Part shown: positions 1 to 64,000 of the stretch, in pieces
Layout: each line of letters opens with the position of its first letter
Numbering within the stretch: the stretch's first letter is position 1
Source: Escherichia phage dw-ec
Sequence record: OL739525.1
Length of the DNA stretch: 64,000 bases
Direction: 5' to 3' (one strand)
The notes under the pieces: generated by a model
Seen by the model: the letters and a program-made list of their open reading frames with translations, nothing else
The model's database searches: none
What the model was told of the DNA's origin: nothing
Position numbers and translations under genes: made by a program

Positions 1-211
1 AGGTTAAACACCCAAGCAGACGCCGCAATATCAGCACCAACAGAAACACAAAGACACCGACAACTTTCTTGTCACGGTAGGCGATGATCTGGCTAAACAC
101 CCAAATCTGAAACTGAACGAAGTACAATGAATGTAGACAAGAAAGTTGTCGGTGTCTTTGTGACTTGCCTGTCGCTGCTGATCTTGCGGCGTCTGCTTGG
201 GTGTTTAACCT
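1..211. repeat. large imperfect palindrome (arms about 75 bp, spacer about 62 nt)
   Basis: 1-28 is the exact reverse complement of 184-211; 49-73 is the exact reverse complement of 136-160; arms diverge at 29-48 vs 161-183. Confidence 0.8.
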
Positions 212-376
212 AGCATCTTCTCTTAAACGTAAATAAAATCAGAAAATTCTTGATTTATTCTGGTTTTTATGTTAATAAACGTTTAAATAATAATCATTCT
301 CATATGAATAATAGTCCGTCTGTCATGAGCGGCATTAGTTGACATTGTTCCGTCATATGATGAAGTTGCCAAACCA

Positions 377-407
377 TTGATAAATAAGCGTTTGTGTGAT
401 TTATAAT
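377..407 (+). promoter_or_regulatory. sigma70-like promoter (TTGATA, 18-19 bp spacer, TATAAT)
   Basis: TTGATA at 377-382, TATAAT at 402-407. Confidence 0.4.
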
Positions 408-558
408 CAAGTGGCCCACCTTGTCGCTATGTTGGCATAAGCCTTGCATAAGTCATTGAATACGAATGATAATTATTCTCATTCGCATGATATTTGGGAA
501 TTGTCGCTGCGTGGACCTGACGGCCCGAAAATTCGCGTTAAGCACTTCTTACGTATGC

Positions 559-801
559 GCCATGATTTTTGCCATATCATATTGATTCTATTAGATATTC
601 TTGCCATGATTGCCATGAAACAGGGTGTCCCGAAATAATCTCTCCCCGTAGATATTTTGGGTTACTTTTTATACAAGAATGGGGTGTCAAAAATAATCGG
701 TATATATAGGATAATTGATAGGAATCCCCTATGATAATTCGATTGTAATTCCTTAAGATTGATCGTATGATGTTGGTGATTGATGATTGCCATGAAAGAT
801 G
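559..801. repeat. direct repeats in non-coding leader
   Basis: ttgccatgaaaca at 610-622 vs ttgccatgaaaga at 786-798; gggtgtcccgaaataatc at 623-640 vs ggggtgtcaaaaataatc at 681-698. Confidence 0.5.
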
Positions 802-824
802 GCTAACGATGAGAGGAGATTATC

Positions 825-1169
825 ATGCAAGAGAGTAAAAATGTTCCGTTGAGTAGTTTACGTCTAATGAAGTTTTACAAAGCTTGGCTTGCTGGTGAGG
901 TAGAAGGTCACACAACGAGTGGTTTGTGCATATGTTTGATTAAGTATGTAGAGGGAACATACCCTGATGAACTGTTACCTCGTCTACAACAGGAGATGAA
1001 ATCACAGTTTATTAGTGCAGGACTAGATTACAATTTCCCGTTTAATGAAGGTGGTTATGAGGAATACACCTTCGAACATAAAAAACATATTTGCCATAAA
1101 AACAAACATCGTATACAATGGGTGCTAGATAGAATTCAGGATTACGAAGGAGAGAAAAATGACAAATAA
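825..1169 (+). CDS. hypothetical protein, paralog family A member 1
   Basis: RBS gagaggag before ATG; shared motifs FYKxWL, GLCxCL, PFN, CHxN..RIQWVxDRI. Confidence 0.65.
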   Translation: MQESKNVPLSSLRLMKFYKAWLAGEVEGHTTSGLCICLIKYVEGTYPDELLPRLQQEMKSQFISAGLDYNFPFNEGGYEEYTFEHKKHICHKNKHRIQWVLDRIQDYEGEKNDK

Positions 1170-1557
1170 TATTCCGTTGAGTAGTGCAGAATTGATTCGA
1201 TTCTACAAAGCATGGATGGCTGATCACTTCAGCATGGATCGCACGAAGAATGGTCTGTGCACTTGTCTTGTAAATTTCCTAGCTTCAACACTGCAACCTG
1301 AAAACCCGACAGAGGATCAATGGATAACCTACTTAAAGATACGTAATAAGATTGTAAGAGAGATGAAATCTCAATTTCTTTGTGCTAACCTGTCTTATGT
1401 CTTTCCATTTAATATGGGCTTCCAAGATTATGAAAATGAAGTCAAACACAAAAGGTGTCATGAAAACCCACTCCGTGTGCAATGGGTTAAGGACAGAATT
1501 GAAGATTGTTTGAATAATTATGAGGATGTGTTATGCGAACAAAACAAATCTCGTTAA
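1159..1557 (+). CDS. hypothetical protein, paralog family A member 2
   Basis: family A motifs (FYKAWM, GLCTCL, PFN, CHEN..RVQWVKDRI); start overlaps upstream stop. Confidence 0.65.
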   Translation: MTNNIPLSSAELIRFYKAWMADHFSMDRTKNGLCTCLVNFLASTLQPENPTEDQWITYLKIRNKIVREMKSQFLCANLSYVFPFNMGFQDYENEVKHKRCHENPLRVQWVKDRIEDCLNNYEDVLCEQNKSR

Positions 1558-1898
1558 GTAGTACAATGTTGTTGATGTTTTATAAAAGGTGGTTGGAAGG
1601 AGATACTTCCCTTAATCGCACAGAGCACGGGTTGTGTTTATGTATTAATCATTTTGTGCGAAGTCATTATGCAAAGGATGTGCACAGTCCTAGATGGTAT
1701 GATGACATGGTGAACAGTTTGTTATATGAAATGCGTAAGCAATTTGAGGAAGCTGATCTTAGTGCTATTAATCCATTTAACAAAGCATATGCAGATTACT
1801 TCCTTGAAGTTGAGAACAAAATGTGTCATCTGAATCCGCTTCGCATTCAGTGGGTGAAAGATCGCATTGAAGATGCAAATAATGCTTGCATTGAATAA
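1533..1898 (+). CDS. hypothetical protein, paralog family A member 3
   Basis: family A motifs (FYKRWL, GLCLCI, PFN, CHLN..RIQWVKDRI). Confidence 0.65.
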   Translation: MRTKQISLSSTMLLMFYKRWLEGDTSLNRTEHGLCLCINHFVRSHYAKDVHSPRWYDDMVNSLLYEMRKQFEEADLSAINPFNKAYADYFLEVENKMCHLNPLRIQWVKDRIEDANNACIE

Positions 1899-1957
1899 AA
1901 ATGTCTGTATAGTGGTTTGCATACCGCGCATAACAGATAGCCAATGAGGAGATTGAA

Positions 1958-2167
1958 ATGTCAAATATGAAAACTGTATCCTTGTATTTAGCTAACACTG
2001 ATCGTGTGCACACCCTTGCTAATGCAAGTCGTGTACTCGTGCAGTTCCGAAACTTCGCACCGTCCGTTGTGACAGGCAGTGAAACGTGTGTGATCGATTT
2101 CATCAATGAATATTTCCACGGGAATCCTGTTGCTCGTCACTTCGTGGAGAATATGAAAGATGCATAA
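1958..2167 (+). CDS. hypothetical protein
   Basis: ORF with RBS (ggagattgaaATG), dominant strand. Confidence 0.45.
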   Translation: MSNMKTVSLYLANTDRVHTLANASRVLVQFRNFAPSVVTGSETCVIDFINEYFHGNPVARHFVENMKDA

Positions 2168-2390
2168 CATGAAACGTATGAAAATTCGTATTGAGAATGA
2201 TGGTGGTTATAAAGGATTGGCACATGCAAAATTTCCACTTGTGTTGGAAGCTACAGTGGAATACAGTGGGCTTGCTCATGTGCGATTCTCGAAGATGATG
2301 GAAGTGCAGGAGTGGTTTTGGGACGAGATAGATGCACGAGAAGGGGAAGATTATGTTTTCTTTCCTCACGAATATGAAATTGTCTATTAA
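2160..2390 (+). CDS. hypothetical protein, paralog pair B
   Basis: shares MKIR start, EWF and DYVFF motifs with 6876..7097. Confidence 0.5.
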   Translation: MHNMKRMKIRIENDGGYKGLAHAKFPLVLEATVEYSGLAHVRFSKMMEVQEWFWDEIDAREGEDYVFFPHEYEIVY

Positions 2391-2393
2391 AGG

Positions 2394-2627
2394 TTGTGTG
2401 CAATGATCACACCACAACAGAACGAAGCAGCAATGGATCTTCTTGACAGTTTGTATTTCGATAATTGGTACTCTGAATGTGAATGGATGAATGTGCAAAC
2501 TCTGAAAGAGAAGACGGAAGCGTTGATTACAGTAGATCAATTTCTTGCAGAGACAGAAAGAATGAATTATGATATGGCATCTCGCGCACGACGCGTTTCC
2601 ATTTTCAATAAAATGTTAGCATTATAG
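2394..2627 (+). CDS. hypothetical protein
   Basis: ORF on dominant strand, tight spacing. Confidence 0.4.
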   Translation: MCAMITPQQNEAAMDLLDSLYFDNWYSECEWMNVQTLKEKTEALITVDQFLAETERMNYDMASRARRVSIFNKMLAL

Positions 2628-2638
2628 GGAGGTAGAAA

Positions 2639-3100
2639 ATGAGACAATTCACTATACTGGCAGCTTATGTGCAATGTGTTCACGATTATGTTAGTGCTCA
2701 TACAGGTTTGCTGGAAGTTACCAGTAAAATTGAAGGTAATATGGGTACTGTCTGTGTGCAACATACTTTATCCAATGTGCCGTTTAAAGTGTTCACTGTT
2801 GTAGCTGCCGATTACAATCGTGTAGATGTGCGTTTCTTGGATCATAATTTTCGTAACGCATTAGATAATATTGAAGATTATCTTCCCGTGAAACCTTTGT
2901 CATTTCCACCGAGTCGTGCAAATAATGTAGCGACAAACCTTAATGAAAGGAATGTGGCTATGCACAAAAAAGTCCGTCAACTGAAAACGCTGATGGAAAT
3001 GCAAGAAGAGATTGAAAAAGAACTGAAAGAAGATTTTGGTATGCTTCCAAAAGACGCTTTGAAATGGTATGATGAACTAGGAGGAGAAAGTTATGAATAA
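2639..3100 (+). CDS. hypothetical protein
   Basis: ORF with RBS gggaggtagaaaATG. Confidence 0.5.
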   Translation: MRQFTILAAYVQCVHDYVSAHTGLLEVTSKIEGNMGTVCVQHTLSNVPFKVFTVVAADYNRVDVRFLDHNFRNALDNIEDYLPVKPLSFPPSRANNVATNLNERNVAMHKKVRQLKTLMEMQEEIEKELKEDFGMLPKDALKWYDELGGESYE

Positions 3101-3287
3101 AGAAACTACTGTATATTTAGTGACTAAGAACACCCCAGGTTGGAGCCAATGCAGCACTGTTCCTTACAAGATCTGTGCAACACTGGAATTAGCACAACGT
3201 GCAGAAGCAGAAGTTGATGCTATGCGATACAGCTACGGTGAAATCATTCCTTTTACTCTTGAACAAGAAGGAGCACATCGTGTTTAA
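3093..3287 (+). CDS. hypothetical protein
   Basis: ORF with RBS ggaggag; overlaps upstream stop. Confidence 0.45.
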   Translation: MNKETTVYLVTKNTPGWSQCSTVPYKICATLELAQRAEAEVDAMRYSYGEIIPFTLEQEGAHRV

Positions 3288-3735
3288 AGTAGGGTTTACT
3301 TATAAATTCAAAAGTGTTGCTGACCAAGGAGCTATGGCAACACAGGACAAAGCAAATATTGCTGTTTGCCAAGCGATTGGAAACGAAGTTTTCAAAGTTA
3401 TGAATACAGATGATAAGTATGGTCATGTTCTTGAGTTTTATACCAATGGTACCCTTTATACAGCAGGTGTTACCCCAGGGTTTAATTCGTATACTTATTT
3501 GATTGATAACGAAGAATTTAAATATTTTGAAGAAGTAAAGGAGGAAACAATGGGTAAAGCAGAACCACAATGGCATGTTGTGATCGTAGGATCAGAGTGT
3601 GTAGATGTTTGTTCTAGTTTTGAAAAAGCTTCTGAAGTCGCTACAAAAGCTAAGAAGGATTATCCGTCGAAGACGGTTGAGATTTACGCTCGTGTTGCAG
3701 TAGCAAACGCCACAATCACTATTGATAAGGAGTAA
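3280..3735 (+). CDS. hypothetical protein, tandem paralog family C member 1
   Basis: probable GTG start at 3280 after RBS gaaggag (the track ORF 3199..3735 starts upstream in the same frame); N-terminus MFKVGFTYKFKS resembles the next two genes. Confidence 0.45.
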   Translation: MFKVGFTYKFKSVADQGAMATQDKANIAVCQAIGNEVFKVMNTDDKYGHVLEFYTNGTLYTAGVTPGFNSYTYLIDNEEFKYFEEVKEETMGKAEPQWHVVIVGSECVDVCSSFEKASEVATKAKKDYPSKTVEIYARVAVANATITIDKE

Positions 3736-3740
3736 AGCCA

Positions 3741-4196
3741 ATGTTCAAAGAAGGTCATGTCTACCGTTTCCAGGATGAAGATTATATGCAATTATATTCT
3801 ACCTTTGATAACAGTATGGCTGCTATCATTGGAGAGAATTTTTTCGAGGTGTTGAGCACTGATGCAAATGGTAATATCTTGTCAATTGTTGTGATAGGGA
3901 GAGACGGTATTATCACTGCTAGTGATGGGGATCGTTACATAATCAATTCTGCTCATATAGATTATTTTGTTGACGGTGGTATTCGTGGTAGTCGTGGAAA
4001 ACCCCAAGAAGAACCTGTTGATACAACAAAAGAAGAGTGGTATGTTGTAATGACTGATGACACCTGTATTTCTGGATTTGAAAGTTATGAAGAAGCTTTG
4101 AAAGAAGCAGCAGAGCATAAAATGGCTAATCCTACAGAAGAGGTTGAAGTTTATAAACGTTTGGTTGTTGCTACCATCGGCGTATCTTTTGTTTAA
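3741..4196 (+). CDS. hypothetical protein, tandem paralog family C member 2
   Basis: N-terminus MFKEGHVYRF and C-terminal WYVV..VEVYKRLVVA resemble neighbours. Confidence 0.5.
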   Translation: MFKEGHVYRFQDEDYMQLYSTFDNSMAAIIGENFFEVLSTDANGNILSIVVIGRDGIITASDGDRYIINSAHIDYFVDGGIRGSRGKPQEEPVDTTKEEWYVVMTDDTCISGFESYEEALKEAAEHKMANPTEEVEVYKRLVVATIGVSFV

Positions 4197-4208
4197 AAGG
4201 GGAATGTT

Positions 4209-4646
4209 ATGTTTAAAGTTAATGCTGTTTACTGTTTCAAAAGTAAAGCTGCCTGTGAAGCTTTCTCTATGATCTCTGATGAAAATTTCAAAATGGCAGC
4301 TTTGATTGAAGGGTCTTGTTTCCGCGTCGAAAATGTTAGTGAATCGGGGTCTGTTTGCTCATTGACTTTATTGGACAGTGGAGATATTATTGAAGCTGGA
4401 CAGTATCCGTTCAGGAGTTGGGAGATATTGTTAGCTCGCGGAGAGCGTAACTTTTTTATGTGCGTGTCTGCGGGGGAAGCTGTGAAAGAAACTAAGGATG
4501 TTTCTGTTTACAATTCTGAATTTATAAGTTATAGTGAGTATCAACATCTGGAAGGCATTGTTGGTCACTTGTTATCTCTGATTGACATTGAATGTGACCT
4601 GCCTGAATCATTGAAAGAAGAGTTGAAAGCATTAGATCTGCTGTAA
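4209..4646 (+). CDS. hypothetical protein, tandem paralog family C member 3
   Basis: N-terminus MFKVNAVYCFKS resembles 3280 and 3741 genes. Confidence 0.5.
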   Translation: MFKVNAVYCFKSKAACEAFSMISDENFKMAALIEGSCFRVENVSESGSVCSLTLLDSGDIIEAGQYPFRSWEILLARGERNFFMCVSAGEAVKETKDVSVYNSEFISYSEYQHLEGIVGHLLSLIDIECDLPESLKEELKALDLL

Positions 4647-4673
4647 TGTTTCGCACAACGAAAGGAGAATAAG

Positions 4674-4973
4674 ATGAATCTGACCGAACAGTTACGCCGT
4701 ATTGCAAAAGAAGCTTCCTTCAACTTCCCTGTTGAAGAAGTGATCGAGACATGTTTTGCTGAAGCACGAGCGGGAAACTCTTCAAGAAATTTCACGCCAT
4801 CCGATTTTGGTCTGAATAATTCTCCCACCCACCCAGAGCAGATCTACAATCAGGTGAAGTGGATGGATGAAGCAGTAGCAATTCTTCGTGAGCGTGGGCT
4901 TATTGTTTATAAAGAAATGGATCTGAACGGGGCATACGAGTGGATCACTATTGATTGGTCCGAGGTGAAATAA
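4674..4973 (+). CDS. hypothetical protein
   Basis: ORF with RBS aaaggagaataagATG. Confidence 0.5.
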   Translation: MNLTEQLRRIAKEASFNFPVEEVIETCFAEARAGNSSRNFTPSDFGLNNSPTHPEQIYNQVKWMDEAVAILRERGLIVYKEMDLNGAYEWITIDWSEVK

Positions 4974-5206
4974 TGAAAGGTAACAAGATGAAAGTTAATC
5001 AAGTGCCGAGCGCATACACTTTGTGGCTTGCGCGAGCATTACACCAGACGATCAAAAACCCTAAGAAGCCAATGAAGAGCGGGAAGAAGTTTATGTCTAA
5101 GGGCAAAACAACCTTTGGCTTCACTCGTATGTCTGTCAAGATGAAAAGGCTGGGGTACAAGCCAAACTACGCTCGTTACCCTTCTGAATACAACTGGTTT
5201 GACTAA
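4973..5206 (+). CDS. hypothetical basic protein
   Basis: ATG at 4973 after RBS gaggtg, overlapping upstream stop (TAATG); Lys/Arg-rich. Confidence 0.4.
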   Translation: MKGNKMKVNQVPSAYTLWLARALHQTIKNPKKPMKSGKKFMSKGKTTFGFTRMSVKMKRLGYKPNYARYPSEYNWFD

Positions 5207-5218
5207 AAGGAAAAAGCA

Positions 5219-5692
5219 ATGGCAGGTTTGAAACTGGAGATGTTGACAAAGCAAGAATTTGTTCCCGAACACGGTGAAACTTACATTGCTTTCTTGATTA
5301 GTGATTTTTATGGGGATTTAGAGTATGTTGAACTGGAGTGTGAGTTTCACTACCAAATGATCGACGCAGAAACTGGTTATTGTCTGGGTACGTCTGCGGT
5401 GTATAATGGTGATAATGGCATTCCTTTTCATACCCCAATGAGGTACGAAGCGAAAAACCGATTCAAACTTCTCACAGAAGAAGAAAAAGAGACATATAAA
5501 TATCACGAAGAGGAGGATCAACGCTTCTGGTGGGAGAAAACTTGGTTCCTGTCTGATCGCCGTAATCTTCAGATTCACCCAGAAGAACTGGATGAAATGT
5601 CTATTGGCATTATGAAGAAGAAAGACTTCATGTTCCAGGTGAGAGAAGCTAATAAGCTCCGTATTGCAATTAAAGAGGAGAACAAAATATGA
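5219..5692 (+). CDS. hypothetical protein
   Basis: ORF with RBS aaaggaaaaagcaATG. Confidence 0.5.
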   Translation: MAGLKLEMLTKQEFVPEHGETYIAFLISDFYGDLEYVELECEFHYQMIDAETGYCLGTSAVYNGDNGIPFHTPMRYEAKNRFKLLTEEEKETYKYHEEEDQRFWWEKTWFLSDRRNLQIHPEELDEMSIGIMKKKDFMFQVREANKLRIAIKEENKI

Positions 5693-5973
5693 AAACATCT
5701 ATTCGCGTAAAACATGATCCAAACAGCAGTTACCCATACGCGGATGTTGAACGTCATGAAGGAGACTATTACACCATAAAACGTAAAGTCCCAACTGATA
5801 CAGGGTTTAACTTTGATGTTATTGCGCTGGATGATCAAGGTGTTGATAATCTGGTGAACGCATTACTCGCATTGAAGGAAGTACGACATGAAAATCAGAC
5901 TAAAGGTAAAGTGGCTTTCGATTCTTGTGATCGTTTAGCCGAAGAGATTGCCGAATGGCGTGACACTAACTAA
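5689..5973 (+). CDS. hypothetical protein
   Basis: ORF with RBS aaagaggagaacaaaatATG. Confidence 0.5.
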   Translation: MKTSIRVKHDPNSSYPYADVERHEGDYYTIKRKVPTDTGFNFDVIALDDQGVDNLVNALLALKEVRHENQTKGKVAFDSCDRLAEEIAEWRDTN

Positions 5974-5988
5974 AACAGGAGAAAGATT

Positions 5989-6165
5989 ATGGCTACTTTT
6001 CAACAACTGAAAGATGTTTCACGTTTAGTAAGAAAAATCCGAGAAGCAGACGCTGCTGTGCGGAATGCACTAACGCCAGCAGAGCGTGAAGATCTTGAAG
6101 AGGAGGTGAAAACAGCCGAGAATGCTTTTGCTGTGTATCTTGCAACACTGCATACAGGAGGTTAA
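5989..6165 (+). CDS. hypothetical small protein (58 aa)
   Basis: unlisted short ORF with RBS acaggagaaagattATG filling an intergenic gap. Confidence 0.3.
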   Translation: MATFQQLKDVSRLVRKIREADAAVRNALTPAEREDLEEEVKTAENAFAVYLATLHTGG

Positions 6166-6471
6166 ATGTCAGAAGAACTTAAAGAATTTTATCAAGCATA
6201 TCATAACTGGCTGTTAGCTGGTGCTCCAGATAATAATCCTTTCTGGCATGATAAAGGATTATGTAGTTGCCTCTACCTTTGGACTGGAGGTTATGATGAT
6301 CTAAATTATGAAATGCAAATGCAATTCCGTGAGGCAGGATTGTCTGAAGAATACCCGTTTGATGACGGAGACTGGTTTAAATATGATTTTGCACAAAGAA
6401 ACGGGCTATTGCATTTGAATGCTGCCCGTATAAAATGGGTAAAAGACCATGCTACACAGGAGGATGTGTAA
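6166..6471 (+). CDS. hypothetical protein, paralog family A member 4
   Basis: family A motifs (FYQAYHNWL, GLCSCL, PFD, LHLN..RIKWVKD). Confidence 0.6.
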   Translation: MSEELKEFYQAYHNWLLAGAPDNNPFWHDKGLCSCLYLWTGGYDDLNYEMQMQFREAGLSEEYPFDDGDWFKYDFAQRNGLLHLNAARIKWVKDHATQEDV

Positions 6472-6671
6472 TGCCAATAGTGTTTAGTTTCTTAGTAATT
6501 GTTATGGTTGTTCTTTTCGCGGCATGGCTTTGGGATTTTGACCCAGGAGCAGCGCAGCAAAGAGCTACAGACTGGAAAGAACAATGTATTGTGCTCAAAC
6601 ATGAACGAAATGCGGAGAAATTTCTTGACCTAGAGTGTGATCGCCTTGTAAGATACAAGCAAGATAAATAA
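6471..6671 (+). CDS. hypothetical membrane protein
   Basis: ATG overlapping upstream stop; hydrophobic N-terminus PIVFSFLVIVMVVLFAAWLW. Confidence 0.4.
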   Translation: MPIVFSFLVIVMVVLFAAWLWDFDPGAAQQRATDWKEQCIVLKHERNAEKFLDLECDRLVRYKQDK

Positions 6672-6685
6672 CCTTGAGGTGCAAA

Positions 6686-6874
6686 ATGGTAATTGAGATT
6701 AAACTTGAATATGCTGGGGCTGTTGCTCTGATCGCACAAACGCTTGGAGCAAAGATTGAAGAAGTGTATATCAATGCCTGGAGCGTAGAGATTGATGTTC
6801 CTATGGACAGCATTGCTAATCGCTTGTTGGTGGCAGAGTGTGAACGCACCAACATAATCTACAAAGGAGCATAA
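6686..6874 (+). CDS. hypothetical protein
   Basis: RBS gaggtg then ATG at 6686. Confidence 0.4.
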   Translation: MVIEIKLEYAGAVALIAQTLGAKIEEVYINAWSVEIDVPMDSIANRLLVAECERTNIIYKGA

Positions 6875-6875
6875 T

Positions 6876-7097
6876 ATGAAAATTAGAGTTTGCGATGTAT
6901 TGGGTTATGTTGGTTTTGAGAATGTTCAGATTCCTTTTGTTGTTGAAGCACATCTTGTTAGCGATGACATGACAACATTCTTTGTTACGATAGAAGAAAT
7001 GTCCAAAGTTGAGGGATGGGAGTGGTTTGAAGAAGATGTTTGGGAAGGTTGTGATTACGTATTTTTCTCTGATGAAGTGAATGTTCTTTCGGAGTAG
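6876..7097 (+). CDS. hypothetical protein, paralog pair B
   Basis: MKIR start, EWF and DYVFF motifs shared with 2160..2390. Confidence 0.5.
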   Translation: MKIRVCDVLGYVGFENVQIPFVVEAHLVSDDMTTFFVTIEEMSKVEGWEWFEEDVWEGCDYVFFSDEVNVLSE

Positions 7098-7099
7098 GT

Positions 7100-7306
7100 A
7101 TGTCTTGTTTTACAAAAGCAGTGTCCATATGTAAGAAACAGTATGAAAGTGATTACGGAATATTTAATATTCCAGTGGATCATACGGAGTATTGTTCATG
7201 TGGTGGCAGAATGAAGAAAACAGTGATTTATGCGGATAATGGAGATGAACTTGTTCCGGTTATGGTTTGCAAAGCTTGTCATTCTGTTAAAACATTAAAA
7301 GCGTAA
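7100..7306 (+). CDS. hypothetical protein with 4-Cys zinc-ribbon-like motif
   Basis: CSCGG ... CKAC cysteine pairs. Confidence 0.4.
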   Translation: MSCFTKAVSICKKQYESDYGIFNIPVDHTEYCSCGGRMKKTVIYADNGDELVPVMVCKACHSVKTLKA

Positions 7307-7401
7307 GGAGTCGGGACACCCGACGATTGGAGCTAAAAATTTTGCGTACAACCCTTTCCGCCCAACAGGGGCGCGTCGGGTAAATAAAGAGGAGAGTTTA
7401 T

Positions 7402-7800
7402 ATGAAAAAGATCATCGTAGGTTTATTGTTACTCATTGCATCACTCGGAACAGCAAATGCGTCTCAAGTTTATGAGTGTGTGTCAGATGTGGTTGTTAAA
7501 AATCTGAAAGGTGAAGTGATTTCTGGTCCTAAGAAAATGGCTTCTGTTGTCATTAATAAAGATAACTCCTTTATCCTTAAAAATTCAGGTGGTGCTTTGA
7601 TGAGTGGCATTCTGCAACACACAGGAGAAAAAAGTAAAGATGGTAGTGCTATGTATGGTTCACAACAGTTTATTGGCACTACTGAAGTAGTAATGATGCG
7701 CACAGAGTATCGAGACACTTTAGCTTGGTTTGCATTTCTAAAAAATGATAAAACAATAACGAATGTTCTTACTCTAGAAGCTGATTGTACGCAACGATAA
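7402..7800 (+). CDS. hypothetical secreted protein
   Basis: RBS agaggagag; N-terminal signal peptide KKIIVGLLLLIASLGTANA. Confidence 0.55.
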   Translation: MKKIIVGLLLLIASLGTANASQVYECVSDVVVKNLKGEVISGPKKMASVVINKDNSFILKNSGGALMSGILQHTGEKSKDGSAMYGSQQFIGTTEVVMMRTEYRDTLAWFAFLKNDKTITNVLTLEADCTQR

Positions 7801-7810
7801 GGTGGTATTT

Positions 7811-8257
7811 ATGACTAAAGTGCGACATTACGCTGTAAACTGCAACGATGTTTGGCGTTTGTGTCCTGATGATCCGACAGAAGGCACATTTGTAAGATAT
7901 GAGGATTATAAAGAGTTATCGGATGCTGTGATCGCATTGTTAACCGATATCCGTTCACGTTATCCAGGACAAGATTTCACTTGCCCTCACATCAAACTTC
8001 TTGCTTGTCTGGTAGAAGGTGAGAAAGAAGTGGAAGATGGCTTCAAGCGTGTAGAGTATCAAGGTGAAACTTTAGATGTTCCTGAATTTGTTAATTATAT
8101 TGCAACAGACTCGGATGGTGATCGTTATGGTTACAGCCATAAGCCAGAGATTCCTGATTGGATTCCCGCTTGGCGTATTTCCGTTAGTACCGGAGACTAT
8201 ATCTTCCTTGGCGTAGGTAGTAGTAAGGATTGGCGTTTCTCTTTGACAGAGGTTTAA
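7811..8257 (+). CDS. hypothetical protein
   Basis: ATG at 7811 after RBS aaggtgg. Confidence 0.45.
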   Translation: MTKVRHYAVNCNDVWRLCPDDPTEGTFVRYEDYKELSDAVIALLTDIRSRYPGQDFTCPHIKLLACLVEGEKEVEDGFKRVEYQGETLDVPEFVNYIATDSDGDRYGYSHKPEIPDWIPAWRISVSTGDYIFLGVGSSKDWRFSLTEV

Positions 8258-8261
8258 TAAT

Positions 8262-8525
8262 ATGAAAGAGACATTGCCAGCAGCATACCGTTTGAATGAT
8301 GAACGTATTTGGGAGTGGACCGACGTTTCTTGTTTTTACCCTGAAATAGTTCAATATTGGCGAGCAAAAGGGTGTGTTGTAGTTATCAACCCTTGTGGAC
8401 CAGTAGATGAAGATTGTTTGTATCTCAATGGAAAGTGGCACAGTTATTGTCGCTGGCCTTTTGAGTGGATGTGTAAAGAAGATCTCCCAGAGGGTTGGGA
8501 GTATCCGAAAGCAAATAGGAGATAA
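8262..8525 (+). CDS. hypothetical Cys-rich protein
   Basis: ORF on dominant strand. Confidence 0.4.
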   Translation: MKETLPAAYRLNDERIWEWTDVSCFYPEIVQYWRAKGCVVVINPCGPVDEDCLYLNGKWHSYCRWPFEWMCKEDLPEGWEYPKANRR

Positions 8526-8526
8526 T

Positions 8527-8889
8527 ATGTCTAAAGATTTTGTTGAAGTGTTTGTCAAAGACGAAGAAACTGGTTTAGGCACAGGTTTCATTTGCGAAGA
8601 AACTTTTAAGCGTGAACAAGAAAAAGCTATTCTTATGCACCGCTATGATCATGCATTAGAACAATGGAAAAATGCAGAACAAAAATGCAAAAACCTTTAC
8701 GCAGAAAATAGAAAACTACAAGATCAAATGGAGTTGTTAGCTATCAGTTTACGATCTCTCATTTTGGCTGTAGAAGATGGTTTTAAAAATCCAGATGGTT
8801 TTCCTGTGAGCGATATTGAACATGATTTGTATCTTGCTCGTGGTGCTTACTTTTATGTTAAACAGAAGCCTGTAGAAGGAGAGAAATGA
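8527..8889 (+). CDS. hypothetical protein
   Basis: ATG at 8527 after RBS aataggagataat; in frame with track ORF 8407..8889. Confidence 0.45.
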   Translation: MSKDFVEVFVKDEETGLGTGFICEETFKREQEKAILMHRYDHALEQWKNAEQKCKNLYAENRKLQDQMELLAISLRSLILAVEDGFKNPDGFPVSDIEHDLYLARGAYFYVKQKPVEGEK

Positions 8890-9086
8890 TGGAAGAAAAA
8901 CTGGAACGTATTATCGAGTTAGCCATGTCTATTGGCTACGACGATTGTTTTCTCCAAACTATTGGAGAAACACAGGACGATTACGACTCTTGGGTGAAAG
9001 AGTTGGAAGAACTCAAAACTTCCTTGATTGCTGACTTTGCTGAAGCAGAGGATAAAGCAGATCGTTACAACTATCTGTGTCGATAA
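8886..9086 (+). CDS. hypothetical protein
   Basis: ORF with RBS gaaggagag. Confidence 0.45.
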   Translation: MMEEKLERIIELAMSIGYDDCFLQTIGETQDDYDSWVKELEELKTSLIADFAEAEDKADRYNYLCR

Positions 9087-9089
9087 GCC

Positions 9090-9118
9090 TTGACATTTAT
9101 TTTATGTATGGTATACAT
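9090..9118 (+). promoter_or_regulatory. sigma70-like promoter
   Basis: TTGACA at 9090-9095, TATACA about 16 bp downstream. Confidence 0.45.
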
Positions 9119-9148
9119 ACATTATCAACGTGAGAAAGGTGGTGTAAT

Positions 9149-9421
9149 ATGAATAAAGATCGGTTTCTTTCTTTAGTCGCGGAAGCGCCTTTTGATGTTC
9201 TTGGGGTGAGATTATGGAAAGACAGAAACTATGGGTTAGATGTTCAAACATATTCTCTTTGGTTGGTTGGGGAGCACAGCTTAGATGAAAGCTTGTGCAT
9301 GGGTAGGGATTCTCGTTCCCTTTGTTTAAAGTTTAGAAGCTTAGAACGCGCAAACAAAGAGCAAGAAAAACTAACGAGGTGGCTAAATGAAAACAAGCGC
9401 AGGGTTGATGGAGTTTTATAA
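9149..9421 (+). CDS. hypothetical protein
   Basis: ORF with RBS gaaaggtgg. Confidence 0.45.
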   Translation: MNKDRFLSLVAEAPFDVLGVRLWKDRNYGLDVQTYSLWLVGEHSLDESLCMGRDSRSLCLKFRSLERANKEQEKLTRWLNENKRRVDGVL

Positions 9422-9713
9422 AATTTATCTAGCATGGATTGATGTTGGTGCTCCTGATGGTAAACCTTTTCGGCGAGATTGCGGTTTGTGTGCCAATTTG
9501 TTCGATTATGTGCACGCAGATGGCTACAATCTCCTTATAACAACCTTGTCAGACGAAATGCACTCACAGTTTTACTACAAAGGGTTGAGTCAAGAACTCC
9601 CTTTCAATGAGAACTACGATGCATATGTCTTAGAATCAGATGCAGAGGTATGTCACCTGAACGTGGACAGGATTAATTGGGTAAGAGATCGTATTGCAGA
9701 GGAGGATGAATAA
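9387..9713 (+). CDS. hypothetical protein, paralog family A member 5
   Basis: family A motifs (FYKIYLAWI, GLCANL, PFN, CHLN..RINWVRDRI). Confidence 0.6.
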   Translation: MKTSAGLMEFYKIYLAWIDVGAPDGKPFRRDCGLCANLFDYVHADGYNLLITTLSDEMHSQFYYKGLSQELPFNENYDAYVLESDAEVCHLNVDRINWVRDRIAEEDE

Positions 9714-9940
9714 TGTCGGATTATAACTGGTATGAACTTGAGGCTGTTTGTCAGTTTTACGACTCAATAGTTCTGCGTGATCCAATCTGTCAAGAATTAA
9801 GTCGCCGTGCAAGTGCATTGGCAATCAATGTTAAAGTGCACGATTGGAACGCAGATCTGGAAAAAGAATTGGAATTCCTTTTGGAAACAACCCGTGTCTT
9901 CCATAAAGTGTTCCCTGAATGGTTTGAGATGGAGGAATAA
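9713..9940 (+). CDS. hypothetical protein
   Basis: ORF overlapping upstream stop. Confidence 0.4.
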   Translation: MSDYNWYELEAVCQFYDSIVLRDPICQELSRRASALAINVKVHDWNADLEKELEFLLETTRVFHKVFPEWFEMEE

Positions 9941-9942
9941 GC

Positions 9943-10155
9943 ATGTGGATTGTCCGTCTTAAGTATGATGGCAAGTTTCCGTGGGAGAAAGATGTTTGTG
10001 CCTGTGATTCAGCAGCACATGCCAAAGCAGCGGGTCAGGCAGTAGTTGACATGTATAACAACACCCCCTTTGATCCAGAAATGGCAGGTGTTACAATGAG
10101 CATGTTCACTTACTATTCTTTTGAGGTTTACTATCACGAAGGAGAGTGGAAATGA
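9943..10155 (+). CDS. hypothetical protein
   Basis: ORF with RBS ggaggaataagcATG. Confidence 0.45.
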   Translation: MWIVRLKYDGKFPWEKDVCACDSAAHAKAAGQAVVDMYNNTPFDPEMAGVTMSMFTYYSFEVYYHEGEWK

Positions 10156-10472
10156 GCGAAGAGCTATTAACATTTTACCGCACGTATTTGGCATGGTTGG
10201 AAGCTGGTGCTCCTGAAGGTGAACCGTTCACCCGTTGCACAGGTTTGTGCACGAACCTCTATGATTTTTACGACATAGGAGAAAGCGAACGATACGAACC
10301 TGTACTGGATGAAATGCATGAGCAGTTCTACCTCAAAGGTTTGGTTATGGTGTTGCCTTTCAACAGTAATTTTGGAAAGTACACCTTAGAAGCGGAAAAA
10401 GGCCGTTGTCATTTGAATGTGGATCGTGTGAACTGGGTAAAAGAACGTGTAGCAGAAGAAATAATTGGTTGA
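10146..10472 (+). CDS. hypothetical protein, paralog family A member 6
   Basis: family A motifs (FYRTYLAWL, GLCTNL, PFN, CHLN..RVNWVKERV). Confidence 0.6.
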   Translation: MEMSEELLTFYRTYLAWLEAGAPEGEPFTRCTGLCTNLYDFYDIGESERYEPVLDEMHEQFYLKGLVMVLPFNSNFGKYTLEAEKGRCHLNVDRVNWVKERVAEEIIG

Positions 10473-10497
10473 CAGAAGGATCTGTCTTTGTCATAAT
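10469..10497 (+). promoter_or_regulatory. sigma70-like promoter (TTGACA, 17 bp spacer, CATAAT)
   Basis: TTGACA at 10469-10474, CATAAT at 10492-10497, followed by RBS and the 10527 ATG. Confidence 0.6.
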
Positions 10498-10526
10498 CAT
10501 CTCATCGAAACAGAGAGGAGAAAATC

Positions 10527-10940
10527 ATGAAAAAGTTTATTTGCACCCGTTCCACTAACAGTGATATCCTTGTAGGTAAGGTTATCAAAGGAGAACTCTT
10601 CCATGCAAACGGTAAGAAATATATTCTGCTGAAAGATTCTTTCAACGGGGAATATCCGCGCTGCACTTTCTTCAATTACAATACTCCATTTGCTTTAGAA
10701 GGAGATGCTTGGGACTGGGCTGAACTTCATCCTTGTTGTGAGGAAGAAGAATCTATGTTCTTAGGTTTAAACGTTTACCGTGTAGATTACACCATGTGCG
10801 GAGCGGAATATTCTGTTCGCGTAGAAGCCGAATCCAAACTACAAGCACCTTTCAAGGCGGGATTGACTTTGGGTCATTGTTTGGCAAACATTGAAGATGT
10901 TGTGATCCAAAGAGTTGTTTTAGAGAAAGAGGCTATTTGA
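10527..10940 (+). CDS. hypothetical protein
   Basis: RBS agagaggag; promoter upstream. Confidence 0.55.
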   Translation: MKKFICTRSTNSDILVGKVIKGELFHANGKKYILLKDSFNGEYPRCTFFNYNTPFALEGDAWDWAELHPCCEEEESMFLGLNVYRVDYTMCGAEYSVRVEAESKLQAPFKAGLTLGHCLANIEDVVIQRVVLEKEAI

Positions 10941-10965
10941 CAGAAGACGGTACAATATTTAAAAT
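10937..10965 (+). promoter_or_regulatory. sigma70-like promoter (TTGACA, 17 bp spacer, TAAAAT)
   Basis: TTGACA at 10937-10942, TAAAAT at 10960-10965. Confidence 0.5.
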
Positions 10966-10992
10966 ATAAAGATTAACCACAAAGGAGAGAAT

Positions 10993-11292
10993 ATGCAAGT
11001 TGAAGACCTGATCCACATTCTGAATAAAGCTAAAGAGAAGGGTGCTATCAAAGACTGGAAACGTGAAACAAGTGAAGATTTATCTCATTGTTGCCGAGAA
11101 TTTTACATCGAAGGTATTGCTGACGATCATTATACTATTGAATGGTATATCAACTTAATGACTCTTAAGCACGGTTCATTTGAGGTTTGGTTTGATGATA
11201 TTGATGTAAATGGTTTCCATCCTGGCTATAAAATCGCTATGCAGTTATCTTATCGTAGAGAAGTTGTAGCACATTTGGGTTTACATAACTAA
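10993..11292 (+). CDS. hypothetical protein
   Basis: RBS aaaggagag. Confidence 0.5.
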   Translation: MQVEDLIHILNKAKEKGAIKDWKRETSEDLSHCCREFYIEGIADDHYTIEWYINLMTLKHGSFEVWFDDIDVNGFHPGYKIAMQLSYRREVVAHLGLHN

Positions 11293-11302
11293 GGAGAAAA
11301 GA

Positions 11303-11626
11303 ATGCAAGCAGTTGTTAACGAAGCTATTATGAACTTATCCTTCTTGTTAGCTGGTTTAGGAGGTGTCCTCATAGGTTTGGCTCTTATCTGGTGTATTCG
11401 TCGATTAATCGGGTACCGACAAAAAGGTGTTTCATGTTTTGTATCTTATAATTTTACAACTGCTTACAGCAATGAGGTGGGATCTGGTAACGCTCAAGCA
11501 TTTTTACCAACATATCCTCCTACAGTGGAAGATATTCGAAACTTGGAAGTAGAACTTATGGGACTAAGTGATAATTATACATCTCTCGTTATTCAAAATA
11601 TTTTTCGACTAAAACAGGAGGCGTGA
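11303..11626 (+). CDS. hypothetical membrane protein
   Basis: RBS aaggagaaaag; hydrophobic segment LSFLLAGLGGVLIGLALIWCI. Confidence 0.5.
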   Translation: MQAVVNEAIMNLSFLLAGLGGVLIGLALIWCIRRLIGYRQKGVSCFVSYNFTTAYSNEVGSGNAQAFLPTYPPTVEDIRNLEVELMGLSDNYTSLVIQNIFRLKQEA

Positions 11627-11839
11627 ATGAAGGCACATTACCCTCATCCCTTTGATCCTAAAAACAAAGCCGTAATTCTTCGTCAGTGGCAACGGGTTTG
11701 TCGTACTAAATGTCCAATTAATAGCCCACACAATGTAGACAAGGATTATCTTGGGACATTTGTTGAATACACTTACATAGACAAAAACAAGCGTAAACAA
11801 CATGTCGAGGAATACTGCTTAAGAGTAGAATGGCTGTAA
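11627..11839 (+). CDS. hypothetical protein
   Basis: RBS acaggagg; Cys/His-containing small protein. Confidence 0.45.
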   Translation: MKAHYPHPFDPKNKAVILRQWQRVCRTKCPINSPHNVDKDYLGTFVEYTYIDKNKRKQHVEEYCLRVEWL

Positions 11840-11851
11840 ATAATAAATACC

Positions 11852-11880
11852 TTGACAAGTGTTTATTCATTTTGTAAAGT
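11852..11880 (+). promoter_or_regulatory. sigma70-like promoter
   Basis: TTGACA at 11852-11857, TAAAGT at 11875-11880. Confidence 0.45.
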
Positions 11881-11909
11881 GAGAATACAGCAATGGTTTA
11901 GGAGTGGTT

Positions 11910-12581
11910 ATGAAAAAGTTTGTTGTTTACAGTCGTCTTTCTAAACAGAAAAAAGGCGAGGCACAATATGGTATGGAGAGCCAAGAGAACGATATCCGTT
12001 ACTTCTTAGACTCTGTGCCTGATGCGGAAGTTATTGGTCAATTTTCTGAATACTATTCGGGTAAGGGCGATTGGAAGCAACGTAAGGAACTGGTTAAAGC
12101 GGTTGAAATGTGTAAAGCTACCGGAGCAACTTTATTGGTAGCTAAAGTTGACCGCTTGGGTCGTAACAACGCCTCCGTAGCAACTCTTCTAGAAATGATC
12201 GATGTTAAGATAGCCATTATGCCAGATGCAGATAAAATGGTTATACAGCTTCTGTCTGTTCTGGCTGAACAAGAGGTTAGAGGTATTGCTGATCGTATTA
12301 AAAAGGGTCTTGCTGTAGCAAAAAGCAAAGGTGTTTTATTAGGCAGTGCTAATCCTAAAACTGCCGCTGCACGTAGAAAAGGAAAAATGGAATACAACTC
12401 TGTTAAAGCAGACGCTTTTGCAGAGACATTTCGTGAACGTTTGGAGATCCTTAGAGATTTAAATACACCTTACAAAACTATTGCTGAAAAATTCAATAGT
12501 AAGAAAATAGCAACAGCACGTGGTGGTAAATGGGATGCTAAAACTGTTTCTCGTTTGTGTGCCAGACTGAACATTAAATAG
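11910..12581 (+). CDS. small serine recombinase (resolvase/invertase family)
   Basis: N-terminal catalytic motifs VVYSRLSKQ and VAKVDRLGRN typical of resolvase-type serine recombinases; basic C-terminal tail; RBS aggagtgg. Confidence 0.65.
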   Translation: MKKFVVYSRLSKQKKGEAQYGMESQENDIRYFLDSVPDAEVIGQFSEYYSGKGDWKQRKELVKAVEMCKATGATLLVAKVDRLGRNNASVATLLEMIDVKIAIMPDADKMVIQLLSVLAEQEVRGIADRIKKGLAVAKSKGVLLGSANPKTAAARRKGKMEYNSVKADAFAETFRERLEILRDLNTPYKTIAEKFNSKKIATARGGKWDAKTVSRLCARLNIK

Positions 12582-12589
12582 GAGAGGAT

Positions 12590-13012
12590 ATGAAACAAGA
12601 AAATGAATCTGTAGATCACTTAATCATGCTGTCAGCCCTTTTTGCCGGATGGGACGTATTTTTTGAAAATTTGTTCAATTCTGCTACAGATGGTTCCGAT
12701 TTTATGCGCCAGTTTAAACGACGAACTGTTGAGGACTATGCTTTCTATTCAGGTCGGATTGAAAAAGGTTACGAAGATACAAATACAACACTCACTATTA
12801 AAGTTTTAGATGTGATGTTTAGTGTTATAGATGCTATCGACGAAAGCCTTCCGATCCTAGACAATTGTAATACGAAAGCCTATGTTTACAAAATAGCTCG
12901 TGCTTATGTGTCTGCAAACAGTTGTCTTCTTTCCACCCAGATTGCCGTGAACAATCTTGCCAACTTGTTTGATGAAGGAGAAACTTTTTATGACAATCGA
13001 TTTGAAGTGTAA
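12590..13012 (+). CDS. hypothetical protein
   Basis: RBS ggagaggatATG. Confidence 0.45.
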   Translation: MKQENESVDHLIMLSALFAGWDVFFENLFNSATDGSDFMRQFKRRTVEDYAFYSGRIEKGYEDTNTTLTIKVLDVMFSVIDAIDESLPILDNCNTKAYVYKIARAYVSANSCLLSTQIAVNNLANLFDEGETFYDNRFEV

Positions 13013-13355
13013 GAGGATTCTTTTAGATTTCTATAATAATTGGTTAGAACACCTCCGTCTCTTTCCAAGAGAAAGTGGTTACGCTGATGTTGGCTTATGC
13101 CGAGGTCTGCGTATGTATATAAGTGATGAATTTCGGGCAGAGCATTCTTTAGCATATTCTGTTTATGGTATGCAATTAGCCAGTTTTGAAAACGCTGGCT
13201 TAGATACAACTTTCCCATTTAACACAGCAAAATCTTTTGAGCAAGAGTGTAAGGAAAAACGTTGTATGTTTAATGAAAAACGTGTACAGTGGGTTAAGGA
13301 TCGAGTTAAACAACTGGAACAAGAGTTGGATTTCTTCTATGATGAGGCAGAATAA
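12990..13355 (+). CDS. hypothetical protein, paralog family A member 7
   Basis: family A motifs (FYNNWL, GLCRGL, PFN, CMFN..RVQWVKDRV); start taken at internal ATG 12990. Confidence 0.55.
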   Translation: MTIDLKCKRILLDFYNNWLEHLRLFPRESGYADVGLCRGLRMYISDEFRAEHSLAYSVYGMQLASFENAGLDTTFPFNTAKSFEQECKEKRCMFNEKRVQWVKDRVKQLEQELDFFYDEAE

Positions 13356-13627
13356 TGGATAGACAAACCTTAAAAACAATGGCAGATGCTACTAATTCCC
13401 CGTACTTTGAAAAAGTAAGTAAGTTGGTAGCTCAAGCCGCAGAGGAAGGATATTATAACATAAACATCCACAACCCAAGTCTTATACTAGAAATGCCAAG
13501 TGATAAGAAGATACAAGAAAGTATCTGCGAAGGTATTGTTAGTTACTGGCGCGAGCGTGGGTGTGGTGCAAACATGGCTTTAGACAGTGCAAACATTGTA
13601 AGATATATAAATATTTCTTGGGGGTGA
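13355..13627 (+). CDS. hypothetical protein
   Basis: ORF overlapping upstream stop. Confidence 0.4.
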   Translation: MDRQTLKTMADATNSPYFEKVSKLVAQAAEEGYYNINIHNPSLILEMPSDKKIQESICEGIVSYWRERGCGANMALDSANIVRYINISWG

Positions 13628-13631
13628 TTTT

Positions 13632-14243
13632 ATGATTCAATGCACTCATATCCAAATTACTTGGAGAGATGAACTTTACCATTTGGGACAATTTACTGTA
13701 GGGGAGACATACCCTGTCATTAAACATAATCCTAACATCGCAAACTTTGATAGGATGGTTCTTGTTGAGGACGATCTGGGTCAAACTTATTCTTTAGATC
13801 TAAAATATCCGTTTTCTTACGGCTACGATTGGATCGTTACTTTTGAAGACGTGGAGGAAAATAAAACAATGAACGAAAAAAATTCTTGGTATTATCGTTG
13901 TGAACTGCCGCCAGTAGGTGAAAAGGTTATCTTTGTTCCTGATTTGGAAAGATATTCTTGGGACAGTTCTTATTCTGTTCCTAAAGAAGGCACCGAAGTT
14001 GAAGTTATTGCACATCGCACGACTTCGCATGGTAACGATGTAGCAGTTGTTTTCTGGGATGATGAAGGCGCTGCTTGTGCAGGTGGCTTTGTTGCAGGTA
14101 ACTTTGAACCCCTGCCAGATCCTTTGAAGGAGGCAATTTTAGGCGTAGCTTCTTTTGGACTCTCTTACACGTCTGCACAGGAGATCGTAGAAGGTATTTT
14201 AAACGGTACTGTTCCAAACGAAATTTTCAAACAGATTAAATAA
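13632..14243 (+). CDS. hypothetical protein
   Basis: ORF with RBS gggggtgattttATG. Confidence 0.5.
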   Translation: MIQCTHIQITWRDELYHLGQFTVGETYPVIKHNPNIANFDRMVLVEDDLGQTYSLDLKYPFSYGYDWIVTFEDVEENKTMNEKNSWYYRCELPPVGEKVIFVPDLERYSWDSSYSVPKEGTEVEVIAHRTTSHGNDVAVVFWDDEGAACAGGFVAGNFEPLPDPLKEAILGVASFGLSYTSAQEIVEGILNGTVPNEIFKQIK

Positions 14244-14258
14244 CAGTTGCACCCCGTT

Positions 14259-14283
14259 CTGCGGGGTGTTATTGTATATGTAA
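14259..14283 (+). terminator. putative weak intrinsic terminator
   Basis: hairpin caccccg/cggggtg followed by TTATT. Confidence 0.35.
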
Positions 14284-14294
14284 AGGAGGCGCTA

Positions 14295-14633
14295 ATGTAT
14301 TACACTGAAGACTACATATTGTATAACTTTTTTAAAGGTTGGTTGAAATGGGCGGAACAAGCTCCTGTCGGAGATTGTGTTTTTCCTTGGGATTCTCGTC
14401 AAGGCTTGTGTCGTTGTTTGGAAGATTGGCTTATAACCACAAACTACAATTCAGAAACTAAGAAATCTACATCAAACAGATTAAAAATGTTGTTTGAAGA
14501 AGATGGTTTAGATCCAATTTATCCTTTCGGTGAGGAAAGTTTCCACAATGGTCTTTTCCTTGGCACTCAACATTATGATAAAGATCGTGTAGATTGGGTA
14601 AAAGAAAAGGTAGCACAGTATGAATGGGGTTAA
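14295..14633 (+). CDS. hypothetical protein, paralog family A member 8
   Basis: RBS aaaggagg then ATG at 14295; motifs FFKGWL, GLCRCL, PFG, RVDWVKEKV. Confidence 0.55.
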   Translation: MYYTEDYILYNFFKGWLKWAEQAPVGDCVFPWDSRQGLCRCLEDWLITTNYNSETKKSTSNRLKMLFEEDGLDPIYPFGEESFHNGLFLGTQHYDKDRVDWVKEKVAQYEWG

Positions 14634-14823
14634 GAATTATCACCGCTGGTTAGAAAGCTATCTTAAGAAATGTGAACTTGGTGTTCCAGGTTATACTTAC
14701 GACACGGACGAGATCCTTGATGAAATGGAAGTTTGGTTTAAAGAGCCTCGTGAACTATTGGAAAACATTCTAATGGCTTGGGATGGTACGGCACAAAGCA
14801 TTGAAGGAGGTAGAAATGAGTAA
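14620..14823 (+). CDS. hypothetical protein
   Basis: ORF overlapping upstream gene end. Confidence 0.4.
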   Translation: MNGVKNYHRWLESYLKKCELGVPGYTYDTDEILDEMEVWFKEPRELLENILMAWDGTAQSIEGGRNE

Positions 14824-14958
14824 GAAATTGTTTAATATTCGTGAGAATCGTGATGGATCGTTCTCTGTAGTCAATGAGTTTAACGTTTCAGTTGGGACTT
14901 TTATTACTAAACGTCAAGCAGAACAAGTAAGAGATACTTTAAACAAGTAAATTTTTAA

Positions 14959-14968
14959 GGGGGGGGGG
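14959..14968 (+). repeat. G10 homopolymer tract in the ribosome-binding region of the 14973 gene
   Basis: ten consecutive G at 14959-14968, 4 nt before the ATG at 14973. Confidence 0.9.
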
Positions 14969-14972
14969 ACTT

Positions 14973-15392
14973 ATGTTAGGTAAGATCAAAGCCTTTTTCA
15001 AACGTATTATCGAAGGAAGTCCAACAGAAGGTGCATTAGGAAGATCCCTAACAGGAGAACCACTTGCCATAATTTCTATCAGTCGGCATGGTGGATATTC
15101 CATTCGACAAACACCTTTAGGTATAAAAGGTAGTATGCTTTCTTGGACAATATCTCAAGTTGGTGATAACAGGCTTGCAGCTATAGCGTTACTTCGTGGG
15201 GAGTATGACTACTGTTTATCAGCATCTTCTAAAAAGCACCTCATAGAGCACATTAGAGACAGAGTAGAAAGAGAAGGCGGATACTTCTTCGAAACTAAGA
15301 GAAACGAACAAGGAACTCTTGACTTCACTAAGGTTTACTGGGACAATCATACTCGTCAAACTGTTGAACAACTTCTGGAGGAAAGATGTTAA
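14973..15392 (+). CDS. hypothetical protein
   Basis: ORF immediately downstream of the G10 tract. Confidence 0.5.
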   Translation: MLGKIKAFFKRIIEGSPTEGALGRSLTGEPLAIISISRHGGYSIRQTPLGIKGSMLSWTISQVGDNRLAAIALLRGEYDYCLSASSKKHLIEHIRDRVEREGGYFFETKRNEQGTLDFTKVYWDNHTRQTVEQLLEERC

Positions 15393-15595
15393 AAGCTTTT
15401 GCTGTATACTCTACTGTAGGATTCTTTTATTGGATTATAGTTGTTGTTGGATGTTGGTTGGGTTCTTCTGTTGTGATGGGAGAATGGTTAACATACAATG
15501 TATTTGAATGGGATGTAGTTTGTAGATCATTACTTGTTATATGGACTGCTATTGTTTGTTGGATAACTGTTAGTCTAACATTAGATCTATATTGA
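15386..15595 (+). CDS. hypothetical membrane protein
   Basis: two hydrophobic segments (FFYWIIVVVGCWLG, LLVIWTAIVCWITVSL). Confidence 0.45.
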   Translation: MLKAFAVYSTVGFFYWIIVVVGCWLGSSVVMGEWLTYNVFEWDVVCRSLLVIWTAIVCWITVSLTLDLY

Positions 15596-15762
15596 TTAAT
15601 AGATGGTAGATAGATGATCATAGTTTATCTACCTTCACTTACGTTTCATACCTCACTATCGTGAGTAACATGAAACATTATTATATAGAAATCTACTACT
15701 CGCTATCGCTCGTAAACATATGTTTAGGGTACCATATTTTTTTGAAAAAGTCAATGCTGACT

Positions 15763-15859
15763 CACCTATCAATTATCCGTTTAAGATAAGTCTTACCTAT
15801 CAATCTAACTCTTAACTAGTATTGCACCTATAGTAAGACTATTCCTATAGTTATTAACC
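15763..15859. repeat. iteron-like direct repeats (CCTATCAAT x2, CCTATAGT x2)
   Basis: cacctatcaat 15763, tacctatcaat 15794, cacctatagt 15825, ttcctatagt 15843. Confidence 0.6.
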
Positions 15860-15888
15860 CTCTTCTTCTGTAGAATGTAATTAGATCC

Positions 15889-15918
15889 TTGACAAACTCA
15901 CAAAGCTTGTGTTACATT
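15889..15918 (+). promoter_or_regulatory. sigma70-like promoter
   Basis: TTGACA at 15889-15894, TACATT about 18 bp downstream; precedes the 15956 gene. Confidence 0.5.
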
Positions 15919-15955
15919 GTGTCTCACAGGTGAATAATACCAAACAGGAGGAAGA

Positions 15956-16171
15956 ATGAGTTCCAATTTTCTATACAAAGCAAAAGATTCACGAGATGGA
16001 GAGAACCATTGGTGGTTGATCACAGGAGATGGTGTTATCATCCTGCCGTGGGACGGAGAGACGAAAGTTCAAATACTAGAGAAAGTAAAAGGTGTTAGTT
16101 TTAATGTTAGTCATGACATAACAACTTTCAAAGCTTTTGCTATGAATCCTAGTCTTGTTGCTGAATGGTAA
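15956..16171 (+). CDS. hypothetical protein
   Basis: RBS acaggaggaagaATG. Confidence 0.5.
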   Translation: MSSNFLYKAKDSRDGENHWWLITGDGVIILPWDGETKVQILEKVKGVSFNVSHDITTFKAFAMNPSLVAEW

Positions 16172-16184
16172 TCCAGGAGAAAAT

Positions 16185-16403
16185 ATGACTAAAATGTATG
16201 CAGCCGTTGATAAGCTGGATGGGTCTGATTCTGTTTTTATTTTGAATAAAATGGGTGTCTTAGTTTATGCCCGAACTTCTCAAAACATAGAACACCAAGT
16301 GGAAGCAGCACAAATTTTAGAGCAAATAACCCCTCCATACCTATACTCAAATGTTGAGCGTTTTAACGATGCACTTGGTTTGACGTTAATAGCGGAATGG
16401 TAA
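16185..16403 (+). CDS. hypothetical protein
   Basis: ATG at 16185 after RBS ccaggagaaaat. Confidence 0.45.
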   Translation: MTKMYAAVDKLDGSDSVFILNKMGVLVYARTSQNIEHQVEAAQILEQITPPYLYSNVERFNDALGLTLIAEW

Positions 16404-16603
16404 TAATGGCGAAAATGTTGGAAATTGATAATGTCGTAACAATCACTACGTCCACACCTTGTTCTCCTATGCCTTGCCCCTATTGTGGTGGTGCAGGATA
16501 TGTTATGGCGGATGTAGGTCAAATTTACGAGTGTAACCCGTGCAAAACCACAGGTTATATCCAAATAGAATCAGAGGAGAAACACTATGAGCCAAAACAC
16601 TAA
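16397..16603 (+). CDS. hypothetical protein with CxxC...CxxC motif
   Basis: CPYCGG ... CNPCKTTG zinc-ribbon-like cysteines. Confidence 0.4.
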   Translation: MVIMAKMLEIDNVVTITTSTPCSPMPCPYCGGAGYVMADVGQIYECNPCKTTGYIQIESEEKHYEPKH

Positions 16604-17036
16604 AGAAAAAGAAGTAATCACGGTAATCCGTCAGATGGAAGGTGCCGAAAACAATGCTTTTGTTACTAAGATTCTTCTTAATATCTTTGAAGATGTTATT
16701 TTAAACAATCCTGGTCATAAAGATTATCAGTATGATGTTATGATGGGTGCTTTGCTTGAGATTAACAAAAACACTTTTGCTGAATATGAGCAACACATGC
16801 TTTTACCAGAGGAAGATCAGGATTATTTGTTATCTGGTGCTTTAAGTGCACAAGAAAATTTCTACCACGTTCTTAATATGGCTTATGCAGATGAACTTGC
16901 TGTTTCCCTTGAAGAGCGTATTCAAATGGTTCGTGATGTGATGAATGAACAAATCCAAGAAGTTGAAGACTTGGTAGCAGAACCTTTAGCAGAAATTCGT
17001 GCAGCTATTGAAAAACAAAAAGGAACTCAATCATGA
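16587..17036 (+). CDS. hypothetical protein
   Basis: RBS agaggagaaacactATG. Confidence 0.5.
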   Translation: MSQNTKEKEVITVIRQMEGAENNAFVTKILLNIFEDVILNNPGHKDYQYDVMMGALLEINKNTFAEYEQHMLLPEEDQDYLLSGALSAQENFYHVLNMAYADELAVSLEERIQMVRDVMNEQIQEVEDLVAEPLAEIRAAIEKQKGTQS

Positions 17037-17200
17037 TGCAAGTAGGTGATGTGGTTTGCCTTAAAGGTGCAAACAAACAAATGACAGTAATAGAAAGTTA
17101 TGGTGAATCTTGTAAAGTAACTTGGTTCGATGAAAACGGGGAATTGCAACACGCTATATTCGATCAAAAAGCTTTGAGGAAGGTTGAAGAAAAAGAATGA
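17033..17200 (+). CDS. hypothetical small protein (55 aa)
   Basis: unlisted short ORF, ATG overlapping upstream stop (ATGA), fills gap. Confidence 0.3.
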   Translation: MMQVGDVVCLKGANKQMTVIESYGESCKVTWFDENGELQHAIFDQKALRKVEEKE

Positions 17201-17460
17201 ACCATCCGTCAATATTTTTCTGTTTTGTAGATCTTGAAAACGAGTCTTTAATCGTTGATAGTGAGGGTTACTTCACTTATTGGGAATCCGAGCACGAAAC
17301 TATAAGTGTAGTGAAAGAAATTATGCAAACCAATCCAAACCTACCAGCGCATAAGTACGGTATTGCAAAAGTGTTTGTTACTAAAACAGAGTACACAAAA
17401 GAGCGAAGCACTTTGTACCATAATATTGAAGTGATTCACTATTTCAAAGATGTTATTTAG
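17197..17460 (+). CDS. hypothetical protein
   Basis: ORF overlapping upstream stop. Confidence 0.4.
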   Translation: MNHPSIFFCFVDLENESLIVDSEGYFTYWESEHETISVVKEIMQTNPNLPAHKYGIAKVFVTKTEYTKERSTLYHNIEVIHYFKDVI

Positions 17461-17468
17461 GAGGTTAT

Positions 17469-18077
17469 ATGGAAGAGAAGATTTGGGATGGTAAAGATCC
17501 TTTAGAAGTTGGACACGTAGCGCGTGTCAAAAAATCTACCACAGGTCCTGGTTTTTCTGGTTTGTATCATATACCAGAAGAAGGTCAGCACGTTACAATT
17601 TTGGCTCGTGACAAACAAAACGGAGCAACGCCTGTGTGGATTGTTCGTTGGTATGACAAAGATCTTAACATTTGCTTGTCACCTATTATGGCTCATTTGC
17701 TGGAAGCCCCTTGCTCTGAAGAAGCTCTAATTTTTGTTTCGGCTTTTCAGAAAGCCACAGGTTTAACATTAGATGCAAAAGATGTGCAAAAAGCATTTGA
17801 CATTATTCAGGAAGACAACGATACTACATCTAACGACGAACTGGTTGAAGTTACAATCTTATCTTCAGCAGATATCCGAGAGATTGATAATTGTGATTTT
17901 CCAATCACATTTAAAATGTCGCAGAAAGACATGCAGTCATCTGGAAGTTGTTTTGGTATACCTCGTTGGTTTTTTGATTCTATCAAAAATTCTACTACAG
18001 AGGGATCAGACTATGATCAAGATGACGTGCTTTGGTTCTTAAAAAACCGAGAGATTGTTCTCTCACCACTTAAATAA
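17469..18077 (+). CDS. hypothetical protein
   Basis: RBS taggaggttatATG. Confidence 0.5.
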   Translation: MEEKIWDGKDPLEVGHVARVKKSTTGPGFSGLYHIPEEGQHVTILARDKQNGATPVWIVRWYDKDLNICLSPIMAHLLEAPCSEEALIFVSAFQKATGLTLDAKDVQKAFDIIQEDNDTTSNDELVEVTILSSADIREIDNCDFPITFKMSQKDMQSSGSCFGIPRWFFDSIKNSTTEGSDYDQDDVLWFLKNREIVLSPLK

Positions 18078-18240
18078 GGAGAAATAATGGTTTCATTTAT
18101 CGTAGGTGTAGTTGTAGGCTATCTTATTAACAAATATCAAGACGTTATCACGGCAAAAGTAAAAGACATTTTAGACTCATCTAAATAATCTATCAAAGCT
18201 GCATCTTCAATAGGTGCAGCCTTTTAAAAGGAGATATGGC

Positions 18241-18414
18241 ATGACTAAACGCACTGATTTTAAATGTATGCATTGTGGGAAATCTTTTGGGGATCATCAA
18301 GCTCGCACATTCAACTGTCCACGTAAAGGTCGCGGAAATTTTAAAGGTTTTAATCCGGCACATGTTTATTCTCCAGATTACGATAAGCCAGAAGAAGAAA
18401 AATTTGTTATTTAA
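18241..18414 (+). CDS. hypothetical small zinc-finger-like protein
   Basis: RBS aaaggagatATGGCATG; CMHCG...CPRKG cysteines. Confidence 0.4.
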   Translation: MTKRTDFKCMHCGKSFGDHQARTFNCPRKGRGNFKGFNPAHVYSPDYDKPEEEKFVI

Positions 18415-18426
18415 TAAGGAGGTCAT

Positions 18427-18708
18427 ATGGAACTCGTTCAAGAACTGTATAATGCTTTAGGAGCAAAAGGAAAAGATTGGCCCGAACATGCGCTTATTGC
18501 TATAAGAGACTCCGATGGTGAGATTAAGTTTTCAAGCGTAAGTAAAGAGCACATCGTAGAAACAAAACTGGGTATTTACATGCGTGGAACTTATTGTTTA
18601 TTCAACACCAGAATGGTAGAAGCTCCTGTTATTGAAGATGGAACAAAAGATTGCCCCACAATCGTAACAAAAGCTGAATATGAGAAGTTTTTCTACGCTA
18701 AGGCTTGA
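18427..18708 (+). CDS. hypothetical protein
   Basis: RBS taaggaggtcatATG. Confidence 0.5.
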   Translation: MELVQELYNALGAKGKDWPEHALIAIRDSDGEIKFSSVSKEHIVETKLGIYMRGTYCLFNTRMVEAPVIEDGTKDCPTIVTKAEYEKFFYAKA

Positions 18709-18752
18709 CACAGAAACAATACTATAGGATAGTGATCCTATCGTAGCAATAG

Positions 18753-18775
18753 AACCCGCTTCGGCGGGTTTTTTC
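18753..18775 (+). terminator. intrinsic (rho-independent) terminator
   Basis: hairpin aacccgc-ttcg-gcgggtt followed by TTTTT. Confidence 0.75.
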
Positions 18776-18799
18776 ATATCTGTAGCAATAGGAGGTCGT

Positions 18800-19030
18800 G
18801 TGTTAAATAAAATCGAAGAAGGTTGTATGGCATTTTTGGTAGATAACCCGTTTCCCTTTATGGTTAAGGTCCATGTAGGAGAGTATTTAGGTTATGACGA
18901 ATGGGATTGTAGTATCAATAGTGAAATGCACCACTACCAACCAACAATACTTAAGACGGATCAAATGGCGCGTATTACAGTAGAGGATGAATTGATCATT
19001 GAGTTATACGAGAGAGCACTACACAAGTAA
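18800..19030 (+). CDS. hypothetical protein
   Basis: RBS aataggaggtcgtg; last plus-strand gene before strand switch. Confidence 0.45.
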   Translation: MLNKIEEGCMAFLVDNPFPFMVKVHVGEYLGYDEWDCSINSEMHHYQPTILKTDQMARITVEDELIIELYERALHK

Positions 19031-19069
19031 GCTAGAACCCACCTAAATCGAACAGAGACGCTCTAAAAT

Positions 19070-19105
19070 AGAAAAGGCACCCACTTGGGTGCCTTTGTTT
19101 TATTC
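19070..19105. terminator. bidirectional intrinsic terminator at convergence of plus and minus blocks
   Basis: hairpin ggcaccca-ct-tgggtgcc flanked by A-run upstream and T-run downstream. Confidence 0.7.
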
Positions 19106-19114
19106 TTCGTTAGA

Positions 19115-19372
19115 TTACGTTTCAGACGCGTTAAATTCGGTTTCAGTACAACTTGCTAGGTAACTTATGTTTTGCATCACTACAACTACAGGTGTTTGAA
19201 GTTTATCTTCTAGCCCCGCAGCCACTTGAGCCAAGGCATTATCAATATTTGATTTCCTAACGCCTGTTCCATGTCCTGTTGCCAAGTAAAGATTACCTTC
19301 GCCTTTTTGTGTGGCATTGGCAAAGTAGTAAACGTAATGTGCAAGGTAGTAATCACGGATTTCTTCAGTCAT
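19115..19372 (-). CDS. hypothetical protein
   Basis: ORF with RBS; last gene of the minus block. Confidence 0.45.
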   Translation of the reverse strand: MTEEIRDYYLAHYVYYFANATQKGEGNLYLATGHGTGVRKSNIDNALAQVAAGLEDKLQTPVVVVMQNISYLASCTETEFNASET

Positions 19373-19383
19373 TTTATTCTCCT

Positions 19384-19406
19384 AATAAGAAAGGGGCCGA
19401 AGCCCC
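19384..19406 (-). terminator. intrinsic terminator (minus strand)
   Basis: hairpin ggggcttcggcccc followed on the minus strand by TTTCTTATT. Confidence 0.55.
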
Positions 19407-19415
19407 TTGAGTGGT

Positions 19416-20231
19416 TTATTTGTTTAAGTGGTCTTCGACCATTTTAATGAAACCTTCATTGCTGAAGGCTGTTGCAGCTTTTTCTCGGTAAACAAAAACT
19501 CCACGATCTTCATAGAGAAGTGTTTCTTCGTAATTAACTCCAGGGTTAACTACAACCATTTTTGTACCCATACTAAGTGCAGGAAATAATTCCCAATTAA
19601 AATTGATAACTTGGTTTGAACATCCTACTACTACAACCAAATCTTGCATGGTCAAAGTATCGAACAAGTGAGCCATATCTGCATACAAAGGTGCAGCCTC
19701 ACCAAAAAATACAACATTAGGCTTCACCCAGTTATAATCATCTATGTTTATACTATTGTAACCGATATCTACCAGTGTTTTGTAATCTCCAGGATGCATA
19801 CGGTAAACCACTTCAGGAAGATATCCGTGCACGTGAATAACAGAATCTCTGTCTACACCTGCTCGCTCTAGTAGATCATCAACGTTTGTTGTCAAGTTTA
19901 CTACTTGGTTAGGATATTCTTTAAACCATTTTGCTATTTGAATATGTGCAGCATTAGGCTGTACATCTTTAAGTTCAACACGTCTTTTGTTATAAAATTC
20001 GTGTGTTTTGGCATACAAATCCATGCCGTTCTCGTCTACACCACCGACCACTGGAAGATCTGGAGATGTTCTAACACGATAACCTGCTTGGAAAGCTCCA
20101 ATATCGCAGACCTCTTCTAAATCATATTCTTCCCATAAGGCACGACCACTGTCGGTGTCTGTTCGGAATGTTCTAATACCACTATCTGCACTTAAACCTG
20201 CACCGCTTACAAAAATCACTCGTCTTGGCAT
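19416..20231 (-). CDS. Sir2 (sirtuin) family NAD-binding protein
   Basis: motifs VIFVSGAGLSADSGIRTFR, LTTNVDDLLERAG, HVHG, VVFFGE, VVVGCS match the sirtuin Rossmann core. Confidence 0.6.
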   Translation of the reverse strand: MPRRVIFVSGAGLSADSGIRTFRTDTDSGRALWEEYDLEEVCDIGAFQAGYRVRTSPDLPVVGGVDENGMDLYAKTHEFYNKRRVELKDVQPNAAHIQIAKWFKEYPNQVVNLTTNVDDLLERAGVDRDSVIHVHGYLPEVVYRMHPGDYKTLVDIGYNSINIDDYNWVKPNVVFFGEAAPLYADMAHLFDTLTMQDLVVVVGCSNQVINFNWELFPALSMGTKMVVVNPGVNYEETLLYEDRGVFVYREKAATAFSNEGFIKMVEDHLNK

Positions 20232-20701
20232 TCTTCCTCCTCAAATGGATCATAAGAATCGTACTCGTAAGTATCATCTTCTGAAAATTCTACTTCGAAA
20301 TAAATATCAAACTCTGCAAACAGACGTAGGATGTTAGACATGCTGTAATAATTATCGTAGGCAGATTCAGCTTCATAGTAAACATAAAGCAAATGGTTAG
20401 CCTTATCATCTTCCAAATATTTCCCGTCTGCATACGCATAGTCTGCATATGCTTTACCTGCATCTTCCACAAGAGAACGATCAAGCAGAGTAGGAAATGG
20501 TTTCTCTTTTTCTTTTAGTTTGCTCACCAACCAATGTGCAATATCATTCCATTCTGCATCCATACCACTAAAGCAACTTGCTTCTTCTCCAAAAGAAGCT
20601 TCTCCTAAATCGCCACTAATACGAACAACATTAGATGAATTATAGCCACACGTTTCACAATCAGAGTAACTATTATGCACATTGACATTTACTTGAAACA
20701 T
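20216..20701 (-). CDS. hypothetical highly acidic protein
   Basis: ORF; C-terminal half very rich in Asp/Glu/Tyr. Confidence 0.45.
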   Translation of the reverse strand: MFQVNVNVHNSYSDCETCGYNSSNVVRISGDLGEASFGEEASCFSGMDAEWNDIAHWLVSKLKEKEKPFPTLLDRSLVEDAGKAYADYAYADGKYLEDDKANHLLYVYYEAESAYDNYYSMSNILRLFAEFDIYFEVEFSEDDTYEYDSYDPFEEEECQDE

Positions 20702-20759
20702 ATTCCCTCCTATAAAAGAAAAGCCCCCTGAAACAGGAGGCTTTGTTCAGATATCGGCA

Positions 20760-21413
20760 CTATACCAGACTTTCAAGGTATTTGTCAAGGGCTTCTTGAT
20801 CACCTTGACAAACATAGCAACGGAAGTCTTGAGCCGAAGGTTGTTTATTTTCATCCCAGTCCCAATAAACATTACCCTTATAACGTGAACCAGGAAACTC
20901 AAAAGAGGCTGTATGTGTAATGTACCCTGGGCCACCAGTGAAATCACAGAATGAGAATTGGGGGTATGCCGCCTTTACTGCCTCAATAAACCAAGCTTTA
21001 CGATCTAAAGCTTCATTGATGCTATACGCATGTCTCTCCATTTCTTCCCACGTTTTCCAGACACTTCTCTCATCAGGAGAAAAGACAAGCCATTCTGGAA
21101 GGTATAGAGTGTCATAGTAATCATCATATTCGATCTCGGAGGCGCACGAAGCTGACTCCTCCAGTTTTGAGTAATCAAAAGCAGAATATACCCACCAACC
21201 ATCTTCCAGTAAGGCTTTGATAGGGACGAAGCCTTTATCAGCATATTGATCGAATTGTTTGACACGGTGGCTTGTGCAGTCTTCAAACTCACATTCTAAA
21301 CGATATGCACCTTTTCGACGAGCCTCAAGACCGTGTGTACTGAAAATAACAACACTTCCTTCACCATCATTACGATCTACTTGATAAGCAACCACTGGTT
21401 TTGAATTTGACAT
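20760..21413 (-). CDS. hypothetical protein
   Basis: ORF with RBS; 217 aa. Confidence 0.5.
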   Translation of the reverse strand: MSNSKPVVAYQVDRNDGEGSVVIFSTHGLEARRKGAYRLECEFEDCTSHRVKQFDQYADKGFVPIKALLEDGWWVYSAFDYSKLEESASCASEIEYDDYYDTLYLPEWLVFSPDERSVWKTWEEMERHAYSINEALDRKAWFIEAVKAAYPQFSFCDFTGGPGYITHTASFEFPGSRYKGNVYWDWDENKQPSAQDFRCYVCQGDQEALDKYLESLV

Positions 21414-22096
21414 TATTTCTCCTTATCTAGAAGATTGTTAGACAAAAACACTGCACGAGCAAAACCACGTGCGGTTAGTGATCTAAGTTGTTTTGTTTTT
21501 GCACTAGCTCCACCTAAGCTTTTCCAACCCCAGAAGCAGCCTATATGATCTACTGGTTTCTTCACTGGTTGAACAAAACCGTTGCCGTGCCAAATACAAG
21601 TTTTCTTTGTATACCCATCACGGGTAGGCATTTTAGGATGAAAGCTTCCTTCCTCTTCAAACAAATACCCACCATACTCATAAGGATCAAAGTAAAAATC
21701 GGGTTTACGCCATAAGGTTGAAAGTTTACCTACTGGGTTCTCAATCATCCAAGGAACATTATATTTGTTACCCAAAGCTTCCACTACACGAATATTAGCT
21801 AAAGCTTCATCCAATGCCTCTGTGCTGCGTTCGTGTTTGCTACCACTACCTGCTAACATAGTGCAAGGTGGAAATCCAAAAATAATATCGGGTTTAGGTA
21901 TCCCATGATCTTCAGGGTTGAATGTAGAATCTATCCAGGCATTCACATAGGTTATGTTTGGGTGCTCCATCCTAACCTCGTATTTACCGTGATCCCCTTC
22001 ATCAGCGTTTACACAAAAACATTTGTGACCTGCTTCGGCATAACGTAACACCATGATCCCAGATCCGTCAAACATAGACAAAACTGTTTTACTCAT
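21413..22096 (-). CDS. DNA (cytosine-5)-methyltransferase-like protein (short, catalytic core only)
   Basis: motif I-like SMFDGSG, motif IV GFPPCTMLAG (PC), motif VI IENPVG (ENV); start set at internal ATG with RBS ggagggg. Confidence 0.5.
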   Translation of the reverse strand: MSKTVLSMFDGSGIMVLRYAEAGHKCFCVNADEGDHGKYEVRMEHPNITYVNAWIDSTFNPEDHGIPKPDIIFGFPPCTMLAGSGSKHERSTEALDEALANIRVVEALGNKYNVPWMIENPVGKLSTLWRKPDFYFDPYEYGGYLFEEEGSFHPKMPTRDGYTKKTCIWHGNGFVQPVKKPVDHIGCFWGWKSLGGASAKTKQLRSLTARGFARAVFLSNNLLDKEK

Positions 22097-22502
22097 TACC
22101 CCTCCATTCAAGACAAGCCATAACTTTACGCCAATCACTTTCTGTAAGAAAAATCTCGTTTGCTTTCTTCCACAAATCTAAATCGTGAAGGGTTGGAATA
22201 CGATATGTTAGTTCACAGAATCTATGCTCTTCTTCTGTAATATAACCAAAATGCAGAGCCACATCGTGAAACCAACACCAACCATGCATCTCTCGAACAA
22301 CATGGTCATGTTGAGACATTATTTTATGCCGTAAACCTAACCAACAAGGAACAGATACTTTAGTAGTCTTTAATCTGTGATCAACAGTATTAGAGTATTC
22401 AATAATAGCTGTCAGTTTCAATCGTGCTTTTTCTAAATCCTCATGGGTCACTTTGAAATAACTTTCTGAAAGATATCCACACATATTAATAACCTCCTTC
22501 AA
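22089..22502 (-). CDS. hypothetical protein
   Basis: ORF in operon, 137 aa. Confidence 0.45.
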   Translation of the reverse strand: MKEVINMCGYLSESYFKVTHEDLEKARLKLTAIIEYSNTVDHRLKTTKVSVPCWLGLRHKIMSQHDHVVREMHGWCWFHDVALHFGYITEEEHRFCELTYRIPTLHDLDLWKKANEIFLTESDWRKVMACLEWRGNE

Positions 22503-23427
22503 AAGGCTTAACTACATGTTGATTAGCTTTAAAACGTTCAACATAGTCGTTTTCGCCCATGTTTTCATATAGCTTAGTAATAACATAAAAGTTTTCCCAA
22601 GCATATTCCCTAAACCAACCACTAGTGATGGATGTGCAGACTTTAGATAAAGCCATTATAAAACTTTGCTTAGGGGTTGGACCTCCGATCTCTTCACCGA
22701 AAGGAATTTGTGAACGTTCCAAAGCCAAAACACACGCTTCTTCATAAACACCTAACAGGCGCACATGTTTTGGTTGAGCAAAAAACTTTTCTTTGCTGGT
22801 CATAACTTCACTTCCATCTTTCATATAAGATTTATATGCTGGAGCATCCATTACCGCGATTGCTTCATGGATAGAATCATGATCATAAACATACGGAACC
22901 TCATCACCTTTAAAGAAGTCTTTACTTTTTACGTTTAAGTTCGGATGAGAGTAAGTGTATGTTTCTTTCTCACGCAACTCATAAATACTCTTAAGATTTT
23001 CTGGGATCTTTGCACCCAGTGACCGCATGAAATGAATATCTTTCATAGTTTTAAAGAAGTGAGGACTATCCTTTTTAAAACGATGACTCATTTTAAGAAG
23101 GTAGAGCACATCTAAAGGAGCAACAACATGTCCAGCGTAAGTTCGACGAACATCATCAGAATCTTCACAATAACTAATCAAAGCTTCTGTGCTATCTCCT
23201 TGAGAAGCAATATCGTATTCCAAATGTGCACCAGCTATCATTTTGACATGGCCTTTGTTTCCTTTACGTTCTACAAGTTCAACAAACTCATCTTGAGAGA
23301 ACATTTTTGATAATTCTTCCCACTCTTGTTCTGTACACAGGTAATCTAAATCTACACAAGGGCGATACAAGTCTTTTCCCATGTCCATAGTATGAATTTG
23401 TAATGCACGGCTACCAATTAACACCAT
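22486..23427 (-). CDS. hypothetical protein (possible Pol-beta-type nucleotidyltransferase motif)
   Basis: N-terminal LIGSRAL...DLDYL resembles the GS...DxD nucleotidyltransferase signature, but spacing is atypical. Confidence 0.4.
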   Translation of the reverse strand: MVLIGSRALQIHTMDMGKDLYRPCVDLDYLCTEQEWEELSKMFSQDEFVELVERKGNKGHVKMIAGAHLEYDIASQGDSTEALISYCEDSDDVRRTYAGHVVAPLDVLYLLKMSHRFKKDSPHFFKTMKDIHFMRSLGAKIPENLKSIYELREKETYTYSHPNLNVKSKDFFKGDEVPYVYDHDSIHEAIAVMDAPAYKSYMKDGSEVMTSKEKFFAQPKHVRLLGVYEEACVLALERSQIPFGEEIGGPTPKQSFIMALSKVCTSITSGWFREYAWENFYVITKLYENMGENDYVERFKANQHVVKPFEGGY

Positions 23428-23483
23428 AATATTTCTCCTCTATTGGTTGATAGGTTAAGTTTATCAAGCTTCCAGATTCCTGT

Positions 23484-23508
23484 CAATAAAAAACCCGCCG
23501 AAGCGGGT
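23484..23508 (-). terminator. intrinsic terminator (minus strand)
   Basis: hairpin acccgcttcggcgggt followed on the minus strand by TTTTTATT. Confidence 0.6.
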
Positions 23509-23517
23509 TATTATTTA

Positions 23518-23790
23518 CTAACACATTGAGGAAGAAGAGATCCAAACACCTCTTGTGGTTAAACCATTTTCATCCAACTCTACACCATAATCTTCACAAA
23601 TGAAATCAATATAGTGATCTGCGGCTGGCGTTCCTGTAGGGTAATAAGTTTCTCCGTTACCGTAGTCACCTATCCAAGCTTGTTCCTGAAACTGTTCACA
23701 AAGTTCTTCAATTTCCTTACGAAACTTTCTTTGTGCTTGTTCCATCTCTTTAACTTTCTTTTTTATCAGCAGTTCGCCTTCAGACTCCAC
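23518..23790 (-). CDS. hypothetical acidic protein
   Basis: ORF, 90 aa. Confidence 0.4.
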   Translation of the reverse strand: MESEGELLIKKKVKEMEQAQRKFRKEIEELCEQFQEQAWIGDYGNGETYYPTGTPAADHYIDFICEDYGVELDENGLTTRGVWISSSSMC

Positions 23791-23799
23791 AATCCCTCC

Positions 23800-24060
23800 T
23801 TAACAGCTACTACTGTGCCAAACGCCTTGAGAATTAACGACGAAACCATCATCACCTTCACCATAACAAGAAGAGGATTGCCAATCTTCAAAACAGATTG
23901 CGTCATTTTCTAAACTAAGACCAAAACCAGCATCTTCAGCTTCTTTTGTAAGTTCGTCCACTAAAGCCATAATAGCTTGGGCTTTTTCAGTTAATTCTTC
24001 AACATTACGATCACTCATTAGTATTTCTCCTCTGGTTGGAAAACTGAACGACAAGCCCAC
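23800..24060 (-). CDS. hypothetical acidic protein
   Basis: ORF, 86 aa. Confidence 0.4.
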   Translation of the reverse strand: MGLSFSFPTRGEILMSDRNVEELTEKAQAIMALVDELTKEAEDAGFGLSLENDAICFEDWQSSSCYGEGDDGFVVNSQGVWHSSSC

Positions 24061-24332
24061 ATACTAGCTTCTTTTAAATGTTTAATAGCACAACGGATTT
24101 GATCAATACGTTCGTATGCAAGATCTAATTCTTTTTCTGTGCCGTCAAAAGACCCATGATATGCTTCACAATACTCTTCCTCTAAAGCTTTGAAGATTAA
24201 ACCTAAACGCTCTTCTGCATCTTTAATAGCGTTAACCTTGCCAATCTTATCGTCAGTATGCGCCTTATAACCTTTGATATCTTCGATTCCCACTTTACCT
24301 CCTATTAACAACTTAAAGAAGATGGATGCCAA
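24018..24332 (-). CDS. hypothetical protein
   Basis: ORF; overlaps both neighbours so the start is uncertain. Confidence 0.3.
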   Translation of the reverse strand: MASIFFKLLIGGKVGIEDIKGYKAHTDDKIGKVNAIKDAEERLGLIFKALEEEYCEAYHGSFDGTEKELDLAYERIDQIRCAIKHLKEASMWACRSVFQPEEKY

Positions 24333-24502
24333 TTTGTTCCAGTGTTCTCATTTTCATCCTCTGGATCATAATAACCACCCATCCCATATTCAGGGGAGAA
24401 ACGGAAACCTTTACCAGTCTCATCTGCTAACTGCTCTGCTTCCGCTAAAGCCTCATAAGCTGCTTTTACAGCTTCTTCTACTGTTTTAAACTTGGTCGTC
24501 AT
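24305..24502 (-). CDS. hypothetical acidic protein
   Basis: ORF, 65 aa. Confidence 0.35.
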   Translation of the reverse strand: MTTKFKTVEEAVKAAYEALAEAEQLADETGKGFRFSPEYGMGGYYDPEDENENTGTNWHPSSLSC

Positions 24503-24776
24503 AAAATTTCTCCTCTCCTAAAGACATGTTGACATGAAATGCACGATATGTAAATTCATTGTCCGTTGTGTTTGAATAAAACTCAAATTGAACAACACCG
24601 TCTTGAGAAGACAGATACATGCCAATTTGAACTGTTCCTTCTGGTACCAGGTAAGCATACTCTGGACGTAGTGTTACATTGTAAAAATAAAGTTCCCCAA
24701 CACCCATTTCATCCCAAGCTTCCCAAGCGGTAACGAAGTTACTTTCAAAACTTGTTACTGATCCGAACTCTGCCAT
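24486..24776 (-). CDS. hypothetical protein
   Basis: ORF, 96 aa. Confidence 0.4.
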   Translation of the reverse strand: MAEFGSVTSFESNFVTAWEAWDEMGVGELYFYNVTLRPEYAYLVPEGTVQIGMYLSSQDGVVQFEFYSNTTDNEFTYRAFHVNMSLGEEKFYDDQV

Positions 24777-25267
24777 AAAACCTCCTCAATCTTGTAGTTT
24801 GACTCCATCTCCAACACATTTCCACGAACGTCTCTCCGAAGAAAGGCATAAGCTTTATTAGGTATTGTAGACTCATATTTAACCATATCTGGCACAGCAA
24901 AAGATACTACTACTCCTGCTGGGCTTCTGTCAAGAGCCTTATTAATATTTCTAAGAATATCGTTAGCCAAGATTTCTGCCAATTCTCCAAGAACAGTTTC
25001 GGTTATATCTTTATATCCCATTAAGTATTTGTTGATATCTTTCATCTCTGTATTGTTCAGAGTATAGTCCAAAGGATAGAAATTCAAAGCGGAGTCACTT
25101 TTATGTGTCCACATGAAATGCACCCGATCAGAGCAGAATCGTAACCCTCTATGAAGAATATCTTCTACAACAGGGAGAATTTCTTTTGTCACATCATTAA
25201 CCATGTTGTAATCTAAGATTTCTGCCAAGTTTGTTCTTTGTTCACCACGTTTACGTTTAGGAATCAC
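24755..25267 (-). CDS. hypothetical protein
   Basis: ORF, 170 aa. Confidence 0.45.
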   Translation of the reverse strand: MIPKRKRGEQRTNLAEILDYNMVNDVTKEILPVVEDILHRGLRFCSDRVHFMWTHKSDSALNFYPLDYTLNNTEMKDINKYLMGYKDITETVLGELAEILANDILRNINKALDRSPAGVVVSFAVPDMVKYESTIPNKAYAFLRRDVRGNVLEMESNYKIEEVLWQSSDQ

Positions 25268-25838
25268 TTGTTATTGCCCTCATTACCAAAGGTCGTAGAA
25301 AATCGTAAATCTCTTGTTTTGTTTTCCCACGAATGTTTAAACAAGGAACATTATTGGCTTTAGCTATCTTCCAAGCCGTAGCTGTTCCACCTTTTGCATC
25401 TCCATGTTTATCAGTATTAGCACAAGCCAACAAGAAACAGGATGGAGCAGGATTTTCCAAATCTCTACCTAACACTTGATGCACATTACGTTGGTGCAAT
25501 TTTCTAGCACCCTGCTTAAGCTTTTCATAAGCTGGGTGAACATCTTTGATCCATTGCACAGAGATAGCATAGTTCATTGTATCTGGTTTTGCAAGAACAA
25601 TAACATCCCCTGGAATCTGATTACCTTTGAAATTTTCCCAAGGAACATAGATCTCCTTGTTAGTAGGATTTTCAGACTCTTGGACACCTGTTTCAAAAGC
25701 AGAATCACTACCCTCTGCCTTCCCAGACCTTAATTTAAACCCAAGGTTTGAAAGCCATTTCCCTATGCCTACCATCAAAGCCCACTCTTCTTCGGATATG
25801 TCTCTACTTCCAACTCCCGTATAGAACAGTTCTGCCAT
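25257..25838 (-). CDS. DprA/Smf-like (SLOG-type Rossmann) protein
   Basis: FYTGVGSRDIS ... LRSGKAEGSDSAFETG resembles the DprA signature GSR ... SG.A.G.D; start at internal ATG with RBS gaggtgatt. Confidence 0.4.
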   Translation of the reverse strand: MAELFYTGVGSRDISEEEWALMVGIGKWLSNLGFKLRSGKAEGSDSAFETGVQESENPTNKEIYVPWENFKGNQIPGDVIVLAKPDTMNYAISVQWIKDVHPAYEKLKQGARKLHQRNVHQVLGRDLENPAPSCFLLACANTDKHGDAKGGTATAWKIAKANNVPCLNIRGKTKQEIYDFLRPLVMRAITSDS

Positions 25839-25845
25839 AATCACC

Positions 25846-26154
25846 TCAACAAGTAATTTCAAAAGGTGTATACGGTTCCGTATTTCTCATGATCCAAGGA
25901 CTGCTAGGATTGCTCGGATCATAAGGACCAAAAGGTTTTATGGTCGGTTGTGTTTCTTTCTTCTGAATCTCTTCAAAAATACGACGAAGTTCAGAATATT
26001 CTTGATCCACCATAAGATTCGGTGCATCTGATTCTACAGCTTGCAGGTTATCTTCCTTAAGAACAATCTCACGAACAAGATTAACATCTTCTGTTTCTAA
26101 GATAACTTCTTTACGGATATTACCTACACTTTGAATAATTGTAATCTTATACAT
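25846..26154 (-). CDS. hypothetical protein
   Basis: ORF, 102 aa. Confidence 0.45.
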   Translation of the reverse strand: MYKITIIQSVGNIRKEVILETEDVNLVREIVLKEDNLQAVESDAPNLMVDQEYSELRRIFEEIQKKETQPTIKPFGPYDPSNPSSPWIMRNTEPYTPFEITC

Positions 26155-26897
26155 TAATCCTCCTCAAGAGTTGAATAAAATTGAAGACCACCGTCCATAT
26201 CGAAATAAGCAAATGTTAAGTTATTATTGAACACAGATCCAGTATCCATATAAACACGATTCGCATTGATAATAGGTGTTTTTACATAAGAGTGTCCATG
26301 AAACACATAATCCACACCCATCACAACAGGAAGTTTCATTCCCTCTTTAGCACAGTCTACCATATCTCTGTCCCACATAAGTGCTTCAGCAAAACGGTTT
26401 TCCTGTGTTTTTGTCATCTTCGAAATGTATTCTGGAATATCTGTTACAGGGAGATATTCCAAAGAAGATGGATACCCACCATGAATAAACGCAAGTTTCA
26501 TGCCTCTGTAGTTAACAATGAGAACAACAGGTAAATCTTCTGTCATCATTGCTAAGGCTGTAGCTCCTTCTTCACCACATTCTTCAAAGACCGTATATCC
26601 TCCGTTTTGATACCAACACTCGTAGTAGCTACGATCTCCTTCCAGCATACCTTTAATCATCATGTCTTCATGATTGCCACGAATAGCGTAGCGATTGTGT
26701 TTACGAGTAAATTCTAAAACACAACGAAAGTTTTGCTTTCCACGGTCAGTAAGATCTCCTAGAGATACAACCACATCTGTATCTCGGATACCTAACTTTG
26801 CCTTTCCTTTTTCATACAAATTATAACAACCGTGTAGATCTCCAATTATAAAAAGATCTTGATCGTTTTTAACAGTAATTTCTTTGTGTATGATCAC
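26154..26897 (-). CDS. Ser/Thr protein phosphatase (metallophosphoesterase, lambda-PPase type)
   Basis: GDLHG, GDLTDRG, GNHE metallophosphatase motifs in order. Confidence 0.7.
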   Translation of the reverse strand: MIIHKEITVKNDQDLFIIGDLHGCYNLYEKGKAKLGIRDTDVVVSLGDLTDRGKQNFRCVLEFTRKHNRYAIRGNHEDMMIKGMLEGDRSYYECWYQNGGYTVFEECGEEGATALAMMTEDLPVVLIVNYRGMKLAFIHGGYPSSLEYLPVTDIPEYISKMTKTQENRFAEALMWDRDMVDCAKEGMKLPVVMGVDYVFHGHSYVKTPIINANRVYMDTGSVFNNNLTFAYFDMDGGLQFYSTLEED

Positions 26898-27223
26898 TTA
26901 TCCTCCTCAAAATCTAAGAAAATAAAAATATTCACCTTTCCTTCAATCTCTTGTTCTAAAACAAGATCGGCAAATTCTGCATAAGCTTTCTCTTCAACTT
27001 TTTCAATATGTTCTGCGGCATCTTTAAAAGGCGTATCCCCATCCACCTTTACTAATAAGAAAAGAGATCGCATTTCGACGTTTTTACTGTTACGAGGAAG
27101 GAAATCTACAGCTTCAACAATTCTCCAACCCAAATAGCCAGGGGTTTTATGAATCTCCCCTAAATACTTTTCTAAGATTTTACGACCCTCGTCGATAAGG
27201 GCTTGTTCTGTAGTAATTTCCAT
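26894..27223 (-). CDS. hypothetical protein
   Basis: ORF, 109 aa. Confidence 0.45.
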   Translation of the reverse strand: MEITTEQALIDEGRKILEKYLGEIHKTPGYLGWRIVEAVDFLPRNSKNVEMRSLFLLVKVDGDTPFKDAAEHIEKVEEKAYAEFADLVLEQEIEGKVNIFIFLDFEEDK

Positions 27224-27233
27224 TCCTTCCTCC

Positions 27234-27824
27234 TCAAATTATTAACGAAACTGCATGACTAAATCTTGGTTCAGATATAACCTCTGCTACAGTCACATAT
27301 GTATCGTGCAGCCAAAAAGATTCTACTCTACAAACACAAATACCGTTGATAATGAAATCTACACAGGCTTTATTATTTTCGCACACTTGTTGACTATAAA
27401 CAACCCCTAAAGAGTCATAAAGTGATCTCACTGTTGCTACCATTTCATCTGTTTCGTCTTCCTGTGAAACAAAGAAAACGAATACAGACAAGTTATTAGC
27501 GAAAGTATTGCTATTCTCTACTTCAACCGACTTACAAGGTAAAAAGGAGTAATATTTACCGTTAGGTATCAATTTCGCCTCAACCTGGTTAAGTATGCTT
27601 TGAGATGGTTTTGTTACATAAAAAAGATTTTCTGTTGGGTTTTCAACATTACTCCTTACTATGCAACGAGTGGGGTTCGAAGGATCAAAAACATGATCGA
27701 AATCGACACACACAGGTAAGTTAACAACTTTAAACTTTTTGCTAAGAATGCTTACTGCTGTAAAAATCAAACCAGCATTTATTTTGCCAGTGAAAGTTGA
27801 ACGCATAACTACTCCTCGGATCAT
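27234..27824 (-). CDS. hypothetical protein
   Basis: ORF, 196 aa. Confidence 0.45.
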   Translation of the reverse strand: MIRGVVMRSTFTGKINAGLIFTAVSILSKKFKVVNLPVCVDFDHVFDPSNPTRCIVRSNVENPTENLFYVTKPSQSILNQVEAKLIPNGKYYSFLPCKSVEVENSNTFANNLSVFVFFVSQEDETDEMVATVRSLYDSLGVVYSQQVCENNKACVDFIINGICVCRVESFWLHDTYVTVAEVISEPRFSHAVSLII

Positions 27825-28015
27825 TCTACCAAAGAGAATTCCGCCTCTTCCAGGTAGATTACAGACCTTGTTGCATGATATTTAACGCTCCAGAAATTAC
27901 CTTCGCGCCGTAAAAGTATCTCATTCACATCAAGATTGCTTAGAAAAACCATATAACTTAAAGCTTGTTGACGCGTTGAGAATTGTTTCTCTAAAAGTTC
28001 TTCTCCGCTCTGCAT
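27821..28015 (-). CDS. hypothetical protein
   Basis: ORF, 64 aa. Confidence 0.35.
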   Translation of the reverse strand: MQSGEELLEKQFSTRQQALSYMVFLSNLDVNEILLRREGNFWSVKYHATRSVIYLEEAEFSLVE

Positions 28016-28060
28016 AATCCCTCCTTAAAATACTCCCTCCGAAAAGGGAGTATAAGTATA

Positions 28061-28264
28061 TCACGTAGTTGTTATGTTGTCTTCTTGGATACTAGAATCC
28101 ACTTCTGCAAACATATCTTCTGCACTGTAATTATTTCCAGTCCAGCGTGATAAAAGGATAGCACCAATCTCTTTTGCATGAGATTCGGACTCCGCATAAA
28201 CGTTAGTCCCAGTGTCACCTTTTTTCTTTTCATGTGCATAAATGCAGTAATAATTGTAAGCCAT
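28061..28264 (-). CDS. hypothetical protein
   Basis: ORF, 67 aa. Confidence 0.35.
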   Translation of the reverse strand: MAYNYYCIYAHEKKKGDTGTNVYAESESHAKEIGAILLSRWTGNNYSAEDMFAEVDSSIQEDNITTT

Positions 28265-28500
28265 TAATCTTCCCAGTCATTGCCCTCGGTAGAGTGAACT
28301 AAAGCTCGCACGATACCACCGTAATCTACTGCCTGATTTGCAGCATGTTCGGCATAAACTTCAATGGCTTTTTTGAAGAAAAGAGCAGTAGCTGCTTCAA
28401 TATTATCCATTTCGCCATCTACGTCAGTAGAAAGTGAAAGGTTGAGGCTTTCATCTACTTCATCAAAATCAATAGCCACTGTCATAATTAGTTTACCCAT
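28264..28500 (-). CDS. hypothetical acidic protein
   Basis: ORF, 78 aa. Confidence 0.4.
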   Translation of the reverse strand: MGKLIMTVAIDFDEVDESLNLSLSTDVDGEMDNIEAATALFFKKAIEVYAEHAANQAVDYGGIVRALVHSTEGNDWED

Positions 28501-28512
28501 AGTTCACACTCC

Positions 28513-29022
28513 TTAAACAAAATAAAATGGTTGAGAGAGGCCCAAACGATTCTTTGGGTCGTATACATACCAAGCGTATGCTGTCTTATCTGTTCCACCT
28601 GCAACAAACGAAGGCCGTTCTGAAAGGACTATAAGGTTTGTTGGTGGATTCTTTTGATGGAACTCTCGTCGTTTCTTTGACTCCAAGAAGCCCAACCGAA
28701 GAAGATAAATACAAACATCCGCCTCTTTTAAGCTCTTTTCCAAGAACTCCATTGCTAACTTAAATGGAGGGTTTGTAATTATAATGTCGGGACGATTTTC
28801 CCATTCATGACTAAAATAATCTTTACCTTCTTCAAGTTCGCAATATTCTGAACCTTCAGGAAAATGGCGATAAATCGCTTCAGCTTCACCTCTGCAAGGT
28901 TCTGCAAAAACCCAACCTTCTTCCTTTAGATTTTTGAAATCTATAACACTAAACAAACTATTGATTGCTTTTTGCGGTGTCGGATAATAATCGCTCGTTG
29001 GGCGATCATAATCTAATGCCAT
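28513..29022 (-). CDS. DNA N6-adenine methyltransferase-like protein (small phage Dam-type)
   Basis: YYPTP N-terminal motif and catalytic IIITNPPF (NPPF). Confidence 0.55.
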   Translation of the reverse strand: MALDYDRPTSDYYPTPQKAINSLFSVIDFKNLKEEGWVFAEPCRGEAEAIYRHFPEGSEYCELEEGKDYFSHEWENRPDIIITNPPFKLAMEFLEKSLKEADVCIYLLRLGFLESKKRREFHQKNPPTNLIVLSERPSFVAGGTDKTAYAWYVYDPKNRLGLSQPFYFV

Positions 29023-29440
29023 CTAAAATCTCCTCTTTTGTAATATTATCCAACTCTTTAAAAGATGAAATCTCGTTTAATAATCCTATTTGATCAGCCT
29101 CTAGAGGATAAGTGTTTTTATCTGTTTTTCTAGACAGAATATCTTCAACAAACTTATCAATAGCCAAAGAAGAATCATAAAATTTTAAAAGTTGGTAATC
29201 CATAGGAGATATTTTATCATCTCTTAGAAATATTTCTAACATGTTTTCAGGAGTATCGTGGTTTAGTTTATGTTCACCAAAAATATTAACTTCGTAAACA
29301 TCTTTGCCAAACCAACGTTTTTTCTTTTCAACAGTATAGGTTTTTGCCACCAGACCATCTAAACAGTTTCTTGCTCTCTTACATGTTTGACGGTAAGAGT
29401 GGATAGCGCCTTCAACAAACTTAGCAGGAACTTGTAACAT
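29006..29440 (-). CDS. hypothetical protein
   Basis: ORF, 144 aa. Confidence 0.45.
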   Translation of the reverse strand: MLQVPAKFVEGAIHSYRQTCKRARNCLDGLVAKTYTVEKKKRWFGKDVYEVNIFGEHKLNHDTPENMLEIFLRDDKISPMDYQLLKFYDSSLAIDKFVEDILSRKTDKNTYPLEADQIGLLNEISSFKELDNITKEEILDGIRL

Positions 29441-29454
29441 TATTAATCTCCTAT

Positions 29455-29477
29455 GTTTAAGAAATGCCCCCGAAGGG
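29455..29477 (-). terminator. intrinsic terminator (minus strand)
   Basis: hairpin gcccc-ttcg-ggggc followed on the minus strand by a T-rich run. Confidence 0.5.
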
Positions 29478-29485
29478 GCAGTTTG

Positions 29486-30178
29486 TTAAATAGCGGTTTC
29501 TTCGAAATCCGCCACATTTACGAGATTAATATTTTCAGATTTAGAAGTCAAGTTGTTTTCTGCAACAGATTTTTCTTCAGTATCCGCCTCGTTACCTGCC
29601 ACGTTACGAGGTTCTTCTTCACCGTAGGGATTACCGAATTTCAAAAGATTGATTAATTCTTCTTTGGAGAAGTTTTCTAAATCATCATCTGTTAATTCAA
29701 TAATCTCATCTTGTTCTTCAATAAATGTTTCACCACCAGAAAAAGCATCTCGCTTTTTAGCTACTTCCATAGCCTGTTCTGGTGTTGCTCCTGCATCAAG
29801 AGCAGCTAAAGCAAAGTCTGACCCGCTTCCTACCGCATAATATTCTTCATCAATCGGATATGCACGTGTTGGGTTGTTACCTTCGTGCAGGAAAATACGT
29901 CCATCTGGATGAACAACAAGTGCAATAAACTCTTCATCTTCTTTATCTGGATCAGAGTGAATCATCAAACCAGGGACAGCATCACGTGCTGCTTCGCACT
30001 GTAGATTTTGTTCAAACCATTGAAAGAAAGAAAGCACGGAGGTCAGACGACCAGCACCGCCTACAAGGTAATCTCCAATTTTTCGGACCTTTTTGAAATT
30101 AATAGAATCTACACGTCCACCAAAAGTTACCTTACCGTCACTCAAAATCTTATTTTTGGTCGCAATAATTGTCGTCAC
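29486..30178 (-). CDS. HslV-like Ntn-hydrolase peptidase with acidic C-terminal extension
   Basis: N-terminus MTTIIATK (Thr nucleophile after Met), GSGSDFALAAL resembles the HslV GSGG motif; about 60-aa acidic tail. Confidence 0.55.
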   Translation of the reverse strand: MTTIIATKNKILSDGKVTFGGRVDSINFKKVRKIGDYLVGGAGRLTSVLSFFQWFEQNLQCEAARDAVPGLMIHSDPDKEDEEFIALVVHPDGRIFLHEGNNPTRAYPIDEEYYAVGSGSDFALAALDAGATPEQAMEVAKKRDAFSGGETFIEEQDEIIELTDDDLENFSKEELINLLKFGNPYGEEEPRNVAGNEADTEEKSVAENNLTSKSENINLVNVADFEETAI

Positions 30179-30681
30179 TATTCTTCCTCCTCTGTTAATG
30201 TTTTAAGAACCGCTTTCCCGCCATTCACATATTTGCAGATGTATTCTATCGCACGTAGTGTCTCTTTGTCAACAAAAATTTGATCAGACGTTGCGAGCGG
30301 GTTATTAAGAAGATCACTGCAATCACGAACAAGCAGTGCTTTCTTATTAAACAAATTACTTAAGAACAGTAACTTCGCCTCTTCTTCTGTTATGTGCAGA
30401 AGGCTAGGATCGGAGCCAGCTATTCCTATTATACAATCAAACAAGCTTTCTTTACTATCAGAAAGTTCTTGAAAATGGTTTAAAAGCCAATCTTCTCCTA
30501 GACACCAACATTTAAACATTTCCAGTTTATCTCGGAGGGTCATATTCTCTAAAGTAAGAGCAATCTCTTTTTCAATATGGTTTACACAAATTTGACGAAA
30601 TTCGTTAGGTTTTACGAGTCCCGTTTGATAGCACTCATCTATACCGCTTCTTCCGATAGCTATTGTTGCTACACCCATCAA
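30178..30681 (-). CDS. hypothetical protein
   Basis: ORF, 167 aa. Confidence 0.45.
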   Translation of the reverse strand: MMGVATIAIGRSGIDECYQTGLVKPNEFRQICVNHIEKEIALTLENMTLRDKLEMFKCWCLGEDWLLNHFQELSDSKESLFDCIIGIAGSDPSLLHITEEEAKLLFLSNLFNKKALLVRDCSDLLNNPLATSDQIFVDKETLRAIEYICKYVNGGKAVLKTLTEEEE

Positions 30682-30713
30682 TCCTCCTTATAAATGGCTT
30701 CCCTGCCACATTA

Positions 30714-31472
30714 TTAAATAAACACTTCAGTAATCAGTTTAGACAAACGTCCACGTTTATTATCGTCCGTTGTCAGTTCAACATATCCAATAAAATCTAC
30801 AATTGGCTCACGAACACCCTCTTCGTTCTCTGGATATAAAAGTTCCAAAATTTGATGCAGACCATTGCTACGTTTTTTAATTGCATATGTCTGGCGAACA
30901 TCGCCTAATACAATAACATGCGTATTAATACCTGCACGTTCAATAAGAAGTTTAAGTGTTTCTGTTGACATAAGTTGTGCTTCGTCAATAATGACGATTG
31001 TATTATCCAGGGTAGCCCCCAACAAATAGTTAGGAATATTCAATTCGATCTTACCTGATCCAATATCGTTTTCCAATTTGTTGGCTGTCATGAATTGCTG
31101 GAAAATACGTTTTGTAGATTCATAGTGTGCTGCTAGTTTATCTGTTTTATCCCCAGACAAGAAACCAATCTGGTCATCTCCGACTTCAGTAGGGTTCTTG
31201 ATAAAAAGTAGTTTACGGAAGTCTCCTGAACGAAGCATCTGCAAAGCTTTCCATAAAGCAACAGAGGTTTTACCAGTCCCTGCCGGAGCATTTACAACAG
31301 TCAGATCATTCCAAATCATGCTTTGAACAATCTTATTTTGGTCCCCTTCAGGCATAAATTCATCTAAACGGTAATCGTCATTACCTACCGCTTTTGCTGC
31401 ATAACGGCTTTCAATCTTTGCTGAATTAGCCAGTTTCTGCCGTTGTGTTTTAGCTGCGGTTTTATTTCCCAT
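30714..31472 (-). CDS. phoH: PhoH-like ATPase
   Basis: Walker A APAGTGKTS, IIDEAQ, VLGDVRQ motifs; start set at ATG 31472 (RBS aaaaggag) downstream of the lysozyme stop. Confidence 0.75.
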   Translation of the reverse strand: MGNKTAAKTQRQKLANSAKIESRYAAKAVGNDDYRLDEFMPEGDQNKIVQSMIWNDLTVVNAPAGTGKTSVALWKALQMLRSGDFRKLLFIKNPTEVGDDQIGFLSGDKTDKLAAHYESTKRIFQQFMTANKLENDIGSGKIELNIPNYLLGATLDNTIVIIDEAQLMSTETLKLLIERAGINTHVIVLGDVRQTYAIKKRSNGLHQILELLYPENEEGVREPIVDFIGYVELTTDDNKRGRLSKLITEVFI

Positions 31473-31509
31473 AGTAGCACTCCTTTTAGAAGGGGCCGAA
31501 GCCCCTTTA

Positions 31510-32010
31510 TTAGTTGTAAGCATCTAAAGTTCCAGAAGTCAGAACTTTAATTACTCGTTCAGCACGGTTTGGCGTCTGGCTATACCATCGGCTTTTACGC
31601 ATGTTTTTACCTGCTTGAGTATAATATGCATTGCTGATTAAAGTCAAGCTATTTTGAAACCCTTCAGCACCTTTTAACCCCAACTGGAAAACCATGTTGA
31701 TTATTCCCAATTTACGAGTATCACTAACCTTATCATAGATTGGTGATAAGATAGTACTGTTTTTTATGTCTCTCTTCACTTTTGCAACATCGTCAGCAAA
31801 GATTTGACGGGCTTCTTTTTCTGTGATAACTCCATTAGTCTTACGACCAAGAAGATTATCTAAGATTTGAATAGCCTTTGCTTTATCTTTTATTTTAGTC
31901 AGAAGGTGTCCTATGCCGACTGTCCAATAACCAAGATGGTCTTGATAAACAGTAAGCTTCAGTCCTTCATCGACTCGTAGCATATCAAACTCATCTACTA
32001 CTTTAGCCAT
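31510..32010 (-). CDS. T4-type lysozyme (endolysin, glycoside hydrolase family 24)
   Basis: N-terminal FDMLRVDEGLKLTVYQDHLGYWTVGIGHLL closely matches the T4 lysozyme catalytic region. Confidence 0.85.
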   Translation of the reverse strand: MAKVVDEFDMLRVDEGLKLTVYQDHLGYWTVGIGHLLTKIKDKAKAIQILDNLLGRKTNGVITEKEARQIFADDVAKVKRDIKNSTILSPIYDKVSDTRKLGIINMVFQLGLKGAEGFQNSLTLISNAYYTQAGKNMRKSRWYSQTPNRAERVIKVLTSGTLDAYN

Positions 32011-32172
32011 TTACTTCCTATTCGTCGTCTCCTACTCCGTGATCCAACTCGTTAAACAACAGATGTTCTGGAGAAGTTTCACGTTTTGGTTTCGTTTTCT
32101 TTATGTTGGACTTCAGCTCATTTGCCAAAGCACGAGAAAAGATCTTACGTTTCTGTTTACTTTTCATAATTG

Positions 32173-32433
32173 TTACTCCGCAATTTGAGCCATGAGATCA
32201 CGCAGTTCGGTAAAACCGCCTACGTATGTTACCTCCCCGTTCACTTCAGACAGAATTTGTGGAAATGTGCGTGGAGGAACTCCGGTAAGATCAACAACTG
32301 TTTTAGTCATTGATTCTAAATCATAGTCTTGATCAAGACTTAAATATTCAAACTGTTTATTGCGCATGGTTAATAGTTGTTTTGACATTTCGCAAAATTG
32401 ACAGTTAGGTTTACCAAAAATTACAAATTCCAT
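32173..32433 (-). CDS. glutaredoxin-like protein
   Basis: N-terminal beta strand plus CQFC redox motif; adjacent to RNR genes. Confidence 0.65.
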   Translation of the reverse strand: MEFVIFGKPNCQFCEMSKQLLTMRNKQFEYLSLDQDYDLESMTKTVVDLTGVPPRTFPQILSEVNGEVTYVGGFTELRDLMAQIAE

Positions 32434-33275
32434 TACCTCTCCTTATTAAGTAATACTGCTAAAGACTGTTCAATACCTTTATTTAAATCTGATTTTGTAA
32501 GATAGTGACTGGTTACTAGTTGTGACTTCACCGGACGTGCTGCTGGAGCATTATAGGTTGAAGCTGATACCGCCGATATCTTAACAGGTTCTGGCATCTG
32601 TGTCAAGATCTTTTCCGCAAACTCCGCCCAAGAAATAAAATGGCTTCCTGCAAAATGGTAAGTCTTAACAGACCTTGACCAACCTGTTTTTAATACTTCA
32701 AAAATAGCTTCTGCTAAATCTGGAGCATATGTTGGGCAAGAGAACTGATCAGCAACAACAATAAAATCACGTTGTCCATCATTATAGCGAGACAACATGG
32801 TTTTTAGAAAGTTATTTCCAAATTCGCTATATACCGAGGCTGTTCGAATAATATATGCATTTGGGTTAACTCCTCGCACCATTTTTTCACCAAGTTCTTT
32901 CGTATACCCATAATTGTTTATTGGGTTAGGTGTAGTATCTTCAAAAATAGGATGAGAATAATTAAAAATATAATCTGTAGAAATATGCACAAAATCAATT
33001 TTAAGTTTGCTGCACACTGCCGCAATATTTGCAGGTCCATATGCATTAACAGCCAAAGCAGTAGCAAAATCATGTTCTGCTTTATCTACAGCCGTATAAG
33101 CAGCGCAGTTAATAACACCGTCTACATAATCTTCAACAATAGCGTTTCGCACAGCTTCAAAATTTGTAATATCTACACGTTCTTTAGGATAAATTAAAGA
33201 TACATTTGAAGGAACCACTTTACGTAAAGCTTGTCCCAGTTGTCCATTACCACCCAATACCAGATATATTAGCAT
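32433..33275 (-). CDS. dTDP-4-dehydrorhamnose reductase-like (RmlD family, SDR fold)
   Basis: N-terminal LVLGGNGQLG nucleotide-binding motif, AAYTAVDKAE, STDYIF motifs typical of RmlD. Confidence 0.6.
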   Translation of the reverse strand: MLIYLVLGGNGQLGQALRKVVPSNVSLIYPKERVDITNFEAVRNAIVEDYVDGVINCAAYTAVDKAEHDFATALAVNAYGPANIAAVCSKLKIDFVHISTDYIFNYSHPIFEDTTPNPINNYGYTKELGEKMVRGVNPNAYIIRTASVYSEFGNNFLKTMLSRYNDGQRDFIVVADQFSCPTYAPDLAEAIFEVLKTGWSRSVKTYHFAGSHFISWAEFAEKILTQMPEPVKISAVSASTYNAPAARPVKSQLVTSHYLTKSDLNKGIEQSLAVLLNKER

Positions 33276-33835
33276 ACACCCTCACTACGCAACTGTTGAA
33301 AAGATTTAGCCATTGCATCTTTTGTTGATAAGATAGGTTTAAAATCTTCATCAAAAATCATATCAAAGCCCCAATCGATCCCTATATCAGGATCATCCCA
33401 ACGTAAACTTTGTTCGCTAGAAGGGTCGTATGGAGTTGTGCATTTGTATTCAAAGATAGCATCCATACTCAAAACTATAAAACCATGTGCCAAACCAGGT
33501 GGAAGCCAAAATTGCGTATGGTGTCGTGCACGAAGAACAACACCGTCCCAAGCACCGTAAGTTGGACTATCTTTACGTAAATCTACAGCGAAATCCAATA
33601 CTTCTCCACTTACACAACGAACAAGCTTACCTTGCGGGTTGTTTGTTTGGAAGTGCATTCCTCGCAAAACACCGAAGTTTGATTTAGACATGTTATCTTG
33701 AACGAAAGTTTGTCTACCAATAATATCTTCGTATTTTTGTTCATTGTATGTTTCTAAAAAGAAACCACGATCATCTTTATAAACGTCTGGTTTGATAATT
33801 ACCGCACCTTCAATTTTTGTTTTTTCTACTTTCAT
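33269..33835 (-). CDS. dTDP-4-dehydrorhamnose 3,5-epimerase-like (RmlC family, cupin)
   Basis: DDRGFFLETY, VQDNMSKS..GVLRGMHFQ, GKLVRCVSGEV.DFAVDLRK, GLAHGF motifs match RmlC. Confidence 0.7.
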   Translation of the reverse strand: MKVEKTKIEGAVIIKPDVYKDDRGFFLETYNEQKYEDIIGRQTFVQDNMSKSNFGVLRGMHFQTNNPQGKLVRCVSGEVLDFAVDLRKDSPTYGAWDGVVLRARHHTQFWLPPGLAHGFIVLSMDAIFEYKCTTPYDPSSEQSLRWDDPDIGIDWGFDMIFDEDFKPILSTKDAMAKSFQQLRSEGVC

Positions 33836-33844
33836 TTTCTCTCC

Positions 33845-34171
33845 TTACCAGACATGTTGAGAAATAATAGTTTCCGTTTTAATGTTATATTTTTCAAGTA
33901 GCTCTGCATAGGCTTCTTTTGCATTCTCATTTAATTGCTCAAGATCTACAGCTACGCTTCCTTCTCCGCCTTCTAAATAAATACCATATATGCAATAAGA
34001 CTCATCAGCATCGTAGAAAGGAGAGATGCGACTTAAGTCCAGACCTTCTTGTAAGAACCAGTTAAAATCTCCGTCAAATTCTTCTTCAATTCTAGGATCT
34101 TCTCCTACAGCCTCTTCCCACTTATTAAAAGGTGCACCCTGTAACATACGCCATTCGATATCAATACCCAT
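33845..34171 (-). CDS. hypothetical acidic protein
   Basis: ORF, 108 aa. Confidence 0.45.
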   Translation of the reverse strand: MGIDIEWRMLQGAPFNKWEEAVGEDPRIEEEFDGDFNWFLQEGLDLSRISPFYDADESYCIYGIYLEGGEGSVAVDLEQLNENAKEAYAELLEKYNIKTETIISQHVW

Positions 34172-34463
34172 TTTTCATCTCCTCCTCTTGAGCAGCTTTA
34201 ATAATTGCTTCATAAATATCGTAAGCAATGCCTCCACAACATCTAGCTTCGAAAGCTATTGCTTCTGCAATGTGGTCTGTTAGTTCTCGTGGAATTCGGA
34301 CATACTCTTTTTCACTCTCCATCTTCTACCTCCGACCCTGCTTTTTCAAATACTACTACTCGTCCTTCACCATGACAATTCAGGCAAGGAAATGTTACCA
34401 TAATTTCCACTTCCATCTGTCCAGTCCCACCACACACAGGACAAAAAATAAGTTTTTCAGCCA

Positions 34464-34673
34464 TTATTCCTCCTTAATTATTTCAAACTTGGCAACACCA
34501 TTTACAATAATATGACCACAAGACATAACTCCTAGCCAAGGATCGCCGTTTTTCTTCAGGCGTTTACCGAATACATCACAAAAACCATTCTTCATTTCGG
34601 AGGCTTCATAAGAAGCCCCTTTGTCAAAAACGTCTTTGAATGTGTCGATTATACCAACACATCTCAAAATCAT
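34464..34673 (-). CDS. hypothetical protein
   Basis: ORF, 69 aa, immediately downstream of nrdB. Confidence 0.4.
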   Translation of the reverse strand: MILRCVGIIDTFKDVFDKGASYEASEMKNGFCDVFGKRLKKNGDPWLGVMSCGHIIVNGVAKFEIIKEE

Positions 34674-35758
34674 TAGAAGTCAAGCTCCTCATCATCAGAG
34701 AGATCTTTGTTAGCTGAATTCAATTTGTAATTAGTTAACTGAATCTCTTGGGCTGCTGACTGAATCAAATCAGGATTCAACCATTTTTCCATCCAAGCTA
34801 AAGGACTATGTTTAGGTGCTTTAAACTTGGCTTTCATTTTCAATCGACGATAAATAGGAGCAGCATTGAAATAAACCCACTGTTTAGACAATTCGGCGTT
34901 AAGACCTACAATAAAACGACCTTCACTAAACAGGTAGTCACACCACTGTTCCTCTTGTTCAACAACAGTGTCGAGGATCAAAGTCAACTCTTCAATATTG
35001 TCTTCGTAAATTTTACGCCAAATTGGGTCATGCATCAATGCATCAATTACAGCATAATCCATCTTAACATGCAAGATTTCATCTAGCATAATTTTCTGGA
35101 TCAGCTTACAAGCCCCAACAAACAATTGTTGTTCTGCCATAGCAAAAGTAGCAGAGAAGGAAGATATAAACTGAATACCTTCTAATCCAATCAGGGCTAC
35201 CATCCCTTTAAGAATCAGCAATCGAAGTTCATCGTTAGCTTCAATCAATCCTAGAGCATACTTATGACCAGCTTCTTCCAACTGACCCATGATATCAGCA
35301 ATGATACCCATACGATTGAAAATTTTATCATTAATCATAATCTGATTGATGACTTCAATTGGATCTGGAGTACATTGACGAATTATTTCAGAATACGTTA
35401 ACGCATGGAGAACTTCCATTTCACTCTGCTTCATCATCATAGCACAGGCTTCATTGTTACTCAAGAATGGAGAGAACAAAGTGATGATTGATTTTGCAAG
35501 AGAATCATTTTCCCATTGGAACGATAAGTTTTTAATCATAACATCATAGTTGTTTTTAGAACAAGCTACGAAATCTTTACGTGTCTGATCCAAGTTAACT
35601 TCGTTTTCATCCCAATCTTGTGCTTTTTGAAGTTTGTAGAGTTTGTGCATTTCTGGATAAGTTACGTTAACAGAATCAAAGATCCCTAATTGCTCCCCCA
35701 AAAATACTGGATATTTTCCTGTTTTGTAAACTTCGTTGTGTAAATTAATTGCTGCCAT
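34673..35758 (-). CDS. nrdB: ribonucleotide reductase small subunit (class I beta)
   Basis: size 361 aa, E..H iron-ligand pairs (DEILH), adjacent to nrdA. Confidence 0.7.
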   Translation of the reverse strand: MAAINLHNEVYKTGKYPVFLGEQLGIFDSVNVTYPEMHKLYKLQKAQDWDENEVNLDQTRKDFVACSKNNYDVMIKNLSFQWENDSLAKSIITLFSPFLSNNEACAMMMKQSEMEVLHALTYSEIIRQCTPDPIEVINQIMINDKIFNRMGIIADIMGQLEEAGHKYALGLIEANDELRLLILKGMVALIGLEGIQFISSFSATFAMAEQQLFVGACKLIQKIMLDEILHVKMDYAVIDALMHDPIWRKIYEDNIEELTLILDTVVEQEEQWCDYLFSEGRFIVGLNAELSKQWVYFNAAPIYRRLKMKAKFKAPKHSPLAWMEKWLNPDLIQSAAQEIQLTNYKLNSANKDLSDDEELDF

Positions 35759-36083
35759 TTAAATCCTCCACTATTTCACAAAAACCTCTTAAGCTTAAAA
35801 TATCTTCTTCCTCAAAATCATTGCTCCGGTAGAAAGCTTCCAGTGCTTCCCATACGCTTCTACCAAGTATAACAGTCACTGTTTCTTCACTTCTTGCCCT
35901 TGTTATTGCGTAAGCCGTGGCTTCTGGATAAAAAGATTCCCAAATCTGCATGTTAGCTATTTCAAGACCGCCAAGATAATGGTGACACCAAGTAGGGGTA
36001 AAATCTTCAGGGCGAATCAACAGAGGCTTAAACCCAGGTCGGTAGATTGGGGTTACTCCAGGTAAAACTATAAGTGTGCTCAT
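35745..36083 (-). CDS. hypothetical protein between nrdA and nrdB
   Basis: ATG at 36083 with RBS gaggagg. Confidence 0.4.
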   Translation of the reverse strand: MSTLIVLPGVTPIYRPGFKPLLIRPEDFTPTWCHHYLGGLEIANMQIWESFYPEATAYAITRARSEETVTVILGRSVWEALEAFYRSNDFEEEDILSLRGFCEIVEDLNGSN

Positions 36084-36092
36084 AATCCTCCT

Positions 36093-36115
36093 CAATAAAA
36101 AGGGGCTGAAGCCCC
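36093..36115 (-). terminator. intrinsic terminator or attenuator (minus strand) after nrdA
   Basis: hairpin ggggcttcagcccc followed on the minus strand by TTTTTATT. Confidence 0.55.
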
Positions 36116-36123
36116 TAGTTTCA

Positions 36124-38364
36124 TCACATCTTGCAAGCTTCACAACCACCATCAGAATCTTCTTGTGCTAAAGAGTCTGCTGATTTTGTTCTACTATTAA
36201 GGTAATACAACGACTTACCACCCAGTCTAGCAAAATTCAGAATAAACTGCATCTCAGCTTTCACTGATAAACGTCCACCTACCAATTTAGAATAATCTAG
36301 CCAAGAATCACAAGAAATTCCTTGGTCCGTAAACTTGGTAAAGATACCATACATTTCTGCAAGGTCTTTAGCCGGAGTGTCCCAGGCGGACTGGTAGAAC
36401 ATTTTCAGTTTTTCGTAGTCTGGAACAATAAATAATACACTACCTTTCTGACTTTGTTTATACATAATAGTATCACGAACAGGATACAGAGAGTTAGTAG
36501 TATTGCTTACCAAACTGCTGGACTCATTAGGTGCGATAGCAGCCAAGACACTGTTACGGATACCACCTTGTTCAATGATTTCAGCACGTAAGCCTTCCCA
36601 GTCCATTTTAAGATCAAAATTACCGATACTATCTACTGTTTTAGCATAAGTGTCAATTGGTAGCCAACCTTGAGGCCATTTGGTCTTATCAATCCATTCC
36701 GCATTACCTTTTTCCTTAGCCAGACGCAGAGAGGCTTTTGCCAACCAGAAGTAATGACGTTCTGCAAGTTCATGCATTAATTTTTTAGCGTAAGCATCTG
36801 AATAATTTACAAAATTACTTGCCAAGTAATGCGCTAAGTTTGTAATGCCTACACCAATAGATCTACGTGCTTTAGCAGTTATTTCGTTATGTTTAAATGG
36901 ATAATCCATTGTTTCAATAACGTTGTCAATTGTCAATACAGTGTAGTATGCAACATCCTCATATTCTTCAGGTAAGACACGACCAGCAACAATAGAAGAT
37001 AAGAAGCATAAAGCCAACTCTTGATCTTCTGTATTCTCACCAGTAAAGAGATCCGGCATACTGTGGAAAGCTTTAGTTGGTAAGAAGATCTCTTGACACA
37101 GGTTTGATTGATACACCGTATCCAGGAAAGGTGTATGGTTGTTAACGTTGTCAGCAAAGAACATGTAAATACGTCCTGTTTCTGCACGTTGAACAATAAT
37201 CTCTGTCAGAAGATCACGAGCCTTAACAAATTTTTTCTTAATGCGACGACGGCTTACTTTGTCATAAACTGCATCAAACTCTTCTTCACTTTTATACAAA
37301 GCTTCATAAAGTTCAGGAGCATCATCACAACTAACTAACATCCAATCTTCGTTTTTTGCTGCTCGACGCAAGAATGAACGGTTAACAACAATAGAATAAT
37401 CCAGTTTGTCTACTCGTTTATCTATAGGTGTTGTTGGATTCTTCAGTCGAATCAGATCGTCGAAGTCTGGTTCAAGTATGGTAAAGGTAACTGTAGCACT
37501 ACCTCCACGGCTTGCTTGCTTCGAAGCTCCAACACTATCTTCCATCCATTTCAGATACGGAAGAAGACCACCATGAATAATACGATTATTCTTAACACCT
37601 TGACCTGTGGCACGAGTTTGAAGATTAACACCAATACCTGCGTTATTCAACGTATACTCATGAGCTAAGTAATTAGCAATGGCTAAAGACTCTGCTGTGT
37701 CATCTGCACGGAATAAACAACAAGACGCACTTCCTTTGATTGGAGTTCGTAGAGTTGTCAGATATGGTGATGGCAGATTAATCTTAAGATCGCTAACATA
37801 AGTATACAGTTTTTTAATATCTTCTATACGGCGTTCTTTTGGTTGGATCTCCATAACCTTCATTGCGATACCAATGAAAAGAAACTGTGGAGACTCATGC
37901 ACCACATCGTTTACTGCATCTCGGATAAGATATTTATCCACCATCTGACGTAAAACAGAATAGCCATAAGTTAGATTTTTATTATGCTTTACAATCTTAC
38001 CAATTTCTTTGATCTCTTCATCAGTATAATCCATTTTAGCCCAATGTCCACGTTCTACCATATCATGATAAAAGGTATTCAGTGAAGGGATACTGTGGTA
38101 TCCCCCATGAGCCTGTTTGTAAATCATACCCAGAAGAAGTCTTCCTGCCATATCACTGTAAGCTTGTGTTTTCTTGTCAATACACGCTGCAATCATTGCT
38201 TTATGCAGATCACGTGTAGACACACCGTCATAACACCGCTTCACAGCTTCTAATTCAATTTCAGACCAGTTTAGTTTACCTGCTGCAAATTCAGACCACT
38301 TGCGAAGTTTTTCTGGATTAAACTCCTCTGTCTTACCGTTAGATTTAGTTACAAAACGAATCAA
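36124..38364 (-). CDS. nrdA: ribonucleotide reductase large subunit (class Ia alpha)
   Basis: N-terminal ATP-cone (VTKSNGKTEEFNPEKL), 746 aa, C-terminal Cys pair CEACKM as in class I NrdA. Confidence 0.9.
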   Translation of the reverse strand: MIRFVTKSNGKTEEFNPEKLRKWSEFAAGKLNWSEIELEAVKRCYDGVSTRDLHKAMIAACIDKKTQAYSDMAGRLLLGMIYKQAHGGYHSIPSLNTFYHDMVERGHWAKMDYTDEEIKEIGKIVKHNKNLTYGYSVLRQMVDKYLIRDAVNDVVHESPQFLFIGIAMKVMEIQPKERRIEDIKKLYTYVSDLKINLPSPYLTTLRTPIKGSASCCLFRADDTAESLAIANYLAHEYTLNNAGIGVNLQTRATGQGVKNNRIIHGGLLPYLKWMEDSVGASKQASRGGSATVTFTILEPDFDDLIRLKNPTTPIDKRVDKLDYSIVVNRSFLRRAAKNEDWMLVSCDDAPELYEALYKSEEEFDAVYDKVSRRRIKKKFVKARDLLTEIIVQRAETGRIYMFFADNVNNHTPFLDTVYQSNLCQEIFLPTKAFHSMPDLFTGENTEDQELALCFLSSIVAGRVLPEEYEDVAYYTVLTIDNVIETMDYPFKHNEITAKARRSIGVGITNLAHYLASNFVNYSDAYAKKLMHELAERHYFWLAKASLRLAKEKGNAEWIDKTKWPQGWLPIDTYAKTVDSIGNFDLKMDWEGLRAEIIEQGGIRNSVLAAIAPNESSSLVSNTTNSLYPVRDTIMYKQSQKGSVLFIVPDYEKLKMFYQSAWDTPAKDLAEMYGIFTKFTDQGISCDSWLDYSKLVGGRLSVKAEMQFILNFARLGGKSLYYLNSRTKSADSLAQEDSDGGCEACKM

Positions 38365-38380
38365 CTTCTCCTCCCTATTA

Positions 38381-38635
38381 TTAATGCATATTCAAAACAT
38401 CTACATCATAACCGAACTTCATTTCATTAAAAAGTCCATTAGCATATAGAAAACCTTCAAAATGAGTTATGTCATCAAACCCTTTTGCTTTTGCTCGACG
38501 GTCTGCTTCTTGTCTTTTAGGAGATAAACGTTTTGAAGTGTCTAGAATTACAGTTACATTACAACCAACAGTTTCATCAAAATAGACTTCGATTTCACAG
38601 CCTTCATATTTATTATCAGTCATTGTCCCTCTCAT
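38381..38635 (-). CDS. hypothetical protein
   Basis: ORF, 84 aa. Confidence 0.4.
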   Translation of the reverse strand: MRGTMTDNKYEGCEIEVYFDETVGCNVTVILDTSKRLSPKRQEADRRAKAKGFDDITHFEGFLYANGLFNEMKFGYDVDVLNMH

Positions 38636-39042
38636 TGATTAGTATCATCTGCTTTCGCAGGATCATAAGAGTTACCGAAATCATCCATCTTAATATGTGA
38701 CGCACCCCAACCTGTAAATTCTTCATCACCAAAATGAAAAATATCATTTTCTTGATAGATTCGTTTAAAACCACAATTAGGTGAAACAGGGAAAGTGAAA
38801 AGCGTTGTATTTGCAAACACTACTCGCTTATCGTTATTGCTTCGGATATTCACATTACGCTCAACAGAATAGTGTGAATCTTCAGCCATACCCAGCATTA
38901 CAAGCGACGCTCTAATAACAGCATTTTGTTTCTCGTGTGGGATATTGCCATTGTGTTTATTTGATTCTAGTTTCCAGATAGGGGTAGACATTACAGTAGA
39001 CATGCTTACGGTAGCCCAAGTTGTAGTATTTACTAATGACAT
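38632..39042 (-). CDS. hypothetical protein
   Basis: ATG at 39042 with RBS ggagaaaat; the track start at 39075 is GTG. Confidence 0.45.
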   Translation of the reverse strand: MSLVNTTTWATVSMSTVMSTPIWKLESNKHNGNIPHEKQNAVIRASLVMLGMAEDSHYSVERNVNIRSNNDKRVVFANTTLFTFPVSPNCGFKRIYQENDIFHFGDEEFTGWGASHIKMDDFGNSYDPAKADDTNQ

Positions 39043-39140
39043 ATTTTCTCCTTCGTTTTGAATGGGAGGACTCACCTCCTCCCAGTATTGTGCTATATTA
39101 TACTAAAACTAATACTAAAGTCAATAACTATTTAAACAGA

Positions 39141-40139
39141 TCACCATTTAGTATGATTTGTTAAAAGTTGACGATGTTGAATCCAGCCTTTGAAATTGCC
39201 AGACCAAAACTTACCATTACGATCTACATGGGTAATACCTGGTTCCCAAGAGTTAAAATCCCAAGGAGCATTGATAAACAAATCTTCAAAACAGTTCTCT
39301 CCATATTGTTCGTATGTTTCTTGCATTGGAGTGGCTTGATGTTCAAACGGAGAAGCATGAACCTTGCGCCCAGTCAGCAAACGACCATAGATATCTAAAG
39401 CTTTATCTTTAGTTGCATTTAAACGACGATAGCTAACCTGTGCACAACACGAAGCTGAAATAGCTTTGGCTTCTTCCAAAGTAAGCACAACAACTTCTCC
39501 AGATTCATCTTGAACATAGTATCCACCAAAAACAAAATGATCGTCACCTTCTGTGCCAATATTATCATAGAAATGGTTTACATAAGGTGTGTGCCATTGC
39601 CCTGGTTTCAGCACTTCTGGTGTAGATTCTTCATACTCTTTGTGCATCTCTTTAGCCAAAGCTTCGATAGTAGGATCGGCTTCTTTGTCATCACGTAGCC
39701 ACCAGAAATTTTCATATTCTGTTGCTGTCAGAACTGTTTTAATTCGTTGGAAAGGTTCCAGAAGACGGTTTGCAACTTGTTTGTGGTACCCTGCCAAAGA
39801 GAATTCTTCTGCAAAACGTGCTGCACTAAGCGCGGCAAGATCCCACCACTCTTGAGCAGTATAACCTGCATCAATAAGAGCATCATGGTCAACACCTTTG
39901 TCCTGCATACCAGGTTGGTTAGCCCCGAAACGATAAGGACGAGCAGGCTGATTTCGAACCATTTCGATCAGTGTTTTAACAGGTATAGCACGGCTAGAAG
40001 CAGCATTACGACTGAACAGGCGGTGAGTCATCAGTTCTGAATGAATAATACGTGGATATTCAAGTTCGAAAGTTACAATCTCTTTTCCGTCTTCAGTGAT
40101 GGAATGTGCAATAATACTAGCCGAAATCTGTTTTGTCAT
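39141..40139 (-). CDS. thyX: flavin-dependent thymidylate synthase-like (ThyX family)
   Basis: HRLFSRNAASSRA fits the ThyX signature RHR-x7-S region; nucleotide metabolism context. Confidence 0.55.
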   Translation of the reverse strand: MTKQISASIIAHSITEDGKEIVTFELEYPRIIHSELMTHRLFSRNAASSRAIPVKTLIEMVRNQPARPYRFGANQPGMQDKGVDHDALIDAGYTAQEWWDLAALSAARFAEEFSLAGYHKQVANRLLEPFQRIKTVLTATEYENFWWLRDDKEADPTIEALAKEMHKEYEESTPEVLKPGQWHTPYVNHFYDNIGTEGDDHFVFGGYYVQDESGEVVVLTLEEAKAISASCCAQVSYRRLNATKDKALDIYGRLLTGRKVHASPFEHQATPMQETYEQYGENCFEDLFINAPWDFNSWEPGITHVDRNGKFWSGNFKGWIQHRQLLTNHTKW

Positions 40140-40148
40140 TTTTTCTCC

Positions 40149-40757
40149 TTAGTTTTTAAAATTGTTCAAAGTGTTAAAAACATCCAAACATGTTAGCCAC
40201 TGATCTTCTAAACCTGTGATCACAACATTTGGTTTTTTCTTTAGTTCTTCTAGATGGTTATCTTTATAAGGCGTATTAAAATATATTTTAACCACTTCAT
40301 CTGGAAAATATAGTAGGTTATCAGCCCTGTCATCTATTGCTATATCACAAGGCAATAAGTATTTTTCTTTCGTAGCAAAAAAGCCGTTGCCAGATCCTTT
40401 GCTAAAATCAATCGTATCTAATGTTCTTAAAACATGCTTATGTTTAGAACTTAAGTGACCACCTTTTGTCACACTTGCGATCAAAAGATTGCTACCTTTC
40501 CTTGAAACATACTTTAAGAAATCTGGCATACCTGGAACAAAACCCATTGTATCATAGAGATGAGGATTATCCAGAAATCCGTAAGGATCTATATTGAACT
40601 CCTCCCTGAAACCAGGAAAGTAGTTGGTAAGATCGTAATCTGCATTTTTTGTGAATGTGTCGATTTTAACACCAAGGCCACTAATCTTATTCAACCATTC
40701 TAACCAAGCAACATCTAACGGAGCCACAACTAAATCCCAATCACATACTATCTGCAT
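40149..40757 (-). CDS. HAD-family 5'(3')-deoxyribonucleotidase-like phosphatase
   Basis: N-terminal CDWDLVVA (DxDx[TV] HAD motif I). Confidence 0.5.
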   Translation of the reverse strand: MQIVCDWDLVVAPLDVAWLEWLNKISGLGVKIDTFTKNADYDLTNYFPGFREEFNIDPYGFLDNPHLYDTMGFVPGMPDFLKYVSRKGSNLLIASVTKGGHLSSKHKHVLRTLDTIDFSKGSGNGFFATKEKYLLPCDIAIDDRADNLLYFPDEVVKIYFNTPYKDNHLEELKKKPNVVITGLEDQWLTCLDVFNTLNNFKN

Positions 40758-40793
40758 AAAACCTCCTCTCTCTTTTAGTATAGTTATCTTATA

Positions 40794-41369
40794 CTAACTT
40801 TCAATTTCCTGCAATAGGATTTTGACTATTTGTTTACGGCGTTTCGCTACTGTGCTTTCAGGTTCTATTTTACGCTTCTTCAGCCATGCTTTATCTTTCT
40901 TAGCTCTGCACAAAGCTATCGCTTCTTTTTCAGCTTTCGCTTCTTCAAAAGATATGCCTTGCTTGTCTGCATAAGCAAGAATAGAGTTGCACAATTTACA
41001 AACCATTCGCAAATCTTCTTCTTTCACATAGATCAAACGGAAAACAAAAAGGGGAATATCCTCAAAACATTGAAGTTGTTTTGCTGCGTGAATATGATCC
41101 ACTTGGAAGTCTTTCATTCCTCCTCTGTGTCCACATATTTCGCACTCACAATTCCAAACTTGTTTTGGTTTTCCAGTTTTCTTGTCTATCATTACATTGC
41201 CGTCTTTATCTACACGATCAACTTTAAAACGCCTTGCATTGATAACCTTAATTTTATTAGGGTGTCTCATCCATGCTTTTCTAAAACATCCCCTAAGATA
41301 AGTATAAAATTCAGCTTGTGTTTTCCAGGGTGTTCCTTCACCCCACATTATTTTTGGTTCACCTGCCAA
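40794..41369 (-). CDS. HNH endonuclease
   Basis: CECEICGH ... QVDHIHA ... CKLCNSIL (HNH core with zinc-binding cysteines). Confidence 0.6.
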   Translation of the reverse strand: MAGEPKIMWGEGTPWKTQAEFYTYLRGCFRKAWMRHPNKIKVINARRFKVDRVDKDGNVMIDKKTGKPKQVWNCECEICGHRGGMKDFQVDHIHAAKQLQCFEDIPLFVFRLIYVKEEDLRMVCKLCNSILAYADKQGISFEEAKAEKEAIALCRAKKDKAWLKKRKIEPESTVAKRRKQIVKILLQEIES

Positions 41370-41415
41370 TATTGCTCACCTTTTTAGCTGTATATTCCCC
41401 TGGTGGGATATTGTG

Positions 41416-41448
41416 TTTAAAAAACAAAAGGCGGTCTAACCCCGCCTT
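41416..41448 (-). terminator. intrinsic terminator (minus strand)
   Basis: hairpin aaggcgg-(7 nt)-ccgcctt followed on the minus strand by TTGTTTTTT. Confidence 0.55.
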
Positions 41449-41536
41449 GCACATTGTTTCTGGAATAGTCAAAGTTAGTAAAAGTTTATCACCTTTTCGG
41501 TTGAATATTTTATAAACTTCTCCTGCTCCATATTGT

Positions 41537-41938
41537 TTAGTATTGCTCGCCACTAATACGTTCCTTAAGTTGTTTAATAGCTTCGATTGCATCTACATAA
41601 GAAGAGTTATACATGTGTTTCAGTGCTACTCGTACTAAAGGATCTTTTGTGAAGAAATCAATAAGAAGCATAGCTTGATCATGTTTAGCTGCATTTGTCA
41701 TAGATGGATAATTTTCACGAACCATATACGTGTTATTTTGCATAAGGGTTCTTTCTAGTTCAATACAATGAATAGCTTTATCTAGGTTAATCTGACGTTC
41801 ACCTTTAATACGTGTTGCGTATTTTGCCAATTTGCAAAAACAAGGTGTGCCACCAACCAAATAAGCTAGTTCAATAGGTTGCATTGCCATTTTTGTGTAG
41901 TGATCACCGTCAACCTGATTATCAAAAGCATTAGACAT
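41537..41938 (-). CDS. hypothetical protein
   Basis: ORF, 133 aa. Confidence 0.45.
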   Translation of the reverse strand: MSNAFDNQVDGDHYTKMAMQPIELAYLVGGTPCFCKLAKYATRIKGERQINLDKAIHCIELERTLMQNNTYMVRENYPSMTNAAKHDQAMLLIDFFTKDPLVRVALKHMYNSSYVDAIEAIKQLKERISGEQY

Positions 41939-42203
41939 AATTTTCCTCCTGAATTCCTACTGCGCCTTCTTCTGGGTAATCTGTATAATAAGCTACCCTA
42001 CCTTGATAGATAACATCACCATCATCATTGTAGATTGCTGTATCTTCTTGAATTGTTATTTCAACGTCAAGTAAATCTGGGTCTTTCTCGATGGTATAGT
42101 TTAAACCTAACATTTCAAACAGTTCGAAAATTTCGTTACCTGTTAATGTAATGCTCATATTTCCTCCTTTTATTGTGGTTAGCAGAGTATACACTAATAT
42201 CAA
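41931..42203 (-). CDS. hypothetical protein
   Basis: ORF, 90 aa. Confidence 0.4.
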   Translation of the reverse strand: MILVYTLLTTIKGGNMSITLTGNEIFELFEMLGLNYTIEKDPDLLDVEITIQEDTAIYNDDGDVIYQGRVAYYTDYPEEGAVGIQEENYV

Positions 42204-42244
42204 ATTTTTGTCAATAAAAAAGGGAGCAATAAGCTCCCTGATTA

Positions 42245-43204
42245 TTAGATTCCAATAATAGTTGCTGCTCGTTTATCTTTGGATCTGGTGTTTGCTCTAC
42301 TACGTGACAAACCTCCACAAGATTCACAACGAATGATATCGAAAGAACTTACCGCAGTGTGGTATTGCTTACCAGTAACAACGTGAACATGATCACTGCC
42401 GCAACGAGAACAACGGACTTTCTCATCTGGGTAATAAGCGGATAAGTTAGGATGCTGTGGAATCCACGGAAGGATTTTCATATACAAATCACGAAGTGAA
42501 ACAACATCACCATCATTGTAAATCTGCATACGTTCAAAAGCATCACGATCACCTTCACAACATGCTTTCCATAAAGGGAACCCCTCGTTATCCAGTTTTT
42601 CACTTTCTGTTTCAAAATACGCTCCCATCTCTTTAAGAGAATTGGAAGGAAGTGCAAACTGTTTCTTAGCTGCCTTCAAGGTATCAACAACTACATAGTT
42701 AGAAGGTGGAGCCATATCATGATATGCGAAGCGTTGGTTAATGTATGCACGGTCAAACTTGTACCCATTGTGAGCCACAACAACATCAGCTTCATTCAGA
42801 AGATTCCAAAGATCTTGGCAAAGTTCCCAATCATCTGTATGATCGATATCGAAAAGAGGATAAGAAGATAAGTTCTTACCTTCTACTTCACCTGTATACA
42901 AATCAGCAGAAGAGTAAGATAACAAATAACCCCTACGAATTACCTGGTCTGGAGAAATGAAGGCTTTGAATCGACGGAAAGTATATGCAATCTCTGGTGC
43001 AGTTTCAACATCAATAATTTTAATAACTGGTTGTTTCTTTTTAACTGGCTCTTGTTTACTTGCACCGAAACGTGCAAGAAAATCATTTACTGTGCTTTTT
43101 CTTGTTGGACTACCTAAAACAATTGCTGCAATATTGCGAGAAGACATACCCTCTGCACTCATACTAAGGATATCTGCTTTCTGCTCTTCTGTTAATCTGC
43201 TCAC
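42245..43204 (-). CDS. DEDDy-type 3'-5' exonuclease with N-terminal HTH and C-terminal zinc ribbon
   Basis: Exo motifs IIDVETAPE, AHNGYKFDRAYI, YNDGDVVSLRDLY; C-terminal CSRCG...CESCGG. Confidence 0.6.
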   Translation of the reverse strand: MSRLTEEQKADILSMSAEGMSSRNIAAIVLGSPTRKSTVNDFLARFGASKQEPVKKKQPVIKIIDVETAPEIAYTFRRFKAFISPDQVIRRGYLLSYSSADLYTGEVEGKNLSSYPLFDIDHTDDWELCQDLWNLLNEADVVVAHNGYKFDRAYINQRFAYHDMAPPSNYVVVDTLKAAKKQFALPSNSLKEMGAYFETESEKLDNEGFPLWKACCEGDRDAFERMQIYNDGDVVSLRDLYMKILPWIPQHPNLSAYYPDEKVRCSRCGSDHVHVVTGKQYHTAVSSFDIIRCESCGGLSRSRANTRSKDKRAATIIGI

Positions 43205-44319
43205 TCTGCCTCCTGTTGTGAGATGTATGACTGAAGCATACTCTCAAATGTTGTATCGTCATTATCCCAGCGTTTCATGTATACCAACTGGAAAATTGTT
43301 TCTATCCATTCATCTGTTGTCATATGGACTTCTTCTCCATCCCAAGAAGTAAAATTAACGCCATCTGGGAACCACGAGTAGTAAGTATCTTTAACTGTTT
43401 GGAAAAGTTCTGCTTGAGTTTTACAAGCTGAAAGAAGATTAAAACAAGTAATATCTCCGAACTTAATATCAAAATCTTGATAAGGTCGGATACTATCTGT
43501 TTTATCTCCCATTAGCATCTGATAGGCTAACCAATAACTTCCCCAACCTTTAACTTCTTTCTTTTTACCTTTATCTACGATCCATATGTCGCCAATAGAC
43601 TCGTCAATAAGAATTATATCTGGATTTTTAAATACTCCATCCTCTTTGTAGAAATTAAAAAGGATACTAGGAGTATGTAAACTATCTTTATCTATAGACA
43701 CTACGATATAAGAAAATTTACCCGTCCTTTTATAATCTTTATAACCTTGGAAACCATACTTCTCTAACTCATCGTCAGCCTCTATTACAGTAACAACATC
43801 ACCATTGTGGAACTCCACAAGATAATCTTTGGTTTCTGAAAGCTGAAGTGGTTTGATATCTAATCGTTCAGATTTATATTCTACAGGCATTTTGAAGGCG
43901 TGTCTGAAAGTTTTTCCTACGCCAATAACCCCGCAATATTTTTCTAAACGTAGATGTTTTAGAATACCTAAGACTTTTGTTTTAGCTGCTTGGAAGGTGT
44001 GTCCGATATCTTCTGGCGGGTATTGCTTATCAATAATTTCGAACTCTTCCTTTGTGAAGGGACGTTTGTTTTTGGAGGCTCTTTCTGCATTTGTATCTCC
44101 TAGCCAACCTCCAATTTTAGTCTTACTTTTACCCCAAAACTCTGTCTTATTTTTAAATTCCTTTTGAGCACCTGAAGGGATGTGCTTCGCAATGATTGTT
44201 CTTTTCTCTAATGCAGACGCTGCTTGGAAAGCGATCTGATCATAATCAATTGCAGCTATTGTTTCTTCGTTGACATATAAATGAAGATCTTCAGGTTTAA
44301 TTAAAATATAACCGCTAAT
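43201..44319 (-). CDS. RNase H-like 5'-3' exonuclease (T4 RNase H / flap endonuclease family), start codon uncertain
   Basis: reading frame open from 44331 to 43201 with no ATG/GTG/TTG before 43890; upstream part AAIDYDQIAFQAASAL resembles the T4 RNase H N-terminus and MLMGDKTDSI resembles the H3TH motif; putative AUU start after GGGGGA. Confidence 0.5.
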   Translation of the reverse strand: MSGYILIKPEDLHLYVNEETIAAIDYDQIAFQAASALEKRTIIAKHIPSGAQKEFKNKTEFWGKSKTKIGGWLGDTNAERASKNKRPFTKEEFEIIDKQYPPEDIGHTFQAAKTKVLGILKHLRLEKYCGVIGVGKTFRHAFKMPVEYKSERLDIKPLQLSETKDYLVEFHNGDVVTVIEADDELEKYGFQGYKDYKRTGKFSYIVVSIDKDSLHTPSILFNFYKEDGVFKNPDIILIDESIGDIWIVDKGKKKEVKGWGSYWLAYQMLMGDKTDSIRPYQDFDIKFGDITCFNLLSACKTQAELFQTVKDTYYSWFPDGVNFTSWDGEEVHMTTDEWIETIFQLVYMKRWDNDDTTFESMLQSYISQQEAE

Positions 44320-44331
44320 ATTTCCCCCTAA

Positions 44332-44541
44332 TTATTCATCGTCATCCTCTGTTGAGAATGTTTTAGTATACGGACATTGACGACTTTTCGGGATTGCTAT
44401 AACTTCATCTTGGTTAGCGTTAGAATAGTAGCAATATTTTGTGTTGCCATTAACTTCAGAATCAGACAAGATTAAAGTAATTTGACCTGCTGCTACTGTG
44501 AAACTAAAAGCTAAAAGAACGACTGTCAGAATCTTTTTCAT
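44332..44541 (-). CDS. hypothetical secreted small protein
   Basis: RBS aggagg; signal-peptide-like N-terminus KKILTVVLLAFSFTVAAG. Confidence 0.5.
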   Translation of the reverse strand: MKKILTVVLLAFSFTVAAGQITLILSDSEVNGNTKYCYYSNANQDEVIAIPKSRQCPYTKTFSTEDDDE

Positions 44542-44550
44542 AACGCCTCC

Positions 44551-44580
44551 TAAAAAGCCTACCTCATTAAGTAGGTAGGC
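44551..44580 (-). terminator. intrinsic terminator (minus strand)
   Basis: hairpin gcctacct/aggtaggc followed on the minus strand by TTTTTA. Confidence 0.5.
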
Positions 44581-44613
44581 ATAATATCATAACTAATCCC
44601 GCAAGTCAAGAAC

Positions 44614-45492
44614 TTATTTAAGGATTGTTGCTTTGGTTAAATCTTCCATCAGACCTCGAATCTCATTGAAGCACAGAAGGACTGAAGCTTCAATACTACC
44701 TTCTTCGTCTGCAAAATATTTCGGAAAACGTAGTTTAGAAAGTTTAAACTCTTTATCCACTACAAAATCTACAACACCGTCATATTCAAGACCGATTGCA
44801 ACCACATCTTTACCATCTTCTTTTAGTTCGACAGCTTTAGACTCATATAAGGATTCTTTACTCCAAACAACAACGCCCTCGCTATCCTCCATTTTGATAT
44901 AATTTCCGAGAGTAATACGATCTGCTTCGTGATTCTCCAGCAATTCACCAAAACCTTTTACAATAGCTTCTTCGTGCACACTAAAACCTACTGAAGGGAA
45001 AGTCCCCAGAACGGAACGGAGGAAAGAAGTAATCTCTTCTGCAACCTTTTTACTTCCATTAAGAACATAAAGAAGATTCGTAGTTTTATCCAAGACAACA
45101 TAGTTAAAGAAATCTTCAGGTTCTGTTTCAGGCAATAGTGCAAATTCAATATCTTCCTTCATTGCTTTGACTACTTCTTTATCGACATAAAACTCTTTAC
45201 CCTCGCTCTCCATGTCCTGACGCATTTCTTCTAGACGTTCATTCAGAATACGTTTAACTTTCTTTTTATCTACCTTCTTCACAGATTGACCTACATTAAG
45301 TAGTTCAAGATCTGAAAACTCTTTTACAAATTTAGAGTCATCTTCGAAACGAACAAGACCGATGGTGTGGGACTGGGAGCCTTCTGCTGTTACAAATTCC
45401 AGAGGAATATCTGTAATGCTGTTAAGGGATGCTACAGAAGCATTGTCACCAACAACCATAGGCAGAGCGGATTTAAAAGATTTTACAAACAT
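44614..45492 (-). CDS. hypothetical protein
   Basis: ORF, 292 aa. Confidence 0.5.
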   Translation of the reverse strand: MFVKSFKSALPMVVGDNASVASLNSITDIPLEFVTAEGSQSHTIGLVRFEDDSKFVKEFSDLELLNVGQSVKKVDKKKVKRILNERLEEMRQDMESEGKEFYVDKEVVKAMKEDIEFALLPETEPEDFFNYVVLDKTTNLLYVLNGSKKVAEEITSFLRSVLGTFPSVGFSVHEEAIVKGFGELLENHEADRITLGNYIKMEDSEGVVVWSKESLYESKAVELKEDGKDVVAIGLEYDGVVDFVVDKEFKLSKLRFPKYFADEEGSIEASVLLCFNEIRGLMEDLTKATILK

Positions 45493-45548
45493 GTTTCCTC
45501 CTATTTAATACATCTCACATTACCGCCCGTAAAGGGCGGCTTACAACA

Positions 45549-46274
45549 TTACTTGTTAATAATACCTGCAATATTAGGTTTGACAAAGGTCGATGGTTTC
45601 ATGATCTTACCTTTATCATCAAAGAACACATACACTTTCTGTTTTTCATTATAAACAGCATGAACACCAGTGTATGCCCCTTCTGGACGATTGGCATTTC
45701 GTTCTTCAATTGCAGCGCATTCTTGTGCAATGGCTGAATCGATATCCGAAGTTTTCCAAGTTTTCAGCAACTGTTGTTTAGTTGGATACTTGGAATCATT
45801 ACTTTTCAATACCTCTTTAATAACTTTCTTTTCTGGATATTTTGAACGGATTAGAGTGTCACGAGACATACGCATAATACCAGCAGCCATTAGTGCCATT
45901 TGAACTGGCTCTGTAAATGTTTGTTCCAAAGCATCAAAATCAGTATACACAGTTGGAGTAAAAACATCGCCTACAGCATAGTCCAAGAAATTCATCGTAT
46001 GTTCTTCACCAAAGAACATGTAAGTCAGATAACTGGATACTACAAAAATATCTGCTGCTGCATCCAAGAGTTCTACATGATCGTTTACTTTCGCGGCTGT
46101 TTCATACTCTTTAAGCTCTTCACGAACGAACCCGATTTGGGACATAAATAGCTCTTGAGTGAATTCAGGTTGTTCACCACCTCGTGCTTTGGCATTCCAA
46201 TCAATCACGTGCTTTGCTGCATTTTTGAAAAATTCAGTATCGAATTTAATATCTTTAAAAAAATTCTCGATCAT
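45549..46274 (-). CDS. MazG-like nucleotide pyrophosphohydrolase domain protein
   Basis: EELKEYETAAKVNDHVELLDAAADI fits the E-x2-E ... E-x2-D all-alpha NTP-PPase motif. Confidence 0.45.
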   Translation of the reverse strand: MIENFFKDIKFDTEFFKNAAKHVIDWNAKARGGEQPEFTQELFMSQIGFVREELKEYETAAKVNDHVELLDAAADIFVVSSYLTYMFFGEEHTMNFLDYAVGDVFTPTVYTDFDALEQTFTEPVQMALMAAGIMRMSRDTLIRSKYPEKKVIKEVLKSNDSKYPTKQQLLKTWKTSDIDSAIAQECAAIEERNANRPEGAYTGVHAVYNEKQKVYVFFDDKGKIMKPSTFVKPNIAGIINK

Positions 46275-46283
46275 TATAACTCC

Positions 46284-46544
46284 TTATTTAAAATAGCTTT
46301 CTAGAAAGTTGCTAATATTTACTACAGTCTCACCCATGTAAATTCCTGCGAAACCGAAAACAAGCATACGTGGAATATTGAAATACCATTTATCCGCCGG
46401 AAAAGATGCCAGAATTACAATAGCAATTGCTATCAACATCATAAGAATTGTTGCTAAAATTATCATAAAAATGCCTCCAGGTATTTTGCACAATGGTAAG
46501 CTAAGAAACAAGAAACTACCGCATACCCAACTCCAGACATACAT
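46284..46544 (-). CDS. hypothetical membrane protein
   Basis: two hydrophobic helices. Confidence 0.45.
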   Translation of the reverse strand: MYVWSWVCGSFLFLSLPLCKIPGGIFMIILATILMMLIAIAIVILASFPADKWYFNIPRMLVFGFAGIYMGETVVNISNFLESYFK

Positions 46545-46657
46545 GAATCAATCGCAATACATACGGTTCTTTTCTTTGAATTCTTAGGAAAGCTTTCCGA
46601 AGCATTCATACAATAAAAAGAAAGCACACTGAAAACGATTAAAATGGCTAAGAACAT
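46463..46657 (-). CDS. hypothetical small membrane protein
   Basis: hydrophobic N-terminus; overlaps neighbour. Confidence 0.3.
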   Translation of the reverse strand: MFLAILIVFSVLSFYCMNASESFPKNSKKRTVCIAIDSCMSGVGYAVVSCFLAYHCAKYLEAFL

Positions 46658-46666
46658 TTTTCCTCC

Positions 46667-47794
46667 TTATTCTGCTGGTTCCCAAGTGCCTGGGATCATT
46701 TCTCGAATACGAACACCAACAGGTTTTGTTGGAATACCTTCATCTGAAAATTCTTCATACTCTATTTCAACGAACTGATTAATCAAGGTAGAAGCATTCT
46801 CTGCTTTACGATAATTGATAGTCTCATGAGCATCTTTACGCATTAAGAATTCGACTACTTTACCATTTTCCATCTCACCTGTCAACACTCCATCACCATT
46901 TTTATCACTTTTTGAATTTGTTACTTTAACTTCAAGGGTGTGGCGAGGCTTACGTTTAATAACGTCATAAGAACGTTTATCAAATTCGTAAACTCCGTGA
47001 GCATTACGATATACTACACCTTCAGCTTTCTCAAGTAAAGCTTTTTCATAGAAAGCATCAAACTGTTCTTGGTTTTCAATATACTCTGTATGAACTACAC
47101 AAATAAGCTCGTCAAGACCATAATCTTCAACTACTGCCTTAAGAGCAGTAAGAACATCAACACGTTTTTCAAACGGTAGATCTGGAACTGGAATATCGTA
47201 TACGTAATAATTCAGCAAAGGTGTATTTGCATTATGCTTCTTCCAGGCACTGTTAATTTGTTGCAGACTAAGGACACCTAACCCAGCAAACACTTCACCA
47301 TCAAGAGGATGACCAACAACTTCACTAATAAAGTTTGGAATACCTTTCCAATGAGGTGGCAGGTTATACACTTCCCCAGCTTTTGATAAACACTCCCCTT
47401 TCATGTTAATCATAGAACGTAACCCGTTCAGTTTGTATTGTGCATAACCAGGGAACACAACCCTTTCAGGATAATCTTTATAATCCTGGCATTTCATTGG
47501 TGTAGAAGGAACATGGTTTTCAGCTTCTTCTTTTGTTTTATAATAGCCATTCTTTAACTGTTTTGTCCATTTGGCAAAAGCTTCAAGTTCAGCTTGTTCT
47601 TCTGGTGTTGTTTCATTGGAACGACCGATGTTTTTTGCTTCTGCTGTATAAGATTTTTCTGTGATTTTTCCACCTACCCTTCCATGAGCTACAGTAACAA
47701 CTGCACCATCTGTATACACTGTCCACTGTTTAAGTTTTCCTTTTGAATCTTTACCATACAGCGTTTGATTTGTTTGTTGCATTAGTCCTCCCAT
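46667..47794 (-). CDS. ATP-dependent polynucleotide ligase (covalent nucleotidyltransferase superfamily)
   Basis: motif I KLNGLR, motif III LDGEVF, motif IV-V AEGVVYR, KRK; unusual N-terminal domain. Confidence 0.55.
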   Translation of the reverse strand: MGGLMQQTNQTLYGKDSKGKLKQWTVYTDGAVVTVAHGRVGGKITEKSYTAEAKNIGRSNETTPEEQAELEAFAKWTKQLKNGYYKTKEEAENHVPSTPMKCQDYKDYPERVVFPGYAQYKLNGLRSMINMKGECLSKAGEVYNLPPHWKGIPNFISEVVGHPLDGEVFAGLGVLSLQQINSAWKKHNANTPLLNYYVYDIPVPDLPFEKRVDVLTALKAVVEDYGLDELICVVHTEYIENQEQFDAFYEKALLEKAEGVVYRNAHGVYEFDKRSYDVIKRKPRHTLEVKVTNSKSDKNGDGVLTGEMENGKVVEFLMRKDAHETINYRKAENASTLINQFVEIEYEEFSDEGIPTKPVGVRIREMIPGTWEPAE

Positions 47795-48003
47795 TTAAAA
47801 ACTGAAATTTTCAATCTGTTACACACTTCATCCAAATCTGCGTCGAGTAACGTTGTGGATGTTGCCAACATATAATCAATGCTTGTGAAACCTTGCCCTT
47901 TGGCATAGTCAAGCATATCTTCATACATATCTTCAAGATCACCGTCATCAAAAGTAGCTAGAAAATCCTCGTCCCCGCTACGAACATAAAATGCAGTACT
48001 CAT
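47782..48003 (-). CDS. hypothetical acidic protein
   Basis: ORF, 73 aa. Confidence 0.4.
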   Translation of the reverse strand: MSTAFYVRSGDEDFLATFDDGDLEDMYEDMLDYAKGQGFTSIDYMLATSTTLLDADLDEVCNRLKISVFKWED

Positions 48004-48191
48004 TCATCTTCATCCCAAGATTCAAAAACGCAGCAATCATCGGTTTCTATAATACCAACACGTCCGCAGGTATTGCAAGTGATTTTATCACCGTAGAATA
48101 AATAATTTTTATCACCCTCTGTGTTTACAGTTATGTCATTACTACCACAAGGGCAAGTCAGCCAACCAACAACAACGATATCTTTTTTCAT
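48000..48191 (-). CDS. hypothetical zinc-ribbon protein
   Basis: CPCG ... CNTCG cysteine pairs. Confidence 0.4.
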   Translation of the reverse strand: MKKDIVVVGWLTCPCGSNDITVNTEGDKNYLFYGDKITCNTCGRVGIIETDDCCVFESWDEDE

Positions 48192-48200
48192 AATCCCTCC

Positions 48201-48527
48201 TTAAGCGTTCAGTTCGTTGTTGAGTTCGTAAATCTCTTCTTGAAGAGCATCAATCTCTTCCTCCAAACGGGAGATCTCTTCTTTTAGATATACCGTTTCT
48301 GATTCTTTCTCTTCTAATTCATTTTCAAATTTTACTTTATTCGCCTCATTTTCATAATGCAGTTCAGCGTAATCATCACGCATTTGTTCAATAAGATGAA
48401 TCAGAGATAAGATATAGTTATCCCCAGTTTCATCTCGCCACTCTTCCCCGTGGCGCAAGATTGTGATTCGTCCCGTGTTTTCATCTAAAATTGTCTCATA
48501 TTTACGATCATCTGTATAAATCTGCAT
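48201..48527 (-). CDS. hypothetical coiled-coil protein
   Basis: ORF, 108 aa, heptad-rich C-terminus. Confidence 0.45.
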   Translation of the reverse strand: MQIYTDDRKYETILDENTGRITILRHGEEWRDETGDNYILSLIHLIEQMRDDYAELHYENEANKVKFENELEEKESETVYLKEEISRLEEEIDALQEEIYELNNELNA

Positions 48528-48536
48528 TATTACTCC

Positions 48537-48941
48537 TTATTGAAGTTTAAGTGAACCACGAAGACGTTTCTCTTGCTGATCACGAATATATTGTGGAACC
48601 TCGTGAATTGAATCATTACCGTGCCTATTTTCAACAACTAAAGAGATAACTTGATAACCAAACTCTTCAGCAAGAGTTAGATAAGGTTTAAGTTCTTTCT
48701 CTGTGGTTGAAGTGTTAGAAACAATAATCTTGTTAAGATTAGATGCCATAGCATCACGAACAATACTCTGACACCATGCGTGTGCTTTACCTACATTTTC
48801 TGGCTTCCAATCGTAAACACCACTTTCTGTATAATGATATTGATCTGCCTCACAGATAGGCCAATAACCTTCAGAAATAATTTCTGCTACCGTAGATTTA
48901 CCAGCACCTGAAACGCCACGTAAAATGATAAGTTGTTTCAT
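48537..48941 (-). CDS. P-loop polynucleotide kinase-like protein
   Basis: Walker A GVSGAGKST; N-terminus resembles the kinase domain of T4 polynucleotide kinase. Confidence 0.55.
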   Translation of the reverse strand: MKQLIILRGVSGAGKSTVAEIISEGYWPICEADQYHYTESGVYDWKPENVGKAHAWCQSIVRDAMASNLNKIIVSNTSTTEKELKPYLTLAEEFGYQVISLVVENRHGNDSIHEVPQYIRDQQEKRLRGSLKLQ

Positions 48942-49874
48942 TTATCCTCCAAAGAAGTTTTCGATTTTTTCACGTCGCTCTTGCTGATTTAAAGCAGCCC
49001 ATTGAGTCTTCGTAAAATTATTTCGAATCCATTCTAACAAAGCGTAATATTCTTCGTCAACAATTTGTTTGGCATTTTTTGGATTATCCCAAATCAGATC
49101 CCACTTTTTATCTCCACCACGCATAAGAAACTTCTTAGTAAGATAGTGTGGTGATTTAATTTTTAAAAGTAAGTTGAACGGATAGTTTGTTTCACGAACT
49201 ACAAACCCTTCGTGTTTACAATGTTTAGACATTTCAACAACATCTGAAAACTTAACCATTGGATGAACTTCAGGACGCTTAAATTTGGTGACAGAAGCAA
49301 TTCCATCAAGAGCACCTTCAGGTAACATAAAACTTGTCCCATCAGGATTTTGAATTCTGGCACCAATTAAGTATGCACCTGGTTCTTCTTCGACAATATG
49401 TGGATCAGAAGGATCACAGATTTCAAACAGGAAAGTTGCTTTTGCACTCTCTGCCCATTTGATGAAATGTTCTATGTCATCGCACTCTGAAACAATATGA
49501 TTCTTTGCAATACTTGCAAAATCTGATTCAAGGCTTCCTGTTGTCGATACAATAAGTTGACCTTTATATACACCTACAGAGGCCATAAAACCATTTACTT
49601 TACGAACCACATCTACAAGTTCATCCGCTGGTAGATCTGTGCCATTCTCAAAACGATTAAAAATCTTAGTGAAAGGCCAAATAACAACATTGTCATCAGC
49701 ATCAACAACGATTCCGCGACATTCTAGAAGACGAGAATCAATGCTCCATAAATTATCCCAGAAAACTTTGTTCTTATACTTAAGAACAGATAGACCAGAA
49801 TACTCTCCTTCTTTATATGTTTTCTTATGAACTAAACCTTTTTCAACCAAATCGTCGCAATTAAATTTAGTCAC
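48942..49874 (-). CDS. RNA ligase (Rnl1 family, T4 gp63-like)
   Basis: LLECRGIVV and FNRFEN match T4 Rnl1 ALECRGIMF and EKFFNLNEN; motif I KVNG, motif IV EGFVVRE, motif V KIKSPHY. Confidence 0.65.
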   Translation of the reverse strand: MTKFNCDDLVEKGLVHKKTYKEGEYSGLSVLKYKNKVFWDNLWSIDSRLLECRGIVVDADDNVVIWPFTKIFNRFENGTDLPADELVDVVRKVNGFMASVGVYKGQLIVSTTGSLESDFASIAKNHIVSECDDIEHFIKWAESAKATFLFEICDPSDPHIVEEEPGAYLIGARIQNPDGTSFMLPEGALDGIASVTKFKRPEVHPMVKFSDVVEMSKHCKHEGFVVRETNYPFNLLLKIKSPHYLTKKFLMRGGDKKWDLIWDNPKNAKQIVDEEYYALLEWIRNNFTKTQWAALNQQERREKIENFFGG

Positions 49875-49875
49875 A

Positions 49876-50427
49876 TTACTCTCCTTTGATTATTTTGTGA
49901 TGGTCTACAGTCACGATATCTCGTTTACTCATCATAGAAATTATCTCATCAAAATGCAAGATTTTTCCGTGTGCATCCCAACCCACATCTAACATTTTAC
50001 CATAAGCTTCATCAGGGAAAGATCCGTGGGAATGCCCGTGTAGCATGATTGATCCACGACCTTGTTTATTCCAGGAGGCAATAGGGTAATGACTTAAGAC
50101 GAAGAACAGCTTCTGGTATTTCACTTCGTCATAATACACCACTTCGCCATACTCTGCAAGCACTTCTCGGTGCTTGCTGTAATCATGATTCCCAACAAGA
50201 TAAGTGATATCCCCTTGCAGACGGGAAGCAATCTTACGGGTATCTTCTTCAGTCCCGAAACAGAAGTCGCCCAAATGCCACATCTTAACACCAGGGGTAG
50301 TAGCACATTTGTTCCATGCTTCGATCAAGGCTTCTGTCATGTGGTCCATATCTTCCCACGGACGATATTCAGGAGCAAACTCTCGAATGCGTTTATGCAT
50401 AAAATGCAAATCGCTTGTAATAAACAT
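49876..50427 (-). CDS. calcineurin-like metallophosphoesterase
   Basis: SDLHFMH, LGDFCFG, GNHD, HGHSH motifs. Confidence 0.65.
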   Translation of the reverse strand: MFITSDLHFMHKRIREFAPEYRPWEDMDHMTEALIEAWNKCATTPGVKMWHLGDFCFGTEEDTRKIASRLQGDITYLVGNHDYSKHREVLAEYGEVVYYDEVKYQKLFFVLSHYPIASWNKQGRGSIMLHGHSHGSFPDEAYGKMLDVGWDAHGKILHFDEIISMMSKRDIVTVDHHKIIKGE

Positions 50428-50783
50428 TAGTATAATCCCTCGCTAAATAATTCATGGTCGTGACCATTACGCTCATGGTCGATCTGGTCAGCATTTTCCG
50501 CGATGATGTAAGCATCCGCACGACTCCACCAATTGTAATACTGATCGATAAAGCCTTGATTATCTGGTGTGCACAAAGTTTTGTTGATTACACCTGCTTC
50601 TTTCAACACGTTTAACTGTGCATATAGTACAGGATTTGCATGTCGAACACAAGGAATAATTAACTCTTCGCCATTATTCAAAATATACTTATTTGCAGCA
50701 CAGACAATAACACGTTGCGCATAATGACCCTCACCCATCCAGGTAAGAGGTTGGTAACAAATGTTGTTTTCAATACCACTCAT
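50427..50783 (-). CDS. hypothetical protein
   Basis: ORF, 118 aa. Confidence 0.45.
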   Translation of the reverse strand: MSGIENNICYQPLTWMGEGHYAQRVIVCAANKYILNNGEELIIPCVRHANPVLYAQLNVLKEAGVINKTLCTPDNQGFIDQYYNWWSRADAYIIAENADQIDHERNGHDHELFSEGLY

Positions 50784-50942
50784 TGTTTCCTAATCCTCCT
50801 CTCTTAAATTATCCTCGAAAAAACTAGTATCTGGAAGTAAAAGATCATTGCTTGTGTCGGGCGAATCCTCTTCTTCTCTGTAGATAAAGTAACCTTCGTC
50901 CTCTTCTTGTTCCGACCAAACCGAATGATGCATGTTCTCTCC

Positions 50943-51299
50943 TTAGTAGTGCACACGAATCATTTTAATACCATAACGCTGCATGGATTCTTTTGCAAGC
51001 ATGAATTTATCCCCAGCGGCGGGATTAGAAGTATGCACGAAAATGGTAGGTGAACCAAAGCAAGGTTTACCAAACGCCAGAAGTTCTTCCAGGTGCAGGA
51101 AAACATCATACCCATCTTGGTCTGACTCCATACCTAAATCGTTGTCAAAATGCCACTCGTCTACAAAACGATAACCCTTCTGCACCTCATTCATGTAACG
51201 AGAGGCAAGAAGTTCCTGTGAGGTTTTAAACCAGATTGCATCTGGACAACCATAATCTTTTGGATCACGTAAATCATCAAGCCAAATAATAGTACCCAT
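50943..51299 (-). CDS. hypothetical protein
   Basis: ORF, 118 aa. Confidence 0.45.
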   Translation of the reverse strand: MGTIIWLDDLRDPKDYGCPDAIWFKTSQELLASRYMNEVQKGYRFVDEWHFDNDLGMESDQDGYDVFLHLEELLAFGKPCFGSPTIFVHTSNPAAGDKFMLAKESMQRYGIKMIRVHY

Positions 51300-51309
51300 A
51301 TAACCTCCT

Positions 51310-51780
51310 CTAAGCTGGCATGATTAAAAAAGAACTCTCCACTTCAAAATGCCAATCATCCACAAGCCCTGATTCCCAATCCTTCTCTTCATGGAAAGAG
51401 CAAATCCAACGGTACATACCTGGCGGTGTATTCTCAACATCTTCTGGCAACCCATAATCCAAAGCTGTCTTACCGTTCTCTGTAAAACCAGGATGGAGAT
51501 TAGGAGCTTTCAGTACAGAAACCATACCTCCAACATCCACAGCTACGATCCACTCTGTCATGTATGGGCTGTCATATTGAGGCTCATCAGAACCTACCTC
51601 AACAGCCTCTGTGCGTAAGATGATAATAGCCTGCTCTGTGATTGGGGCTTTGACAATATACCCGTGATCCTCAAAAAGATCGATAACCTCGAACTCATCG
51701 CCGTTTTCGACACCATAACTCTTATTCAAAGAGATAAACTTCGGGTTATCATCATAAGCTTTAGTTACTTTAATTCTCAT
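51310..51780 (-). CDS. hypothetical protein
   Basis: ORF, 156 aa. Confidence 0.45.
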   Translation of the reverse strand: MRIKVTKAYDDNPKFISLNKSYGVENGDEFEVIDLFEDHGYIVKAPITEQAIIILRTEAVEVGSDEPQYDSPYMTEWIVAVDVGGMVSVLKAPNLHPGFTENGKTALDYGLPEDVENTPPGMYRWICSFHEEKDWESGLVDDWHFEVESSFLIMPA

Positions 51781-52001
51781 TTTTCCTCCTTCACTTTAAC
51801 CTCAAATTCTACAGGCTTACCCTCAATGTAAAAACACTGATACTCTGCCTTATCATCCTCATCATGAGGCCAAGTTACCAAGGAGTTATAGCAATCTTCT
51901 GGTGCTTTGAAGATGGTTTTAGTCTCCACAGTAACATTCCCATTAAGTGTTGCCAATACCACCCACCCAGCTACATGGATCATAGTGCCTCCACTTTCCA
52001 C
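51777..52001 (-). CDS. hypothetical protein
   Basis: ORF, 74 aa. Confidence 0.4.
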   Translation of the reverse strand: MESGGTMIHVAGWVVLATLNGNVTVETKTIFKAPEDCYNSLVTWPHDEDDKAEYQCFYIEGKPVEFEVKVKEEK

Positions 52002-52162
52002 GTTTTACCCTTATCAACCAAGGTCTTTGCTACAGCATACTCCTTCCCATTAACAAGGAAATAATAAACGATAAAAGATTTCCCGATTGTTACTGTCTTA
52101 GTAACCTCTACACGTTTAACACCTTGCATGTATTTTGCCTTACCGGAATAGAGTAGAATCAT
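51980..52162 (-). CDS. hypothetical protein
   Basis: ORF, 60 aa. Confidence 0.35.
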   Translation of the reverse strand: MILLYSGKAKYMQGVKRVEVTKTVTIGKSFIVYYFLVNGKEYAVAKTLVDKGKTWKVEAL

Positions 52163-52440
52163 TTTGCATTCCTCTTGTTGTTGATAACATCCATAGCAGT
52201 ATATGGTTTATTAGTGCCATGATACTCCAGAATCATTGGAGAGCCTTCTTGCACTACTTCAAAGATACCATAAACAGAACTTTCAGCAAATACCATTTGC
52301 TTCGTTCCTTCATCATTTACAACAAGAGAAAACTTCTTGCCTGTTCCGTTGAGGATCTCGTATTTCTTGCCAGCAGTGAATAATCCAGAGTACCACTCAT
52401 TATCTGTTGCTTTTACACACTTCAGAAAAGTCTTGATCAT
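52159..52440 (-). CDS. hypothetical protein
   Basis: ORF, 93 aa. Confidence 0.4.
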   Translation of the reverse strand: MIKTFLKCVKATDNEWYSGLFTAGKKYEILNGTGKKFSLVVNDEGTKQMVFAESSVYGIFEVVQEGSPMILEYHGTNKPYTAMDVINNKRNAK

Positions 52441-52790
52441 TTCTTTTTGCTCCTCTTTTTAGATTTCTCATACAAACCTAACACAGCCGCTTCTTTTGCA
52501 CAAGTAGGAACTGAAGTCATTCCTCTTCTTTTTGCTTCTGGTAGTTGCAAAGTCCATATTCCCCACCAATAAATTTGGTCTGCCGTGAGTGGTTCAGCCA
52601 TTGGATCTGCCTCCTGCTCCTCAAGACGTTGCAACGCTTCTTCAATCTTCTCGATTGGTGTGTCAAAGACGAATGCCTCCGTATCAAATTTATCTTTCTT
52701 AGGAACTGATTTGGCTACTTTGAGAACCTCGTTTTTCGGTTTCTTAGTAACGTTCTTTGGCTTTGATAACTTCTTCGGTGTTTTCGCCAC
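52437..52790 (-). CDS. hypothetical protein with Lys-rich N-terminus (possible nucleic-acid binding)
   Basis: N-terminal KTPKKLSKPKNVTKKPKN. Confidence 0.4.
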   Translation of the reverse strand: MAKTPKKLSKPKNVTKKPKNEVLKVAKSVPKKDKFDTEAFVFDTPIEKIEEALQRLEEQEADPMAEPLTADQIYWWGIWTLQLPEAKRRGMTSVPTCAKEAAVLGLYEKSKKRSKKK

Positions 52791-52983
52791 TTACTACCTC
52801 CATACGATCTAAAAAGTCATTCACAAATCTCCAGTAACGTTGACCTGTTCTAAGATCTTCATAGATAACCACAGGATCAAACACTTTAGATATTCCGGCA
52901 GGTTTTGGAAATTCCACTACCGTATATAAACCACCTTTTGCTACACAAGAATAGGTTACGCCTGTAATTGGATAGTTGCTCAT
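52744..52983 (-). CDS. hypothetical protein
   Basis: ORF, 79 aa. Confidence 0.4.
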   Translation of the reverse strand: MSNYPITGVTYSCVAKGGLYTVVEFPKPAGISKVFDPVVIYEDLRTGQRYWRFVNDFLDRMEVVSGENTEEVIKAKERY

Positions 52984-53174
52984 TTCTTTACGTACTCCAT
53001 GATTGGGGTATGGTCGCCAGTAAGCGTAACACGGCTGTAGGACACATCTTGTGTCTTCAGTGTATCAATCCACTCTAAGAAGTGTTCTTTCGCTTCTGTG
53101 TAGTTCTGTGTGCCTTTAACAACGTGTATACCATCTAGAGTTACACGGAATACCATTTGAATAACGTCTTTCAT
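52980..53174 (-). CDS. hypothetical protein
   Basis: ORF, 64 aa. Confidence 0.4.
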   Translation of the reverse strand: MKDVIQMVFRVTLDGIHVVKGTQNYTEAKEHFLEWIDTLKTQDVSYSRVTLTGDHTPIMEYVKK

Positions 53175-53270
53175 TTCTTACCTCCTTTGTTGTCAAAATA
53201 ACTTACCAGAACATCGTGAACCACACACATGGCAAAAATCAGAACAATTGTTGTCAGGACTGGATTCTCA

Positions 53271-53594
53271 CTAATTAGTGCTATCATCTTCAACCACCTC
53301 CAATTGCCTTTCGAGTTTGACTTTGTTTGAGAACTGATAATGACACAACTTACATTGCATGTCAACAATCTGATCGTGATTTAACCCTACAATTTTAACT
53401 TCCTTTGCACCATCCCATTCCAAATACTCAAAGCCATCCAAATGATTACTCTTGTCCAACAAGAATGCTATCTGCTGCCATTCAATCTGAATGTCATTTA
53501 AATGATATGCTGCACAGAAGATATCCTCGTAGTAAAAGACGATCATTGTCATTGCTTCGTCCAGCACAACTACCTCTTGTCTTGTAAATCTCAT
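53271..53594 (-). CDS. hypothetical protein (first gene of minus block)
   Basis: RBS ttaggagg before ATG at 53594. Confidence 0.5.
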   Translation of the reverse strand: MRFTRQEVVVLDEAMTMIVFYYEDIFCAAYHLNDIQIEWQQIAFLLDKSNHLDGFEYLEWDGAKEVKIVGLNHDQIVDMQCKLCHYQFSNKVKLERQLEVVEDDSTN

Positions 53595-54064
53595 TCTAGC
53601 CTCCTAAACGCGTCTCTGACGCACTTTTTATATATAAGATGATAAATCACCTTACCTAGTAAGTGAACTTGCTCTACGAGCCTCTTATGAAGCTTATGTT
53701 ATAGGCTATACTATTGCTACCTGTTTAAGCAAGGTTTTTGCACACAGAAAATAATTTTTAATTAAACTCTTGACTTTTGTGTTCGAAGTATGCTACCCTA
53801 GAAATCTATTAACGAGCGCAGCGAGTTAAGGTTTTAGGTTGTTGATGTAGTACTCTGTACTCCGTACTAGATTAATAATTATTAAATATTAATAATAAAT
53901 AATTATTAGATCTAACAAACAGGTACAGTGTATCAGAACTGGTACGTACAGATCAACTTCTATCAATTAAAAAAATAAAATAATAAATTATTATAAATAA
54001 TACTTGATCTATAGATCAGTATGAAGTACAGTACGTAACATCTTAACAAGAATGGAGGTGTGCA
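53595..54064. promoter_or_regulatory. AT-rich divergent control region with palindromes and clustered GTAC motifs
   Basis: separates the divergent gene blocks; palindromes ttaataattattaa (53871-53885) and gatctatagatc (54006-54017); nine GTAC within about 190 bp. Confidence 0.5.
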
Positions 54065-54250
54065 ATGATTAGTGAGAATCCGTGCAAATGGCATCATGTG
54101 CCTATTAAAGATTGTATGTCTTGTAATCCACGTTCTATTTATAACATTGCATCTTATGATGATGACAATGTGTTAGACGATGATGAAGGCTGGGAGGATT
54201 TGGATTGGACTGGTTATGAAACCAAAAAGGATAAAATTATTCCTAGTTGA
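54065..54250 (+). CDS. hypothetical protein
   Basis: RBS aatggaggtgtgcaATG. Confidence 0.45.
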   Translation: MISENPCKWHHVPIKDCMSCNPRSIYNIASYDDDNVLDDDEGWEDLDWTGYETKKDKIIPS

Positions 54251-54287
54251 CTTAAGATATCCTTCGTGCTAAACTAGAAGTGAGGAG

Positions 54288-54539
54288 ATGCCGATCACTC
54301 CCCATTTGGGGTTCGAAGGATATATGCAAAATAGCTTTTATTTTAGGTGCCGTGCTTGTAATAGGCATTTGACAAACCACTCCAGACGTGATAAAAATGG
54401 AGTCATCAAGGAATCAGACCTCTGTTCTATTTGCACAGGTTTGGCTTTTGATGATAGTCCCGAAAGGGTTTATCAGCATCAATGTATAACAGACGTTCTC
54501 GTGTCAAACTTGGTAGAGGACGAACAACTAACAGATTAG
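54288..54539 (+). CDS. hypothetical zinc-finger-like protein
   Basis: CRACNRH ... CSIC cysteine pairs. Confidence 0.4.
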   Translation: MPITPHLGFEGYMQNSFYFRCRACNRHLTNHSRRDKNGVIKESDLCSICTGLAFDDSPERVYQHQCITDVLVSNLVEDEQLTD

Positions 54540-54547
54540 GAGGAACA

Positions 54548-54796
54548 ATGTCTCTATTAGAAAAACACGTGTTTGAAGATGGTAACGGCAATGCAGTTTT
54601 TCTTTTCCATCCAGAAAAATACACATCTGAAAACAATGGTACAACTTCTATTGTAATCACTAAAGATGTTAAAGTTATTGATTTCTTGGCTCTGATGCGA
54701 GAGATGGATCTTGAAATTAATACTTTTAACGCAGAAGCTTTGGTTGTTGCTCTTCTGGAAAAGAAAGATAGTGAAGAAGTAGCAGAATATGCTTAA
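54548..54796 (+). CDS. hypothetical protein
   Basis: ATG at 54548 after RBS ttaggagg; in frame with track ORF 54482..54796. Confidence 0.45.
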   Translation: MSLLEKHVFEDGNGNAVFLFHPEKYTSENNGTTSIVITKDVKVIDFLALMREMDLEINTFNAEALVVALLEKKDSEEVAEYA

Positions 54797-54803
54797 ATAA
54801 CTA

Positions 54804-54833
54804 TTGACAAACGTATCCTTCATATGTTAGGAT
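54804..54833 (+). promoter_or_regulatory. sigma70-like promoter driving the tRNA cluster
   Basis: TTGACA at 54804-54809, TAGGAT 18 bp downstream. Confidence 0.5.
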
Positions 54834-55042
54834 ACGTTCATCAAGTGTGGTAACAGGGTCGTTGACTTTTGTTAAGAGGGGCTTGCACTGCGGTAGTGTT
54901 AGAGACTACTTCTTCAGAGGTTAGCTACCAAAGAGGAAAAGGAATAGTCTCGGCTCAAGAACTTTTACGCTGAAAGTTGGGCTTGGTCTTAGAGAATGTA
55001 GCGGTTCTCTACAATCGTCAGCGTCTCTGTTACCACATTTAT

Positions 55043-55117
55043 GGCCCTGTAGCTCAATGGGAGAGCTGTCGGCTCATAACCGATAGGTAGCTGGATCGAA
55101 ACCAGCCAGGGCCACCA
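55043..55117 (+). tRNA. tRNA-Met (anticodon CAU)
   Basis: acceptor ggccctg/cagggcc, anticodon loop ctCATaa, T-arm and encoded CCA (hand fold). Confidence 0.7.
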
Positions 55118-55119
55118 AC

Positions 55120-55194
55120 GTCTTTATGGTGTAATGGATAGCACAGGAGTCTTCTAAACTCTTAGTCAAGGTTCGATTCCTTGTAAAGACACCA
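55120..55194 (+). tRNA. tRNA-Arg (anticodon UCU)
   Basis: acceptor gtcttta/taaagac, anticodon loop ctTCTaa, T-loop ggttcgattcc, CCA (hand fold). Confidence 0.65.
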
Positions 55195-55390
55195 GAACAT
55201 TTTAACATGAATTAGCTCAAGTGATTTGAACCCACTACTGATCATGGTGGCAGAGAATGAGGCAAGTATGTCAGACATTATAAACAAAGGCCACGGTTAT
55301 ATTAGAAGACATAAATGCTCGAAGAGCACCGTTCGTTGAGAACGGGGGTTGGTGGAGTCACCATTCATGGTAAAATGTTTTAAAAAACTA

Positions 55391-55420
55391 TTGACAACTA
55401 ACATTATTTTATGTTAGATT
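55391..55420 (+). promoter_or_regulatory. sigma70-like promoter inside the tRNA cluster
   Basis: TTGACA at 55391-55396, TTAGAT/TAGATT 17-18 bp downstream. Confidence 0.45.
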
Positions 55421-55428
55421 ATAAGTAT

Positions 55429-55519
55429 GGAAGGGCAAATCGATGTGGCGACGAAAACGGTCTTGAAAACCGCCGAGCTTGAAAGAGCCTTGGGAGTTCG
55501 ACTCTCCCTCCTTCCGCCA
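55429..55519 (+). tRNA. tRNA-Ser (anticodon UGA), type II
   Basis: acceptor ggaaggg/tccttcc, anticodon loop ctTGAaa, long variable arm, CCA (hand fold). Confidence 0.6.
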
Positions 55520-55524
55520 GATTA

Positions 55525-55610
55525 GGTAGATTGGTGAAATGGTAGCCACAACAGTTTGCTAAACTGTAGTCGGAAACGGCGTGTAGGTTCGAGTCCTACA
55601 TCTACCGCCA
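55525..55610 (+). tRNA. tRNA-Ser (anticodon GCU), type II
   Basis: acceptor ggtagat/atctacc, anticodon stem acagt/actgt with loop ttGCTaa, long variable arm, CCA. Confidence 0.65.
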
Positions 55611-55740
55611 AGTTCTTTTTAATATAGCTTACTTTAATAGAGTAAACTTTCGGCAGATGGCCTCCACCATCTTACCGATAACTCATAGTTAGTGGTGTGA
55701 ACACTGGCTATTTTAAAAAGAATTTAAATATTAGTATTTA

Positions 55741-55828
55741 GGTGAGTTAATTCCGTAGGGGTAGCGGGGCAGACTGTAAATCTGTTATCATTGCGATTCG
55801 GGTGGTTCGACTCCATCACTCACCACCA
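55741..55828 (+). tRNA. tRNA-Tyr (anticodon GUA), type II
   Basis: acceptor ggtgagt/actcacc, anticodon loop ctGTAaa, long variable arm, CCA. Confidence 0.65.
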
Positions 55829-55834
55829 AATTAA

Positions 55835-55920
55835 GATGAGTTGGCTGAATGGTTTAAGCGGCGGACTGTTAATCCGTGTTCGAAAGAACGATATAGGTTC
55901 AAATCCTATACTCATCGCCA
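55835..55920 (+). tRNA. type II tRNA, anticodon apparently GUU (Asn-reading), identity uncertain
   Basis: acceptor gatgagt/actcatc, 3-bp D stem, anticodon stem gcgga/tccgt with loop ctGTTaa, variable-arm hairpin gttc-gaaa-gaac, CCA (hand fold). Confidence 0.5.
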
Positions 55921-55927
55921 GAATTAT

Positions 55928-56004
55928 GGACTTGTAGAGTTAAGGTAAACCCCCAGTCGCCAAGAGGCTTCTGGAATTGCAGGTATCGAATCCTGCCGAG
56001 TCCC
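55928..56004 (+). ncRNA. tRNA-like sequence, fold unresolved (possible degenerate tRNA)
   Basis: acceptor-like pairing ggacttg/cgagtcc and T-arm-like gcagg..cctgc, but no clean anticodon arm. Confidence 0.3.
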
Positions 56005-56010
56005 AGTTTT

Positions 56011-56085
56011 GCTCCTATAGTATAATGGCTATTACAACGGTTTTGTAATCCGTGGATCTCTGTTCGATTCAGAGTGGGAGCACCA
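56011..56085 (+). tRNA. tRNA-Thr (anticodon UGU), tentative
   Basis: acceptor gctccta/tgggagc, T-arm ctctg-ttcgatt-cagag, anticodon loop ttTGTaa with a U-U at the stem end, CCA. Confidence 0.5.
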
Positions 56086-56358
56086 ACATAACATTAAGAG
56101 CACTGTGATTGATCGTCGTATCCTGTGCACAAGGTCTGCTCGAAAGACAGTGTTCTTAGTATTGTGTTGATCACACAAAGAGTTACCTGAAACTTGACCG
56201 GAGTAGGGTTGGATGGGGCAAAAGAAGAAGCGGCTCTCCCATCGACAGCAACGAAGAATAATATTTGACTTTGGTTTTGTATTATTTTAAGTTAGCTTAC
56301 CGAACGTAGGGCTAGTCACCCAATGGGATACTCGTCACTGTCCCACTCAATAAAACTA

Positions 56359-56388
56359 TTGACAACCAATAGTAAAATGTAGTATAGT
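56359..56388 (+). promoter_or_regulatory. sigma70-like promoter inside the tRNA cluster
   Basis: TTGACA at 56359-56364, TATAGT at 56383-56388. Confidence 0.55.
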
Positions 56389-56399
56389 AAAGATGTAGG

Positions 56400-56473
56400 G
56401 CGTTCTTGGTGTAGCGGTAGCATTCCGTCCTTCCAAGTCGGCGGCACGAGTTCGATCCTCGTAGAACGCTCCA
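56400..56473 (+). tRNA. tRNA-Gly (anticodon UCC)
   Basis: acceptor gcgttct/agaacgc, T-arm acgag-ttcgatc-ctcgt, anticodon loop ctTCCaa, CCA. Confidence 0.6.
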
Positions 56474-56571
56474 AATTATTTAATAAAGGGTTGCCAGAAA
56501 ACTTTCTCTTTTACTCATGGTTTTCTCCTTCTCTCACACCTCTTCTGGTTGCCCTTCATTAAATGATTTAT

Positions 56572-56647
56572 TGGTTTGTAGTGTAGTCCGGTAGCACACG
56601 ACACTTTGACTGTCGTAGGTTTGGTTCAAATCCAGACAGACCAGCCA
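56572..56647 (+). tRNA. tRNA-Gln (anticodon UUG)
   Basis: U1-A72 acceptor tggtttg/cagacca, D stem gtgt/gcac, anticodon stem cgaca/tgtcg with loop ctTTGac, CCA. Confidence 0.65.
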
Positions 56648-56652
56648 TATAA

Positions 56653-56729
56653 CGGAATTTAGCTCAGTTTGGTAGAGCATACGCTTTGGGAGCGTAGGGT
56701 CGCAGGTTCGAATCCTGCAATTCCGACCA
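56653..56729 (+). tRNA. tRNA-Pro (anticodon UGG)
   Basis: acceptor cggaatt/aattccg, anticodon stem tacgc/gcgta with loop ttTGGga, T-loop ggttcgaatcc, CCA. Confidence 0.7.
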
Positions 56730-56735
56730 ATCAAA

Positions 56736-56809
56736 TGTTTCGTAGTTCAATGGTAGAACCCACGACTGATAATCGTGAGACACAAGTTCGATTCTTGTCG
56801 AAACAACCA
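56736..56809 (+). tRNA. tRNA-Ile (anticodon GAU)
   Basis: acceptor tgtttcg/cgaaaca, anticodon stem cacga/tcgtg with loop ctGATaa, T-arm acaag-ttcgatt-cttgt, CCA. Confidence 0.65.
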
Positions 56810-56811
56810 GT

Positions 56812-56881
56812 TTCCCGTTAGACTTACAGGATAAGAGTTCCACAACTTATTGTGATGCTGGTTCGAATCCAGCACGGGATA
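56812..56881 (+). ncRNA. tRNA-like sequence with canonical T-arm but aberrant anticodon region
   Basis: T-arm gctgg-ttcgaat-ccagc and partial acceptor pairing; anticodon arm would need a 10-nt loop; no CCA. Confidence 0.3.
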
Positions 56882-56887
56882 CATAAT

Positions 56888-56966
56888 AGCGGGATAGAGG
56901 AGTCTGGTCGTCCTCGCCAGTTTCATATGCTGGAGATCATCGGTTCAAATCCGATTCCCGCCTCCA
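56888..56966 (+). tRNA. tRNA with anticodon CAU (Met or lysidine-Ile), A1-C72 mismatch
   Basis: acceptor agcggga/tcccgcc, D stem gagg/cctc, anticodon loop ttCATat, T-arm atcgg-ttcaaat-ccgat, CCA. Confidence 0.6.
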
Positions 56967-57082
56967 AATATCGCTTGCCAGCGGTATCTTTGAAGACCTT
57001 GCCTGGTTCCTTCTAAGATGGAGGGGTGCGACTCCTTAACGCACAATTATAATAAAGCATTTCAAATTAACAGTATTTATTA

Positions 57083-57105
57083 GCCTCCTTATTGGAGGCT
57101 TTTTG
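57083..57105 (+). terminator. intrinsic terminator ending the tRNA cluster
   Basis: hairpin gcctcc-ttatt-ggaggc followed by TTTTT. Confidence 0.75.
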
Positions 57106-57123
57106 CTATCTATTGAATAAAAC

Positions 57124-57152
57124 TTGACTTATTATTTTTTATATGTTAAGAT
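57124..57152 (+). promoter_or_regulatory. sigma70-like promoter (TTGACT, 17 bp spacer, TAAGAT)
   Basis: TTGACT at 57124-57129, TAAGAT at 57147-57152. Confidence 0.5.
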
Positions 57153-57173
57153 AAAGTTTAGGAGGATTTTATT

Positions 57174-57470
57174 ATGCCTAAACTAAAACGTGGTCGTGGA
57201 AGACCAACAGCCGAAATGCAACAGATCTACGCAATGGATGCGGCGCAAGCAAGTGTAAAAGAATTATTTGCAGAGCATTATTTAGAAGCTATGCGATATA
57301 TTGTTGAACTTGTTAATGATAAGGATGCAGCAAAACCTCTCCGCTTCCAAGCAGCTAAAGCTATTAAAGAGCAAGTAGAAGAATGGTTAGAAGAACATTA
57401 TGAAGCTATGGAAGAAGAAACCCCTGCCGTGCAGAATACAGATGACGTTCCTAAAAAGATCGTAATCTAA
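57174..57470 (+). CDS. hypothetical DNA-binding protein with N-terminal KRGRGRPT motif (possible small terminase subunit)
   Basis: RBS taggagga; GRP[ST]-type motif common at small-terminase N-termini; lies upstream of the large terminase. Confidence 0.35.
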   Translation: MPKLKRGRGRPTAEMQQIYAMDAAQASVKELFAEHYLEAMRYIVELVNDKDAAKPLRFQAAKAIKEQVEEWLEEHYEAMEEETPAVQNTDDVPKKIVI

Positions 57471-57485
57471 TCCCTCTCCTCTCTT

Positions 57486-57555
57486 GGGGCTTTGCCCCTC
57501 CTCCTTGTTATTTTTAACACCCCTCTCCGAAAGGTTAGGGGCTTTTTTTATTTTT
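57486..57555 (+). terminator. tandem intrinsic terminators
   Basis: hairpin ggggc-ttt-gcccc with T-rich tail, then cccct...agggg hairpin followed by CTTTTTTTATTTT. Confidence 0.6.
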
Positions 57556-57611
57556 AATGCTTGCAATTGTATATCATTTTGTGATAAGATCAGATATGAG
57601 GAGGATAAAAT

Positions 57612-57782
57612 ATGCGCAATTTTGTAGTTAAAAATGATTTTAACCGTTCTTCTTATCATAAAGATAAAAAGAATGATTACACACGGGTTTGGAACTTGGA
57701 GGAAGAACTTTATGATGACAGAGAAGACTTGGGAAGAGATCCTAGCGGAGGCTCAACCAATGGAAGTGAAGAAGATAGTTAA
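57612..57782 (+). CDS. hypothetical small protein
   Basis: unlisted ORF with strong RBS gaggagga before ATG at 57612. Confidence 0.3.
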   Translation: MRNFVVKNDFNRSSYHKDKKNDYTRVWNLEEELYDDREDLGRDPSGGSTNGSEEDS

Positions 57783-57832
57783 CAACGCCCCTTCTCTTCC
57801 TAAAATAAAATTTTATGAGGAAGTAGAAGATA

Positions 57833-58225
57833 ATGAATCTAAAGACTAAAACTGTATTAAGTTTTGTTTTAATTGTTGTTCTTATTCTTGCCGGAATGTT
57901 TGCTTATAACAAGATACGTGAGTCTGGTTACAAAGATGGTGTTGCCTATCAAACGCAAGTATATCAAGCAGCCCAAGCAAAAGCAAAACAAGATTTCGAT
58001 GTTCTTCAAAAAAGAGCGGATGAAGAAAGAGCATTATTAAATACTCAAATAAACAACTTGTCTAAAAACAATGCACAATTAAAAGCAGATTTAGAGAAGA
58101 AGAAACAAACGATCAATGAGGATACAACGAATTATGCAAAAACTAATTCTGGCAGTATGTCTTGCTTTGCCCCTAATGATGACGGGTTGTTCATCATCAA
58201 CAAAAGTTTCCCCAGTTCTTATTGA
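57833..58225 (+). CDS. putative i-spanin (inner-membrane spanin subunit)
   Basis: N-terminal TM helix VLSFVLIVVLILAGMFAY followed by coiled-coil periplasmic domain; embedded partner gene. Confidence 0.5.
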   Translation: MNLKTKTVLSFVLIVVLILAGMFAYNKIRESGYKDGVAYQTQVYQAAQAKAKQDFDVLQKRADEERALLNTQINNLSKNNAQLKADLEKKKQTINEDTTNYAKTNSGSMSCFAPNDDGLFIINKSFPSSY

Positions 58226-58460
58226 TGAGTGTAAGGCTGTAGCCATAGAAAAGGTTAAAGGTCCAGATTCGGACTTGATGGATAAAGTATCGACACCTGT
58301 GCCATACACTAAAAATCAAATTGCAAAAGGGGCTAGTAGATCTGAAGTTGTTAACAACCAAACTCAAAACAATGCTCTTTGGGAGCAAGATAGACGAAAG
58401 GTTCTAGGTTTACAAACATATATTAAAACACTGCAAGAAAAAGGTATTATTGCTGAATAA
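58134..58460 (+). CDS. putative o-spanin (outer-membrane lipoprotein) overlapping the i-spanin gene
   Basis: lipoprotein signal ILAVCLALPLMMTGC with lipobox-like MTGC; starts inside the i-spanin gene in another frame. Confidence 0.45.
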   Translation: MQKLILAVCLALPLMMTGCSSSTKVSPVLIDECKAVAIEKVKGPDSDLMDKVSTPVPYTKNQIAKGASRSEVVNNQTQNNALWEQDRRKVLGLQTYIKTLQEKGIIAE

Positions 58461-58469
58461 GGAGGGAAT

Positions 58470-60545
58470 GTGGCAAAGAAAAAGGCAGCAGGTAGTTTAG
58501 CTGGAGTAGATATTGAAGTAAAGGCTCAACCAGGTAAACAGACTCTTGCAATGGATTTAATGCCAGAAGTTATGATTTATGGTGGTGCCGCTGGATGTGT
58601 TTCTGCTGAAACGGAATATCTTACAAAAGATGGTTGGAGGCAGATTAGTGAATATTCGGGAGAGGATATTTACCAATACAATCCTAAGAATAAGCGTTTA
58701 GAATTGGTAACACCTTATTTTGTAGAATACGATTTAAATGGAGATAACCTATACAGAATAACAAATGGTGTAGGATTGTTCCAAGAACTTAGTATGGAAC
58801 ACCGTTTTGTATTCTATAAGAAAAAGAAATCAAAGAAACATTTCGAGATTCTTGTAGGAGATCTTATTGCATTACAGCAAATAGGAAAACCCCTTCAAGG
58901 TTATGTAGAAAATCCATTCGGTAAACGTGTTCCTTTTAACATACCTGGTAAAAAGAGCACTTACTTAAAAATACACGAGGTTATTTCAACAGATGATAAG
59001 AAATATTGTTTTGAGACTCCAAGCAGTTATATTGTCTTTAGACGTGGCGATCACTGCTTCGTTACTGGGAATAGCGGCAAGTCTCGTCTGCTATTGCTGA
59101 AAGCTTTAAAATACGCCTACAAAGACCCTTTGTTTGGTGGAATACTTTTCCGTAAGAACACCACTGCTCACCGTAAACCAGGTGGTCTGTTTACAGAAGC
59201 AAAACGTTTGTATCTTCCTTTACAACCGCACGTAAAAGAAAGTACAATGGATATCATTTTTGAAGCCACTGGTGGTGGAACCCTCAAATTTGACCATTTG
59301 GAAAATGATAACGTAACAGCAGAAACAAACCATCAGGGTACACAGTATTCAATGGTAGGTTTTGACGAGTTAACCCACTTCACACAATATGAAATGCTCT
59401 ATCTTCTGGGACGTATGCGTTCAGAGTCAGAAACAAGTTTCATGTTGTGCACATGTAACCCTGACGCAGATAGTTGGGTTTTGAATTGGGTGTTACCTTA
59501 TCTTGATGAGGGTGGTTATCCTAGAGAAGATATGTGTGGTAAACAAAAATATTTCATCATTGTTAACGATGAACCTGTTTTTGCTGACACACCTGAAGAA
59601 CTGAAAGAAAAATATCCAGAAAACTGTTTCATGGAAAACCCTAATACAGGGGAGACAGTTGTTATTGAACCACAAACTTTCGTATTTATTGGTGGGACAA
59701 TATTTGATAACCCAGAACTCATTAGGCTTAACCCTAATTACTTAGCACAGCTTAAATCACAAACAGCGATTAAAAGAGCACAGCTTCTGGACGGTTGTTG
59801 GTTTGCACGTATTCAGAAAGAATCTTTCTTTCAACGTGAATGGTTACATAAAATATCTTATAAAGATGTTCCTAACAATCTTAAACTAATGCGAGCATGG
59901 GATAAAGCTGTTTCAGTTCCTACAGAAACTTACCGTTATCCAGACTATACAACATCTGTCAAAATGGGTAAAGACCAAGATGGTAATATCTACATCTTTG
60001 GCGACTATGATTATGATGCTGTGGATGAGAAAAGTAAAATTTTTGGAAGGTTTCGAAGACTACCTGGGGAAAGGGATAACCTGATTCTAAATCAATGTAA
60101 GATCGATGGACCAGAAGTTACAGTAGTTCTTCCTAAAGACCCATCTGGTGCTGGGACAATAGAATATACAGAGTCTGCAAAGAAACTCATTCTGGAAGGT
60201 TTTGTTGTTAAACCAGATGCTATGCCAGGTAACAAGAAAAAGCTTCAGCGTTTTATGCCTTTTAGTAGTGCGTGTCAAAACGGTTTTGTTTATATTGTTG
60301 AAGATTCTTTCCCTAATGTGGAAACTTTAACCCACTTTTATAAAGAATTGGAATCTTTCAATGGTGAAAGATCTACAGCCACTATTAAAGATGACATTCC
60401 CGATGCTGCTGCCTCTTGTTTTAATACTCTGTCAAAAGAGAATACTTTCAAGGCAGTAGCTATCCCTACAACAACAAATGCTCCTACAGGATACAGTAGA
60501 ATGAACAGCGGATTTCACCAACCGTATAGTGTCCGTAAAAGATAA
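58470..60545 (+). CDS. terminase large subunit (intein-containing precursor)
   Basis: Walker A split as GGAAG / SGKS around the insertion, Walker B MVGFDELTHF, nuclease domain downstream. Confidence 0.8.
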   Translation: MAKKKAAGSLAGVDIEVKAQPGKQTLAMDLMPEVMIYGGAAGCVSAETEYLTKDGWRQISEYSGEDIYQYNPKNKRLELVTPYFVEYDLNGDNLYRITNGVGLFQELSMEHRFVFYKKKKSKKHFEILVGDLIALQQIGKPLQGYVENPFGKRVPFNIPGKKSTYLKIHEVISTDDKKYCFETPSSYIVFRRGDHCFVTGNSGKSRLLLLKALKYAYKDPLFGGILFRKNTTAHRKPGGLFTEAKRLYLPLQPHVKESTMDIIFEATGGGTLKFDHLENDNVTAETNHQGTQYSMVGFDELTHFTQYEMLYLLGRMRSESETSFMLCTCNPDADSWVLNWVLPYLDEGGYPREDMCGKQKYFIIVNDEPVFADTPEELKEKYPENCFMENPNTGETVVIEPQTFVFIGGTIFDNPELIRLNPNYLAQLKSQTAIKRAQLLDGCWFARIQKESFFQREWLHKISYKDVPNNLKLMRAWDKAVSVPTETYRYPDYTTSVKMGKDQDGNIYIFGDYDYDAVDEKSKIFGRFRRLPGERDNLILNQCKIDGPEVTVVLPKDPSGAGTIEYTESAKKLILEGFVVKPDAMPGNKKKLQRFMPFSSACQNGFVYIVEDSFPNVETLTHFYKELESFNGERSTATIKDDIPDAAASCFNTLSKENTFKAVAIPTTTNAPTGYSRMNSGFHQPYSVRKR
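58596..59072 (+). mobile_element. mini-intein (Hint domain, about 159 aa) inserted in the terminase Walker A motif
   Basis: begins CVSAETEYLTKDGW (Cys1, block A), ends ...HCFVTGN followed by Ser+1; flanking exteins rejoin to GGAAGSGKS. Confidence 0.65.
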
Positions 60546-60548
60546 TTG

Positions 60549-60577
60549 TTGACAAAAGTCACTTTAAAGTGTATTAT
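60549..60577 (+). promoter_or_regulatory. sigma70-like promoter upstream of portal gene
   Basis: TTGACA at 60549-60554, TATTAT at 60572-60577. Confidence 0.55.
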
Positions 60578-60646
60578 AACTAGATAGGTGAGGTTGTATA
60601 TAATACAGCCTTGCCTTAACGATTTTATACCTGACTGGAGGAACAA

Positions 60647-62212
60647 GTGTCAACAGGAAAAAGAACGTACACTAAAAAGTCAGAATACTGGGACAAAGGT
60701 GCTGCAAATAAAGCTGCTCTCTCTCCAACAAAAGAAGCAGAGAAAGAGAAAACGTTACTCCTGTCACCTGAAATAGGAACGATCGGATTAAACTCAATCA
60801 AAGCATTTACGAATTTCATGCAACCCTATGAGACTCGTTTCCCAGAATGTATTCGCACTTTTAAAGAGATGGGTGAAGACCCTGATGTAGCTACTGCTCT
60901 TGACGCTACATATATCTTTGTAGATAGAGCATTCTTTGATTTCAAGATAAAATACAATGTAAACTCGGCAAAGTCAAGAAAAGCTGCTAAGTTTATTGAT
61001 TACATGTTACGCAATATGCAAGCCCCTCTACGTCAATATGTTAGATCACTTTTGACATATAAGCAATATGGTTTTGCATTCGCAGAGAAAGTTTATGAGT
61101 TGGATGAAGATCCTAAAAGTCCTTACTTTGGGTATTGGCGATTGACCAAATTGGCTTTTAGACCACAAGACACTCTTCACATGGCTCAACCTTTTACATA
61201 TTCGGCAGACGGACGTTCTATTCTATCTGTTAACCAGAATATCACCAATACGATGTTAGCTCCAGGTAATACAACTTTAGAAACGGGTATTAAAGAAATT
61301 CCTTTCAGTAAAGTTTTATTTGTTGGTAGCAACATTACAGAGAATAACCCATTAGGAGTTAGTCCGCTTTTAGCTGTATATCGTAGCTGGCGTGAAAAAT
61401 CTCTTATTCAGGAATTTGAGGTTATTGGGGTATCTAAAGATTTAGGCGGTATGCCAGTTCTTAAGGTTCCAAGTGACATTCTAAACAGGGCATCTTTAGA
61501 TCCTGCGGGGGATGAAGCACAATCTCTTCGAGTTCTCCAAGCCAACATCGCTAACCTGCACTCTGGTGAGCAAGCCTACATGGTGTTGCCTTCAGACGTT
61601 TATGAAGGCACAGTGATGCGTCAATACGATCTTGTATTCCAAGGTGTTGATGGCACGGGTAAACAGTTTGACACTCAAGCACTAATCAAACAACGTAAAC
61701 TGGATATTTATAACCGCTTTGGTGCGGGTGTGTTGATTATGGGTGATGGTGACGCAGGAAGTTTTGCGCTTTCTGACAACAAACAAACACTATTGTCTCA
61801 TTTTATTGAGCGAGATGTAGATATTGTTGTAGAAGCTATAAACTCTCAACTGATTCCTCAAACACTACGACTAAACAATATCTTCCTTTCTGATGAAGAT
61901 ATGCCTAAGTTTGTCAGTGGTGAAATGGGTGATCCTGATATTGAAGTAAATGCTAAAGCTATTCAGCAGTTGGTAGCCTCTGGTGCAATACCTTTAACCC
62001 CAGAAGTTATTAACGAGTTTCTTGAAAAAATTGGTTTTGAATATCGCATCCCTGATGATATTGTTGCCAATAAAGAGAAATTCTTTGAATTCATGGATAA
62101 CTATATGCCTGACAAAACTTCACGATCAGGAGATGGTTTAGCTACAGCGGGAACTGGAACGTCTGATACTGTTTCTGCTCTAGATCCTTCAGCACAAAAC
62201 CTGTCGAATTAA
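60647..62212 (+). CDS. portal protein
   Basis: 521-aa ORF directly downstream of the large terminase; size and position typical of portal. Confidence 0.6.
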   Translation: MSTGKRTYTKKSEYWDKGAANKAALSPTKEAEKEKTLLLSPEIGTIGLNSIKAFTNFMQPYETRFPECIRTFKEMGEDPDVATALDATYIFVDRAFFDFKIKYNVNSAKSRKAAKFIDYMLRNMQAPLRQYVRSLLTYKQYGFAFAEKVYELDEDPKSPYFGYWRLTKLAFRPQDTLHMAQPFTYSADGRSILSVNQNITNTMLAPGNTTLETGIKEIPFSKVLFVGSNITENNPLGVSPLLAVYRSWREKSLIQEFEVIGVSKDLGGMPVLKVPSDILNRASLDPAGDEAQSLRVLQANIANLHSGEQAYMVLPSDVYEGTVMRQYDLVFQGVDGTGKQFDTQALIKQRKLDIYNRFGAGVLIMGDGDAGSFALSDNKQTLLSHFIERDVDIVVEAINSQLIPQTLRLNNIFLSDEDMPKFVSGEMGDPDIEVNAKAIQQLVASGAIPLTPEVINEFLEKIGFEYRIPDDIVANKEKFFEFMDNYMPDKTSRSGDGLATAGTGTSDTVSALDPSAQNLSN

Positions 62213-62240
62213 AAATATTTAATATTTTTTAATTTTTCTA

Positions 62241-62269
62241 TTGACAAAACAACAAATATCCTGTAGACT
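62241..62269 (+). promoter_or_regulatory. sigma70-like promoter
   Basis: TTGACA at 62241-62246, TAGACT at 62264-62269. Confidence 0.5.
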
Positions 62270-62305
62270 AAGATTTATGGGATATCTGTTTTTAAGAGGT
62301 TTCAA

Positions 62306-62785
62306 ATGGAACTCAATAAAGATACACTGTGGGAACTCTTCAAAACCTTCGCTGGTTTTAAAGAGAATTCTGAATCCCAACAAGATTCTATACCATCTCA
62401 AAAACCTGAAACTCTAGTCAAACAAAATAAATTTGATGAAGAAAAGATGCAGGTTATTGAGGTCTTGTATTGTCCACCTGAAGAAGACGATCTCCACGGA
62501 GAGCGCATGTCTGATTTGGAAATCAGGAAGATGGTTGACAACTTCAATGAGAATATTACCAATATTAGCGGTAATCTTGGTCACATGAAGAACACCGATA
62601 AGTTTGCTCCAATTAAAGCTTGGGTAAATGAAGTCGATTGTTACATTGGTGACGAACTCGTTGTGGAAGGAACTCCCCTCGTTAAAATCCAATTCAACGA
62701 CCCTGAATTATATCAAGCTCGTAAAGACGGCGTTCTTAAAGGTTTGAGTATAGGCGCAATGGGCGTTAAAGTCAAGAAGGACTAA
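62306..62785 (+). CDS. hypothetical head-morphogenesis-associated protein
   Basis: ORF between portal and scaffold-like gene. Confidence 0.4.
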   Translation: MELNKDTLWELFKTFAGFKENSESQQDSIPSQKPETLVKQNKFDEEKMQVIEVLYCPPEEDDLHGERMSDLEIRKMVDNFNENITNISGNLGHMKNTDKFAPIKAWVNEVDCYIGDELVVEGTPLVKIQFNDPELYQARKDGVLKGLSIGAMGVKVKKD

Positions 62786-62787
62786 TC

Positions 62788-63903
62788 GTGGCAAATACAT
62801 ATTTAACTAACGTAGACTTTTCAGGAAAAGCTACGGAAGAGTCACTAGGTGCTCATATTGCTTACACTTTTGATTTTCAAGGTGGAGCGGCATCTGGTTA
62901 TAATACCCCCCTTTTATTTAAGTCAGACGGATCTCCAGACATAACTTTTGAAAAGTTAGAAGCTCTCACTAAAATGGGAGAAGATGTTACAGAGTTACGT
63001 AAAAGCTATATTCAACAAGTGATGGATCGCATTTCTGAAAAAGTGCGTGAAAAATTTGAAGCTGGTTGGGATTGGGTTTACGTTATTGATGCTGACTTCG
63101 ATGCGAACGTTGCAATTTTCTGTTCAGATAACGGTATGTTCTCTGTTGGCTTTAAAGTTGACGGACTGAATGTTGAAGTTGAAGAGGTTGCTAAACCTGT
63201 TGTTCGTGTTACTGATTATCAAGTTGTTGATGGTGATGTAATGATCTCCATTGATTTCTTTGAGGACGTTTTAGACGATGCTTTGAGTAATCTCGTTAAG
63301 AGTTCCTTAAAACAAAGTCAAGTTAAAGATTATTTAGTGAAAGCTCACGCTAAAGCTAATACAAACTCTGTGGATGCAGAGGCTAACCCCGCAGGTGATA
63401 AATCTGCAAACACAACTGGAATCAATAAAGGAGAAACCCCTTTGGAAAATATCAACAAAGAAGAATTCCTGAAATCTGCTGAATTCCAAGAACTGATGAA
63501 AGCACAGATCGCTGAAGCTGTAGAAAAAGCAGCCGCAGATGCACGTGCAGCCGCAGAACTTGAAGCACAGGAAAAAATCGCTAAGGCAGAACAGGAAGCA
63601 GAAGAACTTCGTAAAGCTGAACAAGCTCGTATCGAAGAAGAATATACAACTGTTGTTAAATCCTATTCTTTCGTAGAAGAAGACAAAGTTGAAGCTCTCG
63701 TTAAATATCTGGTAGACAATAAAGATATCGCTGAAACTATCGTCAAAGCATTCGAAAAAGCACGTGCAGAAGTGGACGCAGTTAAGAAAGAATTTGGAAC
63801 AGAACGTGGTGTTGACGTGATCAATACTCAACCTGTAGCTAAATCTTCTTCTGAACTGATTAGTCAGAAAGCTGCTGAACTTAAAAAAGCCCAGAAACAA
63901 TAA
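62788..63903 (+). CDS. putative head scaffolding or decoration protein
   Basis: 371 aa with Ala/Glu/Lys-rich coiled-coil C-terminal half (AKAEQEAEELRKAEQARIEEE). Confidence 0.45.
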   Translation: MANTYLTNVDFSGKATEESLGAHIAYTFDFQGGAASGYNTPLLFKSDGSPDITFEKLEALTKMGEDVTELRKSYIQQVMDRISEKVREKFEAGWDWVYVIDADFDANVAIFCSDNGMFSVGFKVDGLNVEVEEVAKPVVRVTDYQVVDGDVMISIDFFEDVLDDALSNLVKSSLKQSQVKDYLVKAHAKANTNSVDAEANPAGDKSANTTGINKGETPLENINKEEFLKSAEFQELMKAQIAEAVEKAAADARAAAELEAQEKIAKAEQEAEELRKAEQARIEEEYTTVVKSYSFVEEDKVEALVKYLVDNKDIAETIVKAFEKARAEVDAVKKEFGTERGVDVINTQPVAKSSSELISQKAAELKKAQKQ

Positions 63904-63922
63904 TCTTAGGAGATTAAATTAA

Positions 63923-64000
63923 ATGGCTAAAGGAATTACTTTATCTAACTCTCGCCAGGAATTCGGACACCTGGTTCTGGGTGGAGTGTTTAGCTCTGAC
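63923..64000 (+). CDS. hypothetical protein, 5' fragment truncated by window end (possible major capsid protein)
   Basis: RBS taggagattaaattaaATG; ORF runs off the window. Confidence 0.35.
   Translation, partial: MAKGITLSNSRQEFGHLVLGGVFSSD

Follow-up and report, generated by a model that had tools for sequence, protein, structure and literature searches.

A standalone SLOG-fold phage protein of the widespread family phrog_768, with a possible role against NAD+-centred defence

The window analysed here is a 64,000-nucleotide stretch of Escherichia phage dw-ec (OL739525.1). On its minus strand lies a gene that a sequence-only reading had described as encoding a DprA/Smf-like, SLOG-type Rossmann protein. 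The gene is real, and it is surrounded by the following features:

25257 to 25838, minus strand: coding sequence, stop codon included, of a standalone SLOG-fold protein of 193 aa, phrog_768 family
25841 to 25847, minus strand: Shine-Dalgarno sequence GAGGTGA of the SLOG gene, 2 nt 5' of the ATG, read directly from the sequence
24755 to 25267, minus strand: downstream gene, 170 aa, phrog_8569, a family without assigned function; it begins within the last 11 nt of the SLOG coding sequence, all of which the two genes share
25846 to 26154, minus strand: upstream gene, 102 aa, phrog_15301, a family without assigned function
26154 to 26897, minus strand: calcineurin-like (NinI-like) phosphoesterase, phrog_246 (Pfam Metallophos, 2.7e-13)
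23492 to 23509, minus strand: terminator-like hairpin with T-tract, probably the 3' end of the SLOG unit
29465 to 29480, minus strand: upstream terminator-like hairpin, probably marking the start of the SLOG unit

The Shine-Dalgarno sequence overlaps the TGA stop codon (25846-25848) of the upstream gene, an arrangement of translational coupling. Neighbourhoods were compared in 85 loci from 41 lineages, covering 5 kb on either side of the SLOG gene; across the 41 lineages, the gap to flanking co-directional genes has a median of -4 nt. The hairpin at 23492 to 23509 is directly followed by a promoter-like site (23486-23458), and the SLOG transcription unit probably spans the genes between about 29440 and 23518. 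Terminator-like sites number 17, against 7.4 ± 2.6 expected. The phosphoesterase, two genes upstream within the same predicted unit, is close to the SLOG gene in 5 of the 41 lineages, and a functional tie between the two is uncertain. In dw-ec, genes without assigned function and this phosphoesterase are the immediate neighbours, and the NAD+/ADP-ribose (ADPr) genes are not adjacent; a reference genome 99.5% identical to dw-ec also encodes NADAR (1.3e-35), DUF4326 (1.1e-21), Macro and Sir2 proteins.

The proposal that the gene shares an operon with a Sir2-like gene did not survive this mapping. The Sir2 gene (19416-20231) is found some 12 genes and 5 kb further downstream; between it and the SLOG gene stand two terminator-like hairpins, each with an adjoining promoter-like site. 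A conserved association was likewise rejected: Sir2 occurs within 5 kb of the SLOG gene in this lineage only, and some members of the lineage carry it on the opposite strand.

The dw-ec protein matches the phrog_768 profile over its full length (E 2e-62, residues 2-182 on positions 2-180 of 191), and public Phapecoctavirus genomes encode annotated proteins with 100% identity to it. About 2.8% of sequenced phage genomes carry a member of the family, whose sequences fall into about 6,000 clusters when grouped at 50% identity; the dw-ec gene is a standalone member of a large, phage-dominated and already catalogued SLOG family. In public records the same sequence is named 'DprA-like DNA recombination-mediator protein' (e.g. 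YP_009987138.1 of Escherichia phage Mt1B1_P17; Phi92_gp047), a label that implies RecA loading, for which the present evidence gives no support.

On fold and motifs the original description was right, as alignments and structure matches agree: the protein has the Rossmannoid three-layer alpha/beta fold of the SLOG superfamily, as in LOG, DprA, MoCo-carrier, YpsA and ThsA-SLOG proteins. Conservation was assessed in 144 representatives, each from a distinct 50%-identity cluster. The glycine-rich ligand-binding loops, which in the superfamily follow strands 1 and 2 and precede the last core helix, are here GxGSR, RSGxAxGxD and GGTxTA. They vary little or not at all in this sample, with G10, R12, R37, G39, D45, R117, N118, Q121, G124, G151 and T152 conserved at 100% and H115 (98%), P66, W67, H101 and N168 at no less than 92%. 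Polar residues this strictly kept are commoner in active sites than in proteins that only bind a ligand. The motifs lie in the gene as follows:

25803 to 25817, minus strand: loop after strand 1, G8-V-G10-S11-R12, placed by alignments, HHalign to the DprA/ShosA profile and residue mapping
25704 to 25730, minus strand: loop after strand 2, R37-S-G39-K-A41-E-G43-S-D45, counterpart of DprA SGxAxGxD
25476 to 25499, minus strand: helix motif L114-H115-Q-R117-N118-V-H-Q121, defined by conservation
25374 to 25391, minus strand: glycine-rich loop G150-G151-T152-A-T154-A155, counterpart of DprA SGSxxTA and LOG PGGxGTxxE

R12 aligns with the arginine of the DprA 'GSR' motif, which in Helicobacter pylori DprA (HpDprA) is R52, an ssDNA/phosphate contact; R37 is specific to phrog_768 in alignments and HHalign. 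The helix motif is perhaps the counterpart of the DprA 'F-x-R-R-N-R' helix, which carries HpDprA R143. The pairing of R117 with R143 comes from greedy HHalign of the C-terminal halves only, at about 1% probability and without statistical support, and for this reason we do not claim the RN-to-RNR equivalence. K157 takes the position both of the LOG catalytic Glu and of HpDprA R170; this position varies, being Asn or Val in most members.

In comparisons with other SLOG groups, HHalign supports a similarity to DprA over 46 N-terminal columns, and Pfam LOG gave no match. The ThsA-type STALD profile (PF18185) matched only 1 of 51 family members, at E 0.27, and no fusion to a Sir2 or TIR effector was found. 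The SLOG domain of ThsA, the cADPR sensor of type I Thoeris (7UXS), is the most distant among the matched SLOG structures, and ThsA carries a fused Sir2 effector, whereas the phage SLOG protein does not. The YpsA/YAcAr families (PF06908, PF10686) had no Pfam match and were not the closest structures: YAcAr proteins reach BFVD TM scores of about 0.40-0.45 to phrog_768, compared with 0.6-0.8 within the family, and phrog_768 is closer to DprA. The survey of Iyer et al. 2022 (PMC9503650) describes viral SLOGs that are mainly YpsA-like (YAcAr/DUF2493), from which phrog_768 is structurally separate.

Among the best 150 family representatives, ten are multidomain proteins. NADAR is present in four of them and DUF4326 in one, and two additionally contain YAcAr and cluster-4 SLOG domains. 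A SLOGx3-NADAR fusion of 1,488 aa lies amid ArdC-N/MPTase-PolyVal, RadC and DUF2958 genes, in a polyvalent-protein locus. Pfam and PDB searches gave no match for the fusion partners phrog_2072 ('N4 gp14-like') and phrog_9995; HHalign of a fusion-partner domain with the Macro cluster gave only 14%, and the AF2 model of fusion protein P0119 has pLDDT below 50 in the unmatched partner domain.

A NARP1, Macro, DUF4326 or NADAR gene was found within 5 kb of the SLOG gene in 10 of the 41 lineages (Macro in 6, NAPRTase-family Namat-like genes in 5, Prs-like Adps-like genes in 5, DUF4326 in 2 and NADAR in 1), and an NAD+/ADPr gene was absent within this distance in the other 31. By comparison, Adps-like genes occur in 2.9% of phage records. 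The array Adps-Namat-x-Macro-x-SLOG is kept at 40-55% protein identity, is confirmed by an annotated Pakpunavirus record and also occurs in rearranged versions. PhoH (8 lineages), RNR (7) and ThyX (5) turn up near the gene just as often, and some of the signal may therefore come simply from a general 'auxiliary metabolism' region. The association with NARP1 is moreover optional, because Felixounavirus carries NARP1 and has no SLOG gene within 20 kb of it; the present Phapecoctavirus lacks NARP1 altogether.

The suggestion that the protein handles nucleotide-derived immune molecules gains independent support from the NADAR/DUF4326 fusions, the neighbours in 10 of 41 lineages and the polyvalent locus. 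The idea is not new: binding or breakdown of cADPR-type signals by viral SLOG domains had been predicted earlier (Iyer et al. 2022, PMC9503650, sections 3.4.4 and 3.7.4). With the SLOGs of the NAD+-ADPr network described there, phrog_768 shares the standalone form, the NADAR/Macro/DUF4326 fusions and neighbours, the co-occurrence in genomes and a predicted role against ADPr-derived immune molecules.

The analysis shows the gene and its fold, which pocket residues are kept, and the fusion partners and gene neighbours; from these we infer a ligand class, catalysis and a counter-defence role, and tentatively propose, as a reading that is possible though short of probable, that phrog_768 SLOG proteins bind, and most likely process, an immune molecule derived from NAD+ or ADP-ribose, thereby countering NAD+-centred defence. 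The pocket would be lined by the invariant R12, R37 and R117 together with D45, H115, N118, Q121 and T152, and would bind the phosphate-ribose part of a molecule produced by host TIR, Sir2 or RES-type enzymes. Processing would most likely be hydrolytic, for example by cleavage of a ribosyl glycosidic bond, as in catalytic members of the TIR/DrHyd/SLOG group. In dw-ec the protein would act beside NADAR, Macro and DUF4326, and in other phages beside the NAD+-reconstitution enzymes of NARP1, so that NAD+-centred defence would be blunted early in infection. Several observations count against this ADP-ribose reading: dw-ec has no NAD+/ADPr gene next to the SLOG gene and 31 lineages have none within 5 kb, the LOG catalytic Glu is missing, the nearest relatives by sequence and Foldseek (DprA, ShosA) are ssDNA binders without catalysis, and phrog_768 is distinct from the YAcAr/YpsA-like viral SLOGs stressed in PMC9503650. 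In papers on Thoeris sponges, NARP1, aRES, RyDEP and Migulavirinae, no experiments on phrog_768 were found.

The public annotation stands for a different role, that of a true DprA-like ssDNA binder, acting as recombination mediator or accessory SSB on phage replication/recombination intermediates, and Iyer et al. 2021 (PMC7824862) suggested such a role for jumbo phages. Pfam DNA_processg_A (PF02481) is indeed the commonest weak match of the family (46 of 51 members, best E 2.6e-7), HHalign to a small DprA/ShosA profile aligns the first 46 columns with 82.5% probability, HpDprA ranks first in Foldseek with the dw-ec model, R12 (and perhaps R117) matches a DprA contact arginine, and the SLOG gene of Nankokuvirus lies near a ligase and a helicase. 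However, the dw-ec protein itself reaches only 12.7 bits with PF02481, against a cut-off of 29.6 and over residues 9-52 only, and is unmatched by TIGR00732 (NCBIfam dprA), which 13 of 51 members match weakly (best E 4e-4); PDB sequence searches, whether started from the one protein or from the family profile, returned marginal DprA matches only. Homology does not extend over the whole domain: the C-terminal half, which serves dimerisation and RecA binding in DprA, aligns at about 1% HHalign probability, the predicted model closes in a single terminal helix (residues 174-191), and the third ssDNA residue, HpDprA R170, is not conserved. The SAM and winged-helix domains of bacterial DprA/Smf (PF02481; 4LJK/4LJR, 3UQZ, 3MAJ) are absent from the phage protein, which in comparison with DprA/ShosA (8ZVA) has the extra invariant R37, plus W67 and H115/Q121. 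Nor is there a recombination-gene context: RecA-, SSB- or recombination-exonuclease-like neighbours were found in none of the 85 loci, a RecA homolog was not found in the reference genome by a search of limited sensitivity to distant UvsX-type recombinases, and the fused domains are NADAR and DUF4326 rather than ones of DNA metabolism. Isoelectric point and net charge were discarded as discriminators of DNA binding, the median pI of 8.0 falling within the 5.8 to 9.2 of DprA domains and being uninformative. The family is related to DprA by fold and loop motifs, yet is not a DprA orthologue, and we regard the recombination role as unlikely. Far more improbable is a mimic of the antitoxins ShosA/PsyrA that neutralises the PRTase toxins of ShosTA and PsyrTA. 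The PADLOC ShosA/PsyrA profiles match 31 of 51 members weakly but not the dw-ec protein at E ≤ 0.01, neither a SAM domain nor a toxin neighbour of the ShosTA/PsyrTA type is present in the window, the C-terminal part of ShosA is missing from the protein, and the dimerisation, ssDNA binding and RecA binding that ShosA requires (PMC12961424) are all unsupported for it.

Other alternatives keep a nucleotide-type ligand. The pocket could belong to a non-catalytic sponge or sensor, as the sequence-only reading had suggested, sequestering a cADPR-type or other ADPR-derived signal without turnover. We consider this unlikely, as SLOG is not represented among the eight sponge families defined by experiment (Tad1, Tad2, Acb2, Acb4, Sequestin, Lockin, TadIV-1 and RyR-Tad). 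Processing also fits better with His, Asp, Asn and Gln residues that stay invariant in a family of about 6,000 clusters, as well as with covalent fusion to the enzymes NADAR and DUF4326. A LOG/PpnN-like N-glycosidase or related enzyme, remodelling (d)NMP pools for phage DNA synthesis rather than acting in immunity, is a still more doubtful candidate: Pfam LOG (PF03641) is unmatched, the NCBIfam LOG model matches 1 of 51 members, the signatures GGGxxGLM and PGGxGTxxE, with the catalytic Glu, are replaced by RSGxAxGxD and KGGTATAxK/N, and the fusion partners are ADPr-processing domains. Finally, the pocket might recognise ssDNA that bears base-linked ADP-ribose of the DarT type, and either recruit NADAR/Macro hydrolases to this DNA or itself cleave the base-ribose N-glycosidic bond. 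This would reconcile the DprA-type ssDNA-contact arginines with the NADAR fusions, and dw-ec encodes a NADAR; NADARs undo the ADP-ribosylation of guanine, and those of phages neutralise DarTG1 (PMC11125620, PMC11257639), and LOG-type SLOGs cleave base-ribose-5'-phosphate N-glycosidic bonds (PMC9503650). The proposal is nevertheless inferential and, to us, improbable: NADAR is a neighbour in 1 of 41 lineages only, the position of SLOG genes next to NARP1 and Adpp speaks for a soluble ADPR derivative, and no mention of SLOG or DprA was found in the DarT-related literature.

ORF83, a Smf/DprA-annotated phage SLOG protein, has been identified experimentally as an anti-Avs3 factor (Gao et al. 2022, via the EVADES preprint 10.1101/2025.06.06.658234). 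Like phrog_768, ORF83 has LOG and DprA structural matches, lacks the DprA dimerisation/RecA residues and has homologs fused to DUF4326, and its ligand contacts are predicted to include an R-N pair and a Thr in a loop (10.1101/2025.06.06.658234). Compared by description only, its RN-to-Thr spacing is 23 residues against 35 in phrog_768, suggesting that ORF83 probably represents a more compact sister family. Two other accessories, genes of NARP1 loci, convert NAD+ products of defence to ADPR, namely the Macro ADPR-1''P phosphatase Adpp (10.64898/2026.01.28.702374) and the cADPR glycosidase RyDEP (10.64898/2026.05.28.727677). They too are small phage genes in or beside Adps-Namat operons, with folds unrelated to SLOG, and in several lineages the SLOG gene occupies a position of this kind, two genes after Adpp. 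We also entertain, as a speculative idea with a clearly minor chance of being right, that phrog_768 is an unrecognised class of counter-defence enzymes, DprA-derived SLOG hydrolases that would convert a non-canonical NAD+-derived immune product to plain ADPR and so disarm a signal or toxin. Candidate substrates would be a cADPR isomer, His-ADPR or base-linked ADP-ribose.

Nearly every phrog_768 copy carries a recombination-mediator label, a function for which the present evidence gives no support. Should its members act on ADP-ribose-derived immune molecules, a widespread new fold would join the phage means against Thoeris-, Sir2- and RES-type NAD+-centred immunity, and the extra, unassigned gene in the extended NARP1 loci of phages for therapy against Pseudomonas and E. 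coli would be accounted for. If the product is ADPR, this would feed NAD+ reconstitution in NARP1 phages and make phrog_768 the third NARP1 accessory after Adpp and RyDEP.

The gene that the sequence-only reading had proposed is genuine: a minus-strand ORF, preceded by a strong Shine-Dalgarno sequence overlapping the TGA of the upstream gene.

25257-25838, minus strand: SLOG coding sequence, ATG at 25838, stop codon ending at 25257, 193 aa
25841-25847, minus strand: Shine-Dalgarno sequence GAGGTGA

As the downstream gene also begins 11 nt before the SLOG stop, the translation of SLOG is coupled to that of both neighbours. The window comes from a Phapecoctavirus, a phAPEC8/phi92-like E. coli myovirus with 99.5% identity to Mt1B1_P17 and WPEC6, and GenBank already contains proteins 100% identical to its SLOG protein. 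The protein was assigned by profile match to phrog_768 (E 2e-62) and is therefore named "DprA-like DNA recombination-mediator protein" by pipelines; a relative is named "YspA" in one record. Homologs were found in 1,442 of 50,697 phage records, the hosts being Klebsiella, Pseudomonas, Escherichia, Aeromonas, Vibrio and Acinetobacter, and also in N4-like roseophages and jumbo phages. An exhaustive profile search yielded 5,985 clusters at 50% identity, whose representatives are, with few exceptions, standalone proteins 170-210 aa long.

The AF2 model of the SLOG protein, built from 51 sequences, was very confident (pLDDT 95.5, pTM 0.91). Its top Foldseek match was H. pylori DprA (E 1.5e-5, TM ~0.54), which, together with three canonical SLOG loops of DprA flavour, bears out the DprA/Smf-like fold first read from the sequence; no close relative has a solved structure. 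The profile comparison with DprA held in part. A profile of DprA/ShosA chains with solved structures supported, in HHalign, the first 46 columns alone (82.5% probability), running from strand 1 through helix 1 and strand 2 to the GxD loop, and Pfam DNA_processg_A scored 12.7 bits over residues 9-52, below the cut-off of 29.6. Among 51 family members, Pfam gave weak DprA matches in 46, "SLOG cluster 4" matches in 12, and no YAcAr, YpsA or LOG matches. Matches in the viral structure library had TM values of 0.6-0.8 for family members and only 0.40-0.45 for YAcAr/DUF2493 "YspA" viral SLOGs, from which the family is thus separate. The sub-cut-off Pfam score, the 46-column alignment and the Foldseek and viral-library TM values together indicate that the protein is in a distinct SLOG family whose nearest relatives are DprA-type, and is not a DprA orthologue.

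Across 144 representatives, each from a separate 50%-identity cluster, G10, R12, R37, G39, D45, R117, N118, Q121, G124, G151 and T152 are 100% conserved, and S11, S38, A41, G43, P66, W67, F70, H101, P102, H115, S133, G150, A155, A159 and N168 are at least 92% conserved. These residues define the motifs GxGSR, LRSGxAxGxD, PW, HP, LHxRNxxQ and GGTxTA, with GxGSR, LRSGxAxGxD and GGTxTA being the three ligand loops. The ssDNA contacts of H. pylori DprA, R52, R143 and R170 (PMC12961424), were placed on the family via numbered alignments. R52, the GSR arginine, corresponds to invariant R12; R143, the first Arg of the RNR helix, meets invariant R117-N118 solely in greedy alignments of the C-terminal half that lack statistical support; and R170 falls on K157, a non-conserved position. 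K157 also occupies the position of the LOG catalytic Glu, indicating that the protein is without a LOG-type catalytic apparatus.

Gene neighbourhoods were analysed in 85 loci (80 IMG/VR contigs, four GenBank phages and the window), representing 41 lineages at 60% identity, and a neighbour was counted when within 5 kb of the SLOG gene. No neighbour was universal in the 85 loci. PhoH was found in 8 of the 41 lineages, RNR in 7, Macro in 6, and NAPRTase-family, PRPP-synthetase-like, ThyX and calcineurin-like phosphoesterase genes in 5 each, the last including the window; DUF4326 occurred in two, NADAR in one, and Sir2 in the window lineage only. The Prs-like and NAPRTase-like pair constitutes the NAD+ reconstitution pathway NARP1, Adps plus Namat (10.1101/2024.02.11.579819); Adpp (10.64898/2026.01.28.702374), an ADPR-1''P phosphatase accessory to this pathway, is the counterpart of the Macro neighbour. 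The array Adps-Namat-x-Macro-x-SLOG is kept between lineages with merely 40-55% protein identity and is visible in the annotated genome of Pakpunavirus CAb02 (ORF24, ORF22, ORF20, ORF17); rearranged arrays, SLOG-Adps-Namat-x-DUF4326 and Namat-x-SLOG, were also found. As Adps-like genes occur in 2.9% of phage records, their presence in 5 of 41 lineages (within a 10-kb span) is well above the naive expectation of ~0.1, an excess inflated by the clustering of auxiliary metabolic genes. Felixounavirus AYO145A carries an Adps-Namat pair (19959-22669) with no SLOG gene within 20 kb, so SLOG is an optional, non-obligate NARP1 companion.

Among the top 150 family representatives, 10 were multidomain, with NADAR in four and DUF4326 in one. 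In the two giant fusions (~1,480 aa), the family SLOG is combined with YAcAr and cluster-4 SLOG domains, and NADAR forms the C-terminus.

ENA ERZ26167216 (94.6 kb), 6001-10467: polyvalent-type protein, 1,488 aa, three different SLOG domains (window family, YAcAr, cluster 4) and C-terminal NADAR

Around it lie ArdC-N/MPTase-PolyVal, two copies of RadC, DUF2958 and a 1,445-aa AAA_34 helicase, the hallmark of a mobile-element locus encoding polyvalent proteins. Further partners without assigned function are phrog_9995 and phrog_2072 ("N4 gp14-like"). The latter (motifs FVFGSNxxGxHGAGAA, GCGLAG) is joined to the family SLOG at the C-termini of two multidomain proteins (P0119, P0218), and in four lineages it neighbours SLOG as a gene of its own (loci L006, at 1968-2357, L083, L074 and L076); against Macro it reached 14% in HHalign, with AF2 pLDDT <50 in this domain.

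In the window, the SLOG gene is one in a long series of small, leftward-oriented genes of the early or middle class, and terminator-like hairpins number 17 against 7.4 +/- 2.6 expected. Its unit (~29440 to 23518), bounded by such hairpins, also contains a small DNA methyltransferase, a calcineurin-like phosphoesterase and many genes without assigned function.

26154-26897: calcineurin-like phosphoesterase, in the SLOG unit
23509-23492: hairpin between the SLOG and Sir2 units, adjoining a good sigma-70-like promoter
20788-20759: promoter-like site of the Sir2 gene
20744-20720: hairpin between the SLOG and Sir2 units, adjoining a good sigma-70-like promoter; flanks the Sir2 gene
19416-20231, minus strand: Sir2-family protein (Pfam SIR2 1.3e-22)
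19408-19391: terminator-like hairpin flanking the Sir2 gene

The argument that SLOG shares an operon with the Sir2-like gene fails, because two hairpin-promoter pairs intervene; the linkage is also absent outside the window lineage. The unit between the SLOG and Sir2 units is led by a 313-aa protein (22486-23427, minus strand) with DUF7277 (E 1e-13) and DUF7275 (E 2e-75). Downstream of SLOG, three small acidic tandem ORFs (23518-23790, 23800-24060 and 24305-24502, all minus strand) end in W-[HI]-x-SS-x-C (GVWISSSSMC, GVWHSSSC, TNWHPSSLSC) and may be a divergent paralog family, with marginal pairwise BLAST values (E 0.04-0.08). The 196-aa phrog_4806 protein at 27234-27824 (minus strand), publicly named "histidyl tRNA synthetase", has no Pfam matches, and its label is probably a misannotation passed on between records. 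Two small orphan DNA methyltransferase-like genes of the early array (21413-22138 and 28513-29022, both minus strand; phrog_757 and N6-MTase-like with an NPPF motif) probably serve anti-restriction self-methylation. NARP1 is absent from this Phapecoctavirus. Outside the window, the near-identical reference genome NC_052662.1 encodes:

13858-14391: NADAR, gp037 (Pfam 1.3e-35), annotated "GTP cyclohydrolase II"
25431-25799: DUF4326, gp067 (1.1e-21), annotated "ribonucleotide reductase NrdA-like"
35133-35606: Adpp-like Macro, gp081, annotated hypothetical

This phage thus has a dispersed ADP-ribose-processing gene set behind wrong or empty names, and these domains and Sir2 are fused to or neighbour the SLOG family elsewhere.

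We favour a SLOG protein directed at NAD+/ADP-ribose derivatives and acting in counter-defence, on four grounds: the domains fused to the family, the recurring NARP1/Adpp/DUF4326 neighbourhood, the polyvalent-protein locus and the invariant polar pocket. Tentatively, the protein may process such derivatives catalytically; the NARP1-locus accessories Adpp (10.64898/2026.01.28.702374) and RyDEP (10.64898/2026.05.28.727677) turn defence-derived NAD+ products into ADPR. Iyer et al. 2021 (PMC7824862) considered that the DprA/Smf copies of jumbo phages may serve as additional binders of ssDNA. That role is doubtful here, its sole basis being motif similarity to DprA; it lacks contextual support, and no RecA-, SSB- or recombination-exonuclease-like proteins were found near the SLOG gene in the 85 loci. 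A pure sponge or sensor for NAD+/ADP-ribose derivatives, close to what the sequence-only reading envisaged, seems rather unlikely; the Thoeris/CBASS sponges Tad1, Tad2, Acb2, Acb4, Sequestin, Lockin, TadIV-1 and RyR-Tad have folds other than SLOG. An enzyme of the nucleotide pool is unlikely, a hybrid protein recognising or reversing ADP-ribosylated ssDNA quite unlikely, and a ShosA-type antitoxin mimic highly improbable.

The survey of viral NAD+/ADPr systems (Iyer et al. 2022, PMC9503650) reported SLOG domains in 7% of small, 19% of medium and 31% of jumbo phages, mostly standalone with some fused to Macro, NADAR or DUF4326, and proposed that these explicitly experimentally uncharacterised domains sense or degrade cADPR-type signals; we found no later experimental work on this SLOG family in the literature. 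ORF83, a SLOG protein annotated Smf/DprA, was identified by experiment as a factor against type III Avs (10.1101/2025.06.06.658234). Its predicted ligand contacts are an R-N pair and a loop Thr, it has homologs fused to DUF4326, and its motif spacing is tighter than in the window family, which suggests a sister family. Since public catalogues already include the gene and its family, and the counter-signalling hypothesis has been published, ours is not the discovery of a new kind. What is added is evidence against the "recombination mediator" label of phrog_768, which is probably wrong, and the separation of this SLOG family from YAcAr-type viral SLOGs. With its recurrent NARP1-Adpp adjacency, the SLOG protein becomes a concrete candidate for one more auxiliary step in the NAD+-centred counter-defence of phages.

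Follow-up and report, generated by a model that had tools for sequence, protein, structure and literature searches.

Proteasome homologs encoded by phages were named as a group (PPH) by Fuchs, Alva and Lupas (2021), whose clusters comprise PPH (type sequence WP_042125023.1), RPC, AAH, and CPH. Members of the PPH group are described as phage-encoded and compact, about 140 residues in length, without helix H2, S12/H5, or a propeptide, but with the catalytic triad kept (PMC8665760). For the PPH-type families, Fuchs et al. reported no informative gene context and stated no function (PMC8665760). Members of the phage proteasome-homolog family are annotated in dozens of GenBank genomes, and we found no experimental characterization of any member in the literature. 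Among the mobile-element proteasome-like proteins that we found, Rrp (SP_1145) alone has an experimentally shown activity, which is the trimming of ribosomal protein bL27 (bioRxiv 10.64898/2026.08.10.744006).

Here we describe a peptidase gene of this kind, and its neighborhood, in a stretch of 64,000 nucleotides from Escherichia phage dw-ec (OL739525.1), hereafter called the window. The gene lies near a gene for a PhoH-family ATPase. Phage PhoH is widespread and has been called an “auxiliary metabolic” ATPase. What phoH does in phages has been asked ever since the gene came into use as a marine-virus marker, with a 2024 preprint stating that no functional analysis of any phage phoH had been done, and the arrangement described below bears on that question.

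Results

The peptidase ORF and its family

A preliminary description of the window, made from the sequence alone, had reported an ORF whose product begins MTTIIATK and contains GSGSDFALAAL, and both the ORF list and the sequence bear this out, with the latter string at residues 117-127. The features of the locus are collected in Table 1. The GTG start of the peptidase shares one base with the TAG stop codon of the upstream gene, designated ORF X, in the string TAGTG. On the other side, a putative terminator-like hairpin lies 6 nt past the peptidase stop codon.

Table 1. Coordinates of the peptidase gene, its signals and parts, and the two adjoining genes (positions are those of the window).
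Feature	Position	Strand	Remarks
Proteasome-like (PPH-type) N-terminal-threonine peptidase ORF	29486..30178	-	Complete, 230 aa, GTG start
Peptidase stop codon	29486-29488	-	From ORF list and sequence
Peptidase catalytic core, residues 1-155	29714..30178	-	Thr2, Asp14, Lys30, G41-G44, G117-S118-G119
Peptidase C-terminal motif 1, residues ~156-184, QDEIIELTDDDLENFSKEELINLLKFGNP	29627..29713	-	Conserved; predicted helices 164-169 and 172-181
Peptidase acidic, disordered, fast-evolving tail, residues 185-230	29489..29626	-	12 Asp/Glu vs 3 Lys/Arg
Shine-Dalgarno GAGGAGG of peptidase	30186..30192	-	7-nt spacer to GTG; read from sequence
Terminator-like hairpin TGCCCC-TTCG-GGGGCA with T-rich run	29465..29480	-	Putative; pattern scan only
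ORF X, upstream of peptidase	30178..30678	-	166 aa, all-alpha orphan
PhoH-family P-loop ATPase	30714..31523	-	PF02562 E=1.2e-36; basic N-terminal ~55 aa

The resemblance to HslV and proteasome-type peptidases on which the preliminary description was built is far beyond chance. The peptidase matches the Pfam Proteasome family PF00227 (E=1.1e-5, 25.6 bits, gathering cut-off 22.4) and, over its whole length, PHROG_1040, “peptidase HslV family” (E=4.5e-63), and of the solved structures, T. maritima HslV comes closest (E=4.9e-9). A tblastn search retrieved homologs in 235 phage records, the hosts of these phages being Escherichia, Vibrio, Caulobacter, Aeromonas, Klebsiella, Rhizobium, Shewanella, and others. 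The window itself has ~98.7% DNA identity to the genome of phAPEC8 (NC_020079; Phapecoctavirus, Stephanstirmvirinae), whose gp175, annotated “peptidase HslV family” in RefSeq, is 99% identical to the window peptidase. With gp175 annotated and homologs present in 235 phage records, the existence and a rough annotation of the gene are already public. A search of BFVD retrieved 47 phage proteins with the peptidase’s fold at E <=0.001, jumbo phages included, and proteasome-like folds, judged from such predicted structures, are common in phages. Taken alone, the window gene is an ordinary member of a catalogued and functionally unstudied phage family.

An assignment to HslV proper is not supported. 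Against the two NCBIfam HslV equivalog models, the peptidase scored 32.2 bits (NF003964, cut-off 137) and 31.4 bits (TIGR03692, cut-off 157.75), thus failing both cut-offs by more than 100 bits, and it is not an HslV ortholog. Comparison of its predicted structure with HslV, which the preliminary description had suggested, gave a mixed result: the fold is proteasome-beta/HslV-like, but helix H2 is missing from the AlphaFold2 model, where a single long helix (residues 45-67) is followed by an acidic coil (residues 68-84, ...SDPDKEDEEF) that replaces it. In a library of 1.8 billion proteins, the nearest relatives outside the long forms are short forms of 137-155 aa. Based on the missing H2, the HslV scores below cut-off, and the size of these nearest outside relatives, we file the window peptidase as a long variant of PPH, a placement made by the group’s description rather than by clustering with its type sequences. 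In the PHROGs scheme, PPH corresponds to PHROG_1040.

Active site

In an alignment of 54 diverse relatives of the peptidase, residues T2, T3, I4, D14, K30, and G117-S118-G119 are invariant. T2, D14, K30, and G117-S118-G119 align with Thr1, Asp17, Lys33, and G123-S124-G125-G126 (GSGG) of E. coli HslV, for which the reference sequence used differs at one residue from PDB 5JI3. The catalytic residues, whose absence from such an alignment would have told against the preliminary description, are thus conserved. When profiles of the peptidase family and of E. coli HslV were compared, the probability was 97% and the overall identity 28%, and the first hairpin of the peptidase carries a 4-residue deletion relative to the E. 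coli protein. The start MTT is found in 131 of 145 cluster representatives drawn from the 1.8-billion-protein library.

A threonine after the initiator methionine permits removal of that methionine by methionine aminopeptidase. With the threonine directly behind the initiator Met, Thr1 would be exposed without any propeptide, and it would then work with the GSG loop and the counterparts of Asp17 and Lys33, in the manner of HslV and of the beta subunits of proteasomes. The mechanism so proposed is drawn from the invariant residues and the predicted fold, which make activity as an Ntn hydrolase very probable for the window peptidase.

The C-terminal extension

The extra C-terminal residues, described earlier as about 60 in number and acidic, are indeed acidic (21 Asp/Glu vs 5 Lys/Arg in residues 156-230), but they number about 75 and fall into two parts, a conserved motif at residues ~156-184 (motif 1) and a stretch predicted to be disordered at residues 185-230. 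AlphaFold2 predicts two short helices in the motif 1 region with a pLDDT of 91-94, followed by a pLDDT of 77 for residues 181-190 and of 45-53 past residue 190. Motif 1, with the pattern LTxExLxxxSKEELIxLLFG, is found at the same place in almost every long-form relative, including those with an identity of only ~31%, as in ...EPLTREVAENLSKKELINMMFGEE from an Aeromonas phage and ...PFSREQLANMSKDDILDTLFGKG from a Shewanella phage. The window motif matched a profile built from Vibrio, Shewanella, and Aeromonas tails at 92.6% probability. Residues 185-230 have 0-39% identity to relatives, compared with 52-90% in the cores of long-form relatives, and the tail past motif 1 varies from 4 to 197 aa in length among relatives. 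Given the disorder, the low identity, and this range of lengths, the acidic tail is the least constrained part while the motif is conserved.

Many of the Vibrio, Shewanella, and Aeromonas relatives have a middle region (an acidic linker) after motif 1 and then a second C-terminal motif, ...LGVKFPHNIGQDTLAQKLDDKVKEIV (motif 2). By profile alignment to the relatives’ tails, the window peptidase has motif 1 but lacks motif 2. By eye, motif 2 looks SAP/HeH-like, a resemblance that is unsupported. Five tails were also searched against Pfam for a known domain, and no matches were returned even at E up to 10.

The composition of the tail bears on the decoy role that the preliminary description had offered as one option. 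In a catalytically dead decoy or scaffold, the acidic tail would do the work, perhaps by mimicking DNA or as a host-factor sponge, and a tail that is both acidic and disordered does resemble some DNA-mimic anti-restriction proteins. However, conservation is lowest in the acidic region, with one relative (P0059) keeping just 4 residues after the motif, whereas Thr1, the Asp, the Lys, and the GSG are invariant in the 54 diverse sequences and the MTT start prevails among the cluster representatives. Because the catalytic residues are invariant, we regard a decoy as a very improbable reading of this protein.

Host HslU and other candidate unfoldases

HslV, a dodecamer of two hexameric rings, has the helix pairs H1/H2 and H3/H4. 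Its pocket for the HslU C-terminal tail consists of Phe54, Phe57, Ala79, Lys80, and Gln114 (PMC6429459). With the pocket so defined, Ala79 and Lys80 sit in H2, which is missing from the AlphaFold2 model of the peptidase, whereas the H1 positions Phe54 and Phe57 align with a Leu and a Phe of the peptidase. The preliminary description had suggested that the peptidase could hijack host HslU. Were it to do so, the peptidase would form HslV-like rings that dock host HslU, either as an ATP-dependent protease of altered specificity or so as to titrate HslU away from HslV. HslUV is present in most Proteobacteria. The phages of this family seen here infect Proteobacteria, and the closest solved structure is an HslV, both of which, along with the aligned H1 positions, would fit such docking. 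Nevertheless, the H2 part of the pocket has been replaced by a short acidic loop, which counts against HslU docking, as do the scores far under both HslV equivalog cut-offs and an overall identity of just 28% with E. coli HslV. We also considered whether the end of the tail could mimic the HslU C-terminus or act as an HbYX motif and rejected both, since the extreme C-terminus is not conserved. The hijacking proposal is thus without support from these comparisons; we consider HslU docking improbable, and the window peptidase probably does not use host HslU.

The absence of an adjacent HslU-like AAA+ gene, as noted in the preliminary description, was confirmed for the entire window. When the Walker-A ORFs of the window were searched with Pfam, neither an HslU/ClpX-like protein nor any AAA+ unfoldase came up; a family could be assigned to PhoH and to one small protein resembling a kinase, and two further Walker-A matches had no significant Pfam match. 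Similarly, the phAPEC8 annotation from position 13,704 of the record to its end lists neither hslU nor clpX. The sole AAA-type ATPase in phAPEC8 is gp014, a weak classic-clade AAA protein (PF00004 E=8.7e-7) with Cdc48/VAT-like PDB matches at E about 1e-3. Relatives of gp014 occur in Enterococcus, Bacillus, Staphylococcus, and Lactococcus phages, and the tblastn matches of the peptidase include none of these phages. We rejected gp014 as a specific partner given this occurrence in Firmicute phages without a peptidase homolog and its distance of ~105 kb from the peptidase gene in the linear record.

Gene neighborhood and linkage to PhoH

In phAPEC8, the peptidase gene is surrounded by genes for ribonucleotide reductase, thymidylate synthase, glutaredoxin, lysozyme, and PhoH. 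Together with lysozyme, PhoH, and (X), it makes up a conserved block within a nucleotide-metabolism cluster. We compared neighborhoods across 80 IMG/VR loci, comprising 25 long-form and 55 short-form peptidases. A PhoH gene was found <=3.5 kb away at all 25 long-form loci and at one of the 55 short-form loci, these being raw locus counts. The genes lying between PhoH and the long-form peptidase vary by lineage among the IMG/VR loci, and in Shewanella phage 1/4 PhoH directly adjoins the peptidase. On one contig that is included in the 25 (L036), PhoH follows the peptidase instead of preceding it, and the pair is found in an otherwise different context, adjoining a portal, scaffold, and major-capsid module.

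ORF X is a possible partner or regulator of the peptidase. It was set aside as a universal partner, being confined to Stephanstirmvirinae and a few related contigs and undetected upstream of the Vibrio or Aeromonas peptidase genes, and its predicted fold has no informative structural neighbor. A link to defense or anti-defense systems was likewise dropped: PADLOC returned no matches for the peptidase, ORF X, or the downstream ORF and only generic helicase matches for PhoH, and nothing pointing to such a link was found in the literature.

In phage VEcB, a deletion has joined the two genes in frame, such that PhoH up to residue ~133 is fused to the peptidase from residue 63 onward. This deletion takes out ORF X and Thr1 of the peptidase, from which it follows that the peptidase gene is dispensable for propagation. 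The lysozyme-PhoH-peptidase block could also be inherited synteny rather than a sign of functional coupling.

The same genomic evidence weighs on a role in head maturation, another of the options in the preliminary description. Capsid maturation is the task of many phage proteases, and on contig L036 the peptidase-PhoH pair sits immediately upstream of the portal, scaffold, and major capsid genes with no other protease visible. In contrast, phAPEC8 has a prohead protease of its own: gp117, directly after the portal gene and mis-annotated as a methyltransferase, is of the XkdF type (Peptidase_S78_2 E=1.4e-11). The peptidase gene lies ~30 kb from gp117 within a set of nucleotide-metabolism genes and is read from the other strand, and VEcB is viable with Thr1 deleted. 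With an XkdF-type protease next to the portal gene, a function as a prohead or other virion-assembly protease is unlikely, and we give it hardly any weight.

A ClpP-like counterpart in ICP1

Vibrio phage ICP1 encodes a close relative of the window PhoH, and its gene order is RNR, lysozyme, PhoH, gp209, gp210, gp211, and later ligase. The position of the peptidase is taken by gp211, which is ClpP-like (PF00574 E=1.4e-11, residues 31-166). No proteasome-like peptidase was detectable in ICP1 by tblastn despite the close PhoH relative, which indicates that PhoH does not require that peptidase family.

Beyond its ClpP-like core, gp211 has a C-terminal extension of 150 residues. When this extension was compared with a profile of 17 tails of long proteasome-like proteins, hhalign gave 97% probability (E=8e-11) over 121 columns that include motifs 1 and 2, and an hmmsearch of the extension against long-form peptidase tails gave E=7e-14. 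By these profile comparisons, two unrelated chambered-peptidase folds have one C-terminal module and occupy one slot beside PhoH. The module also bears on the question of HslU. Since ClpP does not bind HslU, the presence of the same module on the ClpP core of ICP1 argues for a partner other than HslU.

Pairs of PhoH with ClpP are not confined to ICP1. Curvibacter phage P26059A and three related contigs carry PhoH-ClpP pairs, the intergenic gap in P26059A being 9 nt, and a search seeded with a single PhoH protein yielded 4 loci, all four of which have ClpP downstream. Such pairs are also on record for Rheinheimera Barba18A and the Barba phages (gp072/gp073; PMC6715854) and for Alteromonas phage V22 (CDS146/CDS147; PMC7289586).

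Discussion

The explanation that we favor, and hold to be likelier than its competitors together, is that the window gene encodes a dispensable PPH-type peptidase that is independent of HslU and bears a portable C-terminal module, with PhoH as the most plausible of several partners. The peptidase would be an intracellular, phage proteasome-like N-terminal-threonine enzyme, degrading or processing host or phage proteins in mid-infection. Because its full version is homologous to the gp211 extension and is found in the same slot next to PhoH, the extension would be a portable module fitted to interchangeable chambered-peptidase cores. Phages of the phAPEC8 type and those of Vibrio, Shewanella, and Aeromonas would use a PPH core, and ICP1, like some others, a ClpP-like one, with the module (motif 1, with or without motif 2) retained between ICP1 and the long PPH forms. 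We suggest that the module docks the peptidase to a common partner, for which the neighboring PhoH ATPase is the most plausible candidate; alternatively, what the cores have in common may be a substrate or a nucleic acid.

A more specific version of this proposal is considerably less certain, and we put it forward only as a possibility that is on balance unlikely. Phage PhoH might serve as the nucleotide-dependent partner of the adjoining chambered peptidase, with the module docking the two into a two-component protease, the targets of which might be ribosomal or RNA-bound proteins. Counting against such a partnership, PhoH belongs to the helicase-like P-loop proteins and not to the AAA+ unfoldases, and no PhoH-peptidase complex has been described. 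If the two proteins do cooperate, they would make up a new type of ATP-linked protease, and their cooperation would explain the missing AAA+ partner of these proteasome homologs. The question of phoH would then become testable in E. coli phages and in the V. cholerae phage ICP1.

The chief rival to the favored explanation is site-specific processing, in which the peptidase is not a bulk degrader but a processing enzyme or ligase, working as a monomer or an open assembly on a single defined target or a few of them, of host or phage origin. The helix missing from the peptidase, H2, is an inter-subunit contact helix, which would suit an enzyme of this kind. Relatives of PhoH have been linked to processes involving RNA and the ribosome, so a PhoH-peptidase pair might act on ribonucleoprotein targets. 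Mobile-element proteasome-like proteins can process specifically (bioRxiv 10.64898/2026.08.10.744006), and precedents exist in Rrp, with its bL27 trimming, and in connectase, which performs ligation. We nevertheless judge site-specific processing to be the less likely account, at about the same level as a PhoH-driven protease, and retain the dispensable, HslU-independent peptidase with a portable module as our preferred reading.

What is new here is the PhoH linkage of the long forms and the tail module common to them and ICP1 gp211; we found no earlier description in the literature of a PhoH-linked, core-swappable tail module. The interest of the locus thus lies in its context and not in the gene alone, in that two unrelated peptidase folds come with one module in one slot beside phoH.

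Among described systems, PPH is the nearest to the window peptidase. Both are encoded by tailed phages and have a compact proteasome-beta-like core without a propeptide, H2, or S12/H5; the Thr1/Asp17/Lys33 triad is conserved in the window peptidase, and no unfoldase gene adjoins it. The window peptidase differs from PPH in its length of 230 aa as opposed to ~140 residues, with a 75-residue extension made up of a two-helix motif and an acidic disordered tail, and the PhoH linkage is not mentioned in the PPH paper. HslV (ClpQ) is set apart by equivalog cut-offs that the window peptidase misses by more than 100 bits and by the H2 part of the HslU-tail pocket, which the window peptidase lacks; the latter also has the 4-residue first-hairpin deletion, the extra C-terminal module, and no hslU nearby. 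The Betaproteobacteria proteasome homolog BPH (PDB 5OVS) is bacterial rather than phage-encoded, keeps both helix pairs, forms heptameric double rings, and has no C-terminal module. Rrp (SP_1145, from Streptococcus pneumoniae TIGR4) is similar in being a proteasome-like Ntn hydrolase on a phage-like mobile element, although it is an Anbu-like protein of Firmicutes with extra domains and a specific trimmer of bL27, and the likeness is drawn without a close sequence relationship. Finally, ICP1 gp211, annotated as “ClpP ATP-dependent protease subunit”, has a serine-peptidase core of the ClpP fold (PF00574), which has no relation to that of the proteasome, and keeps motif 2, which the window peptidase has lost. 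It nevertheless occupies the same slot, in the order lysozyme, PhoH, small ORFs, peptidase, and ligase, and there is homology between its C-terminal extension and the complete tails of the long-form peptidases.

PhoH and the peptidase gene

The PhoH proteins encoded beside the peptidase, in the window and in three related loci (L004, L006 and L007), have a basic N-terminus of about 50 residues, with 9-15 Lys/Arg within the first 55. Among these peptidase-linked PhoH proteins, to which the comparison was confined, the basic N-terminus is therefore electrostatically complementary to the acidic tail of the peptidase. The wider spacing between PhoH and peptidase in Vibrio phage vB_VibM_10AMN would be explained by an inserted ORF, which by eye looks like a LAGLIDADG-type homing endonuclease. 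In Escherichia phage VEcB, PhoH and the peptidase are joined in frame, with PhoH residues 18-133 (window-equivalent numbering) running into peptidase residue 63 onward; this natural deletion has removed the PhoH C-terminus, ORF X (the 166-aa ORF between the two genes in the window) and the peptidase Thr1 together. In the window itself, a pattern scan placed a putative sigma70-like promoter within ORF X, some 65 nt ahead of where the peptidase gene starts.

Coordinates of features around the peptidase and in related phages
Feature	Location	Strand	Genome	Remarks
GC-rich hairpin then T-rich run	29465-29480	-	dw-ec (window)	6 nt past peptidase stop codon; pattern scan
Sigma70-like promoter match	30243-30272	-	dw-ec (window)	TTGACA-18-TAGAAT, 11/12 positions; pattern scan
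PhoH with basic N-terminus	30714-31523	-	dw-ec (window)	peptidase-adjacent; first ~55 codons
PhoH with basic N-terminus	L004:3135-3929			peptidase-adjacent
PhoH with basic N-terminus	L006:1312-2103		Vibrio phage vB_VibM_10AMN	peptidase-adjacent
PhoH with basic N-terminus	L007:541-1326		Aeromonas phage 4L372D	peptidase-adjacent
Inserted ORF	L006:2183-3262		Vibrio phage vB_VibM_10AMN	359 aa; between PhoH and peptidase
PhoH::peptidase fusion P0066	MT932211.1 about 21483-22337		Escherichia phage VEcB	in frame
Second proteasome-like ORF	L007:3432-3983 = MK813939.1 127736-128287		Aeromonas phage 4L372D	183 aa; directly upstream of long proteasome-like gene
Small P-loop kinase-like ORF	48540-48941	-	dw-ec (window)	134 aa; Pfam AAA_33, E=4.1e-10
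gp014, AAA ATPase (classic clade)	L003:31606-32745 = NC_020079.1 139005-140144		phAPEC8	379 aa; outside window
gp117	L002:8988-9467 = NC_020079.1 66487-66966		phAPEC8	directly after portal gene; annotated 'DNA methyltransferase'
gp211, ClpP-like peptidase	L092:5237-6217 = MN419153.1 121507-122487		Vibrio phage ICP1_2017_F_Mathbaria	150-aa C-terminal extension

Tandem proteasome-like genes in Aeromonas phage 4L372D

The upstream ORF of 4L372D begins (M)TCIIAL, aligns GDKLGS to the catalytic-Asp region and reads VGCGE where the family has GSG. It matched the peptidase family profile with 63% probability (hhalign, E=6.8e-5) and Pfam PF00227 at E=0.013, which is under the cut-off. This ORF and the long gene that follows are a tandem paralogue pair, and their products might form a hetero-oligomer.

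Other protease and ATPase genes

phAPEC8 gp117 matches Peptidase_S78_2 (XkdF-type prohead protease; E=1.4e-11) as well as head-maturation-protease PHROGs, and its current annotation is probably wrong. phAPEC8 gp014 retrieved PF00004 (E=8.7e-7) and matches PDB structures of Rix7, Cdc48 and VAT weakly. It is conserved in many large myoviruses, Firmicute phages among them. In some records it is labelled a clamp-loader-like protein.

Comparison with ICP1 gp211

In ICP1_2017_F_Mathbaria, PhoH (gp208) lies three genes upstream of the ClpP-like peptidase gp211. The intervening gp210 (60 aa) shares 42% identity with Vib_65, a 65-aa ORF of Vibrio phage 10AMN positioned one ORF upstream of the peptidase in that phage; gp210 also carries a comparable LSDEELFNVV segment. 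The C-terminal extension of gp211 shares homology with the tails that the long proteasome-like proteins carry.

Follow-up and report, generated by a model that had tools for sequence, protein, structure and literature searches.

The window analysed here, a 64,000-nucleotide stretch of the genome of Escherichia phage dw-ec (OL739525.1), is 99.3-99.6% identical to phage ETEC-TG and comes from a Phapecoctavirus, a phAPEC8-like coliphage. Two adjacent genes on its minus strand are the subject of this analysis: rmlC (33269..33835), whose 188-aa product is assigned as dTDP-4-dehydrorhamnose 3,5-epimerase, and rmlD (32433..33275), whose 280-aa product is assigned as dTDP-4-dehydrorhamnose reductase. 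The ATG of rmlD lies within the final codons of rmlC, giving a 7-nt overlap (ATGCTAA). The stop codon of rmlD in turn overlaps the start codon of a glutaredoxin gene (32173..32433, minus strand; PF00462, E = 2e-9) in the sequence TAATG, and rmlD and glutaredoxin are therefore probably translationally coupled.

Upstream of the rml genes and on the same strand are a 108-aa ORF (33845..34171; phrog_15453), which is the conserved left neighbor of the rml cassette in both two-gene and four-gene genomes, and nrdB (34673..35758); four small ORFs separate the rml genes from nrdB. Beyond nrdB, also on the minus strand, lie a variable slot (35745-36152) and nrdA (36124-38364). The original prediction had placed the two genes between glutaredoxin and nrdB; the ORFs match the predicted positions exactly, and both neighbors were confirmed on the minus strand. 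As judged from the ORFs of the window and from annotated relatives, the rml genes lie within a co-oriented nucleotide-metabolism block, and a promoter/terminator scan found no terminator-like site on the minus strand from 36100 to 29480. They probably share a transcript with this nrdAB/glutaredoxin block near thyX and are probably also coupled to it in translation.

Two methyltransferase-like ORFs, at 28513..29022 (NPPF motif) and 21413..22138, had also been thought to contribute to a DNA-modification theme. The second of these resembles a C5-cytosine methyltransferase because it carries FDGSG, PPC, and ENP motifs. Both ORFs are present and lie on the minus strand like the rml genes; however, they are 3-11 kb away and have no demonstrated link to them.

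Identity of the RmlC and RmlD homologs

In an equivalog profile search the rmlC product scored 225.4 bits against TIGR01221 (cut-off 155.75), with the alignment spanning positions 1-174 of the 176 in the model, and in a Pfam profile search it matched PF00908 with an E value of 1e-66. It aligned with the RmlC of Salmonella (1dzr) over residues 3-178 (E = 4e-56), such that H61, K70, Y130, and D173 of the phage protein correspond to H63, K73, Y133, and D170 of the bacterial enzyme. These four catalytic residues were unchanged in 19 of 19 genomes. Weaker matches included the related cupins NovW and ChmJ, both of which are mono-epimerases. The activity predicted from these alignments is the double epimerization of dTDP-4-keto-6-deoxy-D-glucose at C3 and C5.

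The rmlD product exceeded the cut-off of TIGR01214 by a narrow margin of 15 bits (239.2 against 224.05), matched PF04321 (E = 2e-73), and aligned with the RmlD structures 3sc6 (E = 1e-44) and 1vl0 (E = 1e-43). It carries a G8xxG11xxG14 nucleotide-binding motif and a T100, Y122, K126 catalytic triad. On the other hand, its score of 118.6 bits with PRK09987, the enterobacterial RmlD model, is well short of the cut-off of 308, and the gene was therefore not acquired recently from E. coli. An alternative for this enzyme is that it may act as a C4 reductase yielding 6-deoxy-L-talose instead of L-rhamnose.

Both proteins thus passed the profile and active-site checks, with scores above the equivalog cut-offs and intact catalytic residues, and the original prediction is upheld in assigning them to RmlC and RmlD and in regarding them as phage proteins. 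The two ORFs very probably encode a functional RmlC and RmlD, enzymes that would make dTDP-L-rhamnose in a Phapecoctavirus. Both proteins belong to the same families as their counterparts in bacterial RmlABCD (E. coli rfbBDAC; Salmonella RmlC 1dzr and RmlD 1kbz) and share their catalytic residues. In contrast to the bacterial pathway, the phage window encodes steps 3 and 4 only, and its genes lie inside a nucleotide-metabolism operon whereas the bacterial genes are found in the O-antigen cluster.

Loss of rmlB and rmlA and probable supply by the host

A complete dTDP-L-rhamnose pathway has been claimed for phapecoctaviruses (PMC7552041). The RmlA and RmlB that it requires were, however, matched neither in the window (tblastn with the phAPEC8 proteins) nor anywhere in ETEC-TG, the closest complete genome (tblastn with those of phAPEC8 and phi92), and the absence noted earlier for the window thus holds for that genome as well. 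In phAPEC8 (JX561091), phi92 (NC_023693), and phiWec179, the same slot is occupied by rmlB-rmlA-rmlC-rmlD. The window shares the slot, gene order, and orientation of the phAPEC8 and phi92 cassettes, and its RmlC and RmlD are 99.5% and 97.5% identical to those of phAPEC8, but rmlB and rmlA are lacking.

The deletion junction (33836..33847, minus strand) consists of the stop of the 108-aa ORF, then GGAGAGAAA, then the rmlC ATG, and in the window it reads TAAGGAGAGAAAATG. In phAPEC8, TAAGGAGAACTGATG precedes rmlB and GCGGAGAGAAAATGA is found at the rmlA/rmlC boundary. Common to both break points is GGAGA, which in the comparison with phAPEC8 corresponds to the Shine-Dalgarno motifs of rmlB and rmlC, and the rmlBA segment missing at the junction is exactly 1,876 bp. 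A deletion between the two Shine-Dalgarno sequences would have removed rmlBA while preserving a functional ribosome-binding site for rmlC.

We compared the locus among relatives represented by individual GenBank records. Ten of the 11 rmlCD-only genomes in this comparison have the GGAGA junction of the window, which marks one of four distinct rmlBA deletions. In MirsaeidiM_Esher1 rmlBA was lost via another junction; Klebsiella phage KP2025, a much more divergent phage (RmlC 59% identical), carries a separate rmlBA deletion; and in DIJ07P2 an internal deletion of about 0.8 kb took most of rmlA and truncated rmlB. Sixty-four phage records contained rmlCD at 95% identity or greater, and rmlBA was present in 42 of them. 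Two-gene and four-gene states were interspersed in neighbor-joining trees of rmlCD and of both flanks. The GGAGA deletion may be a single event that was spread by recombination or may have occurred there repeatedly, as the trees fit either history. A search of IMG/VR with RmlC yielded one close and one distant locus.

Between phAPEC8 and phi92, identity is 62% for RmlB, 71% for RmlA, 61% for RmlC, and 53% for RmlD. All four genes have diverged about equally and are therefore older than the split between the two genera. These comparisons suggest that rmlC and rmlD are the kept half of an ancestral four-gene cassette of the Stephanstirmvirinae, whose insertion site is between the nrdB and glutaredoxin genes. 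The two-gene set is accordingly not a designed minimal pathway, as it might have been taken to be, but a recurrent deletion derivative of the four-gene cassette. Deposited genomes that already show the rmlCD-only variant include ETEC-TG, anhysbys, ZCKP1, and ESCO37, and the rmlAB-less state of ESCO37 has been noted in print (PMC10269720). Neither the genes nor the pathway nor the loss of rmlAB is new to GenBank or the literature; the rml genes themselves are ordinary, already annotated, and form no new category.

The intermediate that rmlBA would make can be supplied in another way. rffG-rffH yield the same compound, dTDP-4-keto-6-deoxyglucose, and we found these genes in 5,309 of 5,426 complete E. 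coli genomes (98%); in the K-12 annotation dTDP-4-dehydro-6-deoxy-D-glucose is the substrate of WecE. rfbC was detectable in 2,348 of the 5,426 genomes (43%). It is likely that the host supplies the substrate of the phage enzymes in this manner. The infected cell would make dTDP-4-keto-6-deoxy-D-glucose via RffH and RffG of the enterobacterial common antigen pathway, with host RmlA and RmlB, where present, adding to the supply. Phage RmlC would then carry out the C3 and C5 epimerization of the host intermediate, after which phage RmlD would reduce the product to dTDP-L-rhamnose. We found nothing in support of the suggestion that the phage depletes a host cell-wall precursor.

The glycosyltransferase cluster and possible acceptors of the sugar

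The original prediction had also directed attention to glycosyltransferases elsewhere in the genome. Four such genes are present in ETEC-TG at 117160-120304, 72 kb from rmlCD and outside the window, where they adjoin the primase/helicase and DNA polymerase genes; the cluster was thus observed in the closest complete genome and not in the window's own. Two of the four products are GT-B group 1 enzymes. The third, GT3, adopts a GT-A fold, and its DDD and ED motifs are invariant. When a model of GT3 (pLDDT 88) was used in a fold search, only generic GT-A enzymes were recovered (TM-scores 0.4-0.5), including TarP, a phage-encoded wall teichoic acid transferase, and RmlT, a Listeria rhamnosyltransferase. 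PDB sequence searches with GT1, GT3, and GT4 returned nothing meaningful.

RmlC and GT3 occur in near-identical sets of phage records (64 each at 95% identity or greater), and counts by organism name were 105 and 106, respectively, for Escherichia and 8 and 9 for Klebsiella. Shared ancestry confounds this co-occurrence, which may reflect one or a few gains. A distant phage contig carries an RmlB-like dehydratase gene immediately next to a GT3 homolog. We propose that the four glycosyltransferases encoded by the phage itself would consume dTDP-L-rhamnose, and we give this link an even chance. The best explanation of the data as a whole, which we rate slightly above even, is that host-fed RmlC and RmlD produce dTDP-L-rhamnose for the phage glycosyltransferases.

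For the acceptor of the sugar we favor virion proteins, followed by a host envelope glycan, with DNA last. That virion proteins are modified is a tentative proposal. A tblastn search with GT3 reached 327 Mycobacterium-phage records, including cluster F, at 25-28% identity across some 57% of the GT3 sequence (best E = 1e-8). Cluster F mycobacteriophages such as Che8 and Rita resemble the Stephanstirmvirinae in encoding glycosyltransferases, to which GT3 is distantly related; we know of no rml genes in cluster F. Phages of cluster F are reported to have glycosylated capsids (PMC11256854). If the virion is indeed the target, immune recognition and stability of therapeutic phages would be affected, as reported for mycobacteriophages. 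More broadly, it is possible, though we would not call it probable, that the Stephanstirmvirinae build a rhamnose glycan on virion proteins or on some other acceptor, for example DNA, by means of a split, host-fed pathway and four glycosyltransferases. If true, it would have no described precedent among coliphages. It is a whole subfamily of lytic coliphages, used in phage-therapy work, that keeps both dTDP-rhamnose synthesis and four glycosyltransferases.

Another possibility is that dTDP-rhamnose and the glycosyltransferases alter the LPS core, O antigen, or common antigen of the host, masking the receptor against superinfection or preventing progeny from adsorbing to debris. The GT-B group 1 family, to which two of the phage enzymes belong, includes LPS core transferases, and the E. 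coli envelope naturally contains rhamnose. The occurrence of TarP and RmlT among the fold neighbors of GT3 and the dependence of phages of this group on the LPS core (PMC8594841) are also consistent with such remodeling. However, this is unlikely, as the annotation shows no flippase, polymerase, or lipid-carrier transferase next to the glycosyltransferase genes, and lytic phages would have little time for envelope turnover.

It could also be speculated that no glycosyl transfer takes place and that dTDP-L-rhamnose serves to manage the nucleotide pool: by inhibiting RmlA-type thymidylyltransferases it would stop the host from diverting dTTP to sugar nucleotides and so leave more of it for replication. 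It is well established that RmlA is subject to feedback inhibition by dTDP-L-rhamnose. The position of the genes between nrdAB and glutaredoxin and near thyX, where they are probably co-transcribed and coupled, fits this idea, as does the repeated loss of rmlBA with rmlCD kept. Nevertheless we regard it as doubtful. A phage RmlA, itself a consumer of dTTP, belongs to the ancestral state, which is still common; the near-perfect co-occurrence with the glycosyltransferase cluster suggests that the product is consumed; and in a distant relative an RmlB-like dehydratase lies inside that cluster.

Glycosylation of DNA, in which rhamnose would be transferred from dTDP-rhamnose to a hydroxymethylated base by analogy with the glucosyl-hmC of T-even phages, appears more improbable still. 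To our knowledge no rhamnosylated DNA has been described. The idea was also proposed by Olsen et al. in 2020 (PMC7552041), and it is in keeping with the location of the cassette in a nucleotide-metabolism block, with the C5-methyltransferase-like ORF at 21413-22138, and with the glycosyltransferases lying beside primase/helicase and DNA polymerase genes. Those of T-even hmC and TET-associated systems are likewise near replication and nucleotide-metabolism genes. GT3 also shows weak matches to PF20691 (TAGT; E = 1e-3, 19.5 bits, below the cut-off of 27.5) and to phrog_842, a beta-glucosyl-HMC alpha-glucosyltransferase family (E = 8e-6, residues 32-70 only). Its resemblance to the enzymes of those systems is thus sub-threshold and limited to one short motif, and their donor is UDP-glucose whereas here it would be a dTDP-6-deoxyhexose.

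In addition, within the sensitivity of Pfam, no ThyA-family hydroxymethylase, TET/JBP enzyme, or 2OG-Fe(II) oxygenase that could form a hydroxymethyl acceptor was detected among 102 unannotated ORFs of at least 90 aa and about 20 other proteins of ETEC-TG, and PHROG-based annotation likewise revealed none of these. The thymidylate synthase is of the ThyX type. Vequintavirinae and their relatives, including the cassette-bearing phi92-like phages, are reported to be exceptionally susceptible to restriction-modification (PMC8594841). The literature on restriction digests or DNA modification in Phapecoctavirus yielded only a HincII fingerprinting method applied to their genomes (PMC10269720), which also counts against glycosylated DNA. 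The DNA-modification theme of the original prediction is therefore without positive evidence, and we consider glycosylation of DNA weakly disfavored.

Retention of rmlC and rmlD

Both rmlC and rmlD were full length in 20 of 20 Phapecoctavirus genomes examined. Pairwise dN/dS values, which include polymorphism possibly older than the deletion, were 0.03-0.04 for rmlC and 0.11 for rmlD among the rmlCD-only genomes, compared to 0.016 and 0.08, respectively, among the four-gene genomes. The two genes are under strong purifying selection. This selection in the absence of rmlBA, together with the near-universal occurrence of rffG-rffH, supports the proposal that the phage draws on the dTDP-4-keto-6-deoxyglucose pool of its host. 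That rmlBA has been lost repeatedly while rmlCD is strictly retained provides a natural experiment on which steps of the pathway a host can cover, and it predicts that rmlCD-only phages depend on host genotype at rffG/rfbB.

Deletion is the origin of the two-gene state, and rmlCD might accordingly be a functionless relic not yet degraded; this is largely refuted, and we give it almost no weight, as both reading frames are intact in all 20 genomes, the catalytic residues are invariant, dN/dS in the rmlCD-only genomes is not relaxed relative to the four-gene genomes, and the two-gene state persists even in the divergent KP2025.

Identity and setting of rmlC and rmlD

RmlC- and RmlD-like genes had been predicted at 32433-33835, and two minus-strand ORFs lie exactly there. 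In profile searches, the ORF at 33269..33835 (188 aa) matched PF00908 (Pfam, E 1e-66) and the NCBIfam rmlC model TIGR01221 (225.4 bits; curated cut-off 155.75 bits), while the ORF at 32433..33275 (280 aa) matched PF04321 (E 2e-73) and the rmlD model TIGR01214 (239.2 bits; cut-off 224.05 bits). PHROGs names agree for both. RmlC aligned with Salmonella RmlC (1dzr; E 4e-56, residues 3-178), placing H61, K70, Y130, and D173 opposite the catalytic H63, K73, Y133, and D170. RmlD matched the solved RmlD structures 3sc6 (E 1e-44) and 1vl0 (E 1e-43) and possesses the G8xxG11xxG14 motif and the triad T100/Y122/K126. These catalytic and motif positions were invariant among the 19 genomes compared. The profile searches and structural alignments therefore confirm the predicted assignments; however, the margin of RmlD over its cut-off is only 15 bits, so sequence alone does not settle whether the product has the C4 configuration of rhamnose or of 6-deoxy-talose.

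The two ORFs overlap, with the rmlD ATG inside the final rmlC codons (ATGCTAA). As predicted, they lie between the glutaredoxin gene, whose ATG overlaps the rmlD stop (TAATG), and nrdB; nrdB and nrdA are upstream of rmlC with four small ORFs intervening. A conserved ORF at 34312-34464 (minus strand), between nrdB and the rml cassette, encodes a 50-aa miniprotein in which the CxxCxGxG motif occurs twice (DnaJ-type zinc finger). The nrdB-nrdA gap (35745-36152) is a variable slot, occupied by a 135-aa ORF in the window, an HNH endonuclease in ETEC-TG and phi92, and a 112-aa ORF in ZCKP1 and SF1-1.

The rml region is 99.7% identical to that of Escherichia phage ETEC-TG, the closest complete genome, and 99.5% identical to that of phage anhysbys, and the entire window is collinear with ETEC-TG 12377-76251 (99.3-99.6% identity). 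The phage group is the genus Phapecoctavirus (phAPEC8-like), subfamily Stephanstirmvirinae.

Loss of rmlBA and retention of rmlCD

In phAPEC8 the same slot contains rmlB-rmlA-rmlC-rmlD. Compared to phAPEC8, the window lacks exactly 1,876 bp, corresponding to the rmlB and rmlA ORFs. The window junction reads TAAGGAGAGAAAATG(rmlC); in phAPEC8 the break point before rmlB reads TAAGGAGAACTGATG(rmlB) and the one between rmlA and rmlC reads GCGGAGAGAAAATGA. The break points have GGAGA in common, the core motif of two Shine-Dalgarno sites, and rmlC retains a ribosome-binding site after the deletion. Neither RmlA nor RmlB was found by tblastn elsewhere in the window or in the complete ETEC-TG genome. 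The original prediction that only the last two steps are present is correct as to content, but the phAPEC8 comparison identifies this state as a deletion from a four-gene cassette.

The four-gene order also occurs in this slot in phi92 (Justusliebigvirus) and the divergent phiWec179. Between phAPEC8 and phi92, all four proteins have diverged comparably (RmlB 62%, RmlA 71%, RmlC 61%, and RmlD 53% identity; for comparison, NrdB 84%, lysozyme 77%, and PhoH 76%), so a four-gene cassette was already present before the two genera diverged. According to notes in the annotation of phi92, the counterparts of NrdB and glutaredoxin in PVP-SE1 are gp139 and gp141, a numbering that implies absence of the cassette from PVP-SE1 (Vequintavirinae). 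The phiWec179 cassette (2625-5900 of its sequence) is a mosaic relative to phAPEC8 (RmlB 94%, RmlA 97%, RmlC 63%, RmlD 65%), and this drop in identity implies that recombination broke the cassette where rmlA meets rmlC.

At 95% identity or greater, rmlCD occurred in 64 records of the phage collection and rmlBA in 42 of these, so that about one third are rmlCD-only. Ten of 11 rmlCD-only genomes compared share the GGAGA junction. In trees built from rmlCD and from each flank, the two-gene and four-gene states were interleaved, and BI-EHEC (four genes) is nearly identical to anhysbys (two genes); the indel has therefore either spread by recombination or recurred at one site. Loss of rmlBA has been repeated. 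In addition to the GGAGA junction, MirsaeidiM_Esher1 has a different junction, Klebsiella phage KP2025 has lost rmlBA and encodes an RmlC just 59% identical to that of the window, and Phapecoctavirus DIJ07P2 has an internal deletion of ~0.8 kb (~1950 of its sequence; 9-nt junction overlap) that removes most of rmlA and the rmlB 3' end, leaving a 306-aa truncated RmlB beside intact rmlC (188 aa) and rmlD (280 aa).

Both rmlC and rmlD were full length in 20 of 20 Phapecoctavirus genomes examined. Nei-Gojobori dN/dS was 0.03-0.04 for rmlC and 0.11 for rmlD in rmlCD-only genomes, as compared to 0.016 and 0.08 in four-gene genomes, with no sign of relaxed selection after rmlBA loss. We therefore rejected the reading of rmlCD as a decaying remnant.

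E. coli K-12 encodes a second thymidylyltransferase and dehydratase, RffH and RffG, in the enterobacterial common antigen cluster. Next in the cluster is WecE, whose annotation reads dTDP-4-dehydro-6-deoxy-D-glucose transaminase; the substrate so named is also that of RmlC. Among 5,426 complete E. coli genomes, rffG-rffH occurred in 5,309 while rfbC was detectable in 2,348 (43%, which is a minimum given how variable this gene is). The substrate for phage RmlC would nearly always come from the host, which would often be unable to complete the pathway. This disparity may explain why rmlBA is dispensable and rmlCD is not, and it favors the predicted use of a host dTDP-4-keto-6-deoxyglucose pool.

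Glycosyltransferases and candidate acceptors

The original prediction suggested looking for a glycosyltransferase beyond the window, and four consecutive genes were found in ETEC-TG (117160-120304), at a distance of 72 kb from rmlCD and adjoining the genes for primase/helicase and DNA polymerase. Two of the products are GT-B group 1 paralogues. The other two, the third (GT3, 227 aa) and the fourth, come from families restricted to phages. A search of 5.8 billion proteins yielded just 17 homologues of GT3, whose DDD and ED motifs are invariant. Its predicted structure is a confident GT-A model (pLDDT 88) whose fold neighbors (STIV A197, the LH3 collagen glycosyltransferase domain, TarP, Listeria RmlT, and GalNAc-T7) are generic and give no indication of the acceptor. 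At ETEC-TG 121.6-132 kb, a Ter-type cluster (TerD, vWA-TerF-like, TelA, ComF-like PRTase, phosphatase, and hydrolase) lies directly beside the four genes, an adjacency also seen in a distant phage contig, L029.

RmlC and GT3 have almost the same distribution across phage records (64 each at ≥95% identity; by organism name, Escherichia 105 versus 106 and Klebsiella 8 versus 9), and GT3 is 99.6-100% identical in two-gene and four-gene genomes alike. In L029, an RmlB-like dehydratase (TIGR01181, 171 bits, below cut-off) is directly beside the GT3 homologue, a link between the cluster and NDP-6-deoxyhexose chemistry that does not depend on shared ancestry. GT3 also matches glycosyltransferases of cluster F mycobacteriophages, whose capsids are reported to be glycosylated (PMC11256854). 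For this reason virion proteins would be the first candidate acceptor, ahead of a host envelope glycan and then DNA.

The presence of the pathway in phapecoctaviruses was pointed out by Olsen et al. (2020; PMC7552041), who suggested that it serves to glycosylate hydroxymethylated nucleotides, and a DNA-modification theme was also part of the original prediction. GT3 does show weak, sub-threshold matches to DNA-glycosylating families, and the ORF at 21413-22138 (minus strand), labeled DNA methyltransferase in relatives, contains FDGSG, GFPPC, and ENP, motifs characteristic of C5-cytosine methyltransferases; it had no Pfam match and is, by its motifs, a putative divergent member of that family. 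However, the thymidylate synthase (39141-40139) is of the ThyX type, and Pfam scans of ETEC-TG (102 unannotated ORFs ≥90 aa and ~20 other proteins) found no ThyA-family hydroxymethylase, TET/JBP, or 2OG-Fe(II) oxygenase. Moreover, Maffei et al. (2021; PMC8594841) reported exceptional sensitivity to restriction-modification systems in Vequintavirinae and relatives, even though phi92-like phages have a putative dTDP glycosylation machinery, and HincII has been used to fingerprint Phapecoctavirus DNA (PMC10269720). Since restriction sensitivity is compatible with site-specific modification, we retain DNA as a target, but consider it very improbable.

Prior annotation and record labels

The feature is known: dozens of GenBank records already carry rmlC and rmlD under the names dTDP-4-dehydrorhamnose 3,5-epimerase and reductase, the pathway is in print, and the absence of RmlA and RmlB from ESCO37 was noted in 2023 (PMC10269720). 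To this our analysis contributes the precise deletion junction, evidence that rmlBA has been lost repeatedly while rmlCD is strictly retained, the case for host supply of the missing steps, and the link between rml and the glycosyltransferase cluster.

Five records (MG065650, MG065645, MG065689, OP562383, and OR584014) bear non-coliphage names (Campylobacter phage B15, A145, and A110a; Acinetobacter phage ABPW7; Pseudomonas phage PsgM04F) and closely match coliphages of the subfamily in the rml region. Identity was 98% (B15) and 94% (PsgM04F) for rmlBA and 98% (ABPW7) for rmlCD, and A145 and A110a gave protein-level matches, like phi92-type phages. On these similarities, the five host labels look doubtful. 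The ORF at 62306-62785 (plus strand), labeled DNA methyltransferase in ETEC-TG, matches an XkdF-like prohead protease (PF14550, E 1e-11) and lies between portal and capsid genes, so that label is probably wrong. The Pfam scan of unannotated ETEC-TG ORFs also identified an Acb2/Tad1 hairpin domain (anti-CBASS/Thoeris sponge family), a NADAR domain, a cREC_REC domain, and a SprT-like protein.
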